Origin: Mustelus asterias
Taxonomy: Eukaryota
DNA length: 64,000 nucleotides
Direction of reading: 5' to 3'
NCBI RefSeq assembly: GCF_964213995.1
Contig: NW_027590154.1
Span: forward strand, 372,001-436,000
The position numbers were made by a program, and so were the translations under genes. The notes below the pieces were generated by a model. The model saw only the letters and a list, made by a program, of their open reading frames with translations. It ran no database searches and was not told where the DNA came from. Positions 1 to 64,000 of the stretch are shown piece after piece (the first letter of the stretch is position 1; each line of letters opens with the position of its first letter).

Positions 1-128
1 CCAGTCTTCACATGTCCTAATTCTGTCTGTAAATGTTGAACTGTTTGTAAGAATGAGAAGGAACATGTTATTTTCTGTTCCTCCGAGAGATTCACCATTG
101 TTACCTCAGATAACATACATTTTTGGAG

Positions 129-1766
129 TCAAGAACAACAAAGAACAAAGAACAGAACAGCATAGGAAACAGGCCCTTCGGCCCTCCAAGCCAGAGCAGC
201 TCCTTGGTCCAACTCGACCAATCGTTTGTATCCCTCCATTCCAAGGCTGCTCATGTGACTATCCAGGTAAGTCTTAAACGATGCCAGTGTGCCTGCCTCC
301 ACCACCCTACTTGGCAGCGCATTCCAGGCCCCCACCACCCTCTGTGTAAAAAACGTCCCTCTGATATCTGAGGTATACTTCGCCCCTCTCACCTTGAGCC
401 CGTGACCCCTCGTGATCGTCACCTCCGACCTGGGAAAAAGCTTCCCACTGTTCAACCTATCTATCCCCTTCACAATCTTGTACACCTCTATTAGATCTCC
501 CCTCATTCTCCGTCTTTCCAGGGAGAACAAACCCAGTTTACCCAATCTCTCCTCATAGCTAAGACCCTCCATACCAGGCAACATCTTGGTAAACCTTCTC
601 TGCACTCTCTCTAACGCCTCCACGTCCTTCTGGTAGTGTGGCGACCAGAACTGGACGCAGTACTCCAAATGTGGCCTAACCAGCGTTCTATACAGCTGCA
701 TCATCAGACTCCAGCTTTTATACTCTATACCCCGTCCTATAAAGGCAGGCATACCATATGCCTTCTTCACCACCTCCTCCACCTGTGTTGCCACCTTCAA
801 GGATTTGTGGACTTGCACACCTAGGTCCCTCTGTGTTTCTATACTCCGGATGACTCTGCCATTTATTGTATAACTCCTCCCTACATTATTTCTTCCAAAA
901 TGCATCACTTCGCATTTATCCAGATTAAACTCCATCTGCCACCTCTCCGCCCAATTTTCCAGCCTATCTATATCCTGCTGTATTGCCCGACAGTGCCCTT
1001 CGCTATACGCAAGTCCAGCCATCTTCGTGTCATCCTCAAACTTGCTGATTACACCAGTTACACCTTCTTCCAAATCATTTATATGTATCACAAATAGCAG
1101 AGGCCCCAGTACAGAGCCCTGCGGAACACCACTGGTCACAGACCTCCAGCCGGAAAAAGACCCTTCGACCACTACCCTCTGTCTCCTATGGCCAAGCCAG
1201 TTCTCCACCCATCTAGCCACTTCTCCTTGTATCCCATGAGCCTTAACCTTCTTAACCAACCTGCCATGTGGGACTTTGTCAAATGCCTTACTGAAATCCA
1301 TATAGACAACATCCACGGCCCTTCCTTCATCAACCGTTTTTGTCACTTCCTCAAAAAACTCCACCAAATTTGTAAGGCACGACCTCCCTCTTACAAAACC
1401 ATGCTGTCTGTCACTAATGAGATTGTTCCGTTCTAAATGCACATACATCCTGTCTCTAAGAATCCTCTCCAACAACTTCCCTACCACGGATGTCAAGCTC
1501 ACCGGCCTATAATTTCCTAGGTTATCCCTGCTACCCTTCTTAAACAACGGGACCACATTCGCTATCCTCCAATCCTCAGGGACCTCACCCGTGCCCAAAG
1601 AGGCGACAAAGATTTCCGTCAGAGGCCCAGCAATTTCATCTCTCATCTCCCTGAGCAGTCGAGGATAGATGCCATCAGGCCCTGGGGCTTTGTCAGTTTT
1701 AATGTTCCCTAAAAAACCTAACACTTCCTCTCTTGTAATGGAGATTTTCTCTAACGTGTCTACCAT
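129..1766 (-). mobile_element. CR1-type LINE, 5'-truncated ORF2 (reverse transcriptase) with 3' tail
   Basis: 545-aa ORF with RT motifs ([34 protein letters not shown]). The catalytic FADD reads FEDD. (AAGAAC)n-type 3' tail at about 129-160. Confidence 0.95.
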
Positions 1767-3118
1767 GATTGACTCCCCCCCTGGGAATAACAGCTCTTAG
1801 TCAGGTGGAGTCAGTCACTCTTGTGGCTGTCATCGGTTTCCAATCCGTGTTTGCCACACAAATCCCTGCGTCACTCATCATGACAAAGAAACCCGCGCAA
1901 GGCCCTAGAAACGATTGCTTCCTTATATCAGGTCCCAGTCTGACTCCGGGTCCAGCTATCTCTGTTAGTGATACACTGGAACCAGTCATTCCAATTATAA
2001 TGTTCTAATTCTCTATGATTATCTTTGGAAACCGTGACCCAATCAGTTGTGAATTGGAGCCTATGTCCGGTTCTGTTACGGTTGACACCTGCCAGTTATT
2101 ATTGGACAAATTACTTTGTTCTGGAATGCTCACACGCAAAAAAAAACGTTTATTTAAATGTTATATCATGTTCTGTCTTTCTTAGTCTATATATCCCATA
2201 CATTGGTTTACATGACTCTCCCGGCCAGTTTATGTTATCGTTGCGCCAGCATATCTGTCTACATTAACTGAGATTCTGTCTCTGTTGTTACTGCATAATT
2301 TTAAATCATTTATGGGATGTGGGCATCACTGGCATCTGTTGCCCTTTTCTAATTGCCCTGACAAAATGGTGATGAGCTGCCATCTTGAACAACAGCAGTC
2401 CATGTTCACCGGCAATATCACGGTTTATATCACACAAGGTCTGGCCACTCTTATGATACACCTGATCCTGATTCATCGTATTACCGAGATTGTACAACCT
2501 ATAGACAATAGAAAATATTTAGGATGGTTAGCATGGAATTGGTGAATGTAACGGTTAAACAGAAATATTGCTCCTTCTGTGGAGAGCAGCAGATGTTTCA
2601 ATCCTTTGGATCAATGGGAATAAGAAGTCTCAGAATTACACGTGTAATTATCTCCTGTCGGCTATATGTCCAGGTTCATTTTCGCCATTATTTTCACAAA
2701 TCAGCACATAATTGAGTTTTTATCAGGAATTTCAGTGAGACACTGAGAAGATAAATTTCCAGTCATTTCCTCGTCATTCGAGATGAGATTTATCCATTTT
2801 CCAACAGATCTCTAAAGGCAGATGAAGCAATGCTGGGAACAAAGTAGACTGAAATAATTTTGCATACATGAGCACACAACCGAATAGTTGTCAATAAATA
2901 GTGACATATCTAATGTCCTTCAGTTGAAATACATGAACTGTTTGGTCTTTTCATGCACTCAGGGAAGGCAGAGATGGGCTGAAGGTTATCTCTGGGAAAA
3001 CTGAAGGGAAATTGTTAAAAGAGATTATTGTTCCAAAGGGAGTTATTAGAAAATAGAATGTTTAATATAAATAAGTACGCAAATATCTTAGCACAGAACT
3101 GATGTGGTATTTGTTAGA

Positions 3119-3290
3119 CATAGAACCATAGAACCCCTACAGTTCAGAAAACTGGTCCACCGAGTCTGCATCCCACCATGGGCCTCCCGCCTGCCCTATC
3201 CCCGTTAGCCCCGCACGATTACCACGGCTAATACACATACCCACATGACGCAAAGGGGCAATTGTGCCTGGCCATTCCGCCTAACATGAT
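3119..3290 (-). mobile_element. Degenerate HE1/V-SINE 3' fragment
   Basis: CATAGAACCATAGAACCCCTACAG tail and partial body similar to the intact SINE at 56659-56990. Confidence 0.6.
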
Positions 3291-3439
3291 CTGTTTTAAC
3301 CTAAACGAGGGATAGGCTTTTGTGGAGCAACACAGAGACAAGGCCGAGTGCACCAATTATTGATACAGCACCTGTACTAAAATGAATGGAGGCTGCGTCG
3401 AGTTCATTCATTACTGAGAGCGTATAGAGCGTATTACTA

Positions 3440-4300
3440 ACCAGCGTAGTGTTTCCTCATTTAAACAGAGACATGCAGTCTGCAGTTGTTACAAAGACAA
3501 GGTATATTCTAATATAAGTAGAGACAGTGTGCACTGTAATTTAAACTAAGACAGGTTCTAGTGTGATGTAAACTCACATCGGCGCTTTCAGAATATAGGG
3601 ATATGATCTAGTGTGATATAAACAGAGATGTGGCCCAGTGGAATAAAAAGTGAGGCAATGCAGAGACAAGTAATAATTGGGAGAGGATAATGTGTGAAAT
3701 GAGCAGTGATATGGATTAGCGCAGTAATAAAGTAGAGAACATCTCACGCAATAAAACTGACACCAGGCCTCGTGTAATTTTGTCTGATGCTGGGCATTGT
3801 ATGACATAAACTGAGACAACACCTTATGCAGTAATTTCAGACCAAGGCCTTAGATTGATATACGATTTGACAGGGGCAAGTTCAGCAATAAATGAAACAA
3901 GAAATAGGACAATAATTAGAGACAGGATATGATTCGGTATAAACAGGGAGGTGGGATGGTGCAGCAGTGATTGAGATATTGTCGATGTTTGCATATACAT
4001 GGCAGGTTCCAGCAATGTAATAACTCGTGTAATACAAACAGAAACATGTTCTGCTGCAGTATCAGGAGTAACAACAGAGATATGGAGTAGCATGGCAATA
4101 GCCGAGAATTAATTCCGTGCTGTCATAACTGCCAGAGTATACGGCGTAATATCAAATGAGACGTGGTGCAGTGTAGATGTTGCTGAGTACAGAATCAACT
4201 GAGACTTGTTGTCATATAATCAGAAGTATGTGTCATATAAACTGGGTCTAGTTTGGGACAGAGACTGAGTCTATTGCAGCGATAACTGAGACGATCTGTT
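3440..4300. repeat. Highly degenerate tandem repeat, unit about 28-30 bp
   Basis: Recurring GTG(T/A)ATA(T/A)AAAC(A/T)GAGAC-like motif. Confidence 0.5.
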
Positions 4301-4667
4301 TCGTGTCGTGCCAAAAAGCACGATTTCACTGCCATCTCCTGGATCACCTCTGCTATTGCAGATGTTGGGAAATGCTGATTTTAGTTGCTGTTTCTTACTA
4401 TTTAATGGGCTGTATTCCCAGCAGGCAAGGCCAATGCATATGTTGGCAATCTGGATTTATTGGCTTTCTAGAACATCTCAGAGGGCGGGGAAGCACCAAT
4501 CGCTTGTGGGCCTGGAGTCATCTATCGGCCAAACTGGGAAACGATGGACAGTTTCCTTTTCTGCTGGGCATCAGAGAATCTGTTATATGTCTTGTAATGG
4601 CCGCAATTACGGAAACGAGCTTTAAATTCAAAATTGCAATTGCATTTCCAAACCCACGTTCTGTTAT

Positions 4668-6383
4668 GGAGCCCAAAGAAGTAGGGGAGATCCTAAATGA
4701 ATATTTTGCGTCGGTATTCACAAAGGAGAGGGATGTCTTGACTGGGAGTGTCTCGGAGCGGAGTGTTGAACCGTTGGAGAAAATCTCCATTACAAGGGAG
4801 GAAGTGTTAGGTTTGTTGGAGAATATAAAGACTGACAAATCCCCAGGGCCTGATGGAATCTATCCAAGGCTGCTCAGGGAGACGAGAGATGAAATCGCTG
4901 GGCCTCTGACGCAAATCTTTGTCTCGTCACTGGACGCAGGTGAGGTCCCAGAGGATTGGAGGATAGCTAATGTGGTCCCGTTATTTAAGAAGGGTAGGAA
5001 GGATAACCCGGGTAATTATAGGTCGGTGAGCTTGACGTCCGTGGTGGGGAAGTTGTTGGAGAAGATTCTTAGAGATAGGATGTACACGCATTTAATAATG
5101 AATAAACTCATTAACGATAGTCAGCATGATTTTGTGAGAGGGTGGCCATGCCTCACTAACCTGGTGGAGTTTTTTGAAGAAGTGACCAGAATGGTTGACG
5201 AGGAAAGGGCCGTGGATATCGTCTATATGAACTTTAGTAAAGCGTTTGACAAAGTCCCTCATGGTAGGCTGGTGAAAAAGGTTGGATCTCATGGGATAAA
5301 GGGGGAGGTGGTTAGATGGGTGGAGAACTGGCTTGGTCACAGAAGACAGAGGGTCGTAGTGGAAGGGTCTTTTTCCGGCTGGAGACCTGTGACTAGTGGT
5401 GTTCCGCAGGGCTCTGTATTGGGACCTCTGCTGTTTGTGATTTATATAAACAATCTGGAAGAAGGTGTAACTGGGGTGATCAGTAAGTTTGCGGACGACA
5501 CAAAATTGGCAGGACTTGCAGATAGTGAGGAGCATTGTCAGAAGCTACAGAAGGATATAGATAGGCTGGAAATTTGGGCAAAAAAATGGCAAATGGAGTT
5601 CAATCCTGATCAATGTGAAGTGATGCATTTTGGTAGAAATAATGTAGGGAGGAGCTATACGATAAATGGCAGAACCATAAAGGGTGTAGATACGTAGAGG
5701 GACCTGGGTGTACAAGTCCACAGATCCTTGAAGGTGACGTCACAGGTGGAGAAGGTGGTGAAGTAGGGATATGGCATGCTTGCCTTTATAGGACGGGGCA
5801 TAGAGTATAAAAGTTGGGGTCTGATGTTGCAGATGTATAGAACGTTGGTTCGGCCGCATTTGGAATACTGCGTCCAGTTCTGGTCGCCACACTACCAGAA
5901 GGACGTGGAGGCTTTGGAGAGAGTACAGAGGAGGTTTACCAGGATGCTGCCTGGTATGGAGGGGCTTAGTTATGAGGAGAGATTGGGTAAACTGGGGATG
6001 TTCTCCCTGGAAAGACGGAGGATGAGGGGAGACTTAATAGAGGTGTATAAAATTATGAAAGGCATAGATAGGGTGAACGGTGGGAAGCTTTTCCCCAGGT
6101 CAGTGGTGACATTCACGAGGGGTCATAGGTTCAAGTTGAAGGGGGGGTAGGTTTAACACAGATATCAGAAGGACATATTTTACACAGAGGGTGGTGGGAG
6201 CCTGGCATGCGCTGCCGGGCAAGGTGGTGGAGGCGGACACACTGGGAACGTTTAAGACTTATTTAGATAGCCATATGAACGGAGTGGGAATGGAGGGATA
6301 CAACAGAATGGTCTAGTTTGGACCAGGGAGCGGCACGGGTTTGGAGGGCCGAAGGGCCTGTTCCTGTGCTGTATTGTTCTTTG
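4668..6383 (+). mobile_element. CR1 LINE, 5'-truncated ORF2 with stops
   Basis: RT motifs in ORFs 4303-5697 and 5776-6150. Same subfamily as 129-1766. Confidence 0.93.
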
Positions 6384-6499
6384 TGGTTGGATTTGAAAAT
6401 ATATCTTGAGAAAATTTCCTTCCCTCAGAATTACTCTCCCAGTGATATGACTACTCTGCCACTGTCTCCCTTTTCCGCGTTGGTAAATCACTTGCAGCA

Positions 6500-7560
6500 G
6501 AGAAGAAGGCCATTTTGAAGCGTCATTTGTGTGTTGGTCCTGTAAATGAGCAATTCATCCAATAACACTCTGTACCCCACAGTCCAGCATTTTGTTCATT
6601 TTCAGACAATACTCCAATCCCACTTTGAATCCATCAATTGGCGCTACCTGCACCAGACTCTCAAACAGCACATTCCAGATCTGAATCACTCACTGTCTGA
6701 AAAAGTTTTTCGTTCTGTCTCCATGCTTCTTTCACCAATTAACTTCAACCGCGCACTCTGTAACAAGAACAAAGAACAAAGAACAATACAGCACAGGAAC
6801 AGGCCCTTCAGCCCACCAAGCCCTCGCCGCTCCCTGGTCCAAACTAGATCCTTCTGCCATTGAACAATTCCTCTCTTTCTACTCTGTCAAGACCCCTCAG
6901 GATTTTGAAGGGCTCAATGGGATCACATCAGGCACTTCCTGTCAAGGAAATCAGTCCGAACATCTCCAATATATTTTCGTAACTGAAATTTCTGATCTCT
7001 GGAACTAATCTCGTGTATTTCCCCTGCATCCAGCCTATTGGCTTTACATTCCTCCCTACGTTTGGTGCCCAGATTTGGACGCAATTTTTCAGTTGACTAT
7101 TTTCCATTGCTTTCTACACATTTAGCATAATTTCGTTGCTTCTGTATCCTTTTCCCCAATAGACAAAGACTGTTAACTATTTTGTTTACCACCGTTTAAA
7201 CCTATCTTCCACCATGAATGATTTATGCACATATTCAATCAGGTCCCTCGGCGTCGACACCAACTTTCATAGCGTTTTCATCATTTCCATTTGTCTCTTC
7301 ACATTCAGCTTAACAAAACTAATCATTAAATGCCCAATTGCACGCCCATTCCACCAATTCGTTTTTTTCGTTCTGAACTTTTGCATGACCTTCTGATGGT
7401 TGGCAATGTTTCCAAAATTGTATCATTCACAGATTTTGAAAGTCTGACCTCCATACAACGCTCTCGGTCATTTCTATGTCAGGAAGGTCAAGGGTCAATT
7501 AACCGATTCCTGGCAACTTCACTACAAGCTTTGTTCCTGTAGGAAAAACAGCAACGACTT
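6500..7560 (-). mobile_element. Old degenerate LINE (CR1/L2-like) fragments with a short young CR1 tail at about 6765-6850
   Basis: Decayed similarity to the CR1 3' region. AAGAACAAAGAACAAAG tail inside. Confidence 0.5.
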
Positions 7561-7839
7561 GTTTCCTGGCACTCAGCCAATCACAGAAGGCAAGTAATCG
7601 CCAAACACGTTGGGACTGGAGTCACCTATGGGCCAAACTGGGAAATGATGGAAGGTTTCTTTTTCTGCAGGCCATTAGAGAATCTGTTATATTTCCTGTA
7701 ACGGCCGCAATTACGGAAACGAGCTTCAAATTCAAAATTGCAATTGTATTTTAAAACCCACGACCTCTTGTAGTTGGATTTGAATATATATCTTGACAAA
7801 ATTGCCTCGCCTCAGAACTACTCTCCCAGTGATATTGCA

Positions 7840-10800
7840 TTGACTGGGACAGCCATAGTATTAGAGGGTTGGATGGAGAGAAATGTGTTTAGTGTATTCA
7901 GGAGGAATTTCTCATTCAGGATGTGGATTTCCTGTCAAGAGAGGGGGCAAAACTTGACCTTCTCTTGGGAAATAAGGAAGGACAGGTGACGGACGTGTCA
8001 CTGAGCGATCACTTTGGGACCAGTGATCATAATTCTATTAGTTTTAAGATAGCTATGGAGAATGATAGGTCTGGCCCAAAAGTTAAAATTCTAAGTTGGG
8101 TCAAAGCCAATTTTGATGGCATCAGGCAGGAACTTTCAACAGTTAATTGGGGGAGTCTGTGGAAGGCAAAGGGACGTCTGGTAATTGGGAGGCTTCAAAA
8201 GTGTGTTAACCAGCGTTCAGAGTAAGTACATTTCTCTCAGGGTGAACGACAATGCTGGTAGAGGTAGGGAACCCTGGTTTACTCGGGATACTGAGGCCCT
8301 GGTCAAGAAGAAGAAGTAGGCACATGACATGCATAGGTAGCTGGGATCAGGGGAATTGCTTGAACGGTATAGCGGGTGTAGGAGTAGAGTTAAAAGAGAA
8401 ATCAGGAGTGCAAAAAGGGGACACGAGATGGTTTTGGCAGATAAGGCAAAGGAGAATCCAAAGAGCTTCTACAAATGCATAAATGCCAAAAGAGTAACGA
8501 GGGAGAGGATAGGAGCTATTAAGGACCAACAAGGCCATCGATGTGCGGATCCACAAGAAATGGGTGAGATCCTAAATGAATAATTCTCATCAGTATTTAT
8601 TATTGGGAAAAGCATGAATGTTAGGAAACTTGGGGAAATAAATAGTGATGTCTTGAGGAGTGTACATATTACAGAGAAGGAGGTGCTGGAAGTCTTAAAG
8701 CGCATCAAGGTAGATAAACCACAGGACCTGATGAACTGTAACAAAGGACATTATGGGAGGCTAGGGGGGAAATTGCGTGTCGCCGAGCAGAGATATTTGA
8801 CTCTGCGTGAGTCACAGGTGAGGGGCCTAAAGATTGGAGGGTGGCAATTGTTCTGCCTTTGTTTAAAAAGGGCTGCAGGGAAAAGCCTGGGAACTACAGG
8901 CCAAAGAGCCTCACATCTGTTGTGGGTAAGTTGTTGGAAGATATTTTGAGAGACAGGATCGACAGGCACTTAGATACGCAAGGACTGATTAGGGACATTC
9001 AGCATGGCTTTGTGAGTGGAAAATCATGTTTCACAAATTTGATTCAGTTTTCGAAGGGGGAACCAAGAAGGTAGACGAGGGAGTGCAGTTGATGTTGTCT
9101 ACATGGACTTTAGCAACGCCTTTGACAAGGTACCACATGGGAGGTTATTGCATGAGGTTAAATCTCACGGATCCAGGGTCAGGTAGCTAAATGGATACAA
9201 AATTGACGATGACAGAAGTCAGAGGGTGGTTGGAGAGCGATGTTTTTCAAACTGGAGACCTTTGACCAGCGGTGTGCCTCATGGATCCGTGCTGTGTCCA
9301 CTGTTATTTGTCATTTATATTAATGATTTGGATGAGAATATAGGAGGCATGGTTAGTAAGTTTGCAGATGACACCAAGATTGGTGGCATAGTGGACAGTG
9401 TAGGTTATCTCGGATTGCAACGGGATCTTGATCAATTGCGCCAGTGGGCTGACGAATGGCAGATGGAGTTTAATTTAGACAAATGCGAGGTGATGCATTT
9501 TGGTAGATTGAACCAGGGTATGACTTAGTCAGCTAATGATAGGGCGTTGGGGAAAGTTACAGAACAAAGTGGAGTCACAGGTGGACAGAGTGGTGAAGAA
9601 GGCATTTGGCATGCTTGGTTTCATCGATCAGACCATTGAATCAGTCCAAGAAGTGGCTGATGAAATTCAACGTGGGCAAGTGCGAGGTCGTGCACTTTGG
9701 AAAAAAGAATCGAGGCATGGACTATTTTCTAAACGGTGACAAAATTCATAATGCTAAAGTGCAAAGGGACTTGGGAGTCCTAGTCCAGGATTCTCTAAAG
9801 GTAAACTTGCAGGTTGAGTCCGTAATTAAGAAAGCAAATGTAATGTTGTCATTTATCTCAAGAGGCTTGGAATACAAAAGCAGGGATGTACTTCTGAGGC
9901 TTTATAAAGCACTGGTTAGGCCCCATTTGGAATACTGTGAGCAATTTTGGGCCCCACACCTCAGGAAGGACATACTGGCACTGGAGCGGGTCCAGCGGAG
10001 ATTCACACGGATGATCCCAGGAATGGTAGGCCTGACATACGATGAACGTCTGAGGATCGTGGGATTATATTCATTGGAGTTTAGGAGGTTGAGGGGAGAT
10101 CTGATAGAGACTTACAAGATAATGAACGGCTTAGATAGGATGGACGTAGGGAAGTTGTTTCCATTAGCAGGGGAGACTAGGACGCGGGGGCACAGCCTTA
10201 GAATAAAAGGGAGTCACTTTAGAACAGAGATGAGGAGAAATTTCTTCAGCCAGAGAGTGGTAGGTCTGTGGAATTCATTGCCACAGAGGGCTGTGGAGGC
10301 CGAGACGTTGAGCGTCTTCAAGACAGAAATTGATAAATTCTTGATTTCTCGAGGAATTAAGGGCTATGGGGAGAGAGCGGGTAAATGGAGTTGAAATCAA
10401 CCATGATTGAATGGTGGAGTGGACTCGATGGGCCGAATGGCCTTACTTCCGCTCCTATGTCTTATGGTCTTATGGTCTAATACAGGAGTTGGAATGTCTT
10501 GTTGAAGTTGTACAAGAGATTGGTAAGGCCACACTTGGAATACTGTGTGCAATTCTGGTCACCCAATTATAGAAAGGATATTATTAAACTAGAAGGAGTG
10601 CAGAAAAGATTCACTAGGATGCTACCGGGACTTGATGGATTGAGTTACAAGGAGAGGCTGGATATACTGGGACTTTTTCCTCTGGAGTGTAGGAGGCTGA
10701 GGGGTGATCTCATAGAGATCTGTAAAATAATGAGGGGCATAGATCAGCCAGATGGTCAATATATTTTACCAAAGTTAGGAAAGACTAAAACTAGAGGGCA

Positions 10801-11092
10801 GAAGTTTAAGGTGAGAAGGGAGAGATACAAAAGTGTCCAGAGGGGCAATTTTTTCACATCGGGGGTGGTGAGTGTCTGGGACAAGCTGCCAGAGATAGTA
10901 GTAGAGGCGGGTACAATTTTGTCTTTTAAAAAGTATTTAAATAGTGACATGGGTACGATGGGTGTAGAACGATATGGGCCAAATGTGGGCAATTGGCATT
11001 AGCTTTGGGGTTTTAAAAAAAAGGGCGGCATGGACAAGTTGGGCCGAAGAGCCTGTTTCTATGCTGTAAACCTCTATGATTCTCTGACTCTA
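7840..11092 (+). mobile_element. Degenerate CR1 ORF2, host of a nested insertion
   Basis: Frameshifted endonuclease-end and RT fragments (SDH, FADD, RPHLEYC). Interrupted at 9642-10478 and resumes at AATACAGGAGTTGG. Confidence 0.9.
9642..10478 (+). mobile_element. Young CR1 3' fragment nested in an older CR1
   Basis: Peptide nearly identical to the C-terminus of the 61089-62966 ORF. (TCTTATGG)n tail. Confidence 0.92.
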
Positions 11093-11992
11093 TGAGTTCA
11101 GGGGGATGGAGTCAGAGGGAATAGAGCAGGGAGAGAGGATCCCTGGGATGATTTTCAGTGTGTTCTGGACGATGATATGAGAGGGAATGGAGCAGAGATC
11201 GAGGTTCCCTGGGGTGATATTCAGTGAGTTCAGAGCGATGCTATCAGAGGGAATGGAGCAGAGAGAGAAGAGCCCTGGGGTGATGCTCAGTGTGTTCAGG
11301 GCAATGGAGTCAGAGGGGATGGAGCAGGGAGAGAGGATCCATGGGGTGATGCTCAGTCAGGTCAGGGCGATGGAGTCAGAGGGAATGGAGCAGGGAGAGA
11401 GGATCCATGGGGTGATGCTCAGTCAGGTCAGGGCGATGGAGTCAGAGGGAATGGAGCAGGGAAAGAGGATCTCTGGGGTGAAGCTCAGTGAGGTCAGGGC
11501 GATGCTATCAGAGGGAATGGAGGAGGGACAGAGGATTCCTGGGGTGATGTTCGAACAGTTCAGGGTGATGGAGTCAGAGGGAATGGAGCAGGGAGAAGGG
11601 ATCCCTGGGATGATAATCAGTGAGTTCAGGGGGATGGAGTCAGGGGGAATGGAACACGGAGAGAGGATCCCTGGGGTGATGCTCAGTGGGTTCAGGGCGA
11701 TGCTATCAGAAGGAATGGAGCAGGGAGAGATGCTCCCTGTGGTGATGTTCAGTGAGTTCAAGAAGATGGAGTCAGAGGGAATCGAGCAGGGAGAGAGAAT
11801 CCATGGCTTGATGTTCAGTGAGTTCAGGGGGATGGAGACAGAGGGAATGAAGCAGGGAGAGAGGATACCTGGGGTGATGCTCAGTGAGTTCAGGGACATG
11901 GTATCAGAGGGAATGGAGCAGGGAAAGAGGATCCCTGGACTGATGCGCAGTGAGTTCAGGGGGAAGGAGTCGGAGGTAATGGAGCAGGGACA
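11093..11992. repeat. 60-bp minisatellite, about 15 copies
   Basis: Unit approximately GGAGTCAGAGGGAATGGAGCAGGGAGAGAGGATCCCTGGGGTGATGCTCAGTGAGTTCAGGGCGAT, in register with the 60-nt display lines. Confidence 0.95.
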
Positions 11993-12116
11993 GTGTTTTT
12001 AACCACTAAACTAGTCCTAATTGCCTGCATTTGGTCCAAATCCCTCTATACCAATCTTACTCATGTATCTGTCCAAACACTTTCTAAAAGACAATATTGT
12101 ACCCGCCTCTACTACT

Positions 12117-15100
12117 AGAACCATAGAACCATAGAAAATTAAGCTCAGAAACAGGCCTTTTGGTCCTTCTTGTCTGTGCCGAACCATTTTTTGCCTAGTC
12201 CCACTGACCTGCACTTGGTCCATATCCCTCCACACCCCTCTCATCTATGAACCCGTCCGAGTTTTTCTTAAATGGTAAAAGTGACCCGCATTTACCACTT
12301 CATTCGGCAGCTCATTCCACACTCCCACCACTCTCTGCGTGAAGAAGCCCCCCCTAATATTCCCTTTAAACTTTTCTCCTTTCACCCTTAACCCATGCCC
12401 TCTGGTTTTTTTCTCCCCTAGCCTCAGCGGAAAAAGCCTGCTTGCATTCAAACTATCTATACCCATCAAAATCTTATACACCTCTATCAAATCTCCCCTC
12501 AATCTTCTGCGCTCCAGGGAATAAAGTCCCAACCTGTTCAATCTCTCTCTGTAACTCAGCTTCTCAAGTCCCGGCAACATCCTTGTGAACCTTCTCTGCA
12601 CTCTTTCAACCTTATTTACATCTTTCCTGTAACTAAGTGACCAAAACTATACACAATACTCCAAATTCGGCCTCACCAATGCCTTATATAACCTTACCAT
12701 AACACTCCAACTTTTATACTCGATACTCCGATTTATAAAGGCCAATGTACCAAAGGCACTCTTTACGACCCTATCCACCTGTGACGTCACTTTTAGGGAA
12801 TTCTGTACCTGTATTCACAGATCCCTCTGTTCAACTGCACTCTTCAGAGTCCTACCATTTACCATTACCAGTAATCATGAACCATTTACCATGAACCAGG
12901 CCAGGTGTTAGATTTGGAGGGAGGTGAGCACTTTGGTGACAGTGACCACAATTCGATTACGTTTACTTTAGCAATGGAAAAGGATAGGTATATACCAAAG
13001 GGCAAGAGTTATAGCTGGGGGAAAGGAAATTATGATGCGATTAGGCGAGATTTAGCTGGCATAGGTTGGGGAAGGAAACTGCAGGGGATGGGCACAATTG
13101 TAATGTGGAACTTGTTCAAGGAACAACTACTACGCGTCCTTGATAAATATGTATCTGTCAGGCAGGGAGGAAGCAGACGTGTGAGGGAACCGTGATTTAC
13201 TAAGGAGGTTGAATCTCTTGTGAAGAGGAAGAAGGAGACTTATGTTAAGATGAGACGTGAAGGCTCAGTTAGGGCGCTTGAGAGTTACAAGTTAGCCAGG
13301 AAGGACCTAAAGAAAGAGTTAAGAAGAGCCAGGAGGGGACATGAGAAGTCTTTGGCAGGTAGGATCAAGGAAAACCCTAAAGCTTTCTATAGGTATGTCA
13401 GGAGTAAAAGAATGACTAGGGTAAGATTAGGGCCAGTCAAGGACAGGAGTGGGAAGTTGTGCGTGGCGTCTGAAGAGATAGGAGAGGCACTAAATGAATA
13501 TTTTTCGTCGGTATTCACACTGGAGAGGGACAGTGTTGTTGAGGGGAGTACTGAGATGCAGGCTGTTGGACTGGATGGGATTGATGTTCAGAAGGAAGAG
13601 GTGTTAGCAATTCTGGAAAGGGTAAATATAGATAAGTCCCCTGGGCCGGATGGGATTTATCCTAGGATTCTCTGGGAGGCTAGACAGGAGATTGTAGAGC
13701 CTTTGGCTTTGATCTTTGTGTTGTAATTGTCTCCAGGAGCAGTGCCAGAAGACTGGAGGATAGCAAATGTTGTCCCCTTGTTCAAGAAGGGGAGTAGGGA
13801 CAACCCTGGTAATTATACACCGGTGAGCCTTACTTCTGTTGTGGGCAAAGTATTGGAAAGGATTATAAGAGATAGGATTTATAATCACCTCGAAAGGAAT
13901 AATTTGATTAGGGATAGTCAGCACGGTTTTGTGAAGGGTAGGTCGTGCCTCACAAACCTTATTGAGTTCTTTGAGAAGGTGACCAAAGAGGTGGATGAGG
14001 GTAAAGCGGTTGATGTGGTGTATATGGATTTCAGCAAAGCGTTTGATAAGGTCCCCCATGGTAAGCTTTTGCAGAAAATACGGGCACATGGGATTGAGGG
14101 TGATTTAGTGGTTTGGATCAGGAATTGGCGAGCTGTAAGAAAACAAAGGGTGGTGGTTGATGGGAAATATTCATCCTGGACTTCAGTTACTAGTGGTGGA
14201 CCGCAAGGATCTGTTTTGGGGCCACTGCTGTTTGTCATTTTTATTAGTGGCTTGGATGAGGGCGTGGAAGGATGGATTAGTAAATTTGCGGATGACACTA
14301 AAGTCGGTGGAGTTGTAGACAGTGCGCAGGGAAGTGGCAGGTTACAGAGGGACATAGATAAGCTGCAGAGTTGGGCTGAGAGGTGGCAAATGGAGTTTAA
14401 TGCGGAAAACTGTGAGGTGATTCACTTTGGAAGGAGTAACAGGAATACAGAGTACTGGGCTAATGGTAAGATACTTGGTAGTGTGGATGAACAGAGGGAT
14501 CTGGGTGTCCATGTGCATAGATCCCTGAAAGTTGGCACCCAGGTTGATAAGGTTGTTAAGAAGGCATACGGTGTGTTAGCTTTTATTCGTAGAGGGATTG
14601 AGTTTCGGAGCCAGGAGGTCATGCTGCAACTGTACAAAACTCTGGTGCGGCCGCATTTGGAGTTTTGCATACAGTTCTGGTCGCCGTATTATAGGAAAGA
14701 TGTGGAAGTGTTGGAAAGGGTGCAGAGGAGATTTACCAGGATGTTGCCTTGTATGGTGGGAAAATCATATGAGGAAAGGCTGAGGGGCTTGAGGTTGTTT
14801 TCGTTAGAGAGAAGAAGGTTAAGAGGTGACTTAATAGAGGCATACAAGATGATCAGAGGATTAGATAGGGTGGATAGTGAGAGCCTTTTTCCTCAGATGG
14901 TGTTGGCTAGCACGAGGGGACATAGCTCAAAATTGAGGGGTGAGAGATATAGGGCAGATGTTAGAGGTAGGTTCTTTACTCAGAGAGTAGTAAGGGCGTG
15001 GAATGCCCTGCCTGCAGCAGTGTTGGACTCGTCAACGTTGAGAGCGTTCAAGTGGTTATTGGATAAACATCTGGGTGATATTCGAATAGTGTAGATTAGA

Positions 15101-17030
15101 GGGGCTTTAGATTGGGACCACTGGTCGGCGCAACATCGAGGGCCGAAGGGCCTGTACTGCGCTGTAATGTTCTATGTTCTATTACTGTCCACTACACCTC
15201 CAATCTTTGTATCATCAGCAAACTTGCTGATCCAATTGACCACATTATCATCCAGATCATTGATATAGATGTCAAACAACAATGGACCCAACACCGATCC
15301 CTGCGGCACACCACTTGTCACAGGCCTCCACTCAGAGAAGCAATCCTCCACAACCACTCTCTGGCTTCTTCCATTAAGCCAGTGTCTAATCCAATTTACT
15401 ACCTCCCCATGTATACCACGCGACTGAACCTTCCTAACTAACCTCCCATGAGGGACCTTGTCAAAGGCCTTGCTGAAATCCAGGTAGACAACATCCACCG
15501 CCTTCCCTTCATCCACTTTCCTGGTAACCTCCTCGAAAAACTCTAATAGATTGGTCAAACATGACCTACCACGCACAAAGCCATGTTGACTCTCCCTAAT
15601 AAGTCCCTGTCTATCCAAATATTTGTAGATCCTATCCCTTATCAGACCTTCCAATAACTTGCCCACGACCGACGTCAAACTTACTGGCCGATAATTTCCC
15701 GGATTTCTTTTGGAAACTTTTTTAAACAACGGAACAACATGAGCCACCCTCCAATCATCCGGCACCTCCCCCGTGAATACTGACATTTTAAATATGTCTG
15801 CCAGGGCCCCTGCAAGTTCAACAATAGCTTCCCTCAAGGTCCGTGGGAATACCCTGTCAGGTCCTGGGGATTTATCCACTCTGATTTGCCTCAAGACAGC
15901 GAGCACCTCCTCCCCTTTAATCTGTAAAGGTTCCATGACCTCCCTACCTGTTTGCCCTATTTCCGTAGACTCCATGCCCGTTTCCTCAGTAAATAAGGAT
16001 GCAAATAAACCATTTAGTATCTCCCCCATCTCTTTTGGTTCCATACACAGTCTACCACTCTGGTCTTCAAGAGGACCAATTTTATCCCTCACTATCCTTT
16101 TGCTCCTAACATACATATAGAAGCTCTTTGGGTTTTCCTTCACTCTGTCTGCCAATGCAACCTCATGTCTTCTTTTAGCCCTCCTGATTTCCCTCTTAAG
16201 TAGCTTCTTGCACTTTTTATACTCCTCGAGCATCTGATCTGTTCCTTGCTGCCTGTACATTTCATACAACTCTCTCTTCCTCTTAATCAGTGTTACAATC
16301 TCCCTCGAGAACCAAGGTTCCTTAATCCTATTTACTTTGCCTTTAATCCTCACAGGAACATACAAACTCTGCACTCTCAAAATTTCTCCTTTGAAGGCCT
16401 CCCACTTTCCATTTACATCCTTACCAGAGAACAGCCTGTGCCAATCCAGACATCCCAGATCCCTTCTCATTTCATCAAATTTGGCCCTCTTTCCAATTCA
16501 GAACTTCAACCCGAGGACCAGATCTATCCTTATCCATGATCAGGTTGAAACTAATGGCATTATGATCACTGGATCCAAAGTGTTCCCTCACACTCACATC
16601 CATCACCTGCCCTAACTCATTTCCCAATAGGAGTACCAATATCGCATCCTCTCTAGTTGGCACCTCTATATACTGATGGAGAAAATTCTGAACACATTTT
16701 ACAAACTCTACCCCGTCTAAACCTTTAACAGTATGCGAGTCCCAATCTATATGTGGAAAATTAAAATCCCCTAATATCACAACTTTATGTTTCTTGCAGT
16801 TGTCAGCTATCTCTCCGCTGATTTGCTCCTCCAATTCTCGCTGACTATTGGGTGGTCTATAATACAAGCCCATTAATGTGGTCATACCTTTCCTGTTTCT
16901 CAGCTCCACCCATAGGGCCTCGGTAGACAAGCTCCCTCATCTACCCTGCCTGAGTACCTCTGTAACATTTTCCCTGACCAACAATGCCACCCCCACCCCC
17001 CCCCCCCCCCCACCTTTTATCCCTCTGCCT
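12117..17030 (-). mobile_element. CR1 ORF2 (endonuclease and RT), split by another CR1
   Basis: ORFs 16475-16930 (APE: YRPP, GDFN, SDH), 15172-16470 (RT) and 12245-12601 (C-terminus). (AGAACCAT)n tail at 12117. Confidence 0.88.
12885..15180 (+). mobile_element. CR1 ORF2, 5'-truncated, innermost element of the nest
   Basis: ORFs 12905-13195, 13220-13726 and 13727-15094 with RT motifs. (TGTTCTA)n tail. Confidence 0.93.
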
Positions 17031-17689
17031 CTATCCCTCTACTTCTGGCAGCTTGTTCCAGACACTCACCACCCTCTGACCCTCTGTGTGAAAACAATTG
17101 CCCCTCTGGACACATTTGTATCTCTCCCCTCTCACCTTAAACCTATGCCCTTTAGCTTGAGGCTCCCCTGCATTTGGGAAAAGATATTGACTGTCCAGTT
17201 GATCTTTGCTCCTCATTATTTTATGGATCTCTATAGGATCACCCTTAAGTCGCCTACGCATCAGGGAAAAAAGTCCCAGTCTATCCAGCCTCTCGTGCTA
17301 ACTCAAACCATCAAGTCCCGGTAGCATCCTAGTAAATATTTTCTCTTCTCTTTCTCGTTTAATAATATCCTTCCTATAATAGGGTGACCAGAACTGTACA
17401 CAGTATTCCAAGTGTGGCCTTACCAATGTCTTGTACAACTTCAACAAGATGCTGCTGTGACAAAGTACTCTTGTGTGAACACTCTGCAATGCTGAGACTG
17501 GGAGAAATGAACAACAGGGAGCAGCATTGCAACTTCTCTCCCCCCATTGAAATTGGGTTTGTTGCTACATCTGCTGCACCATCCCAACCACATCCAAAAG
17601 GGGCAATTTGGACAATGGCTGCAGACAGATCTCACTGCGCTTGCTGCACAATCACACTCCCCGCTGGGGGCCAGCATGCGTTGCCGGGG

Positions 17690-18240
17690 AGCTGGCATGC
17701 GGCCATCTTGGGTTGCTCGGGGGTCTCCCTCACTTCAATGCGGCGGCGGCCCGCGCGCTGCCCACTGGGAAAATTCCCCTCCCGCACATGCGCACAAGCA
17801 GCTACAGTTTAGTTTTTTAATATTTTAAATGTTGATGATTATTATTAACATCTTCTCCCGTAAGACTATCGGCTCCTTTTAGATTTGGGAGCGTCGTTTT
17901 TTTTATTGCGATTTTTACAAATCGGGCCCACACTCAGCGCATGCGCCGTTTCGCCACCGGCTTCTTTATAAAAATGTGTACTTTATTTAATTTTAATTCA
18001 GCTCCTGGCGGGATGTCCGACTGAGAATTTCTCTCATTTTCTCCATTTTCTCCATGGGGGGGCGGGGGGGGGCAGTGACGTCATGGCAAAATGACGACCG
18101 GTCCCGCCCCTGTCACAGGCTCGGATGTTTCGCCAACAAGCAGCGGCCGGGCATGGGCGGGCAAGAGGTAGCACTGGGAGGAGCAGCTCCCGGGGAGCAT
18201 TAAAGCGACTCCTGCTAGCCAGGAGGGGAAACAGCAGCAG
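17690..18240. promoter_or_regulatory. CpG-rich promoter/enhancer-like segment
   Basis: GCGCATGCGC (NRF1-like) at 17937-17946, GC box at about 18056-18072, full CRE TGACGTCA at 18076-18083, high CpG density. Confidence 0.35.
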
Positions 18241-18759
18241 CACAGTTTCTGCCCAAAGGCTTCCCCAGTTCAGCTGCTCAGAGACACTGGGAACCTCTTT
18301 CACTGTTAACTTCAGCTTCTTACATTCACCCCTATCTATCCATCTCTCCCTCCATTCATCTCACCCTCCCTCCCTCTCTCCATCCACCCCTCTCTCCCCT
18401 ATCCATCCATCCCTCCCTGCAACAAAACCATTCACTCAGAACAGCAGCTTCAATCTCATTACCTCAGTCTGTCTTCCAGCCTTTATCGAATCCACTCTGC
18501 ACCCAAATACTTTGCACCATTAGATATTATAATTCAAACTTTATAATCTCTCCAATTCTACATTTGTTCAAAGAGATCATAGACAGCAGAGAAATCATCA
18601 ATTCCATTCCCATTCTGAGCTATGGGGTATATTTATACATTTTCTCATTACGCAAAAAAACCCACACAACGAGCTTTAGATTCGCTTCTGTTGTTATTTT
18701 AGTGCCCAGCAGGTGGATTAGAGTGAGATTGGTATCAACCCTTCAGTGTCTCAGTTTGT

Positions 18760-19010
18760 CTCTGTGTTTGTGAGAGTGTGTGTGATCGTGTGTATGTCTG
18801 TGAGTGTGTGTCTGTGCTTGTGTTTGTGTCAGTCTATGTTTTTGTTTGCGCGTCTGTGTGCGTCCGTGAATGTGTTTGGGGTGTGTCTGCCAGTTCGCCT
18901 GTAGTTTTTTGTCTGAGATTGCGTATATCTACATGTGTTTGTGTGTGTGCCTGTGAGTTTTCCTGTGTCTGTTTGAGAGTGTATGTCTGTGAATGTGTTC
19001 GTGTAAGTAT
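18760..19010. repeat. Degenerate (TG)n microsatellite
   Basis: TG-rich low-complexity tract. Confidence 0.8.
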
Positions 19011-19409
19011 GTCATTCGAGTTCGCCTGTAGCTGTTCCTGAGATTGGTATCAATTCTGTGAATAGGCTCATCAGCATTGATTTGTATTAAAATAAAAATA
19101 ATAGGAACAAGAAAAAATAACACAACCCTCCAGTAAGACCCTTCAGTTGTCGGATGACATCCGGGTGATTCATATATCTAAAGCCCTCCCTCCTACACCG
19201 GCTCTTTAGCCAAGTATTTAACTGTATTATCTCCCTGTTGCAAGCCTCACTAGTACGTGGCATGGGGGGTAATCCTGAGATTACAACCCCAGAGATCCTG
19301 CTCTTAGTTCATAGAAATCATAGAAACCCTACTGCGCAGAAGGAGGCCATTCGGCCCATCGAGTCTGCACTGACCACAATCCCACCCATTAAATGAATAA
19401 GTCCTGTCC

Positions 19410-19770
19410 TGGTTCGATAGACTAAAATGGATTACCTCGGATTCATCTAAATTAAACTCCATCTTCCATTCATCAGTCCACTAGCCCAATTGATAAAGAT
19501 CCTGTTGCAATCGTTGATCATCTTCTTCACTGCCGACTATGCCACCGATCTTGGTGTCACCTGCAAACGTACTAACCACGCCTCCTAAATTCTCAACCAA
19601 ATCATTAACATAAGCGACAAATAGCAGTGGACCCAGCACTCATCCCTGAGGCACACCGCTGGTCACAGGCCTCTAGTTTGAAAGACAAACCCTCTATAAC
19701 CACCCTCTGTCTTCTGTCATCAAGCCAATTTTGTATCCATTTAGCTACCTCACCCTGGATCCCGTGAGCG
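19410..19770 (-). mobile_element. CR1 RT fragment
   Basis: HGIQGEVAKWIQNWL...RQRVV peptide. Confidence 0.8.
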
Positions 19771-20261
19771 TGTTTCCAGCTGCTGCTCCAACCGAACCAT
19801 GCGGTCTGTGAGGAGCGGCAGCTAGTCACACTTCCCGCAGACATAGACGTCAGGGACACTAGAAAGTTCCCTAATCTTCCACATCTGGCAGGAGGAGCAT
19901 ATCACTGCCCAAAATGCCATCTCTGCACTTGGACATTGAAAAAAAAAACAATCTTACTTGCTTTTGACAAAGAGGGACATTCACAAACTCTGGGTGGCAA
20001 CACCCAGAGGGGTCGCGGAACGAGATTCTGGGGTCGGGAGCTCAGAGGCAGCGATAACTGTGGAGCCTCTACTGAATGTTCACAGCTTTCTGCCACCTTT
20101 AGATTCTCGAGTTTTATTTTAAACAATGGGTGTGGCCTAAATTGACGACGTTTGGGCCTGAAGTATTTCAGTTCAGCTCTGAGATCCAGTGTCCCAGAGC
20201 AGCCCAGCTCTGCAGTTTACAGCTCCCGTCATTTAAACCATCAGCTCCGGACAGTAGAGTG

Positions 20262-20740
20262 ATGGGAATCCTCCTTGTTTTCACCCTATCTGTCTGTTTA
20301 CCCCGTGAGTACCGATCAAACTAATCCACAACGTGTGGATTGAATATAAATCTGTCCCAGTCCATCCCAATTACAGACACTGTCTGGGGTTTCAGCCCCG
20401 TTGTGTGGTTCTCCTCTGATGGTCCATTAAACTCTCCCTCTTTAATTTCCAGGATCTTTCAGTCAGTCAGTAACGCAGAGCCCGGCAGCGTTGACCAGGA
20501 AGGAGTGTCAGTCTCTCACCATCACCTGTATCTTTTACGGTCATAATTGGGGCTATTATTTCCAAAATGGATATTTCTTCAGACAAACCCAGACCGGGAC
20601 GGAGCGGGAGCGGATCTCCAGCGGAGGGAGATTTGTTGTGTCTGTGAACAGAGCAAAAAAGACATTTTCGCTGGAAATTCGGGATGTGCGAGTTGAAGAC
20701 ACCGCCACCTATTACTGTAAAGCTGATTACTGGTACTACA
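20262..20740 (+). CDS. NAR-TCR V gene segment (IgNAR-like V): leader exon 20262-20304 and V exon 20453-20740
   Basis: Leader MGILLVFTLSVCLP with phase-1 GT..AG intron. V reads SFSQSVTQSPAALTRKECQSLTITC...ERISSGGRFVVSVNRAKKTFSLEIRDVRVEDTATYYCKADYWY. It has the VNAR-type short FR2/CDR2 (ERISxGGR) and an extra FR1 Cys. Confidence 0.93.
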
Positions 20741-20778
20741 CACCGTGATGGGCCTCGACTTCCAGCGATACAAAAGCT
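20741..20778 (+). other. RSS of the NAR-TCR V (22-bp spacer)
   Basis: CACCGTG (20741-47), 22 bp, ACAAAAGCT (20770-78). Confidence 0.85.
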
Positions 20779-21119
20779 CTCCCTGCAGATTCTCACAGAA
20801 CCAAATGATAAACCGGAGTTAATCTGCCCTGAACACCCCCCACCCCCTCCCCCCTCCACCACCCGCCCCCGGCCAACCCCCCACAATAGCGTCTCACACT
20901 CTCTGTTTTAATGAGACCTGATTACTACCATGAACCTTTTGAGTTTTATAAACACGGAATGTGAGTGGATGGTGGTGTCTTTCCTGGGAATGTTGTCGGT
21001 GAATGGAGAATGGGAATGATTGATCCCAGTTGCAAACCCTCACACCAGATGGGATTCTGGACTCACAGCCACACTGCGCGCTGTTTAATTAATGTTCCAA
21101 CATCCCACCCAGTACCCGA

Positions 21120-21147
21120 GGTTTTGATACTGAATTGTAACACTGTG
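21120..21147 (+). other. 12-RSS, 5' signal of the NAR-TCR D segment
   Basis: GGTTTTGAT (21120-28), 12 bp, CACTGTG (21141-47). It faces the V RSS 341 bp upstream. Confidence 0.9.
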
Positions 21148-21165
21148 CAAATGGTTGGGGGGCGG
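21148..21165 (+). other. NAR-TCR D segment; 3' end fused to the inverted V-delta, exact end undefined
   Basis: G-rich CAAATGGTTGGGGGGCGG directly after the 12-RSS heptamer. No 3' RSS follows; a matching 12-RSS lies at 26901-26928. Confidence 0.75.
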
Positions 21166-21471
21166 CTATGTGCTGACTCAGTCCACAGTAATACACAGCC
21201 GAGTCGCTTAGTTGCAGTTTGGAGATCTTTAACCGGCTGATTTTCTGGACAGAATCGATAGAAGCAGTAATTCTCTCCCCGGCAGCGTTTTCTTTATTGT
21301 CCCCTCCTGAAGTGTGTTTCTGCAGCAAGTATTTCAGAGTTTGCCCTGGGGGCTGACTGTACCAGTGTACTGTGTACTGACAGATTCCTGAATATTCACA
21401 GCTTAATGTAACCGTGTCATCGGCAGCAGAGATTTGGAGAGGCGGATTCTTGGATACCAGGGAAGAGGAAT
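21166..21471 (-). CDS. Leaderless 'supporting' TCR delta V exon of NAR-TCR, now inverted
   Basis: Acceptor ttttttctaatcctgcag then DSSSLVSKNPPLQISAADDTVTLSCEYSGICQYTVHWYSQPPGQ...KLQLSDSAVYYCGLS. It has an extra CDR1 Cys, no adjacent leader seen, and a phase-1 acceptor matching the J donor at 26498. Confidence 0.9.
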
Positions 21472-21649
21472 CTGCAGGATTAGAAAAAAAGCGTTTGTTT
21501 AGGTTTTGCCATTTTTTAGTCGGAGATTGTGTCAGTCGCAGGAGTAGCTCAGTTTTATGCGGAGTTATTATTATTTTAATTCTAATGGAACGATATTGAC
21601 TTACGCTATAAACCAGTGTACAATGAGGTGACATTTTATTTTGCACAAG

Positions 21650-22135
21650 TTCTAATGATCTGTAACGATGTTATTAAACTGGAGGGAGTGCAGAAGAGAT
21701 TTACAAGGATGTTGCCAGGACTCAAGGGACTGAGTTATAGGGAGAGTTTGGACTTTTTCCTTTGGTGCGTAGGAGATAGAGGGGTGATCTTGTAGAAGTG
21801 TATAAGATCATAACAGGCACGGATAGGGCGAATGAACTCAGTCTTATTCCCAGGGTTGGGGAATCGAGAACAAGAGGGAATAGGGAAAGAAGTAACGGGA
21901 ACCTGCAGAGCAACTTCTTTTTACACAGAGGGTGGTACGTATATGGAATGAGCTGCCGGAGGAAGTGGTTGAGGCAGCGACATTGACAACATTTCAAAGG
22001 CATTTGGACAGATACATGGATAGGAAAGGTTTAGAGAGATATGGGCCAAATGCCGGCAAATGGCTGAGCTTAGATGAGCATTTTGATCGGCATGGATCAG
22101 TTTGGACCGAAGGGCCTGTCTTTCTGCAGTAAATT
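21650..22135 (+). mobile_element. CR1 3' fragment
   Basis: RFTRMLPG / RGDLVEVYK / VWNELP similarity. Confidence 0.85.
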
Positions 22136-23168
22136 CTGTGAATCCATGAATATACTGTCAGCTCAGTAGGAGCTGGTTTAACAGTGAATTATGAATGAGC
22201 AACGATCACATTCATGAACAGGAAAACAGCAGGTTTATCGGGAAAATTCATGGCTTGTGGAAGAATTCGATTTCATTTATAAAGGGGCAGCATCTACCCT
22301 AGGGGCCGAATGTCGCCCTTCCAGACGAAATGATTTTACGATATATGTTCGCTTTCAATTTCAGTTTTCCATGTTGAGAGACAAACCGAGGGAACATTTT
22401 ATTGTCAGTGACGCAATCCGTTTCCAGAAATGATTGTCAGAGAGTAACGCAGCTGCGTCACATCACAGCATACAGCAAGATCCAACAAAGAATGACTGTG
22501 ATTCATCAGCTCCAATGGGACCGAACCATGCCGAACAACGGTCGTCAAATGTCATACATTTATTTCAGTTTAACACTTCCTGAGAGTCTGTGTTTGCTTT
22601 TTAATCTATTTGTTTATTTTCTGTCAGTATCATGTTTTCTCCCCTTCACTTAACATTGAAATATCTAGTCAGTTTCATTTCATTTACTTTTTGCTGCTTG
22701 GGTTTCTTGTGTCGTGGGAGCATGCCCCAAAGTCTCATAGTTGCCAGTTGCGTTCATTCTGTTCAGTTTCCGCAGTGGTTTTACTGTTACTCACTGGGAA
22801 CTGCCTCTTCTGGATCTCCGACAATTTCGTTTTTTCTGCTCATTAACTGATTCTCTCCCGGCTCTGGGCAGAGTTTTCTCTAAGTTGTACATTTTATAGA
22901 AACTTCAGAAGAAGAAGAGACACTTCGGCCCACTCATTTATGTCTGTGGAAATACTCCAGACCAGCCTCAGCCCGCAGTTTTCTAATTGATTTTTCCCAT
23001 CCAGCTCCCTGTGTCAGTCTGATCTGTTCTCCCTCGGATCTTTTCAAGTCTTCCCATAGATGCGTCAATACCTGCTGCTCCAAACATTCAATGTGACAGT
23101 GAGTCCCTCTTCCTGGCTGATATTTAAAATTCTTCTTCTTAATGTTTAGATTTTCTCTGAATCACTAT

Positions 23169-24432
23169 TGTCAGGAGGCAGAAGTAGTTTATATAGTCTG
23201 TGATTGTATTATTGGATATTAGAAATAAGATATAGATTTAAGTGAGTTTAGTTTAGCGTTTCTGTGTAAGGTCGGGTAAAATTCTAGTTAGCTTGCTATT
23301 AAACAAAGATGTTTGCATGTATGTGGTTTTTGGTTCATTTTAAACTGTGCCTGTATTATGCTGAGGGAGTTAATGACATGAAAAATAAAAAGCTGTAAAG
23401 AAGGAATAGGCTGTTGCTTGGGAACCAGGAGCCACCTTTATGTTAGGAAGGGGTTTTACTGGACTCAAGGCCGTAGGAGATACGTAATGAGACAAAAAGC
23501 ACCTCTCACAGCTCTGCCAGAAGCAGAAGCAATAAAATGGAGTAATGAGAAAAAAGAACTTCCAGAAAATAAAGAACAGATCGTTTTAGAAACCAAGGAA
23601 TTGAAAAAGGTCCCAGGACAACTGAATTGAGAGGGCCAAAGGAACTCGAAACTGAACTATGTACTGTTTATCAAAGTTGAAGAAAGGGGCAGAGACAGAG
23701 GCCCCCAGCTAAATGCAGAGCTGAAATTCACAGACCTGGTGAAGTTGGCAAGCCAGCTTTCAGATATAATCATGATGTTGGTGAGACCAGTGAAGCAGTA
23801 TTGGCATGGCTGCATACCTCTGAGATTGTACGGAAACTTGAATGCACATGACAATTCAAGACAAAGGAATAGTGAAAGCAAAGTGCGAAATCCTGGAAGT
23901 GGATCCTTGCTGAAAATAGCGCAGGCAAAGGGTTATTTGGTAGAATTTACCAAGACAGGACTTTTCGAGAGTGGGAATGGGAAACACTCGTGTGGATGCC
24001 AGAGTCCAGTGAGGCCAGTTGGTTCACATCAGTATAATGATCTGCGGGGTTGTGAGGAGCAATCCACAGAAATTCGATTGGGTGGCATCGACAATTAGGT
24101 TTTGGAATGGGGTGTAGCTGACCACAGTGGCCTATTGCTATACAGGGACTGCATTTACGGAGAACAGTATAGCAAAGATATATTTTGCAACCTGTGTTAT
24201 CCTTAAAGTCTGCGTACAGTCATGAGGAGTTGGGCTGAAGGAGAATTGTGTCATAGTAAAACTTTTCATGTTTAATAAATGTTTGTTTCTTCTGTTACTA
24301 AAAGCTAATTGGCCATCCAGTTACTCCATTCCCCCAATTGTTCTAAAACAGAAGAAAACACTACATTATTTCTAACCAGAGTTGCACCTGGGAGTTTCCC
24401 ATCCAGTAGTAACATCAACTGGGATCGTAACA
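23169..24432 (+). mobile_element. Solo LTR, 1264 bp
   Basis: TGT...ACA termini, exact 4-bp target-site duplication CTAT (23165-68 and 24433-36), AATAAA near 24274. A related 3' end occurs at about 51890-51990. Confidence 0.75.
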
Positions 24433-24849
24433 CTATCAGATGTTAATAGCCCCTTGCTCCAGACATACCCAAAAATAAATAGTTTGGCCACATCCATCTC
24501 ATTAACCCGTTCATTAGTTGAACGATTTCAATGAGTCCTCTTTGCTGTTCTCCAATCTCTAGACGAAAAGAGACCCAGCATGTTCCCCACGTCCAGAGAT
24601 TGTTGCTGATTGCTTTCCTGAGAAATGCAGACATAGAAGCAACATTTCCAACTGATAGAAGCAAGAGTGGCTGTTCCACATTTCAAAGCTACGCAGTCAC
24701 TCAGTGATGTTGCAGTTTATCTTCTGCCTCAACAAGAAACTGACCCATTGGTAGGACAGACTCAGCAGACCTGGCGGCACAATGGGATATAATCGGAAGC
24801 GACTTGCCCGGAGAGTCCTCAATATCCTCCCTCGACTGCATGAAGACTC

Positions 24850-25682
24850 ATTACATCAGATCAGACATTGGCAAAGAAACCTGCTGATTCCCGCGTGCCT
24901 CTGCTGATGTGTCTACACTCCTCCATGTTGAACAACACATGGAGGAAGGACTGAGGATTGCGAGGGTGCAGAATGTACAATGGTAGGGGGACTTCAATAT
25001 CCATCGCTACGACTCTCTCGCTAGCACATAGCAAGATATAAGTGCTAGACTGGCAACTACCAAGAGGGAATAATGCATACTTGACCTCACCCTCAGCAAG
25101 CTGACTGTCGCAGCTGCACCACCAGAGCAGTATCAGTAGGACTGGCCACATAAAATCCTTGTGGACACAAAGTCCTGTTTTCACATTGAGCTACGCTCCA
25201 TCTTGTAGTGCGGCACCGTCACCGGACCGAATAGAATAGATTTCGAGCAGATCTAGCAACTCATTGCTCGGCATCCATGAAGCACTATGGGCCATCAGCA
25301 GCAGAATTGTACTCAAACACAATCTGTAACCTCATGGCCCAGCATGTCCCCTGCATTGACATTAGCAAACGAGGGAGTTACACTGGTCAATGAAGACTTT
25401 AGAAGGCAATCCCAGCAGCAACACCCGGCGTCCCTATAAATGAGTTGTCAATCTGCTGAAGATAAGGCTAAACCATTGGCAACAATCTTCATCCACAGGT
25501 ATCGAGTGGGTGATGCATCTCGACCTCCTCCGGAGGTCCCCAGCATCAGTGATGTCAGTCTTCATCCAGTTTGATTAACTCCACGTGACTTCAGGACCGG
25601 CTGAAGGCACTGGATGCTGCAAAGGCTATGGGCCCTGGAAATATCCCGGCAATATTACTGAAGACTTGTGCTCCAGAACTAA
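24850..25682 (+). mobile_element. Degenerate non-LTR retrotransposon fragment (endonuclease to RT linker)
   Basis: GGGGACTTCAAT (GDFN) and AAGGCTATGGGCCCTG (KAMGP) remnants. Confidence 0.6.
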
Positions 25683-26497
25683 CCACTAACGGTGGTAAAT
25701 AAGAAAAAGTGATTTGTTAAATTGAGGGTATTTAAAGAAATATCAGGTACAACGTCAGTAATTTCAGTCACTGATTTCTCGATTACAACATTCCTCTGGA
25801 CCACCAATAAGTACACTTAGACCTGAAGTCCGTTGTGTCATTTTCCTTTTTGTCACCTGGGTCATGTATTGAATGAGTCGCTGCTGTTAAATGAATTGGC
25901 CGCAGTGATATTCATCTCATTCAGCCGGTATACTATTGATATTGCAAGGGTAGGACTGCAATCTACTGCCCAAGAGAAAGCTCTGGGACCCTGCACCGGG
26001 TTGTAAGCGACAGACAGATCTCCCTCAGTCACATTTAGTAGCCAGAGTGGATTCCGGAGTGTTGTAAATTTGAGCTTGTTAAAAACTATCAGAAGTGACA
26101 GAGTTCTTGATGTTGACGTGCCCCTTTCAATCAATAATCTCCCAGATGCTGTCAACTCCCACATCACATCTAACACGAGCACCCGCACCCCACGCTTCAC
26201 CACCCTTTACCCCGAACCCACTGCCCACCCCCCCCCCCCACCCCCGCCCCGCACGAGCTTCGCCCCGCTATCCTTGTCCCGCTGACCGCCGACTCCATCA
26301 GGTCTCACAGACATTTTTCCCGGGACTGACCTGGACCCGACTCCAGAATCACATCCAGCTCCCAACTCGAAATCTGTAACGGATGATTTTCCACAGGAAG
26401 ATTGGATTGGATTGAAACGAGACAGATCACAATGATAAAGTGATCGGGAACATTAAACGATAAAATCTGTAACACGGCGGGGTTTGGAACCACTTAC

Positions 26498-26550
26498 CGG
26501 CTGTGACAGTCACCACCGTCCCGGATCCATCTCCAGAATCATCATCGGCC
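26498..26550 (-). other. NAR-TCR J segment (IgNAR/IgH-like), inverted
   Basis: Encodes ADDDSGDGSGTVVTVTA with a GxGT motif and a phase-1 donor G|GTAAGT. Confidence 0.92.
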
Positions 26551-26589
26551 CACAGTGGCACCGCTCTCAGTCTCCTCAGTACAAGATCC
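26551..26589 (-). other. 23-RSS of the J segment
   Basis: On the + strand: CACAGTG (26551-57), 23 bp, ACAAGATCC (26581-89). Confidence 0.9.
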
Positions 26590-26900
26590 ACCGACATCTC
26601 AATCTGCCGGGAAATCATCACCACTCATTCAGTAGTGTCCAATTTTTGGGGGGATTTAAAATTAATAAATAATATTCATTGTTTCAAAGTCTCTGTCCGT
26701 TCAAATTGTACTTTGTGAGGTCCGAGTTCTCAGTAAATGGCCGCAGGAAGGAAATATTCACTTCATACATCGCAAAAAAAATTAAAGAAAGATGGGAATG
26801 GTGGGGATTACAGTAACAGTAGTCCAGATTACAGCGAAAATAACATCAAATCAATGATTCACTATCTGGGCCCTGAGAATTTATATTGTAATTGTGCACA

Positions 26901-26967
26901 GGTATTTGCTCAGCTCCTTTTCACTGTGCACAGTGATACAGAACACGGAGAGAGCTGTACAAAAACC
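26901..26967. other. Precise 12/23 RSS signal joint
   Basis: GGTATTTGC, 12 bp, CACTGTG (26922-28) fused directly to CACAGTG (26929-35), 23 bp, ACAAAAACC (26959-67). Confidence 0.95.
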
Positions 26968-27150
26968 TGAACATGGCGAGGATGACAGACACAGTGATAC
27001 AGAACACGGAGAGTGCTGCACAAAAACCTGAACATGGCGAGGATTACAGACACAGTGATACAGAACACGGAGGGAGCTGCACAAAAACCTGAACATGGTG
27101 AGGATTAGAGACACAGTGATACAGAACACGGAGAGAGATGTGCTGAAAAC
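26929..27150 (+). repeat. 61-bp tandem repeat whose unit is a 23-RSS plus a 22-bp linker (3 complete, 1 degenerate)
   Basis: Heptamers at 26929, 26990, 27051 and 27112. ACAAAAACC nonamers at 26959, 27020 and 27081. Confidence 0.95.
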
Positions 27151-27627
27151 TTAGTCCTACTCCTTGTCCAACAGGTTCAAGATTCTTGCTCCTGCTGTTG
27201 ACGAGGGTGAGGACTGTAGGACAGATGAGCGAAGTGGCCACAGTACCGTGGGCCAGGGAGCCATTCAAGTGGGGTAGGAAGGAGGAATCTAGTCGTAATC
27301 GGCGATCGTATAGTTAGGGGCACAGACAATGTTCTCTGTGACCAGGAGCGATAGTCCTGTAGATTGTGTTGCCCCCTGGTGCCAGGTTTCGGGTCACCTC
27401 CTCAGGACTGCAGAGAATTCGGAATGGGAGGGGGAAAATCCAGTTGTCATTTTTGACGTATGTACGAATGACATAGGCAGAACAAGGATGCACATTCTGC
27501 TAAGGGAAGATGAATAGCCAGGTTCTAAACTCAAAATCATAACCAAAAAGGTAATAATCTCTGGATTAATTTCTGAGCCATGAGCTAACTGGGACACGAT
27601 TAATGAGATTAAAGAGGTAAACGTTTG

Positions 27628-28545
27628 TGTACGGGAAAAAATTCTAATAGGTTAGTAAAGATTTTTAGACATTTAGAAATTAGGACACTGACAGAACTAC
27701 CAGCATTAAGGTAAATGACTTTAAAACAGATTTATAAAGTAACACGAAAGCAGTTTGCACACATATGAAATGCAGTAAGAGATTTAAACAAGTGATTATG
27801 ATTTAAAGATTTGAATGTATTAATATATTTTTAAGAATCATTGTTCACTTTAGCCAAAGGCAGTATGCTGCGAAGCATTATGGTAAAGGGTATTAGGGCA
27901 GAGCCATATTCTAAAAAAATATTAAAGCCTTGAGAATATGCAAGTTTCATCAGTAGAGCTTCGAATGGATAGAACATTCAGAACACTTAAACAAATTTTA
28001 TGAATAGGGTATATTCACTGTCCAGATAAAATGGATGCATGCCCAAACGTGGAGTCAAGTTTTAATCTGGTTTGGCAGTGACCTGTAGAGGAACTCATTG
28101 GAACGTGCCCTTTGAACTTTGGGGCTGGTGTCTGGTTACTATGGGATACAGAAATCTGGGTTAGCCAAGGCAGGAGTTTGCGTCTGAATTCTAAGGACTA
28201 AGGAACTGCCATTTTGCCAGAAGGTAAGATGTGATTGGCAAAGGTATCTAATATAAATTATTTCTGGTTTAAGTATATTGAAGATGATTGATTTAAAGCT
28301 AATGAAAGGCGGGAGTAATTAATAAGGAAAACTATAATTGGCCTGATTTGAATTGTATACGTCAGATTTCATTGGAGAGGACTAGATGCTCTATATCAGA
28401 GCCGCCCTGACCTTTTAATTATTTCTCTTGGTGGCCGCTGGTCAAAATAAAGGTTACGTCTTTAAACTGAGACACTGGCTTCGTCGGTCTTGTTTTGTCT
28501 GAGATTTACTGACGGTATCTGACCATCTCGAAAAATCAACCAACA
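27628..28545 (+). mobile_element. Solo LTR, about 918 bp, inserted in CR1 ORF1
   Basis: TGT...ACA ends, near-TSD GTTTG/GTGTG, ATTGG boxes, AATAAA at about 28446. The host CR1 is collinear across it. Confidence 0.65.
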
Positions 28546-29319
28546 GTGTGGCTCATAGTTTCATGTGGGAGAAATGTGTTCGAATTCATGGAATATTAGC
28601 ACCAGTATTTGTGCAGGAAGGAGCTGTTGCATCGGTGCGGACTCAATCTGAATCATGCTGGCGAATAACTAGGGCTGTAGATAGGGCTTTAAACTAAATA
28701 GTGGGGTCAGGAGGAATCAGTGTTCAGTTCCATGTAATAATAAAAAAAATCGAAGTTAAAGGAGAAGGTTGGACTGAAGGTTAACGATGAAACTGATTGT
28801 TACCAGAAAATAAAAGGAAGGGACAGAACGTGTGGACATCATAGGGCACCAGGAAATCGTGCAAGAATAGGGAAATTTGATAACAGAACAAACTTAAAGG
28901 CTTTGTACCTCACTGCACGAAACTTTGGGAATAAAATTAATGAGTTAATTGTACAAATTTAGAGAAATGTGTATGAATTCATGGCGATTACTGAGACATG
29001 GTTGCAGGCAAAACAAGATTTGGGAATTGAATATCCAAGGGTACTTAATATTTCAGACGGATAGACAGAAACGAAATGAGATGCTGTAGTAATATTTAGG
29101 TCCCCAATCAGTCGTTTGGCAGTGAAGCATAGTATAAATGAGGAAATATTGGGGGCTTGTAAGAAAGGTACGTCAATAATCATGGATGATTTTAATATGC
29201 ATGTAGAGTGGATTTATCAAATTGGCAAGGGTAGCCTCGAGGGAAAGTTCATTGAATGTATTAGAGATTGTTTCTTGCAGAAATATGTTGTGGAACCAAC
29301 GAAAGAGCAGACCAATCTT

Positions 29320-30532
29320 GATTTTCCACCCAATGTGGTGGACACGGCTCTCAGCCGTGTCCCACACATCTCCCAGGCTACTGCTGTTACACTCTCTCCC
29401 CCCTCCCAAAACCAGGATAGGATCCGCTTTATACTCACTTTCCAGCTCACACGCCTCCGCATTAAAAGAATCATCCTCCGCCATTTCTGCCAACACCTGC
29501 ATAATGTTACCTTTCAACCCAATTTCCCCTCACTCCCCTTGCCAGTATTTCACAGGGATCATTCCCTCCGGGGCACCCTTTTCCACTTCTTCATCACACC
29601 TAGCAACTCACCCACCGCCAGTGGCACCTTTCCATGCTACCATAGAAAATGCTACACCTGCCCCTTCTTCTGCTCCCTCCTCAGCATCTTAGGCCCCAAA
29701 ATCTCTTTCCCGGTGTAGGAGCGCTTCACGTGCATCTCCTTTAATCTCGTCTATGGCATTTGCTGCTCGCGATGGTGCCTAATCTACATTGTAGAGAACA
29801 ATGCAGAGTGATTTGCAGAATAATTCTGGTCTGTCTGCAAGCAGGACTCAGATCTTCCTGCAGCTTCGACACACCACCCTGCTTTCCTATCCACAGTCTG
29901 TCCTTGCCCTCTTCCAATGTTCCAGTGAAGCCCAACGTAAAATGAAGGAACAGCACTTCATCTTCAGATTAGACAAATTACAGCCTTCCGGACTGAGGAT
30001 TGAGTTCAACAATTTCAGAGCATGAACTCTCTACTCCACCTCCACGCCATCTTCTTTTCATCGCATTCGTCCATTTTTAAAATTATTTTCTACTTTTATT
30101 TCTATTTATCAACATCTAAAATATCGCTTTTCATTTTACTTCATCTACCCACCCCTCTCCCCATTCCACTAAGGATAACTGCCACATTCATAGACCATAG
30201 ACTGTGCACTTTCAGTTCTGCCATTTACACATTCCAATCTCTTAATGGACGCTCTTAGCAACATTCTCAGCCTTGATCATCACCATTTACATTCCCTTTG
30301 TCGTTTTGTCTATGCTATTTGTTTCAATTATAGTTCCCCACCCCCAGAAAAAACCCACACTCACAGTATAAATCTTGTCCAACTTTCCTTGTCTTCAGCT
30401 CTGAGGAAGGGTCACCCTGACTCGAAATGTTGGCTCGATTCTCCCTCCACAGATGCTGTAAGATCTGCTGAGATTTTTTGAGCATTTTCTGTGTTTCTTT
30501 CAGATCCCAGCATCAGCAGTATTTTTTTTATT
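29320..30532 (+). mobile_element. Penelope-like element 3' fragment
   Basis: TFPCYHRKCYTCP Cys motif, EQHFIFRL..LQPSGL.IEF C-terminus typical of PLE GIY-YIG ORFs, and a tail with a CTGAGGA...GAAA hammerhead-like core. Confidence 0.75.
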
Positions 30533-31756
30533 ATAGGGAGCATACTATTCTGGATTTGGCATTCTGTAATCAGCAGGGATTAAATAATGATCTAATAGTT
30601 AAGGATCCTCTAGCCAAGAGTGATCTTAGTTAGATAGAATTCCAAATTCAGTTTGAGGACGAGAAACTCGAGGCCCACACTAGACTTCTGCAGTTAAACA
30701 CAGGGAATTACGAAGACATGAGGAAAAAATTGGCCCGAGTGGACTGGGAAAGAAGACTAAAAGACAGGACAGTTGATGATCAGTGGAAAATGCTGAAGGG
30801 GACAATTAATTCCTCCCAACTAAAATACATTCCCATGAGGAATACAGACTGTAAGAGGGGGAGAAATATCCATGGCTAAGCAAGGAAGCTAAAGATAGCA
30901 TGAAAAGAAAAGCTAATGCATATCATTTTGCAAAGGCCTGTGGCAGACGGGAGGATTGGGAAACTTGTAATGATCAACAATGGGTTACTGAAAAGTAACA
31001 AAAAGATCAAAGGTAAATTATGAAAGAAAACACGCACAACATTTAAAGAAGTACTGCAAAAGCATCTTAAATACCTAAAAGTGAAGAGTGGAGCGAATGT
31101 GATTGTTGGACCCTTGGAGGATTCGGCTAGGGAATTAATCGTGGGGGAAATAGAAATGGTGGAAACTCTCAATCAATAGCTTGCTTCAGTTATCACGCTG
31201 GGCAACTCGAGCACCATCACAATAGCAACAGGAAATGCAGAGGTAATAGAAAGGAAGGAACTGAGAAAAATCATGATCAATAGTGAAAAAGTGTTAAGCA
31301 AACAGTTGGGATTGAAGACAGTCAAGTCCCCAGGGCCGAATGGCCTACAGCCTATGGTCTAAAAGAAAGTGACAGTAGGCACATTGGTTATAATCGTCCA
31401 AAATTTCCTGGATGTGGGAACGGTTCCAGTGGGTTGGAAAAAAGATAATATAATGCCCATATTCAAAGCGGGAAGGAGACAGAAGGTATAAAACCAGACA
31501 CCAGCTAGTTTGACACCTGTCGTTCTAAAGTTATTAGAATCCATTTTTAAGATTGTAGTAACGGGACAATTAGAATGTCAAAATGCAATCCATTAGGGTC
31601 AGCATGGTTTTACGAAGGGCAAATCGTTTTGACTAATTTGCTAGAGTTCTTCGAAGATGTAACAAGCAAAGTGGACACTGGGGATCCTGTAGATATGGTA
31701 TATCTATATTTTCAGAGGGCATTTGTTAAGGTACCATACCTTGAAATGCAAGATAG

Positions 31757-31890
31757 TGTGTGTGTGTGTGTGTGTGTGTGCGTGCGCGCGTCCGAGTGTG
31801 TGTGTGTGTATGTATGTGAAATAAGAAGAGAGTCCAACAGAGGGAGATTGCTGTAAGTGAGAGACTCTGTGTGTGTCTGTGTGCTTGTGT
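31757..31890. repeat. (TG)n microsatellite
   Basis: Direct reading. Confidence 0.9.
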
Positions 31891-32048
31891 TTGGGTATGA
31901 CTGCCTTCTTGCGAGTCTTGCCTTTTCGCTGCAATTAATCTTTTACACCGTGCCGCTATTTAATGATCACAGCCGTGTGTCACCACTAGATCACTACTGT
32001 GTTCCAAAGCAAAGCAGGAGATTGCTGATGGAGAAATTCTTATTTCTT

Positions 32049-32062
32049 CCATCAGGTGGCAG
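32049..32062 (+). promoter_or_regulatory. Candidate CTCF site
   Basis: CCATCAGGTGGCAG, one mismatch to the core CCASYAGRKGGCRS. Confidence 0.5.
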
Positions 32063-32690
32063 GAAAGCCAACAAAATGTTACCCTCACCCCCCCCCCCCC
32101 CACCCCCCCCCCCCCCCCCCCCCCCCGCCCCTCTCTCTCTCTCTCTTAGTGTCTCTGTTTCACTGTCCTCTATCACGCTCTTATCTCTCAATGTCAATGC
32201 CTCTGTCAATGTGCTCGGTCTCACTTCCATTACAGTGGACACAGTGACAACCCGGTCTCACATGCTGCTCCTAATTCAAGCTTCTCAATTGGTTCATTCA
32301 GTAGCTTTTTCGATGACCGTTGCATTCTCCATTGACTCCACTCTTATTACCTAGATTTTGGTAACACATCCTTTACAAACAAGCTGGCTTTATAGTTCCT
32401 ATTTCAGTGGACTTCGAATAACTGCACTTCCTCTTCAGGCCTGTTCCTCACTATAAAGAAGCGAGTCAAGATATATTGCACTATTCTAACCATTGCAAAT
32501 ACAACTTGCAGATGGATCACCCACGAGGGTTAAATACCTTCATTCTAGCAGCAATCATCTCAGGTGAGTAACACTTCAGATTCTCATTGATTACCTCTCA
32601 AGAAAGTCTTTTATTCTTCCACATTGAATGTTTTTTTTTTGGAGAAAAAGTCGAGCAATTTTCGCAGTGGCTGAATTTAATTAATTATTA

Positions 32691-32990
32691 GGGGCGGCAT
32701 TTTGGCACAATGTTTAGCACTGTTGCCTCACAGCGCCAGGGACCCGTATTTGATTACCAGCTTGGGTCACTGTGCAGAGTCTGCATGTTTCTCTCATGTC
32801 TGCGTGAGTTTGCTCTGGGTGCTCTGGTTTCCTCCTGCAGTCCGAAAGACGTGCTGATTAGGTGCACTGGCCGTGCTAATCCCTCCCTCAGTGTAACCGA
32901 ACAGGCGCTGGAGTGTGGCGACTGGCAGATTTTCACAGTAACTTCATTGCAAAGTTAATGTAAGCCTACTTGTGACACTGACAAATCAAC
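32691..32990 (+). mobile_element. tRNA-derived V-SINE-type element
   Basis: A/B-box head and V-domain core. Same variant as 60541-60819. Confidence 0.8.
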
Positions 32991-34431
32991 TTAATTTAGT
33001 TATTCTCATTGATTTCGTTTCAATAAATTATTTTATATTCTTATATTTAATGTTGATCTTTCGAGACAAGTACACAGCAATATTACTTTTGACTGAGTTT
33101 ACTTAATGATTGGAATTTTACAAATAGTTATTTAAAAACTTCAGGAGTGAGAAAAGGCAAACCTATCATAGATATGAACAGTTCACCAAACACTCCTTCG
33201 ACACTGCCTTCCGAACCCAAAACATCCAGCACTTGGAAATAAATTTGATGCATATGGACACGAAAAGCATCGCCTGCAGTATTCCCTCCAATCCACACAC
33301 ATCCATGAAGCTAAAATCACCTTTCTGCGACTGTCGCTGGGTCAAAACCATGGGGGACATCACTTTCCCCCTAAAAGTACTGTTGAGTGTACCTTGTGCA
33401 CGTGGACACACAGCACTCCAGGAAGGCAGCTCCTCACTCTCTTCTCAAGGGGGGCAATTAAGCAGGGGCAGTAAATACTGGCTCAGTCTCGCGACTCATA
33501 TCCCAGGACAGAACAAATCACAGAGTCGATAGTGTGGGATTTAGGCGAAGCATGTTTTAATTCCTTAAGTGAATGGTGAGAACGTGGAACTGTAGAACAT
33601 GGAATATGTGACATGAACAGTGTTTATACATCACAGGGAGGCTTTCAGGTGGAGAGAAAGAGTAATAGGCGTCAAATCTGATAGTTTGAGGTGGAGTTGG
33701 GGTGAATAAACGCCAGCAAAAGCCCATGGGCCGAATGGCCTGTTTCTGCGTTAACAAATTTGAAATGCTGCCATCGAATTAAAAACATGGTCGGGTATCA
33801 ACTCAAATTCCATCCCACACCTCATTTGGTTTTGGATATATGTTGTAGATATTGATCTAGCCAGACTTTAATCCTTCAAGTCTCTGGCCAGGCGGCACAC
33901 CAAGGAGCACCGCCCTCCAGCTCAGCTTCGTGCAATGGTACTGATGCACTCACAGGGCAAAACCGCGACTGCCGCCTACCTCCAGTGTCAGCACGATGCC
34001 TACAGAGGAAGCTGGGGCCACCCTCCATTGGGCCGACCCTATCCTCCCCCTCCCCCGCACCTCCCCAGCTTCAAATCGGTAGAGTGGTTGGAACCTCCAC
34101 TTAATTCTAATTTTCTCTACCCTTCAGGTAGCCTGACTGCATCCGCAGTCATCCACCAGCCAGAGGCAGAGGTGAGGGTCCAACAGGGAGCCACCATGAC
34201 CATCGCCTGCTTCTACACAGAGGTGGAGAGGGCTTGTTTGGTCTCGTGCCGGGAACCTCTCCACCCAGCCATGGGAGGGAGTCCCGAGTATATTCTCATG
34301 CGCTGCACCGACGGTTTCAGCGACAGCGCCACAATTTCCAGGCGTCGCTTTTCCTCCTCCCTGAGCAAAACTTACAGAATCATCAGTCTGACAGTTGCAC
34401 CGGTGACAGCTGAGGTCTCCAGGAAATACTT

Positions 34432-34555
34432 CTACATAAGAACATAAGAAATAGGAGCAGGAGTAGGCCATCTAGACCCTCGAGCCTGCCCCGCCATTCA
34501 ATAAGATCATGGCTGATCCACTTACCCGCCTGCTCCCCATAACCCTTAATTCCCC
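34432..34555 (-). mobile_element. Very short CR1 3' insertion inside the V exon
   Basis: (CATAAGAA)n tail, flanked by TACTT repeats at 34427-31 and 34556-60. Confidence 0.8.
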
Positions 34556-34654
34556 TACTTTTGCGTCTTAAACACAGACACTGGCGCATCCCGGGCAGCA
34601 GTCTCTACATAAACTGCACGTTCCTCTCCCAGGCAATGGAAACTCTCGGCATGA

Positions 34655-35982
34655 TTGGAAGGGATTATAAGAGATCGGATTTATAATCACCTAGAAAGGA
34701 ATAATTTGATTAGGGATAGTCAGCACGGTTTTGTGAAGGGTAGGTCGTGCCTCACAAACCTTATTGAGTTCTTTGAGAAGGTGATCAAAGAGGTGGATGA
34801 GGGTAAAGCGGTTAGTGTGGTGTATATGGATTTCAGCAAAGCGTTTGATAAGGTTCCCTAGGTAAGCTTTTGCAGAAAATACGGACACATGGGATTGAGG
34901 GTGATACAGTGGTTTGGATCAGGAATTGGCTAGCTGTAAGAAGACAGAGGGTGGTGGTTGATGGGAAATATTCATCCTGGAGTTCAGTTACTAGTGGTGT
35001 ACCGCAAGGATCTGTTTTGGGGCCACTGCTGTTTGTCATTTTTATTAATGACCTGGATGAGGGCGTAGAAGGATGGATTAGTAAATTTGCGGATGACACT
35101 AAAGTCGGTGGAGTTGTAGACAGTGCGAAGGGAAGTGGCAGGTTACAGAGGGACATAGATAAGCTGCAGAGCTGGGCTGAGAGGTGGCAAATGGAGTTTA
35201 ATGCGGAAACGTGTGAGGTTATTCACTTTGGAAGGAGTAACAGGAATACAGAGTACTGGGCTACTGGTAAGATACTTGGTAGTGTGGATGAACAGAGGGA
35301 TCTGGGTGTCCATGTGCATAGATCCCTGAAAGTTGGCACCCAGGTTGATAGGGTTGTTAAGAAGGCGTACGGTGTGTTAGTTTTTATTGGTAGAGGGATT
35401 GAGTTTCAGAGCCAGGAGGTCATGCTGCAACTGTACAAAACTCTGGTGCGGCCGCACTTGGAGTATTGCGTACAGTTCTGGTCGCCACATTATAGGAAAG
35501 ATGTGGAAGTGTTGGAAAGGGTGCAGAGGAGATTTATCAGGATGTTGCCTGGTATGGTGGGAAAATTGTATGAGGAAAGGCTGAGGTACTTGAGGTTGTT
35601 TTCGTTAGAGAGAAGAAGTTTAAGAGGTGACTTAATAGAGGCATACAAGATGATCAGAGGATTAGAGAGGGTGGATAGTGAGAGCCTTTTTCCTCGGATG
35701 GTGATCGCTAACACGAGGGGGCATAACTTTAAATTGAGGGGTGAGAGATATAGGACAGATGTTCGAGGTAGGTTCTTTTCTCAGAGAGTAGTAAGGGCGT
35801 GGAATGCCCTGCCTGCAGCAGTAGTGGACTCGTCAACAGTAAGAACATTCAAATGGTTATTGGATAAACATATGGATGATATTGGAATAGTGTCGATTAG
35901 ATGGGCTTTAGATTAGTTTCACTGGTCGGCGCAACATCGAGGGCCGAAGGGCCTGTACTGCGCTGTAATGTTCTATGTTCGA
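34655..35982 (+). mobile_element. CR1 RT 3' fragment
   Basis: 348-aa ORF, highly similar to 13855-15180. Confidence 0.93.
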
Positions 35983-36039
35983 TGTCGTCGCATTGTCCAA
36001 TGTCGGTGTTGTAGAATTCCAGCATGAACACGGGGATGG

Positions 36040-36420
36040 ACAGGCAGACAGATGTGAAGTAGATTCTTAGACACATTCAGTAACACACAAAACAGATATA
36101 TGGTCACTCGACAGCTAGATAGATGATAGACCCAAGAACTGATGCATTAACACACGAAGAAGATATATGGTCACTCGACAGCTAGATTGATAGATTTCTA
36201 GACACAGGAACTGATGAATAAACAGGAAACAAATATATGGTCACTAGACAGTTAAATGGGTAGCTTCATAAACAGAGTTTGACTAACACACAAATAAGAT
36301 ATATGGACATTAGAAAGTTAGATAGACTGATAGCCACATCAACTATTGGACTAGCATGCAGAATGGATACATGGTCAATGGACAGAAATTAACTTACAGA
36401 TGATGAACAGACAGATCAGT
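36040..36420. repeat. Degenerate minisatellite, unit about 66-70 bp
   Basis: ATATATGGTCACT(C/A)GACAG recurs at about 36096, 36162, 36232 and 36299. Confidence 0.7.
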
Positions 36421-36489
36421 AGGAAGGCATAGTGTGATCAGCTCTGACAGACTTTTAGACATTAAGAGAGACTATGAAGAATGTAATTA

Positions 36490-36912
36490 CACTAGATAAA
36501 GTGCAGAGGAGGTTCACCAGGATGTTGCCTAGTCTAAAGCGTTTCAGCTATGAAGAGAACCGGGTAAGGCTGGGGTTGCTTTCCTTGAAGCAGATAAGGA
36601 GAGGGGTGACCTGATTGAGGTGTACAGAATTATGAGGGATATAGATATTGTGAATAGGAAGGGACATTTCCCCTTAAGTAGAGAAGTCAATAACAAGGTG
36701 ACATAAATTGAAGATACGGGGCAGCAGATTTAGAGGGGATTTGGGATCAAAACACTTCCACCCAGTGGGTGGTGGCAATCTGGAACGGGCCGCCTGAAAG
36801 GGTGGTACAGCCGGCAACCCCTCACAACATTTAGGAAGCATTCAGATGAGCACTTGAAACGCCGTAGCATTCAAGGCTATGGACCAACTGCTGGGAAATG
36901 GGACTAGAATAG
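36490..36912 (+). mobile_element. Older CR1 3' fragment
   Basis: VQRRFTRMLP similarity. Confidence 0.8.
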
Positions 36913-37048
36913 GTACGTGTTTGATTATCCTCAAACACAATTATTGCCTGCAGTCTGGAATGTCCCCTTTCAGTATACAGTGGATCGCGGCAGGCGGCAG
37001 TGTCGGCCAAGGATTTGAGTCGCCTCCACTTTCCTAACGACAATGCCC

Positions 37049-37359
37049 NNNNNNNNNNNNNNNNNNNNNNNNNNNNNNNNNNNNNNNNNNNNNNNNNNNN
37101 NNNNNNNNNNNNNNNNNNNNNNNNNNNNNNNNNNNNNNNNNNNNNNNNNNNNNNNNNNNNNNNNNNNNNNNNNNNNNNNNNNNNNNNNNNNNNNNNNNNN
37201 NNNNNNNNNNNNNNNNNNNNNNNNNNNNNNNNNNNNNNNNNNNNNNNNNNNNNNNNNNNNNNNNNNNNNNNNNNNNNNNNNNNNNNNNNNNNNNNNNNNN
37301 NNNNNNNNNNNNNNNNNNNNNNNNNNNNNNNNNNNNNNNNNNNNNNNNNNNNNNNNNNN
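37049..37359. other. Assembly gap (311 N)
   Basis: Run of N. Confidence 1.
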
Positions 37360-39552
37360 TCAATTACTTGTTACTATTATCATGATAATTGATGTCACTA
37401 CCCGCGACAACCGCACAGTTGAATATGAAGGGGCTTTCAGTCCTTTTTTCAATGTGGAGGGTAAACAGGGGATTTAACAGACTTGGATAGGATTGGAATT
37501 ACTCAATGCTGTGACAGTTTGAAGCAGACAGTCACTGTGTGTTCACCAGAAAGTGGAGCGTGTGCATTTCCAACAGAACATGGGGACAACATATCTATCT
37601 GTGTCACTAAGAGAAAATGCGAAGCTGGAGTGTCTGTATCAGAACAAGCCGTATTCTCTGGGATCACTTCCCATAATTTCTGCTTATTTGTTGTTTCAGA
37701 TTGATCTCGGAATCTGGGAATTTCTGCGTGTTTTCCCTGAGTATATCTCATAGGCCCCAAACGCTGGCAATCGTTTGGAAATGTGTACTTGATTCCATGT
37801 CTTTGCGGTAAACATCCCAGTCTCTCATGGTTAATACGCCACTGTTCTCCCCGAGTTTTATCATCTAGCCGGTGGCGTCCCTGCCTTTGAAGTATTTAAT
37901 TGGACAATCGGGAGAGAGTTTTACTCTGCTTCCCAACATTGCAGCGATCTTTGCAGTGTTAGGTGGGACAGTGTAAAGGAAGATTTATTCTTCCACATAC
38001 TGCGCTGTATCGGCCTCTGATGAAGCAGAGCCTTTGCTGTTGAGAATTGCTTGACACTCGAAGGTGACCGACCAGTTCATGTGTCAAATCACCGAGGTTC
38101 TCCTCGCTGTTCAATCGTTCTGTCTCTGGAGTTTATCATCAAAAAGGCAGACGTGAATGTGTCTTTACACAGATGATTCACTGGGTGGCACAGTGACTCG
38201 TTCACTGAACAGCCTTGAGTTCAGCCACGTCCCAGACAGGACTGGGGAAAAATACCTTTCTGGGAAAAGGGGGTAACCGTGTAATCGGAAAATGGAGCTG
38301 TGTCGATGGGCTTTGGCGAAAGGAGTTAAGAAAAGTCAGAATTGGTTGATTTTTCATTCAAGATTTATTTTAAATTTTCAGAGAACGTTGAATAGAAGAG
38401 TTTATTTTAAAGTTGACAAAAGTGCACATAAGGATTTAGCTTCATATTTCGAATAGAACACATCTGCTCCGAGCTGTCCAATATATGTACAGCTGTTACA
38501 GACACAAGAATGATTAAAGGGAGCTAAACATATCTGGAAATGAACAATTGTGAATAAGAAAGGAGAAAAATGTGTACATGAAATTTAAACTACAGGGAAA
38601 CTATCAACTATAGTTTGCATTACAACAAAAAGAAATCCCTCGTACATTTCATATTGAAAACTGAAATACCGAACACGCTTGTCTTAGTTACAGGTGCAGA
38701 ATGATAAGCTGAGATAATATACTGTTTGAGTCACCGAGGGAAATCTACAGCGTCCAAAATTCAACCCGTCACTTGATCTGTAAAAGAGAGGTACAACAAT
38801 GAAGCAGATGTTTATGATGCGGGACATTAATGTTAGAGTTTTTAATCACTGAAACATTTAGAGATTTTTCCAATCCCTTCTACCAGTTTGAAATGTGGGT
38901 GAATTGAATAATCTCACGTTCACCACAAAATGCTGTAGAAAATGCTCAGGAAGAACAGGACGATGAATGTGGAAGCGGTTGTCCAGATGTTGCTGTTGTC
39001 ATCCTCATTGCCTTCAATCCAGATGCGGTCTGTGGAATCCATGGGGGTCACTGCCGAGGAAAGAGAATTAGATTGTTTTATTTATCCAGCATATCTAAAT
39101 GTTACTTTGTATATTCTCCTTTCTCCTTCCTAAGCTATTAATTCATTCTCTCATTGAATTTTCATATATATCTACTATTGAGTTCGTGACACTCAGTAAC
39201 CGATCTCTGCAACTATTTTCATACATGTTCTTTCTTACATTCGTCGTACAGACTGTATGGGAAAATATGGCAATCTTTCTTCAGTATCAGTTCATTTTCG
39301 AATAATTTCATGCTACCTATTATTGGAGAATATCATGATGTGTTTCGAGGGAGGTTTCTGTTCTGTTTATTTGTAAACTGTGAATGTTTCTATTTAATAG
39401 GGACTTCGGAATCAGAGGAGCAAAGAACAAAGAAAATTACAGCACAGGAACAGGCCCTTCGGCCCTCCAAGCCTGCACCAACCATGCTGCCCGACTGAAC
39501 TTAAACCCCCGACCCTTCCGGGATTCCCATCCTATTCATAAAAAAGTTTTTT

Positions 39553-39637
39553 AGGCTCGGCCAGGATACGAACCCAAGTTCTATCGCATCGAAATGCAAT
39601 TGTCCCAAGCGAGAATCATACCCCAGACCAACGAGCC
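39553..39637 (-). tRNA. tRNA-Pro-like pseudogene with a 14-nt insert after the anticodon
   Basis: GGCTCGTTGGTCTGGGGTATGATTCTCGCTT-GGG-A[CAATTGCATTTCGA]TGCGATAGAACTTGGGTTCGTATCCTGGCCGAGCCT, followed by a T-run. Several stem mismatches. Confidence 0.75.
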
Positions 39638-40014
39638 ACAAACATGGTAAGCTGTACGTCTGCTGTCTGTGTGACGCTTCACGGCGAGGTTTGATGGATA
39701 TTTGGTGTTAGCAATCTATTTCTCGGCTTGATTTTAAAATCCAGATTTGATTATAGAGGAATACAGAACTGATTTGTAGCAGAAGGGACGATTTAATTGA
39801 CGCATTGACTATGTGATGGACCTGTCGGCCTAATTGATTCTGCAGTTTGTTTTCTCAGCCTCTCCTGGGAACAGTTGGGTGACAGTTGATCCGAGGTTAA
39901 CATGGTTTCCTGTCAGCGCATGTTTGAGCGGCTGACAGCGCCGCTGCTCATTGTGGCTGCATCTGCCAGAAGTTCTATACAGCAGCGAGGAGCTCTGACT
40001 TATCCTGCTGAGAC

Positions 40015-40053
40015 AGTTTTTGTACAGGAGTCAGACTGCTTTCCATCACTGTG
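40015..40053 (-). other. 23-RSS
   Basis: CACAGTG, 23 bp, ACAAAAACT on the minus strand. Confidence 0.95.
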
Positions 40054-40512
40054 AGGCTGAAAGCGCAGTAATACACGGCCGCGTCAGACAACTGCAGATC
40101 CGAGATAGTCAAACTGATGGATTTCTTCGAGGTCTGGAGGTCAGTCGAGAAACGGATTTTAGCAAAATCTGCTTTATATTCAGTACCCCACGAGAGCTTT
40201 CTCAGTATGTACTCGGGCTGGGAGTCTGGCTGCTGTCGGTACCAGTATAAAATATAGCTGGTTTCTGCAGTATCATAGTTGCAGTTTAATGTCACCGCGT
40301 CTCCTTCTGTCTTAACATCTGAGGACAGCGACTGAGTGACAGAATCTCCATGGCTCAGACCTGGAAAATATGTTCGAATAGATAAAGAAAAGAGTGACGA
40401 GTACTCAACAGTAAGATTCAACCCAAGTTTTGGAAATGAGTAAACAAACGTGATGTCCAGATATACCTGTTACAAATGCCCCCCACACAATCCAGATGCC
40501 GAGTACCCGCAT
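40054..40512 (-). CDS. Intact TCR alpha/delta V gene segment (leader 40512-40467, V exon 40360-40054)
   Basis: MRVLGIWIVWGAFVTG/LSHGDSVTQSLSSDVKTEGDAVTLNCNY...LYWYRQ...DLQLSDAAVYYCAFS, with canonical Cys-Trp-Cys, GT-AG intron and a good RSS. Confidence 0.95.
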
Positions 40513-42053
40513 TGTCTCTGTCCGCTCTGTAAAGGAGGAATCGGATATTTGAAGACACCCAGTCTCAGAATGCTCACGCGTCAGTTCCGTGTCTCGCCAG
40601 TGGCACCGTGAGATTGGTAATTGCTCAGATGACTGTTAGTGAATGGAAGCTCTCCAACTTGTCCTCCATTCGGTGTCCCTGTTGGGCGAATTGTTCCGCT
40701 TTGGAAACGGGATGTCAAGAAAAAAAAACTTCATTTTGTTATTGGAACGGAGGAGCAAGGAGTATTGATTGATTTGGTGGATTTCCAATCAATGTTCTGT
40801 GCACATTCTCTTAGCTTTCGCATCCGAGCATTAGTGCCTGAGACTCCAGTGAGAGTCCAGAGAACGGTGGAGGCTGAGGGCCACAGAATAATTTTAAAGC
40901 TGAGTGAAACCAACATTTTAACTAAAATTTATGCCACGGTTCAAGAAGATCAAGGCAGCAAAGTGGATTTAAACGGAAGATCAGATGAACTGTAATCTGA
41001 CTGAATGGTAGAGCAGATTTGCAGGCAGCCTAATTTTTGTGTTCGAATGTTCAGATATCAGTGGATGGGCTGTGAGATACTTTGCAATCTTCGTTGTTTT
41101 ACTAAAGGAACAGGGAAGTCGATCAGTGAGCTCTAGTTGCCTGTTTATTGTTCCTGAGATAATGTAAAAAGTGTACTGTGGATGTTGTACTGAAACTTGA
41201 CCGTGCCTGAAATTAGTAGGATTAGGATATCAAATTGTTATAGTGCAGCTAATTATGACATTGCCTTTTCTTCAAAGGTCCACTCAGGGACAACAAGATG
41301 CACTTGGTAGTTGTGGCCCCATCTCATATAATATACTCGGAAGTGTCAACTTCAAGAACTTCCGCTTTTTTAACTTAATCATTGTCAACATGGAGTCACT
41401 GGAAAAGTAATTCATGGACCCAGAATGATGCTTTGGGAAAAGTAGTTCAATCCCATCATATCAACTGGTTACATTTAAATTCGATTTACGAGAAAAGTAG
41501 TCAAAATTCTACCCCAGCAGCTGGTTAAATTTAAATGTGATTAATTGATATTGAAAGCTACTCGCAATGATCGTTCCGAACGCGATCACTGCAAATCCAC
41601 CTGGTTCACTAATGCACTTTGTGGAAGGAAATCTGCCTTCCTAGCCTAGCCTGGTCTGTGTGTGACTACAGAACAACTGTAGTCACATAACTAACTCTCA
41701 AATAGCCCAGCCCGTTTCAAGGACAATTAGTGATCGACAAAATCTTGGACTTGTGACCGACACCCAATCAATATTTTTCTTTAAAAAGAGTAGTCATCAT
41801 TTGATTAATAGTAATACCTAAATTACAGCAGTCAGGAGAACAGCATATTCTTTACTTTTAATTGGGAAGGAAACGCTAAGTGAAAAAGTGATATATTGAC
41901 GAGCAGAGGTCCTTCTCCCGAATCAGTAACGTTGCAGCTCAGGAAATATTCTCCTGGAGTGGAAATACAGATTCACGCCCCCACAACGCTCATAGATCCA
42001 CCCGCATTTCTGATACAACCAGTGCCAAACAAGTAAATCAACAGAAATCTCTT

Positions 42054-42354
42054 CATAGAATCCCGACAGTGCCGAAGGAGGCCATTCAGCCCATTAAGCT
42101 TGCACCGACAACAGTCACACCAAGGCCCTATCCCCGTAACCCCACGTGTTAATCTCCTAACTCCACTAACACTAAGGGACAATTTAGCATGACTATTCCA
42201 CCTAACCTGCACATTTTTGGACTGTGGGAGGAAACGCACGCAGAGACGGGGAGAAGGTGAAAACCCCACACAGACAGTTACCCAAGGCCGGAATTGAACC
42301 TGGGCCCCCTTTGCTATGAAGCAGGAATGCCAGCCATTGTGCCACCGTGTCGCC
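42054..42354 (-). mobile_element. HE1/V-SINE
   Basis: tRNA head, V core and CR1-like tail. Confidence 0.85.
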
Positions 42355-42489
42355 TATTTACTAATACGGGATACATGAAGTGAGAGCAGAACAATGGGAC
42401 TGCGTGGTTACTGCCAATGGCAGCGATGTGCGAATGGTGCCAGAGGTTTTGTCGCCATCATTTCAAGTTGGGAGAAATATGTGACGACT

Positions 42490-42503
42490 GCGCCCTCTGG
42501 CGG
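42490..42503 (-). promoter_or_regulatory. Candidate CTCF site
   Basis: Minus strand CCGCCAGAGGGCGC, next to a TGACTCA motif. Confidence 0.6.
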
Positions 42504-42835
42504 TGACTCAGGTTACGTGACGCTGTCCGCAAGTGCAAGGTTGTCGATGGGCCGTCTCCAGCGGGCTTTTACTGAGGGACGTGTTTTCAAACAATGCAAC
42601 TATATAAATAGACGTGAGTGAAATATGAGTAACTTGAAAGAACAATGCATTCAGGGTCATTTCTGAATCTCTTCCTTTCTCTCTTTCTCACAGCTTTTGA
42701 CTTTGTATTTCGCACTCGTAATGTCTCACTTTCCTTCAATTCTCCTTTCATACTTTTCTGATTTGTTGCCCTCTGCCCGTAATCTTAAACCGAAAACCAA
42801 TTCCAGGATTTTGACGCAAGGGAGCGGCGTTACGT

Positions 42836-43159
42836 AGAGCACAGTGATTAGCACTGCTGCTTCACAGCTCGATTCCCAGCTCGGGTCACTGTCTGTGTGG
42901 AGTTTGCACATTCTCCTCGTGTCTGCGTGGGTTTCCTCCGGGTGCTCCGGTTTCCTCCCACAGTCCAAAGATGTGCGGGTTAGGTTGATTGGCCATGCTA
43001 AAAATTGCCCCTTAGTGTCCTGAGATACGTAGGTTAGAGGGATTAGCGGGTAAAATTAGCAGGGAAATGGGGTTGGGCTTTGGTGCGATTGTGGTCGGTG
43101 CAGACTCGATGGGCCAACTGGCCTCTTTCTGCACTGTAGCGTTTCTATGATTCTATGAT
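42836..43159 (+). mobile_element. HE1/V-SINE
   Basis: GTCTGTGTGGAGTTTGCACATTCTC core and (TTCTATGA)n tail. Confidence 0.88.
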
Positions 43160-43829
43160 ATGGTTCAAAATGAGGATGGTGTGCGGCTTGAAGGGGTGTT
43201 CTCATGCAGCTGTTCCTCTTATCCTTCTAGATGGAAGAGATTCCGGGTTCGCAAGGTGCTGTCGAAGCAGGCTTGACGGATTAATATAATCACAATGTAA
43301 AGTACATGCATCAACTTCTAGTGTAGGATTGTGATTTTGTTGGTTAACAAATAAGGAACTGTGGACGCCGTTATTTTTAAGCAGATTTGTTTATTGATGA
43401 GAAACGTTGTGCAAACATTGTTGCCCAGTCTGCCCAGAGACATTGGAATGCAATGATTTATAGAGTCCACTCTCCAGGCCTCTTGTGCCATCCACCTCCT
43501 GCTCTTCCAGTTACCATGCCCTAAAAGGGCATTGGTGACCATGAATGTCCTTATCATTCTGTGACTGTTTATTTCAAATTATTCCAGCGGATTGCCATTG
43601 ACCTCTGCAGTATTGTTGACCAGGCATCTGTTCCGTTCCCATCACCTGCCATCAGGAATACTGAAAGGATTTACACAGCACACAACCCCAGAATAGAGGG
43701 ACGACACTATAGAACCGATTTGACTTTAATGTCTCTTTCCCGGGTGACTGTTTGCGTGCCAGGCAACCATCTTATGTGCACCCATCTGTATATGGGTACA
43801 CATAAGATGGGACTTAATAGACATTAAAC

Positions 43830-44420
43830 CCCCACCCCATCAACATCCTGGGAGTTGACAGAAAACTGGACCCAGGAATATAAATACAGTGGCTACCAGA
43901 GCTGATCAAAGGTTAGGAATCCTGCGGCGAGTAACTCACCTCCTGACTCCCCAAAGCCTGTCCACCATCTACAAGGTACAAGTCAGGTGTGAGATGGAAT
44001 ACCCTCTACTTGCTTGGATGAGTGTAGCTGCAACCACACTCAAGAGGCTCGACAGAATGCAGGACAAATCAGCCCGCTTGATTGCTACCCATTGCATGAA
44101 CATTCATTCCTGCCACCACAGACGAACAGTGACAGCCGTGTGCACCATCTGCAGGATACACTGCAGCAACTCACCAAGGTTTTTTTTTGGGCAGCCCAAT
44201 CCAAACACACGAGCACTGCCATCTAGGAGAAGAAGGGCAGCGGGCACATGGGAACACCACAACCTCGAGGTTCCCTTCCAAGTTATTCTACATCCCTACA
44301 TGGAAATATATCGTTGTTCCTTCACGGTCACTGGGTCAAATCACTGGAACTCCCTCACTAACAGCACAGTGTGTGTACCTGCACATCAGGGACCACAAGA
44401 AGGCAGTTCACCACCACACA
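43830..44420 (+). mobile_element. Non-LTR retrotransposon 3' fragment (CR1/L2-group)
   Basis: QRLGILRRV..LLTPQSLSTIYK..VR..MEY C-terminal ORF2 peptide. Confidence 0.75.
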
Positions 44421-44883
44421 ATACACCAATGTCAGCTGTGGGAATAGACTATCTTCGTGCTGCGAGGTGAGTCTCTGTGTCCCGGATTTATAATAATAGT
44501 TGTGTTGCTAAGTGAGTCTGTGTGGAGGTTATTCTACATCTCATTTGTTATGAACTTCAGCAGACTTTGATCCATTCTGCATTGAGTTATCGGACGAATG
44601 CCGAGGAGTCGGTGTCCGTGGGCTCATCTGAGTTAACAATTCTGGATGAACAGCCGGTAATTTTCTGCTATATTACCTCCACTTCTGAGCGGATCCTTCA
44701 GCTGATAGCTCGATACTCCTGGTATCTGCTTACTATATAAATCGCGGCATGGGGTTTAGTCTCGAGATTTACCAAAGTGTTTCTATGATGATTTGAACAA
44801 GGTCAAATTGTCTGGTAAATAGAATCGCCGCCTTCGTGAACATGTGATCAAAACATCTTCATGGAGTTGTAAATACTCGCTGA

Positions 44884-45409
44884 GGTTTTTGTACGGGGTT
44901 TCAGCTGTAATCTAATGCTGTGTCTCACTGCACAGTAATAGACCGCCCGTCCTCCAAACTGAGGGCGCTTATATTGAGGGAGCCGCTCTGTGTGGACTTG
45001 TCAGTAGCCGCCAGATATCGTCCTGAAACTTCATTTTCCTCCACTACGAGTGCATTGGTAATAATCCATCTCGGTGGCTGTGCCGGTTTCTGCTGATACC
45101 ATTGCATGTAGCTCATCTCCTTGTCTGTATAGTTACAATCCAACTGCACCGAATCCCCTTCTGATGCTGTTATTGTCACCGGTGACTGAGTTACTGGATC
45201 TGCGCACAGTCCACCTGTAAAGGTAGAGGAATTAAATATCAAGAGTTCATGTAAATTTATAGTTTTTGGAACCTCCCATCTACACCTCACATGGATATTT
45301 TTGATGGTTAATTAAATTGGCATCTTTGTGTATAAATATGTTTCCGTGGTTTGATGAACGTTATCCGGTACTTACTGTGCAAGAGCGCCGCCAGAATGAT
45401 CAGAAACAT
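44884..45409 (-). pseudogene. TCR alpha-like V segment with a 1-nt frameshift just before YYC (leader 45409-45376, V exon 45214-44923, 23-RSS 44922-44884)
   Basis: MFLIILAALLHS/GLCADPVTQSP...VQLDCNY...MQWYQQ...LSLED, then a shifted frame AVYYCAVR. RSS CACAGCA, 23 bp, ACAAAAACC. Confidence 0.9.
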
Positions 45410-45679
45410 GTCCGACTGGATTTATTTCAGTGAATGAGAATGGAGGAGTCAGAGAGTGAGAAAGAGAGCGGGAACCCAGACTCTGCTCCGTTGATTGCAG
45501 TGTGTGTGAGTGAGTGTCAGTTTATCTGTGTGGGTGTAATTGTGGGGAGGGGAAGTGGAGTCTATTGTGACCTCAGCAGCCTACCATCCATACAGGCTCC
45601 AGTGATAATGTCACGTGAGATTGTAGCACCGCCCCTCCCCCCAACATCCCTCCCCATTCCAAAACCGGGCTTGAAATTG

Positions 45680-45693
45680 GCGCCCTCTGCTGA
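45680..45693 (-). promoter_or_regulatory. Candidate CTCF site
   Basis: Minus strand TCAGCAGAGGGCGC, about 270 bp upstream of the V leader. Confidence 0.55.
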
Positions 45694-45894
45694 CAAATGT
45701 TGTTTAATGCAAGTTCGCATTTGGCTGTTGAGTCGATTTCAAGGGTTTACTCCAACACATACCAAGGCACAAATGCTGCCCAGGAATCCGAATTGGTGCT
45801 CTGTAGAAAGTCCTTGTTACGTTTCCTACTTACATCGTAAAATGATGCGGGCATCATTCCTGGAATTCTCTGTTCAAATCCCGGGTACACCGAA

Positions 45895-46260
45895 GTCCAG
45901 AGCATACCAAGACTTTGGGAAAAGTGCGGTGCTGGGGGAGATATTTCCGTGTAAGTCAGAGAGACGAGGATCCAAGGGCACAGCCTCAGAGTAAAGGGAC
46001 GATCCTTTAAAGTAGAGATGAGGAGGAATTTCTTCAGCCAGTGGGTGGTGAATCGATGGAATTCATTGCCACAGAAGGGTGTGGAGGTCAGGTCATTGAG
46101 TAGATATGTTTTTGATTTGTAAGGGGATCAAAGTTTCCGGGAAAAGGCGGGAGAATGGGGATGAGAAACTTAGCAGCCACAATTGAATGGCGGAGCAGAC
46201 TTGATGGGTCGAATGGTCTAATGCTATTCCTATATCTTATCGTCTTAAAGGCTTATGGTT
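45895..46260 (+). mobile_element. CR1 3' fragment
   Basis: EMRRNFFSQ..VN.WNSLP similarity. Confidence 0.8.
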
Positions 46261-46435
46261 ATAAATCAGAATAGTGCCAGGGATCAACAGACTAATTTGG
46301 TTTATTTTGCTTACAAACAAGAAGGTACAAAGGCGACTCAGTTGATATGTTTAGAATTTTCCTCTTTTCAGAGAGTAAAATTTAATATTATAAATTTAAT
46401 ATATGCCGCGATTTATATAATTGTATAATTTAATA

Positions 46436-46512
46436 TTGTAAAGTCACCGCTTCTCCTTCTGTCTTTACTGCTGAGGACAGCGGCCGAGTGACAGAATCTC
46501 AGTGACCCATAT
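46436..46512 (-). pseudogene. V-segment relic (FR1 only), paralogue of the V at 40054-40360
   Basis: ttttcccag then DMGH*DSVTRPLSSAVKTEGEAVTL, with an in-frame stop. The rest is missing. Confidence 0.75.
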
Positions 46513-46773
46513 CTGGGAAAAGGTTGTCTTTGGAGGAGGTGGACTCATAAGAAAATATTCACGTTCATTCAGTTTGGCACTCGACATTCTTTGTGTAGTG
46601 TAGCGGGTAACATCTGTATTTTATACACGACAGCGCCCAGTTCCAAACAGTCGAGTTAGCAAAATACTAACATGCTTCGTTTGTTCAACAATTTCGGGCT
46701 TTTACCAAGGATTTCTGAGCTGCTTTGGATACAAGCAAACCAGTTATATTTCGGTGAAAGCGCCGGTTGCGTA

Positions 46774-46816
46774 GGCTCATTGGTCTAGGGGCATGATTCT
46801 CGCTTTGGGCATTTGA
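46774..46816 (+). tRNA. 5' half of a tRNA-Pro(TGG) pseudogene
   Basis: GGCTCATTGGTCTAGGGGCATGATTCTCGCTTTGGG, truncated next to CR1 sequence. Confidence 0.65.
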
Positions 46817-46955
46817 GGTGAAACTGTGTGAGAGGTTGACTGGGACAGCCATCGTATTAGAGGGTTGGATGGAGCGAAATTTGTTGAGTGTATTCAGGAG
46901 GAATTTCTCATTCCCGACGAGAGGGGGCAAAACTTTACTTCCTCTTGGGAAATAA

Positions 46956-49900
46956 TGTGTTGTTTCTGCATGATGTGGGAGCTGGTGGACCCCACTGTTG
47001 TTCCCAGTGAGCATGTCTGCAGTAAGTGTTGGTTGCTTGAGGTACTCCGGCTCAGGGTTGATGAGCTGGAGTCTGAGCTTCAGACACTGCGACATATCAG
47101 GGAGGGGGAGAGTTACCTGGACGCTGTGTTTCAGGAAGCAGTCACACCCCTTAGACTAACTAATTCAGCCGGGGGTCAGGGACAAGAGGGTGTGGCTGCG
47201 AGCGAGGCAGGAAGTGGGATCCAGAAGGTAGAGTTGCAAGAGCCTCAGTCCCTGAATCTGTGCAACACGTTTGAGATTCTTGCTCCCAGTGTGGACGGGA
47301 ATGGGGACTGCAAGGAGGACGAGCAAACTGCCCACGGCACCATGGTACAGGGAGCCGTTCAGGTGGAAGAAGAAAAAAGAAATGTAGTGGTAATTGGGGA
47401 TAGTGTAGTTAGGGGTATTGACACTGTTCTTTGTGACCAAGATCGAGAATACCAAAGGTTGTGTTGCCTGCCTGGTGCTTGGGTCCAGGACATCTCATCT
47501 GGGCTGCAGAGGAACTTGGAGTGGGAGGGTAAGAATCCAGTTGTAGTGGTCCACGTAGGTGCCAACGACATAGGCAGAACAGGAACAGTGGTTCTGCAGA
47601 GGGAGTATGAAAAGCTAGGAGCCAAATTAAAAAGCAGAACCAACAAGGTGGTAATCTCTGGATTACTACCTGAGTCACAAGCGAATTGGCGTAGGGTCAA
47701 TAAGATTAAGGAGGTAAATGGGTGGCTCAAAGATTGGTGTGGGAGGAATGGGTTTGAATTCATGGGATATTGGCACCAGTATTGGGGAAGATGGGACCTG
47801 TTCAGATGGGATGGTCTTCGTCTGAATCGTGCTGGGACCAGAGTCCTGGCGAATCGTATAACCAGGGCTGTAAATAGGGCTTTAAACTGAATAGTGGGGG
47901 GGGGGGGGGTGAGGGAGGGAGGGTTCAGGGGCATGGGGAATTACAAAATCAAAGGTAAAGGAGAGGGTACGAGTGCAGGTTAATGATGAGGACATTCACC
48001 GAGTTAAAGGAGTCAAGGGCTCAGGCAGAGTAAAAAAGGTGACAAACACAAGAAGAGCGGTGGTTAACACAGTGCAAGGAGATGGTCTGGGGAAGGATAA
48101 CCAGTTTGAGACAGGTAGGGACAGAGCGTGCAATCAGAAGAATGCACTAACAAATCAGGTCCATATAAAGGCTAGCATAAAGACACTTTACCTGAATGCA
48201 CGTAGCATTCGAAACAAAGTGAATGAGTTGATGGCACAAATCAGTACAAATGGGTATGATCTAGTGGCCATTACAGAAACGTGGTTGCAGGGTGACCAGG
48301 ACTGGGAACTGAATATCCAGGGGTATCAGACATTTCGGAAGGATAGACAGGAAGGAAAAGGAGGTGGGGTAGCTCTGTTAATTAAAGATAACATCAGGGC
48401 GGTAGTGAGAGACGATATAGGCTCTAAGGAGCAGAATGTGGAATCGTTGTGGATGGAGATAAGGAATAGTAAGGGGAGAAAGTCACCGGTGGGCGTGGTC
48501 TATAGGCCCCCAAATAATAACTTTGAGGTGGGTCGGGCTATAAACAAGCAAATAATGGGTGCGTGCAAAAACGGAACAGCAATAATCATGGGGGATTTTA
48601 ACCTGCATATTGATTGGTTGACTCAAGTCGGACACGGTGGACTTGAGGAAGAGTTCTTAGAATGCTGTCGGGATCGTTTCCTCGAACAGTATGTTACAGA
48701 ACCTACGAGGGAGCAAGCTATCTTGGATCTGGTCCTGTGTAATGAGACAGGTAAAATTAATGATCTTCTTGTGAGGGATCTTCTTGGAATGAGTGATCAC
48801 AATATGGTTGAATTTCTAATACAAATGGAGGGAGAGAAAATAGGGTCCCAAACCAGTGTCCTCTGCTTGAACACAGGGGAGTACAATAGGATGAGGGCAG
48901 AATTGGCTAATGTAGACTGGGAGTGCAGACTAGTTGGTAGGACAGCTGAGCAACAGTGGTGGATTTTTAAGGAGATTTTTCTCAGTACTCAGCAAAAATA
49001 TGTTCCTGTGATAAAGGGGAAATATGAATACATAAGGCAGCTAATTAGAGGAGTAAATTGGAAGGAGGGATTCTCGGGGAAATCTACTGAAGAGAGGTGG
49101 CAGTTTTTCAAGGAATGTCTGTCTAGGGTTCTACAGGACAATGTTCCGAGCAGGCAGGGAGGAGTTGGTAGGTTAAAGGAACCGTGGTGCACGAAAGCTG
49201 TGTGGGACCTAGTCGAGAAGAAAGGAAGTGTATAAAAGGCTTAGAGAGCTTGGCGAAGATAGGGATTTAGAAGAGTATAGGGCTTGTAGGAAGGGACTAA
49301 AGAAGGAAATTTGGAGAGCCAGAAGGGGTCACGAGAAAGCCTTGGCAAGTAGAATTAAGGAAAACCCTAAGGCGCTTTATAAATATGTGAAGAGTAAAAG
49401 GATGAGACACGAAGGAATAGGGCCTATAAAAGGTGAAGGCGGGAAAGTCTGTACGAAACCAGTAGAAATGGCAGAGGTGCTTAATGAGTATTTTGCCTCG
49501 GTTTTCACAGAGGAGAAGGACATGGGTGGATGTACTGTGGGCTTGCGGTGGATTGAAAAGATTGAGTATGTGGACTTTAACAAAGAGGTTGGAATCTTTG
49601 AATGGCATCAAGATAGATAAGTCGCTGGGTCTGGATGGGATATACCCCAGGTTACTGTGGGAGGCAAGGGAAGAGATTGCAGAGCCTCTGGCGATGATCT
49701 TTGCGTCGTCGATGGAGACGGGAGAGGTTCCGGAGGATTGCGGATGTGGTTCCTATTTTCAAGAAGGGGAATAGGGATAGCCCAGGAAATTACTGACCGG
49801 TGAGTCTAACCTCAGTGGTTGGTAAGCTGATGGAGAAGATCCTGAGGGACAAGATTTATGAGCATTTAGAGAGGTTTAGTATGCTCAAGAATACTCAGCA

Positions 49901-51885
49901 TGGCTTTGTCACAGGCAGATCGTGCCTTACAAGCCTGGTGGAATTCTTTGAAAATGTGACTAAACACATTGACGAAGGGAAAGCGGTAGGTGTGGTTTAC
50001 ATGGATTTTAGCAAGGCGTTCGATAAGGTCCCCCATGCAAGGCTTCTCGAAAAAGTGAGAGGGCATGGGATCCAAGGGGCTGCTGCCCTGTGGATCCAGA
50101 ACTGGCTTACCCAAAGGAGGCAGAGAGTGTGTATTGATGGGTCTTTTTCTAAATGGAGATCGGTCACCAGTGGTGTGCCCCAGGGATCTGTTCTGGGACC
50201 CTTGCTGTTTGTCATTTTCATAAATGACCTGGATGAGGAAATGGAGGGATGGGTTGGTAAGTTTGCCGACGACACGAAGGTTGGTGGGGTTGTGGATAGT
50301 CTGGAGGGATGTCAGAAGTTACAGAGGGACATAGATAGGATGCAAGTCTGGGCGAAGAAGTGGCAGATGGACTTCAACCCAGATAAATGCGTAGTGGTCC
50401 ATTTTGGCAGGTCAAATGGGATGAAGGAGTACAATATAAAGGGAAAGACTCTTAGTACTGTCGAGGATCAGAAGGACCTTGGGGTCCGGGTCCATAGGGC
50501 TCTAAAATCGGCCCCACAGGTGGAGGAGGTGGTTAAGAAGGCGTATGGTGTGCTGGCCTTTATCAATCGAGGGATTGAGTTTAGGAGTCCGGGGATAATG
50601 ATGCAGATATAGAAGACCCTCGTCAGACCCCACTTGGAGTACTGTGCTCAGTTCTGGTCGCCTCATTACAGGAAGGATGTGGAAAAGATTGAAAGGGTGC
50701 AGAGGCGATTTACAGGGATGTTGCCTGGATTGAGTGGCATGCCTTATGAGGATAGGCTGAGGGAGCTCGGTCTTTTCTCATTGGAGAGACGTAGGATGAG
50801 GGGAGACCTAATAGAGGTATATAAGATGTTGAGAGGCATAGATCGGGTGGACTCTCAGAGGCTTTTTCCCAGGGTGGAAATGGCTGCTACGAGAGGACAC
50901 AGGTTTAAGGTGCTGGGGTGTAGGTGCAGGGGAGATGTTAGGGGGGAGTTTATCACATGGAGGGTGGTGGGCGAATGGAATTGGCTGCCGTCAGTGGTGG
51001 TGGAGACAAAGTCAGTAGGGTCTTTTAAGAGACTCCTGGATGAGTACATGGAGCTTAATAGGATGGAGGGTTATAGGTAGGTCTAAAAGGTAGGGATATG
51101 TTCGGCACAACTTGTGGGGCCGAAGGGCCTGTTTTGTGCTGTAGTTTTCTATGTTTCTATGTTAGAGAAGGAATGTAAGAAAAGGGATAACCAGCTGTGG
51201 ATAACTAAGGAAATAAAGGAGAGTATTAAATTAAAAACCGATGCGTACAGAGTGGGCAAAACTAGTGGGGGATTAGAAGGTTGGGAAAGCTTTAAAAAAC
51301 AACAAAGAATTACTAAGAAAGCGATAAAGAAAGGAAAGATAGATTATGAAACTAAACTAGCACAAAATATAAAAACTGATAGCAAACGTTTTTACAAATG
51401 TATAAAAAGGAAAAGAGTAGCTAAAGTAAATGTTGGACCCTTAAAAAGACGAGAAGGAGGATTTAATAATGGGAAACAAGGAAATGGCCAAGGCCTTAAA
51501 CAAGTTCTTTGTGTCGGTCTTCACGGTAGAGGACACAAATAGCTTACTGAAAATTGACGGTTGTGGGACTATAGGGGGTGAGGTCCTTAAAACGATTACT
51601 ATTACTAAAGAGGTAGTGCTTGGTTGGCTAATGGGACTAAAGGTAGACAAGTCCCCGGGCCCGGATGGAATGCATCCCAGGGTCCTGATAGAAATGGCAG
51701 AAGTAAAACAGATGCATTGGTTGTAATTTATCAAAATTCGCTGGACTCTGGGGAAGTGCCGGCTGATTGGAAAACAGCTAATGTGATGCCACTGTTTAAA
51801 AAAGGAGGTAGACAAAAAGCGGGTAACTACAGCCCGGTTAGCTTAACGTCCGTAGTTGGGAAATTGCTGGAATCCATCATTAAAC
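46956..51885 (+). mobile_element. CR1 with ORF1 (Cys motif, coiled coil, SGNH esterase) and ORF2 endonuclease, interrupted at about 49015-51160
   Basis: ORF1: CCFC...CSKC, LRVDELESEL, VIGDS, HVGAND. ORF2: YLNARS, ITETW, YRPP, GDFN, SDH. Resumes at about 51161. Confidence 0.9.
49015..51160 (+). mobile_element. Nested CR1 ORF2 (RT), frameshifted
   Basis: ORFs 49228-49620, 49800-50612 and 50634-51080. (TTTCTATG)n tail. Confidence 0.9.
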
Positions 51886-52842
51886 ATTTCTAAAACAAAA
51901 AGGTAAAAGTTATGGTCAATTGAGCCAGGATTTTATTCTGGGACCTTCCTGTCCAGAAGTCCAGAAGTAACATCAGCTGAGATTGTAACTTAGCAGCAGA
52001 AACCCATCTTCTGTTCTATTCCCCCAATTCCCACAAAATAGTTTTTAGGTTTGGGTGAGTTTGTATAAAATTGACAACGGTGGAGATTCAAGACACTTAA
52101 CAAGTGAATAAAGGCAAAATATTCCACAGATTCTGCACAAACAAAATAAACTTTACTATACACAATGATAAAGGGAAAACAAGTTACAATATGTGGAAGG
52201 TAAAACATTCAAGGACTTTAGAGAGGAAAGGGAGATGGGATGGTAGTTCACAAGGGCATGGGTCAAAGATATTTTATTGAGAAGTGGGTGATGATATCGG
52301 ATTTGAAGGAGAGGAAGATATTGACAATATCAGCTGATATGGAGAAGTTGTGCTGTCAGTAGCTCAGTGGGAATAGGATTGAGGGATCAAGAGATGGGTC
52401 TCATGGGCAAGATGAGCTCTAAGAGGACATGAGGGGAGGCAGGAGAGAAACTGCAGAAAGATGAGAGTTCAGAGCTCAGATAAAGGGCAGCGTTAGAGGA
52501 GGTTTGTTCCAGTGGGTTAGGGGAAGGAGGGAAGCAGTAGAGGCAGCTGATTGGATTGTCTCAAACTTAGTGACAAAGAAGATTGTGGGTTTCATTCCCA
52601 ATGAGCACTTGCGGGGAAGTGAAGCTGGAAGAGGGACAAAGGGAGAGCAACTCAAAAGGAATTCAGTTGTGCTGATGATGTTAAAAAGATTCACAGTACT
52701 GAACACAAAGGTAATTTATTTGACTTTTATTCAGAATATTAAACCGTATAACTGGCTGGAGTTCATTAACATCAACAAAAACAAACGCAATGAACATATT
52801 ACAGTCCTGGATAGGATTAGCAGCAGATTCCAATCACTGTGG

Positions 52843-54048
52843 TTACTCGTGAATTCTTTGGTGCCTAAGCAGGTAGGATGACCGAGTGAATCTCTTCCCA
52901 CTTTCAGAGCAGGTGAATGGCCTCTCCCCAGTGTGAGCTCGCTTGTGTCTCAGTAGGGTGGAGGACTGAATGAATCCCTTCCCACATTCAGAGCAGGTGA
53001 ATGGCTTTTCCCCAGTGTGGGTGCGCTGGTGTAGAATGAGATCATATGATCGCTTGAACCCAGTCCCACAGTGAGAGCACCTGAACGGTCTCTCATCAGT
53101 GTGAACACGTTGATGGGAAGTCAGTTCACCAGAACTTTTATAGCACTTCTCACAGTCAGAGCATTTAAAAGGTCTCTCCCCGGTGTGAACTCGCTGGTGT
53201 GTCAATAGGTGGGATGACCGAGTGAATCCCTTCCCACAGCAGGAGCAGGTGAATGGCCTCTCCCCAGTGTGAATTCGCTGGTGTTGCAGCAGGCGGGATG
53301 ACCGAGTGAATCCCTTTCCACACTTGGAGCAGGTGAATGGCCTTTCCCCAGTGTGGATGCGCTGGTGTGGAATGAGGTCATATGATCGCTTGAACCCAGT
53401 CCCACAGTGAGAGCACCTGAACGGTCTCTCATCAGTGTGAACACGTTGGTGGGACATCAGTTCATCAGCACTTTTATAGCACTTCCCACAGTCAGAGCAT
53501 TTAAAAGGTCTCTCCCCAGTGTGAACTCGCTGGTGTGTCATCAGTTGGGATGACCGAGTGAATCCCTTTCCACACTCGGAGCAGGTGAATGGTCTCTCCC
53601 CAGTGTGAATTCGCTGGTGTACAGTGAGGTTATGTGAATGCTGGAACCCAATCCCACAGTGAGAGCACCTGAATGGTCTCTCATCAGTGTGAACACGTTG
53701 ATGGGACATCAGTTCCCAAGAACTTTTGAAGCACTTCCCACAGTCTGAGCATTTAAAAGGTCTCTCATCAGTGTGAACTCGCTGATGAGTAAGTAGGTGG
53801 GATGACTGAGTGAAACCCTTCCCACACTCAGAGCAGGTGAACGGTCTCTCCCCAGTGTGACTGCGTTGATGAGTTTCCAGCTGGGATGGGTAATTAAATT
53901 CCTTCCCACAGTCCACACATTTCCACAGTTTTTCCAAGGAGTGGCTGCACTTACGTTTTGACAGGCCAGAGGATCGGCTGAAGCCTCGTCTACACACAGA
54001 ACCCGTGTACAGTTTCTCTCCACTGTGAATAGTGCTTTTTCCTTCCAT
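52843..54048 (-). CDS. Tandem C2H2 zinc-finger protein, 401 aa (12 canonical and 2 degenerate fingers)
   Basis: Repeated CxxC-x12-HxxxH with TGERPF/TDERPF linkers. Likely splice acceptor tttcacag at 54156-58. Upstream exons not defined. Confidence 0.92.
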
Positions 54049-54474
54049 GTTCCAAATCCACTGATATTCAGTTATGATAAATTAGATGACTCTGGCAGTT
54101 CCTGATATGATATTTACTTTCAGTTTGCTGACTGCAAATCGTCCCCTTCTAGTCCCTGTGAAACTGATTTAAAACAGAAAAAGAGGGATTCAGAGAAAAC
54201 CCATAGAGACAGGTGATGAATAGAGTCCAGACCAAAGCAACAATTTTTTAAAAAACACGCAGGAGGCCAGGAAATGAGGATCGTCGAGATATTCAGCAGA
54301 CTAGGCAGCCTGTGAGAGCTACAAACATTATTGAGGGCTCAGATTGCTGACTTGCCCTCAGTCTATAATGAAACATCTAGAGTCACGCACTGACTAATGG
54401 CGGTCATATTTCCCACAATGCTCTGCGCCCCAGAAACCCCTCTATTCAAAAGTTGCTCACCGTAATTCACTAAT

Positions 54475-55275
54475 CATAGAATCCTTACAGTGCAGAAAGA
54501 GGCCATTTTACCCATCGAGTCTGTACTGACTCTGAGAGCATCTTTCCCAGGCTCACCTCCTATCCCAGTAACCCCACGCATTTACTCTGCTAATCCCCAT
54601 CCTGACCTTTTTCTTCACCCTGCCTGCAACAACAACAATATATTCTGTACCCGACTCTGTTCCTTTCCCCCATGTACTTTATCAAGTTATGGGTTTTTTT
54701 TTCTGTATAACACGCAAGAAATAATTTTCACTGTATCCCAGAACATGCAGCAATAATAAATCAAATTAGACCCTACACATCTTGGGACGCTAAGGGACAA
54801 ATTTAACATGGTCAATTCACCGAACCTGCACATCTTTGGGCAGTGAGAGGGAACCAGAGCACCCAGAGGAAATGCACACAGACAGGGGGAGATTGTGCAA
54901 ACTCCACACCTGAGGTGGCGATGTTGGACTGGGGTGGGCACAGTAAGAAGTCTCACAACACCAGGTTATTTGGAACCACGAGCTTTTGGAGTGCTGATGA
55001 AGGAGCAGCTTTGACAAACGGTCACCTGGACTCAAAATGTCAGTTCTTTTCTCTCTTTACAGATGCTGCCAGACCTGCTGAGATTTTCCAGCATTTTCTC
55101 TTTTGGTTTCAGATTCCAGCATCCGCAGTAATTTGCATTGATTCCAAATAACTTATTGGACTTTAACCTGATATTGTGAGACTTCTAACTGTGCAAACTC
55201 CACACAGACAGTCACACACCCACGGCTGGAGTCGAACCCAGACTCAGTGAGGCAGCAGTGCGAACCACTGTGCCA
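54475..55275 (-). mobile_element. HE1/V-SINE split by other repeat fragments
   Basis: Tail at 54475, core at 54780-54910, head at 55190-55275. The sequence TGTGCAAACTCCACAC is duplicated around an insert. Confidence 0.7.
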
Positions 55276-56658
55276 CAGTGAAGGTAGTTTGCCGCAAATT
55301 TCGGGTGATAACAATGGGCTGGGTGTTGCTCAGAATGTGGAGCACTGCAGCAAAGTACAGAGAGACAGAGACAGAGCAGCAGACTGGACTGAGAAATGGA
55401 GTCTGCAGACTGGAACTGGCAGCATGAGGAGAGGTTATTTAGTCTAACACTCACAGCAATCTACAACCCACCCCCATTACCGAGACAGTGAGACAGAGAT
55501 TACAAACACTCACCAACACAGCTCCATTGAAACGTCCCAGGAAAAAGAGGGAATCCGTGGCAGTTCCTGTCCTGAAATAGCCCCAGGACTGTCACTCAAA
55601 CCCCCAACCCGGCCCAGTTCACAGCTCAGCCTCTCAGCTTGCAGCCTCCTGCACCTCGAGCCAACCCTGTCCAGGTGTGGGAGGGATGTGGAACCACAGA
55701 GTGGGGGGAGGGGTGACCTCCTGCTGTGCCCCAAATAGTTTCTCCTTCCCCTCCCCCTTGGCTCTCTAAGGTCTGAATGTGGATGTGTTGATGGACATTG
55801 CAGAGCCTCACTGAGCTTATCCTGGGTCACCCCCTCCCCCTGGGTTCAGTGTGTTCAGTTCGCTGCTTCTTTCCCTGCTGAACCTTCAGTTAATCAAAAG
55901 CAGAAAGTGCTGGAAAACCTCAGCAGGTCTGACAGCATCTGTGATCATCCAGACTGGAAGCATTAACTCCATTCTCTCTCCACAGATGCTGTCAGACCTG
56001 CTGAGATTTTCCAGCATTTTCTGTTTCTGTTTCAGATTCCAGCACCCGCAGTATTTTGCTTTTATCTTCATTTAAACAAGCATTCTTTGATGGTCTTTAC
56101 CCCCATTGCTCCTTTCCAGAGCTTCCCATCTTCTGCTATTGTCCCTGACTCCCACATTAACCCTGTTATTCCTCCCCTTTACCCCGCTCACCCTGTCTAA
56201 ACTCAGGCTCAGAGTTTTACCGCCATCTCCCCCTCCCCCAGCCTCCACATCCCAACACCCGGAATCTCTAACCCAGCGGTTCCAGTTTATCTGGTTTGAG
56301 TTCAGATTTGCCGCAGCACCGACAGGATTTCACTTCAAACCAGCCGGAACTGACTGCTCACAAATCCCAAAATGTTTCTCCAGCAGCCCGGACTTGTTAG
56401 TGTTGTTTAAAGTCAGCGCCCAAATGCAGTTACTATCCTCAGTTTAAAAAACTTCTCCATTTAATCTAAGGTATTATTCGCGCCAGACACAAATCTACAA
56501 CAGTGAACATTATCCCCCACCCTGACCCGAGCTGGGGTGTCCCGAGGAAGAGACATCTGTTCCGGGTGTGACAATTCTTACACATTCTCTGTGACATAAA
56601 ACAGAAAACGCTGGAAATACTCATGAATGAAAGCAAATTGTTGCTTTTGTCAAGAGAG

Positions 56659-56990
56659 TCATAGAAACCCTCCAGGTCAGAAGGAGGCCATTCGGCCCAT
56701 CGAGTCTGCACCGACCACAATCCCACCCAGGCCCTACCCCCACATATTTACCCACTAATCCCTCTAACCTACACATCTCAGGACTCTAAGGGGCAATTTT
56801 TAACCTGGCCAATCAACCTAACCCACACATCTTTGGATTGTGGGAGGAAACCGGAGCACCCGGAGGGGACCCACGCAGACACGAGGAGAATGTGCAAACT
56901 CCACACAGACAGTGACCCGAGCCGGGAATCGAACCCGGGACCCTGGAGCTGTGAAGCAGCAGTGCTAACCACTGCGCTACCGTGCCGCCC
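56659..56990 (-). mobile_element. Full-length HE1/V-SINE
   Basis: GGGCGGCACGGTAGCGCAGTGGTTAGCACT head, GGTTCGATTCC B box, V core and tail. Confidence 0.92.
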
Positions 56991-58564
56991 TGGACTCGAA
57001 ACGGCAGCTCTTTCATCTATTTACCGATGCTGCCAGACCTGCTGAGTTTTTCCAGCATTTTCTCTTTTGGCTGGAAACACTCAACAAGTCAGGCAGCCTC
57101 TGTGGAGAGAGAAACAGACTGACTGTGACCTGTCATCGAACTGGGAAATATATTTCCCGCAACTGAAAGAGGTATCTTACAACCTTCGGAACAAAATTGA
57201 GTTCAACAATTTTACACCACATTCTCTGCCCCCTTTGCGTTCTGTGTTTCGTTGTTGCTTTCTTCGCCTTTTGTTTTATTTACTTCGTATTCAGACTGCT
57301 GCTGTTCACACCTCATCCAGAACATCTTTTGTGACTTTACTTGTCCCATTACCACTCGCTTTGGTATTGAGCCGTGAATCATTTTGTCAGTTTGCAGACC
57401 TTTCATTTTGTTCTTCTCCATCTCCCTCTCTCCCTCCTTCACAGGCCTGGCTTTCTCTGTGTGGCACTGGAGAGCGAGCTGGACTTGAGATGTTTGAGAC
57501 AGAGAGATTGAAATGTTTTTTTCTCTCAGAGGGTCTTTGGTTTCTCTTCCCCAGAGAGCAGTGAAGACAGAGTCATTGAATGTTTTTAAGACTGAGTAAA
57601 TGGATAAAAGCAAATTACTGCGGATGCTGGAATCTGAAACCAAAAGAGAAAATGCTGGAAAATCTCAGCAGGTCTGGCAGCATCTATAAAGTGAGAAAAG
57701 AGTGGACGTTTCAACTCCAGATGACCCTTTGTCAAAGCTAAAAGGCATAGAAAGTGGGAGATATTTATACTGCAGGGTGAGGGAATGAAAAATGAGTCAC
57801 AGCCACAGAAACTCGGGTAAAGAGCTGCTAATGGCAGTCCATCGAGAGAATAAAGGGTGTGAATGGCCAACGGCAGAGAAGCTGAAATCAGCTGTGACAG
57901 ATGAAGATGTGGGGGGAGGGGGAGAGGGAATGGGAAGGAGAGAGGTAAAATGGGAAAAGGGGGGAAGGGAAATAAAAGGGGGAGAAAAGGTAAGGAAAGG
58001 ATGGAGGTAGACAGGAAAGTGGAGTTGTGGTCGCAATCAGATCAGCCAGGATCTTATCAAATGCTGGAGCAGAGGGGCCACTGCTGCTCCGGATTCATGT
58101 GGGTGTTTGACTGTATGTTTCACTCTGTTTCTGCCTCCACAGAAGCTGCCGGGTCTGTTCACTATTTGGGGCTTTGACTATTTTTATTTCAGATTTGAAA
58201 CATCTGCAGGATATTCTGTCCATGCAAACCCAACACATCTTTCATTGTTTAATGCAGAGCAGTGTGTGTGCACGGTGCTCCCTGTCAACAGGAGAGAATG
58301 TTGTGAATTCCTATCCTGGATTGACAGGGATGGATTTTGTAAATTAATTTTATCTGGGTTAGAAGGGAAGGATTTACACACACAAAATTCAAAACCCTGT
58401 TTCTTATTTCAATATTGGATTTATGAGTCGCTGGTAAGGTCGCTGCATTTCAAACAGAGCTTGCGAGTGTTTTGAAGTGTTTTCTTTAAAAGTCCCCTTC
58501 ACTCCTGTGCTACTCAGGAGAAGATTTCACATTCACATTCTCCAGGATAGAGGGGCAAGAGAAC

Positions 58565-59146
58565 GGGCGGCACAGTGTTCAGCACCACTGCCTCACAGCA
58601 CCAGGGAAATCATAGAAGCCCTACAGTACAGAAAGAGGCCATTTGGCCCATCGAGTCTGCACCAACCACAATCCCACCCCACCCCTACCCCCTTATCCCT
58701 ACATATTTACCCGCTAATCCCTCTAACCTACGCATCTCAGGACACTAAGGGGCAATTTTAGCATGGCCAATCAACCTAACCCGCACATTTTTGGACTGAG
58801 GGAGGAAACCGGAACACCCGGAGGAAACCCATGCAGACACGAGGAGAATGTGCAAACTCCACACACAGGGGTCCCAGGTTCAATTCTGGCCTCGGGTCAC
58901 TGTCTGTGTGGAGTTTGCACATTCTCCCCGTGTCTGCGTGGGTTTCCTCCAGGTGCCCTGGTTTCCTCCCACAGTCCAAAGATGTGTGGGCTAGGCTGAT
59001 TGGCTATGCTAAATTGCCCTTTAGTGTCAGGGGGATTAGCAGGGTAAATATGTGGGGTTATGGGAATAGGGCCTGGGTGGGATTGTGGTCGGTACACACT
59101 CGATGGGTCAAATGGCCTCCTTCTGCACTGTAGGGATTCTATGATT
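58565..59146. mobile_element. SINE inserted in opposite orientation inside another SINE
   Basis: + strand head at 58565-58607, minus-strand copy at about 58608-58866, + strand body at 58867-59146. CAGGG on both sides of the insert. Confidence 0.85.
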
Positions 59147-60540
59147 CAGACCAATTGCAGGTGCTGCTTTCTTCCCACCTCACTCTCACAGACTTCAGTG
59201 AAGACAGTGTGGAAAGGCTTTGGGACAAGATCAGATCTGTGATGCAGTGAACACCCACTCAGCTCATCGGGTTTGAATTGCTCAGGCCGTCACACTGGCT
59301 CAACAAGAATGACAAAGAAGTGAGCAAAATCAGAAACTGTCTCTGGATTGAATGGAGTAGTATTCCTCCTATTGAACCATTCACACTGATGTCTCACTGG
59401 CTGTACCTGTACCAGCTCTCTACCCTGACACATAGTCATATTATATGGATAAGTGGGCATAGCCTTTAGGTGTTGGTCTGTTAACTACAAGGGAACCATT
59501 TTCTTAATTGATTCATGGACATGGGCAGCGCTGGCTGGCCAGCATTTATCGCCCATCCCCAGCTGCCCTTGAGAAGGTGGTGGTGAGCTGCCTTCTTGAA
59601 ACCCTGCAGTCCATGTGCTGTGGGTTCACCCACAATGCCGTTAGGGAGGATTATGACCCGGTGACTGTGAAGGAATGGTGATACATGTCCAATTCAGGAT
59701 GGTGAATGGCTTGGAGGGGAACTTGCAGGTGGTGGTATTCCCATGTATTTTCTGCCCTTCTGATGAAGGGTCATCTAGACTCAAAGCATTGGGTCTATTC
59801 ACTCCCCCCAGATGCTGTCCGACCTACTGAGATTTTCCACCATATTCTGTTTTTGTTTCACATTCCTGCATCGACAGTATTTTGCTTTTATCTTCTGTCC
59901 TTGTCCTTTTAGATGGAAGTGGTCGTGGCTTTGGAAGGTGCTGCCTAAGGAGCCTTGGTGAATTGCTGCAGTGCATCTTCCTTTAGCAATATACTATATC
60001 ATCTCTCTGGCTTGTTCCACCAACCAAGATCCATACATTATACATTCAGTAGATTCACTTAATACAATTTTACTTTCTTTAATAATTTGATTGATCATTT
60101 GTACGTGAGACTTTAGGGCCTGACCATATGTTGTAAATGTATGGTTAAGTTCCGACCTTAAGAGTGGCTAAGTTAATGGTATTAACAACCCTGGTGTTAA
60201 AAGCTGTTGAAGCATCATTCATTATACCCCGTTACTGTCTGACATTTTGGATATTATTCCCCTTCCTAATGTGGTTTTGGATAACATCCAGATGCAGATG
60301 CTGAGGGGGATTGAGCTTCCATCTTAACATCCTCCTGATACAATAGCCATGGTACAGGTGCACTTTTCACTTCTTTTTCATCATTGTCCCAGGTCCGCAG
60401 CATATTCTTCACCGTGTACGTAACAGTCCTGATCCTTCTCAGCTTCTTCCATTATCTGGGACTCTGAGTTTCACCAAGTTATGAGAAAACCATTTGACTT
60501 TTTAGCCAAAACGTTTATTATTTTATTTGTGCCACAAATA

Positions 60541-60819
60541 GGCTTATATTAACACTGCAATGAAGTTGCTGTGAAAATCCCCTCGTTGCCACACTCCGTG
60601 CCTGTTCAGGTACACTGGGGGAGAATTTAGCATGGCCAATTCATCTAACCAGTACGTCTTTCGGACTGTGGGAGGAAACTGGAGCATCCGCAGGAAAGCC
60701 ATGCAGACACGGGGTGAACGTGCAAACTCCACATAGATAGTACCCAAGCCAGGAATTGAACCCGGGTCCCTGGCGCTGTGAGGCAGCAATGCTAACCACT
60801 GTGCCCCACCGTGCCGCCC
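60541..60819 (-). mobile_element. V-SINE-type element
   Basis: tRNA head and core. Same variant as 32691-32990. Confidence 0.85.
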
Positions 60820-61004
60820 GTTTGCATATTCAATACAACTGACCTTATCCACCGTAGTCTATGGTCCCTTATACAGGGGTCCAAACACATCTCCCTTTGC
60901 ACAATTTCTTACCCTCACTTGGTCTCCAATATGACACTCCTGTGGTTGGATGGGGCTAATAGGGACCTACTCCAGATACTCATGAGAACCAGTGGAAGTT
61001 CTTC

Positions 61005-63020
61005 AGTCCATAAGACCATAAGACATAGGAGCGGAAGTAAGGCCATTCGGCCCATCGAGTCCACTCCACCATTCAATCATGGTTGATTTCAACTCCATTT
61101 ACCCGCTCTCTCCCCATAGCCCTTAATTCCTCGAGAAATCAAGAATTTATCAATTTCTGTCTTGAAGACGCTCAACGTCTCGGCCTCCACAGCCCTCTGT
61201 GGCAATGAATTCCACAGACCCACCACTCTCTGGCTGAAGAAATTTCTCCTCATCTCTGTTCTAAAGTGACTCCCTTTTATTCTAAGGCTGTGCCCCCGCG
61301 TCCTAGTCTCCCCTGTTAATGGAAACAACTTCCCTACGTCCATCCTATCTAAGCCGTTCATTATCTTGTAAGTTTCTATCAGATCTCCCCTCAACCTCCT
61401 AAACTCCAATGAATATAATCCCACGATCCTCAGACGTTCATCGTATGTCAGGCCTACCATTCCTGGGATCATCCGTGTGAATCTCCGCTGGACCCGCTCC
61501 AGTGCCAGTATGTCCTTCCTGAGGTGTGGGGCCCAAAATTGCTCACAGTACTCCAAATGGGGCCTAACCAGTGCTTTATAAAGCCTCAGAAGTACATCCC
61601 TGCTTTTGTATTCCAAGCCTCTTGAGATAAATGACAACATTACATTTGCTTTCTTAATTACGGACTCAACCTGCAAGTTTACCTTTAGAGAATCCTGGAC
61701 TAGGACTCCCAAGTCCCTTTGCACTTTAGCATTATGAATTTTGTCACCGTTTAGAAAATAGTCCATGCCTCTATTCTTTTTTCCAAAGTGTACGACCTCG
61801 CACTTGCCCACGTTGAATTTCATCAGCCACTTCTTGGACCACTCTCCTAAACTGTCTAAATCTTTCTGCAGCCTCCCCACCTCCTCAATACTACCTGCCC
61901 CTCCACCTATCTTTGTATCATCGGCAAACTTTGCCAGAATGCTCCCAGTCCTGTCATCTAGATCGTTAATATATAAAGAGAACAGCTGTGGCCCCAACAC
62001 TGAACCCTGCGGGACACCACTTGTCAGCGGTTGCCATTCTGAGAAAGAACCTTTTATCCCAACTCTCTGCCTTCTGTCTGACAGCCAATCGTCAATCCAT
62101 GTTAGTACCTTGCCTTGAATACCATGGGCCCTTATTTTACTCAGCAGTCTCCCGTGAGGCACCTTGTCAAAGGCCTTTTGGAAGTCAAGATAGATAACAT
62201 CCATTGGCTCTCCTTGGTCTAACCTATTTGTTATCTCTTCAAAGAACTCTAACAGGTTTGTCAGGCACGACCTCCCCTTACTAAATCCATGCTGACTTGT
62301 CTTAATCCGACCCTGCACTTCCAAGAATTTAGAAATCTCATCCTTAACGATGGATTCTAGAATTTTGCCAACAACTGAGGTTAGGCTAATTGGCCTATAA
62401 TTTTCCATCTTTTTTCTTGTTCCCTTCTTGAACAGTGGGGTTACAACAGCGATTTTCCAATCCTCTGGGACTTTCCCTGACTCCAGTGACTTTTGAAAGA
62501 TCATAACTAACGCCTCCACTATTTCTTCAGCTATCTCCTTTAGAACTCTAGGATGTAGCCCATCTGGGCCCGGAGATTTATCAATTTTCAGACCTTTTAG
62601 TTTCTCTAGCACTTTCTCCTTTGTGATGGCAACCATATTCAACTCTGCCCCCTGACTTTCCTGAATTGTTGGGATATTACTCATGTCTTCTACTGTGAAG
62701 ACTGACGCAAAGTACTTATTAAGTTCCTCAGCTATTTCCTTGTCTCCCATCACTAGATTACCAGTGTCATTTTGGAGCGGCCCAATGTCTACTTTTGCCT
62801 CCCGTTTGTTTTTAATGTATTTAAAGAAACTTTTACTATCATTCCTAATGTTACTGGCTAGCCTACCTTCATATTTGATCCTCTCCTTCCTTATTTCTCT
62901 CTTTGTTATCCTCTGTTTGTTTTTATAGCCTTCCCAATCTTCTGACTTCCCACTACTCTTTGCCACATTATAGGCTCTCTCTTTTGCCTTGATGCATTCC
63001 CTGACTTCCTTTGTCAGCCA
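61005..63020 (-). mobile_element. Young CR1, 5'-truncated, with an uninterrupted 625-aa RT ORF
   Basis: ORF 61089-62966 with intact FADD. (CATAAGAC)n tail. Confidence 0.95.
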
Positions 63021-64000
63021 CTTTGTGCTGTTCCATCCAGTTATTTTCTGAGAACGAGCTTCATGTGCGGTTCATTCTTTCTACAATTCCCAGCAATTGG
63101 TGTGAGCTACTTGCCATCTCCCTCCTTTCAATTTTCCAATTAAACAAAAGCACGGAGGAACAAACCGTTCTCTGGAGCATTCCACATTGCAATGACTCAG
63201 CCAAAGTCAACTTCCCAACCCATCAGCAACCTCTTTACACACAGAATAAATTGTTGTTCCCTTTGAAATTTGCTATTCTTGTATCTGTCATGTTAAGTGA
63301 AAAAGCTTCTGCAGCATGGCTCATTTTACAGCAATCCTCTGCACTTACAAAGTGACTATTTAAGAAGCATTGTAAAGAAGGAGAAAGAGGTAGAGAGGCT
63401 TATGGAGGGATTTCCAGAGCTTACAGGTGATGACGCTGAAAGCACCACCACCATCGGTGGAGCAAATGAAATATGGTCACTACAAGAGGCCAGAATTGGA
63501 AATGATCTGATATATGAGAGTTGTGGGGCTGGAGAAGATCACAAAGATAGGGAAGGGCGAGGCCATACAGTGATTGAAAATAAGGATAGAAATTTTAAAA
63601 CAAGGTGCTGCTTAACCAGGGACTGATGCAGGAGTGATGTGTTTGTTATTTTGGGGGGAGTGGGGGGAGATGACAACAGATTTAAAGGAAAGAGGGACAA
63701 TACCCGAAGAAAGAAGCGAACCACTAACAATGTAAGCTCACGTGGGGATGTTGTGTAGTCAGCAGTTCAGCGAGAATAGGATAGAAGGTGCAGGAAGTGG
63801 GTCTTGAGGGCAGAGGTCATGAGGGGAGGTGGGAGAATCTAGAGAAAGATACAGATGCAGGACTCAGATAAGGGGTATTTTAGCTCGGTGGGCTAGTGCA
63901 TGGGATGGACACGGCAGAGGCAACTGTCACTAAGATTGAGATCTTCCAATCAAAGAAGATCCATGAGTTCCTCTCACTTGGAGGTGAGGATGGAGCAGAT

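What the first reader, a model, noticed from the sequence alone, without database searches (positions are those of the whole stretch)
21120..26967. RAG-type inversion fixed in a NAR-TCR cassette, with both the signal joint and the coding joint preserved
Seen in the sequence: the NAR-TCR V and the D 5' 12-RSS are on the + strand, while the J and the supporting V-delta are on the - strand. At 26928/26929 a 12-RSS and a 23-RSS are fused heptamer to heptamer with no base lost or added. At about 21148-21175 the D runs straight into the 3' end of the inverted V-delta. The D has no 3' RSS and the V-delta has no 23-RSS at their expected places, and both missing signals are the two halves of the signal joint. 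Flipping about 21165-26928 restores V-RSS / 12-D-12 / 23-J / intron / supporting V / 23-RSS, with sensible spacing (341 and 311 bp between signals). Established: co-oriented 12- and 23-RSSs recombine by inversion, and sharks have germline-joined Ig genes attributed to RAG activity in the germline. Inference: RAG joined the D 3' 12-RSS to the V-delta 23-RSS instead of the J 23-RSS, and the product is in the reference sequence. This may be a heritable RAG event in a TCR locus that inactivates the cassette. I cannot tell from here whether it has been reported.
Basis: partly seen in the sequence, partly recalled or inferred. Interest (0 to 1): 0.95.

Follow-up and report, generated by a model that had tools for sequence, protein, structure and literature searches.

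The report
RAG inversion scar in NAR-TCR cassette
A shark T-cell-receptor gene cassette carries both products of an inversion made by the V(D)J recombinase, which disables the cassette; if it is inherited rather than copied from a T cell, it is a rare direct footprint of that enzyme acting in the germline.

Summary
The NAR-TCR leader, V, V 23-RSS, D 5' 12-RSS and an 18-nt D lie on the + strand. The NAR J and the leaderless supporting V-delta lie on the - strand. D abuts the reversed V-delta 3' end at 21165/21166. A 12-RSS and a consensus 23-RSS are fused heptamer to heptamer at 26928/26929.

Related sequences confirm where the two fused signals belong. Contigs of public runs of the same or a very close animal join this D to that 12-RSS. 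A relative's single reading frame runs from the supporting V straight into the same 61-bp 23-RSS array. The coding joint has no added bases and at most 2 nt trimmed.

A standard 12/23 RAG inversion of 21166-26928 is therefore very well supported (about 0.95).

Inheritance is not shown. I put germline origin at about 0.65-0.7, based on a piece of at least 104 kb, the N-less joint and the shark precedent. "Fixed" is unsupported.

Germline RAG joining, and one hybrid-joint inversion, are already known for shark Ig genes, so this is a new variant of a known kind. The scan's own notes report other RAG scars elsewhere in this genome; I did not check them.

The parts
20262..20304 (+). Leader exon of the NAR-TCR V (MGILLVFTLSVCLP + split codon), GT donor at 20305
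   Evidence: Sequence. It matches the N-terminus of the Mustelus asterias two-V models P0001 and P0002.
20453..20740 (+). NAR-TCR V exon, open reading frame intact. It has a Cys in the a-b loop (TRKEC) and F in place of the canonical Trp (YFFRQ).
   Evidence: Pfam V-set E=4.4e-08. 76-80% identical to the first V domain of P0001 and P0002. The hallmarks are as listed in PMC1845163.
20741..20778 (+). 23-RSS of the NAR-TCR V (22-nt spacer; heptamer 6/7, nonamer 7/9)
21120..21147 (+). D 5' 12-RSS (nonamer-12-heptamer; 7/7 and 7/9), 341 bp after the V RSS
21148..21165 (+). NAR-TCR D segment, 18 nt. Its 3' end is the left side of the coding joint (21165|21166).
   Evidence: In contigs of X7 and X8 the same D continues into the 12-RSS that now sits at 26928->26901 (joint 21165->26930, opposite strands).
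21166..21471 (-). Supporting TCR-delta V exon: leaderless, AG acceptor at 21473-21472, CDR1 Cys (SGICQY), open frame. Its untrimmed 3' end is the right side of the coding joint.
   Evidence: Pfam V-set E=1.6e-13. 96%, 92% and 89% identical to P0001, P0002 and P0003. tblastn aligns down to 21164.
21472..26497 (-). J-to-supporting-V intron (5026 bp), carrying repeat insertions. A form lacking 22905-24670 (1766 bp) also exists in the runs.
   Evidence: In one search, 8 listed X7 contigs cover 22092-26895 with 15 differences in 3742 bp. Joint 22904->24671 is seen in X7, X8 and X9.
26498..26550 (-). NAR-TCR J segment (..GDGSGTVVTVTA, split codon, GT donor)
   Evidence: It matches the J part of P0001 and P0002.
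26551..26589 (-). 23-RSS of the J (heptamer 7/7, nonamer 7/9)
26590..26900 (-). Former D-J intervening sequence (311 bp), inverted together with the J
   Evidence: Coordinates
26901..26928 (-). Former D 3' 12-RSS; the left half of the signal joint
   Evidence: 7/7, 7/9. joints show it next to the D in other contigs.
26929..26967 (+). Former 23-RSS of the supporting V-delta (7/7, 9/9); the right half of the signal joint. The heptamers abut at 26928|26929 and create a GTGCAC site.
   Evidence: P0003 shows the same RSS family directly behind a supporting V.
26929..27137 (+). 61-bp x 3.4 tandem array whose units each begin with a 23-RSS. Three units are complete consensus RSSs; the fourth has a decayed nonamer.
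   Evidence: (94% matches). P0003 residues about 118-216 map here in three frames.

Best explanation
This is the chromosomal product of one standard RAG (V(D)J) recombination that went by inversion.

Original state (inferred). The cassette lay on the + strand in this order: leader - NAR V - 23-RSS / 12-RSS - D - 12-RSS / 23-RSS - J / intron / leaderless supporting V-delta - 23-RSS array. The D 3' 12-RSS can legally pair with either of two 23-RSSs:
- the J signal, 311 bp away and facing it, which gives the normal deletion;
- the supporting V-delta signal, about 5.7 kb away and pointing the same way, which gives an inversion.

The event (inferred). RAG paired the D 3' signal with the V-delta signal and cut both at the heptamer/coding borders.

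The result (shown in the sequence). End joining turned 21166-26928 around and left two joints:
- a coding joint at 21165|21166, with the D head to head against the V-delta 3' end, no added bases and at most 2 nt lost;
- a flush 12/23 signal joint at 26928|26929.

Consequence (inferred from geometry). The cassette is dead as a NAR-TCR gene. The NAR V and D can no longer reach the J. The J-intron-V-delta unit has lost its promoter and leader. The V-delta has lost its own 23-RSS and now ends in a D plus a 12-RSS, which neither a D-delta 5' 12-RSS nor a J-delta 12-RSS can use.

Origin (inferred, about 0.65-0.7). I think the event sits in inherited DNA of at least one haplotype of the sequenced animal and does not come from a lymphocyte. 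Whether it is fixed, polymorphic or private is unknown.
For: Geometry:
- All seven signals and both joints are at the stated places.
- The heptamer-heptamer 14-mer is unique in the window, with 0.01 expected by chance.
- The 12/23 rule is met, and flipping the segment restores a canonical cassette with 341 and 311 bp between signals.

Ownership of the fused signals:
- One search shows contigs in X7 (2 contigs, depth 78.6) and X8 (2 contigs, depth 115.5) that read from the D at 21165 into 26930 on the opposite strand. That is this D followed by this 12-RSS.
- P0003, one ORF from a 1007-bp ENA contig, maps with residues 9-117 to 21490->21164 (-) at 89% identity and with residues about 118-216 to 26929-27148 (+). 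There the supporting V and the 23-RSS array are contiguous and co-oriented.
- P0001 (96% identical V-delta) ends H-I-A-Q and has no further residue. The window's V end, followed by a 23-RSS heptamer and the first spacer base, would encode exactly H-I-A-Q and then a stop. That makes the V end in the window's joint untrimmed. This rests on a protein back-reading of a paralogue.

For a germline origin:
- The piece is at least 104 kb: the 64-kb window plus a scan note 39.7 kb upstream. That is more than one long read.
- The coding joint has no N region. Lee et al. described this for germline-joined shark genes, in contrast to somatic joins (PMC2193156, passages).
- Germline RAG joining, and one germline RAG inversion, are documented in shark Ig clusters (PMC2193153, passages).
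Against: No independent data set was shown to contain either junction. Table 8 lists 32 pieces out of about 37,900, and none bridges 21165/21166 or 26928/26929. The nearest listed X7 contig stops at 26895.

At 21268 and 21341 no laid contig of X7, X8 or X2 carries the window's letter (other_depth equals all_depth). X9 lacks it at 21268 and has no depth at 21341. So this copy's V exon is not demonstrably present in those runs.

The un-inverted D/12-RSS junction is present in the same sample at 3-4 times the depth of unique contigs. Most of that must be paralogues, but an un-inverted allele cannot be excluded.

Every part of the cassette is still intact: open frames, splice sites and consensus heptamers. 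The event is therefore recent, which fits a somatic origin as well.

A junction-peptide search found nothing. The tissue used for the assembly is unknown to me. X7-X9 may be the same individual as the assembly.
Confidence: 0.65

Rival explanations
1. The same RAG inversion happened somatically in a developing T cell (or as early mosaicism), and rearranged reads were threaded into the assembly. The animal's germline would then be un-inverted.
For: The D 3' 12-RSS and the V-delta 23-RSS are a legal pair that thymocyte RAG could use. All parts are undecayed. The un-inverted D/12-RSS junction is present in the runs. No independent contig across the junctions was shown. The scan's unchecked notes list many other RAG scars in this assembly, which could mean lymphocyte DNA contributed.
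Against: A polyclonal tissue gives each particular rearrangement far too few reads to win a consensus in a piece of at least 104 kb. The coding joint has no N nucleotides, although TdT-type additions are usual in somatic shark joins (PMC2193156). Unique intron contigs in X7 and X8 match at about 99.6%, so the locus itself is real.
Confidence: 0.2
2. The layout is the native, working design of this cassette (a cassette meant to rearrange by inversion), and no past recombination event is involved.
For: Inverted V segments that rearrange by inversion exist in other loci (general statement in PMC2193153). The J and supporting V are co-oriented with the two neighbouring conventional Vs.
Against: A flush heptamer-to-heptamer 12/23 fusion and an RSS-less D-V fusion are products of recombination, not substrates for it. 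No sequence of legal joins from this layout gives leader-NAR VDJ spliced to a V-delta that can still rearrange. Relatives show the un-inverted junctions. The annotated two-V models P0001 and P0002 are collinear proteins.
Confidence: 0.03
3. A mis-assembly, or an inversion made without RAG (replication error or microhomology), happens to end at the RSS borders.
For: The region is multi-copy and repeat-rich (depths in the hundreds to 100,000s; LINE ORFs). Such regions are prone to assembly errors.
Against: Both breakpoints fall exactly at heptamer/coding borders. The two lost signals are exactly the two that are fused. The pairing obeys 12/23. The 14-mer has 0.01 chance expectation. Assemblers and replication errors do not respect these borders.
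Confidence: 0.03

Closest known systems
Germline-joined Ig genes of cartilaginous fish (nurse shark NS4 light chains; Lee, Fitch, Flajnik, Hsu 2000, PMC2193156, passages read)
   Same: These are RAG-type joins found in inherited DNA of sharks. The coding joints show trimming but little or no N region, and split paralogues exist alongside.
   Different: Those are deletional V-J (or V-D-J) joins in Ig clusters. They leave no signal joint in the chromosome and yield usable genes, and their germline status was proven by Southern blots on erythrocyte DNA of several animals. Here the join is an inversion in a TCR-delta/NAR-TCR cassette between segments that should never be joined, both products are kept, the gene is destroyed, and germline status is unproven.
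Germline inversion of the D1-D2 intervening segment in a shark IgH cluster, explained as a hybrid joint (Lewis commentary 2000, PMC2193153, passages read)
   Same: An inversion between two RSSs inside one shark antigen-receptor cluster, attributed to RAG acting as a site-specific recombinase in the germline. It was proposed as a way to swap 12- and 23-RSSs between segments.
   Different: That case has hybrid joints (signal joined to coding end) and keeps the segments usable. This case has the standard outcome of one signal joint plus one coding joint. It also gives a V a new signal type, because the V-delta now ends in a D plus a 12-RSS.
Somatic inversional V(D)J recombination with the signal joint retained on the chromosome (for example inverted V segments of mammalian kappa, TRB and TRD loci: recalled; general statement in PMC2193153)
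   Same: The chemistry and topology are identical: co-oriented 12- and 23-RSSs, a flush signal joint kept in cis, and a coding joint at the other breakpoint.
   Different: Those events occur in lymphocytes between partners meant to be joined, and they make a functional gene.
Canonical NAR-TCR cassette (Criscitiello et al. 2006, not held here; hallmarks taken from PMC1845163 passages)
   Same: The leader-bearing NAR-type V has an a-b loop Cys and lacks the WYRK Trp. It has its own D and J. The supporting V-delta is leaderless, has a CDR1 Cys and is reached by splicing from the J.
   Different: The J and supporting V are on the opposite strand to the V and D, the D 3' RSS and the V-delta RSS are displaced and fused, and the cassette cannot be assembled.

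Membership tests
NAR-TCR (doubly rearranging TCR-delta) cassette | N-terminal NAR-type V with a leader, a Cys in the a-b loop and no canonical Trp of the WYRK motif (criteria as stated in PMC1845163) | tested here: met
   Leader at 20262-20304. TRKEC and YFFRQ in the V. V-set hit. 76-80% identical to domain 1 of M. asterias two-V models.
NAR-TCR (doubly rearranging TCR-delta) cassette | Supporting TCR-delta V without a leader, with a conserved CDR1 Cys, entered by splicing from the NAR J | tested here: met
   AG acceptor at 21473-21472, no leader, SGICQY. J donor at 26497. P0001 and P0002 read ..VTVTA-D-(F/S)SSLVSKNPP across the same exon border.
NAR-TCR (doubly rearranging TCR-delta) cassette | V, D, J and supporting V collinear on one strand, each with its own RSS | tested here: not met
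   J and V-delta are on the - strand and V and D on the + strand. The D lacks a 3' RSS and the V-delta lacks its 23-RSS. It is a broken member of the family.
Standard inversional V(D)J recombination product | Flush heptamer-to-heptamer signal joint between one 12-RSS and one 23-RSS | tested here: met
   26901-26928 (12) | 26929-26967 (23), with no base lost or added. Unique in the window, 0.01 expected.
Standard inversional V(D)J recombination product | Reciprocal coding joint at the other breakpoint, made from exactly the two segments that owned those signals | tested here: met
   D|V-delta at 21165|21166. Ownership is shown by the D-to-12-RSS contigs and by the relative with V followed by the 23-RSS array.
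Standard inversional V(D)J recombination product | Dependence on RAG1/RAG2 | not testable with these tools
   Inferred from the border precision and 12/23 pairing only.
Germline (inherited) RAG rearrangements of cartilaginous fish | Present in non-lymphoid or germ-cell DNA and in several individuals | tested here: inconclusive
   One search listed no contig across either junction (32 of about 37,900 pieces shown). The junction-peptide search was blank.
Germline (inherited) RAG rearrangements of cartilaginous fish | Coding joint with trimming but without clear N region | tested here: met
   V end untrimmed (back-read from P0001). D trimmed by 0-2 nt ('both 2'). No unassigned bases.
Hybrid-joint inversion (the shark IgH D1-D2 case) | Each RSS re-attached to the other segment's coding end | tested here: not met
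   Here signal is joined to signal and coding end to coding end.

The most novel reading that the evidence does not exclude
The inversion is inherited. RAG, active in houndshark germ cells, paired the NAR-TCR D with the supporting V-delta signal and left both a pristine signal joint and an N-less coding joint in the chromosome. As far as my searches show, that would be the first germline V(D)J inversion in a TCR locus with both standard products preserved.

It would also show two wider things. The NAR-TCR design carries a built-in 12/23 hazard. And standard inversions, not only hybrid joints, can hand a V segment a new signal type: here a V-delta-D unit with a 12-RSS, co-oriented with its neighbours. 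Together with the other unchecked RAG scars noted in this genome, it would point to ongoing RAG-driven remodelling of NAR-TCR cassettes.
Probability: 0.55. Interest if true: 0.78.

Novelty: new variant of a known kind. Interest (0 to 1): 0.62.

Why it matters
Germline RAG activity is the accepted explanation for pre-joined shark Ig genes, but deletional joins discard the signal joint, so half of the reaction is never seen. An inherited inversion keeps both halves. It would give direct sequence-level evidence that the complete lymphocyte-type reaction (12/23 pairing, flush signal joint, hairpin-processed coding joint without TdT) ran in germ cells, and that it also touches TCR loci.

It also exposes a structural risk in the two-V NAR-TCR design: the D 3' signal is compatible with the supporting V's signal. 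This raises the question of how thymocytes normally avoid that join.

Finally, it offers a concrete route by which V segments change RSS type and orientation during evolution.

If instead the event is somatic, it matters as a warning. Reference assemblies of immune loci can carry lymphocyte rearrangements, and the many similar notes for this genome would need the same check.

Tried and rejected
Read-level proof. I laid contigs of X7, X8, X9 and X2 on 21040-27039, 6000 letters, at likeness 88.
- The output lists only the longest pieces, and none bridges a junction, so it neither confirms nor refutes the inversion.
- I tried depth arithmetic on the 21040-21239 bin. After the un-inverted joints are subtracted, about one single-copy equivalent is left. 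I rejected this as evidence, because the left flank is present in either arrangement.
- The exact 3' end of the germline D could not be fixed from the 'both 2' entry. I give it as 0-2 nt trimmed.
- The joint 21147->26928 (X7, X8 side 27; X2 side 41) is either a paralogue with a different D or a D-less arrangement. I left it open.

I used their protein sequences against the window instead.

Independent junction. A 53-aa query across the coding joint found no candidate. That database evidently holds few shark short-read contigs, so the blank says little. I ran no further search on the signal-joint frame, for the same reason. I did not scan JGI metagenomes for the junctions either, because the chance of a hit was very low.

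The scan's own index.

Literature.
- Searches found no paper describing an inverted or germline-rearranged NAR-TCR cassette, or a chromosomally retained signal joint in shark germline DNA.
- The primary NAR-TCR paper (PMC1458790) and Ott et al. 2021 (PMC7909615) are not held. Deiss et al. 2019 (recalled) is in a subscription journal that is not searched, so the finding may be in print there.
- Supplements are closed. The supplementary locus maps of PMC12227049, which plots NARTCR V segments on shark scaffolds, could bear on cassette orientation, and I did not see them.

Readings rejected: a native inversional design, a non-RAG inversion or mis-assembly, and a hybrid joint (see rivals and membership test).

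Full report
WHAT IS THERE. The window holds one NAR-TCR cassette between about 20.26 and 27.14 kb.

On the + strand lie, in order:
- a leader exon (20262-20304, GT donor);
- a NAR-type V exon (20453-20740; Pfam V-set);
- its RSS (20741-20778, 22-nt spacer);
- 341 bp of spacer;
- a 12-RSS in D-5' orientation (21120-21147);
- an 18-nt D (21148-21165).

Without any gap, the sequence then continues as the reverse complement of a V-delta exon (21471->21166 on the - strand). This exon has an AG acceptor, no leader, a CDR1 cysteine and an open frame.

About 5 kb further right, also on the - strand, is a NAR-type J (26550->26498..GDGSGTVVTVTA, GT donor) with a 23-RSS (26551-26589). After 311 bp comes a 12-RSS (26928->26901). 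Its heptamer touches the heptamer of a perfect consensus 23-RSS (26929-26967).

The abutting heptamers occur once in 64 kb, against 0.01 expected. The 23-RSS is the first unit of a 61-bp tandem array of 3.4 units (26929-27137). Three of the units are complete consensus 23-RSSs.

IS IT A NAR-TCR CASSETTE? The hallmarks stated in the elephant-shark genome paper (PMC1845163, passages) are all present:
- The NAR-TcR V has a leader, an a-b loop Cys and no WYRK Trp.
- The associated delta V has no leader and has a CDR1 Cys.

A protein search with the V-delta frame gave 18 hits at E<=1e-5 among 28 candidates. The best are NCBI two-V-domain models of Mustelus asterias (P0001 96%, P0002 92% identity), followed by an ENA contig ORF (P0003, 89%). 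Those models read NAR V - J - supporting V as one collinear protein, with the same J/V-delta exon border as here. The window is therefore from a houndshark or a very close relative.

DO THE TWO FUSED SIGNALS BELONG TO THE D AND TO THE SUPPORTING V?

(a) Laying Logan contigs of four public runs on 21040-27039 gave a joint '21165 -> 26930, opposite strands'. It appears in X7 (2 contigs, depth 78.6, shorter side 39) and X8 (2 contigs, depth 115.5), and is absent in X9 and X2. Such a contig reads the D 5' RSS, this D, and then the 12-RSS that the window holds at 26928->26901. Its depth is 3-4 times that of unique contigs of the locus (21-25 in X7, 24-32 in X8), so it comes mostly from paralogous cassettes.

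(b) P0003 is one ORF of a 1007-bp contig. Its residues 9-117 align to 21490->21164 on the - strand (89%), and its residues about 118-216 align to 26929-27148 on the + strand, in all three frames (64-77%). In that relative the supporting V therefore runs straight into the same RSS array in the same orientation. In the window the two are 5.8 kb apart and face opposite ways.

(c) In 3 of 3 relatives whose protein reads past the V end (P0001, P0002, P0003), the residues after YYC... are those that a heptamer directly behind the V would encode. This is my back-reading.

Unchecked notes of this scan also report 61-bp 23-RSS arrays behind other supporting V-deltas of the same genome.

THE JOINTS. The signal joint is flush.

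For the coding joint, P0001 ends ...H-I-A-Q and has no further residue. The window's V end, followed by the 23-RSS heptamer and the first spacer base, would give exactly H-I-A-Q and then a stop. The window reads ...H-I-A and then the reversed D, so the V end appears untrimmed.

The D is retained through 21165. The paralogue contigs leave 0-2 nt of uncertainty at its 3' end ('both 2'). No base is left unassigned, so there is no N region.

MECHANISM. Before the event, the D 3' 12-RSS and the V-delta 23-RSS pointed the same way, and such a pair recombines by inversion. Cutting at both heptamer borders and turning 21166-26928 (5763 bp) gives exactly what is seen: D joined to reversed V-delta on the left, and reversed 12-RSS joined to 23-RSS on the right. 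The J, the D-J spacer and the intron are carried along.

The 12/23 rule is obeyed. The general rules are as summarised in PMC2193153. No assembler error or replication slip would place two breakpoints on heptamer borders and fuse exactly the two missing signals. I put a RAG inversion at about 0.95.

The consequences are inferred:
- The NAR V 23-RSS still faces the D 5' 12-RSS, so a V-to-D join could still occur, but it would attach the NAR V to a backward V-delta.
- The J 23-RSS still faces the displaced 12-RSS.
- The J-intron-V-delta unit has no promoter or leader.
- The V-delta now carries a D plus a 12-RSS, which is incompatible with 12-RSS partners.

The cassette is dead, although every part is still intact. 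This means the event is young.

SURROUNDINGS. The only other antigen-receptor segments in the window are two conventional leader-bearing V genes on the - strand. One is at about 40530->40060, with a good 23-RSS at 40053->40015. The other is at about 45410->44925, with a frameshift near the end of FR3 and a weak heptamer. Before the inversion the cassette was therefore tail to tail with them, and now its J and V-delta are co-oriented with them.

The rest of the window is LINE-type reverse transcriptase and endonuclease ORFs plus a C2H2 zinc-finger ORF. An N run at 37049-37359 was left untouched. A scan note lies 39.7 kb before the window, so the piece is at least 104 kb.

GERMLINE OR NOT. This is the open point.

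The run search found 9 runs of 4 studies:
- X7 and X8 (one sample) hold 0.65 and 0.64 of the sampled words.
- X9 (another sample of the same study) holds 0.22.
- Six runs of two other organisms hold 0.05-0.07.

All are short contigs. In X7 the 8 listed contigs cover 22092-26895 with 15 differences in 3742 bp (99.6%). X2 contigs are about 91% alike. So the locus exists in organism C, but X7-X9 may be the very animal that was assembled.

Against my reading:
- None of the 32 listed pieces bridges 21165/21166 or 26928/26929.
- The window's letters at 21268 and 21341 are seen in no laid contig of X7, X8 or X2. X9 lacks the window's letter at 21268 and has no depth at 21341.
- At 26977 the window's letter is seen only in X8 and X2.
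- The un-inverted D/12-RSS junction in the same sample could include an allele.
- A junction-peptide search was blank.

For a germline origin:
- A particular aberrant join in a polyclonal tissue cannot normally carry the consensus of a piece of at least 104 kb.
- The joint lacks an N region, as Lee et al. found for germline-joined shark genes in contrast to cDNA (PMC2193156).
- Sharks have the documented precedent.

I estimate 0.65-0.7 for inherited, 0.2 for somatic or mosaic, and a few per cent for anything else. Nothing supports 'fixed'.

COMPARISON WITH WHAT IS KNOWN. Germline RAG joining in shark Ig clusters is established (PMC2193156). One germline inversion between D1 and D2 of a shark IgH cluster was explained as a hybrid joint and discussed as a way to swap RSS types (PMC2193153).

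The present case works like an ordinary somatic inversional join (signal joint plus coding joint). It differs in three ways: it sits in a TCR-delta/NAR-TCR cassette, it joins partners that are never meant to meet, and it keeps both products.

Five literature searches found no report of it. However, the primary NAR-TCR paper and a 2021 review are not held, the J Immunol literature is not searched, and supplements are closed. I therefore cannot say it is unpublished.

VERDICT. Heritability is plausible but unproven. This is a new variant of a known kind, with interest 0.62. That would rise to about 0.78 if the long reads or non-lymphoid DNA show the junctions.

Noticed in passing
window 26929-27137: A 61-bp tandem array in which each unit starts with a complete consensus 23-RSS (three perfect units, the fourth with a decayed nonamer). 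A relative's ORF (P0003) shows the same kind of array directly behind a supporting V-delta, and scan notes report 5-9-unit arrays behind other supporting Vs of this genome. Why a V segment should carry several tandem RSSs is unexplained.
   Followed up: partly
window 44925-45410 (- strand): A conventional leader-bearing TCR V whose frame shifts by one base just before the YYC codons (tblastn switches frame near 44950-44960). Its heptamer is weak (5/7). It is a likely pseudogene or a homopolymer error.
   Followed up: partly
window 40015-40530 (- strand): An intact conventional TCR alpha/delta-type V with leader, intron and a good 23-RSS (7/7, 8/9). It is on the strand opposite to the NAR V and tail to tail with the reconstructed cassette.
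   Followed up: partly
window 22905-24670: Contigs of X7, X8 and X9 include a form that skips these 1766 bp of the J-to-V-delta intron (joint 22904->24671, one letter between), alongside contigs that contain the stretch. This is either an insertion specific to this copy or an indel polymorphism.
   Followed up: no
proteins P0001 and P0002 (Mustelus asterias models; no locus fetched): The NCBI models read NAR V, a short junction and the J as one continuous stretch (..YYCKAQYRYGTREYDNVDGSGTVVTVTA). This could mean germline-joined NAR VDJ in other cassettes, or it could be a gene-model artefact. A scan note (s1-892771) claims germline-joined NAR-TCR cassettes elsewhere.
   Followed up: no
window 21147 / 26928 (joint): Contigs in X7, X8 and the more distant organism B (X2; side 41) pass from the D 5' heptamer directly to the D 3' heptamer region. 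This is either a cassette with a different, unaligned D or a D-less 12/12 heptamer fusion.
   Followed up: no
window 52846-54048 (- strand) and LINE ORFs at 132-1766, 4303-5694, 13727-15091, 15175-16470, 34870-35913, 47973-49232, 61092-62966: A 401-aa ORF made of about 12 C2H2 zinc fingers, and many reverse-transcriptase or endonuclease ORFs. The V region is embedded in retrotransposon-rich DNA.
   Followed up: partly

Follow-up and report, generated by a model that had tools for sequence, protein, structure and literature searches.

A copy-number-variable array of 23-RSSs behind the supporting V-delta segment of shark NAR-TCR cassettes

The 64-kb stretch of Mustelus asterias DNA analysed here (referred to in its entirety as the window) carries a NAR-TCR cassette that is broken by an internal inversion (Table 1). 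The accessible part of PMC1845163 gives a leader, a cysteine in the a–b loop and a WYRK motif lacking tryptophan as marks of NAR V, and a cysteine in CDR1 as that of the supporting V-delta. The NAR-type V of the window has the leader, the a–b loop cysteine (in RKECQSL) and a WYRK motif without tryptophan (GYFFRQ), and the supporting V-delta has the CDR1 cysteine (CEYSGICQYTVHWY). In a protein search that returned 53 matches, four gene models of Mustelus asterias were 96–100% identical to the supporting V-delta, and the gene models homologous to it splice J directly to the V exon. On the minus strand at 21634–21605, 133 bases before the acceptor of the supporting V, an ATG and ten codons lead to a GTAAGT donor; the stretch has the wrong phase for a leader and is possibly a vestigial leader exon. 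The RSS of the NAR V (20741–20778) has one heptamer mismatch and a 22-bp spacer, and is likely weaker than the consensus.

The window holds several other features. Two TCR V segments on the minus strand are oriented opposite to the NAR V: one at 39975–40469, apparently intact and with a good 23-RSS, and one at 44925–45311 that is frameshifted just before YYC. An ORF of 412 residues encoding a C2H2 zinc-finger array (52843–54081, minus strand) adjoins TCR V segments. A degenerate V-like exon at 33872–34447, without Pfam match or RSS, is spliced into the gene model P0002. A 66-bp minisatellite of 13.6 copies (11093–11990) is open on both strands, and a run of 311 N occupies 37049–37359.

Table 1. 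Elements of the inverted cassette and of the RSS array, in window coordinates.
Feature	Position	Strand	Remarks
Leader exon of NAR-type V	20262–20306	+	
NAR-type V exon (to 20740) with single RSS	20453–20778	+	
D 5' 12-RSS	21120–21147	-	
D segment and any junctional bases	21148–21165	+	Coding joint at 21165/21166
Supporting V-delta exon, inverted	21166–21471	-	3' end apparently untrimmed, joined to D (compare P0003, which ends GLSRHIAQ)
NAR J with splice donor, inverted	26498–26550	-	24/25 residues match P0002
23-RSS of the inverted J	26551–26589	+	Nonamer with 2 mismatches
12-RSS, presumed former D 3' RSS	26901–26928	-	Right end of inverted block
Heptamer-to-heptamer signal joint, perfect	26922–26935		Sole one in the window
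Unit 1, consensus 23-RSS	26929–26967	+	Original RSS of the supporting V-delta; right half of signal joint; V ends abut here in un-inverted contigs
Linker 1, 22 bp	26968–26989	+	
Unit 2, consensus 23-RSS	26990–27028	+	Exact pattern match
Linker 2, 22 bp	27029–27050	+	
Unit 3, consensus 23-RSS	27051–27089	+	Exact pattern match
Linker 3, 22 bp	27090–27111	+	
Unit 4	27112–27150	+	Perfect heptamer; spacer 1 base off copy 1; nonamer with 4/9 mismatches; no linker
Decayed LINE ORF1 (esterase-type) fragment	27151–27621	+	blastn and tblastn against 46832–47887; start uncertain by about 10 bases

Unit 1 (RSS1; the signals of units 2–4 are called RSS2–RSS4) is fused at 26928/26929 to a minus-strand 12-RSS. 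This exact signal joint and the reciprocal coding joint at 21165/21166 record the use of unit 1 by RAG together with a 12-RSS. A RAG-type 12/23 reaction that paired the 3' RSS of D with RSS1 of the supporting V has inverted the 5.76 kb from 21166 to 26928. The array that begins with RSS1 represents the signal of the supporting V-delta, now separated from it by this inversion. The gene model P0002 is colinear and identical to the window in the leader, NAR V and supporting V, with one differing J residue, and differs from the window in 5 of 40 residues of the next exon; it is therefore an allele, an ortholog or a recent paralog. Since so similar a cassette is colinear, the inversion must be recent.

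Tandem Repeats Finder (TRF) reported a period of 61 bp, 3.4 copies and 94% matches at 26929–27137, the only 61-bp array among its 18 rows for the window. A pattern search found exact CACAGTG-23-ACAAAAACC at 26929, 26990 and 27051, and none in 100 dinucleotide shuffles of the window. The 61-bp unit with three full 23-RSS copies that had been described in the first-pass annotation is thus real: units 1–3 have the heptamer CACAGTG, a 23-bp spacer and the nonamer ACAAAAACC of a complete 23-RSS, all linkers between units are 22 bp, and the unit lies within the 10–100 bp of a tandemly repeated VNTR minisatellite. No coding segment adjoins units 2–4, which are tandem copies spaced by a linker of fixed length. 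Units within the window differ pairwise by 3–5 of 61 bases. Among units 1–3 there are six variable columns, all of them in the spacer (positions 23, 25 and 30) or linker (positions 49, 56 and 58), which bears out the earlier statement that substitutions spare the heptamers and nonamers.

Two readings of the linker were rejected: that it copies the V end, since its local scores were equalled by 220–569 of 1000 shuffles, and that the linkers are D segments, since no 12-RSS occurs inside the array even at up to three mismatches. An Rfam search gave nothing at the gathering score; its one match scored 23.8 bits, where the cut-off is 91, and lay over the signal-joint palindrome.

Contigs from four of 11 public runs (X1 and X3 from organism A, X5 from organism B and X6 from organism C) were aligned to 26380–27260 at 80% likeness. 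V ends with YYC codons appeared as loose ends before 26928 in all four runs (at least six, four, one and four records in X1, X3, X5 and X6, respectively), and X5 had one further V-type loose end at 27051. At least three array units stood on single contigs in X1, X3 and X6 (records 5, 11 and 28). Joints going back within the array were found in X1 and X6, which indicates longer arrays there. The ratios of array to J depth were 2.9 (X1), 6.1 (X3), 2.7 (X5) and 14.4 (X6); summed contig depth does not equal copy number, and the ratios give a hint that the arrays may be longer in organism C. None of the 38 listed of 216 array differences from the contigs falls at a heptamer position.

The first-pass annotation had named assembly stutter of a single copy as an outcome that would refute it. 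Among the contigs listed, none covers the full 881-base stretch, as stutter would allow. However, six columns distinguish the copies from one another, several units occur together on the contigs named above, and the gene model P0008 reads a V and five units in one go. We regard stutter as having almost no chance of being correct.

Unit 4 corresponds to the fourth copy with a decayed nonamer that had been noticed before, and by its 4/9 nonamer mismatches it falls short of an intact 23-RSS. The LINE ORF1 fragment cuts the array off at about 27151 and resumes at 28549–28694. It is 73% identical to another copy in the window (47259–47718), and the LINE ORF at 46832–47887 has a GDSL-like domain by Pfam. 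One X6 contig (record 32) bridges the array and the LINE and has consensus nonamer letters at 27142, 27145 and 27149, which speaks for true decay of the fourth nonamer rather than for a LINE fragment beginning 10 bases sooner.

The earlier reading, that a series of several consensus RSSs followed the supporting V before it was inverted, was correct. It had also been proposed that the array promoted the inversion. The breakpoint does coincide exactly with the array. However, the breakpoint is RSS1, the ordinary V-proximal signal, which sits where any V RSS would; the array lies behind un-inverted V ends in all four runs, and P0002 is colinear with the same NAR V and supporting V. The proposal found no support, and an array peculiar to this cassette, acting as the cause of its inversion, is most improbable. 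Among the contigs listed for the four runs, none spans the signal joint at 26928/26929, an absence that proves nothing, and one X6 contig has a D-like loose end continuing from 26928. The inversion may be a germline polymorphism or a somatic event read in the assembly. Germline RAG activity is documented in sharks in the available part of PMC2193153.

The array also appears in the gene models of other sharks. The tails that read past the V end were back-translated for the 18 of 58 proteins in which they seemed long enough, and were aligned to the repeated window unit. A second unit was found in 10 of the 18, in each case scoring above 60 of 60 shuffled units: P0008, in which the V is followed by five units; P0027, P0028, P0039, P0057 and P0048 of Hemiscyllium; P0042 of Stegostoma; P0046 and P0056 of Rhincodon; and, weakly, P0043 of Pristiophorus. 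The match past copy 1 is only 6–7 residues in P0039, P0057 and P0043, and the case for sawsharks is correspondingly weak. In six tails (P0009, P0012, P0022, P0030, P0037 and P0051) the second unit was unmatched, with 3–37 of 60 shuffles scoring as well; these tails diverge from the unit before copy 1 ends and look like spliced gene models, uninformative rather than negative. The tail of P0047 stops in copy 1, and that of P0001 is too short. The first-pass annotation had suggested looking behind other supporting V-delta genes and in other sharks, and the array is present there, in the contigs of four of four runs (three organisms) and in the ten tails.

Houndsharks and carpet sharks diverged about 200 million years ago, so an array common to both should be roughly of that age. 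Its length varies across loci and species, from 3.4 copies in the window to at least five in P0008, alleles being inseparable from paralogs here. The term minisatellite used in the first-pass annotation therefore holds for the tandem 61-bp repeat and fails for its local character: judged from the sequences compared, this is an ancient, copy-number-variable repeat common to several shark groups, an old class-wide feature of supporting V-delta genes.

Further searches were made for relatives. A word-index search with the P0008 tail returned only itself among 98 candidates, and a short-length V search returned two proteins, neither with a usable tail. No relatives were found in the viral contigs or prokaryote genomes searched. 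Metagenome contigs contained seven loci with paired 23-RSSs in series, none with a recognisable V or 61-bp unit. Five of these, on marine contigs (L001–L004 and L006), belong to a tandem repeat of 57 bp that is unrelated and sits in AT-rich DNA. Its units have CACAGTG and, 23 bases past it, a motif that varies and in some cases matches the nonamer perfectly. On L002, oppositely oriented 57-bp arrays flank a 640-base core. The 57-bp repeat is apparently an RSS-like satellite outside vertebrates, and its copies are possibly the subterminal repeats of a transposon.

We considered whether the extra RSSs are under selection. For units 1–3 the chance that none of the six variable columns would fall in the 16 signal bases is 0.147, so the invariance of the signals in the window is not evidence of selection; the first-pass annotation had rightly called selection unproven. 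Counts across species came from back-translation and see only the minimal non-synonymous differences from the unit of the window. In five carpet-shark genes (leaving out P0028, P0039 and P0057, which are near-copies of P0027), the heptamer and nonamer of copy 1 had 3/73 changes against 38/220 in spacer and linker (p = 0.003), whereas in copy 2 the corresponding counts were 15/80 and 30/173 (p = 0.86). In 7 of 8 carpet-shark tails, four of which come from close Hemiscyllium paralogs, the residues do not allow a CAC in copy 2. Units 2–5 of P0008, which are not independent of one another, had 1/64 changes in heptamer and nonamer against 17/180 in spacer and linker (p = 0.048).

Small differences among the units of so old an array require recent turnover. 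If the units are copied from a first one that is under selection, their signals would remain perfect even with no function, and such homogenisation predicts the P0008 pattern too.

The reading frame bears on what a cut at RSS2–RSS4 would produce. The V frame of the window runs through heptamer 1 as A-Q-stop, the stop being a TGA in the heptamer. Of 58 proteins, 48 have the end motif: 17 stop in the A-Q frame, 10 are carpet-shark proteins with an open frame, 20 are other and one (P0022) is a false match. With this stop, a cut at RSS2 or beyond gives a non-productive joint in the window, in which RSS1 is retained and which a second cut could repair. A cut at RSS1 deletes the whole array, which consequently cannot revise a finished receptor. 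The productive secondary rearrangement that had been envisaged is thus unsupported here, both by the TGA inside heptamer 1 and by the loss of the array in a deletional RSS1 cut.

A related alternative is that RAG cuts at RSS2 or beyond and leaves RSS1 and the linker (about 20 codons) in a productive delta chain, as an extension of CDR3 or a form of receptor revision. One frame through unit 1 is indeed open for 20 codons and is the one used by the 10 carpet-shark V ends, and mouse TRBJ coding joints can keep an RSS through use of a distal RSS, according to the part of PMC6857471 at hand. However, the V of the window and 17 of the 48 motif-bearing proteins stop at heptamer 1, and in the carpet sharks, where use of RSS2 would be in frame, RSS2 is mostly dead (7/8; this is one lineage, in a sample biased to read-through models). 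No array peptide occurs in the CDR3 of P0033 or P0049, two proteins that resemble rearranged chains. When 1.84 billion representatives were searched with the peptide of the array (TGA read as W), two matches came up, both germline read-through. Such an extension is very unlikely. This one lineage gives a hint that an intact RSS2 may go together with a stop frame.

The best-supported reading, and in our judgement a probable one, is that the array goes back to an old duplication and that unequal exchange with a selected first copy has kept it uniform, only RSS1 being needed. A neutral origin had been allowed for in the first-pass annotation. The 23-RSS of the supporting V-delta, with 22 bp of 3' flank, would have been duplicated in tandem once, in an ancestral shark NAR-TCR cassette, and the array would have been copied along with each duplication of the cassette, the V-proximal RSS alone being required. 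In the lineages of the window, P0008 and organisms A–C, unequal exchange or slippage would re-expand and homogenise the units, and the downstream heptamers and nonamers would stay perfect through copying from the selected first unit; in the carpet sharks turnover would have slowed and copy 2 decayed. RAG may occasionally cut the extra RSSs, with joints that would keep RSS1 and, for the V of the window, a stop, and so be futile or merely repairable. The inversion would have happened independently, as a 12/23 event involving the D 3' RSS and RSS1. The decay of nonamer 4 and the truncation of the array by a LINE agree with this reading. Against it stands the array's persistence behind one V class in several orders; the three other V segments of the window, a small control, have one RSS each. 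Such class-restricted persistence goes beyond what a neutral repeat would obviously require. The P0008 counts and the lack of heptamer positions among the listed contig differences also weigh against it.

The same class specificity argues for an adaptive array, in which the extra RSSs raise RAG occupancy or the capture of the D-delta 12-RSS. The supporting V, apparently without a working leader and about 6 kb from the promoter of the cassette, must rearrange for a NAR-TCR to be made, and a first cut at RSS2 or beyond would bring the V beside the D-J region and spare RSS1 for a productive joint. RAG1 binding at mouse TCR loci depends on promoters and transcription (accessible part of PMC3005232), and use of distal RSSs in vivo is possible, as far as PMC6857471 was available. 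The downstream heptamers are intact in 3/3 cases in the window and compatible in 4/4 in P0008, and RSS2 is mostly dead where its use would be in frame, as expected if extra signals are tolerated or kept only where they do not corrupt CDR3, although this amounts to about one event. However, carpet sharks keep their NAR-TCR cassettes despite the decay of copy 2 at spacer-like rates, copy number varies, the control V segments number only three, and extra 23-RSSs are the wrong partners for the D of the cassette itself. We therefore hold RAG loading to be possible but rather doubtful. A purpose-built array of this kind, retained through several shark orders, with signals kept where their use gives a stop and inactivated where it would put 20 residues into CDR3, is a tentative proposal that we would put a little lower still. 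If it were true, it would amount to cis-acting tuning of V usage by RSS copy number, and would lend efficiency to the later of the two rearrangements that the receptor requires.

One RSS per V segment is the expectation, and a V class with stacked consensus RSSs across shark orders is unexpected even if the duplication is neutral. Arrays of about two to at least five units, intact or dead, offer a natural series for asking whether an RSS gains from its neighbours, competes with them or is used by RAG regardless of them, and bear on how the doubly rearranging NAR-TCR ensures recombination of its promoter-distal V. RSS-based gene finders will call false segments at such arrays. If purely neutral, the array is a curiosity in which a functional signal anchors concerted evolution.

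Minisatellites and other VNTRs under concerted evolution have head-to-tail units, variable length and high identity within an array. The array of the window is like them in its 61-bp head-to-tail unit, its length variation and its within-array identity, but differs in that its first unit is an essential recombination signal that anchors the others.

RSS arrays behind shark V genes are unmentioned in the parts available of PMC12227049, PMC3964593 (with one supplement file), PMC6795676, PMC9248892 and PMC13433984, and likewise in those of PMC3457774, PMC2275272, PMC1845163, PMC5931798 and the abstract and outline of PMC6509286. A full-text literature search gave no title or abstract start on such arrays; Criscitiello 2006, Ott 2021 and Deiss 2019, or their supplements, may show the repeat. 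The NAR-TCR cassette of cartilaginous fishes consists of a NAR V-D-J and a leaderless supporting V-delta, and the locus shows the V features listed for it in the accessible sections of PMC1845163. It differs from the cassettes published there in its internal inversion and in the repeated RSSs behind the supporting V, of which those sections make no mention.

The shark Ig clusters reviewed in PMC2193153, as far as its available part shows, likewise display RSS-directed rearrangement in assembled shark DNA, there in the germline and including an inversion between D1 and D2. In the reviewed IgH cluster that inversion gave a hybrid joint, whereas the window has a standard signal joint and coding joint in a TCR-delta cassette, germline or somatic. 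Units 1–3 match the consensus 23-RSS given in the same part of PMC2193153 exactly in heptamer, spacing and nonamer. The array may be described as a known signal in an unexpected class-wide tandem architecture. A likeness to its extra signals exists at mouse TRBJ1-7 and TRBJ1-2 and human TRGVB, where, according to the available part of PMC6857471, a second signal lies 15–39 bases past the usual one and its use leaves germline DNA, including an RSS, in the coding joint. Those distal RSSs are dissimilar, cryptic and confined to single genes, whereas the shark array consists of near-identical consensus copies and belongs to a class of genes in several species.
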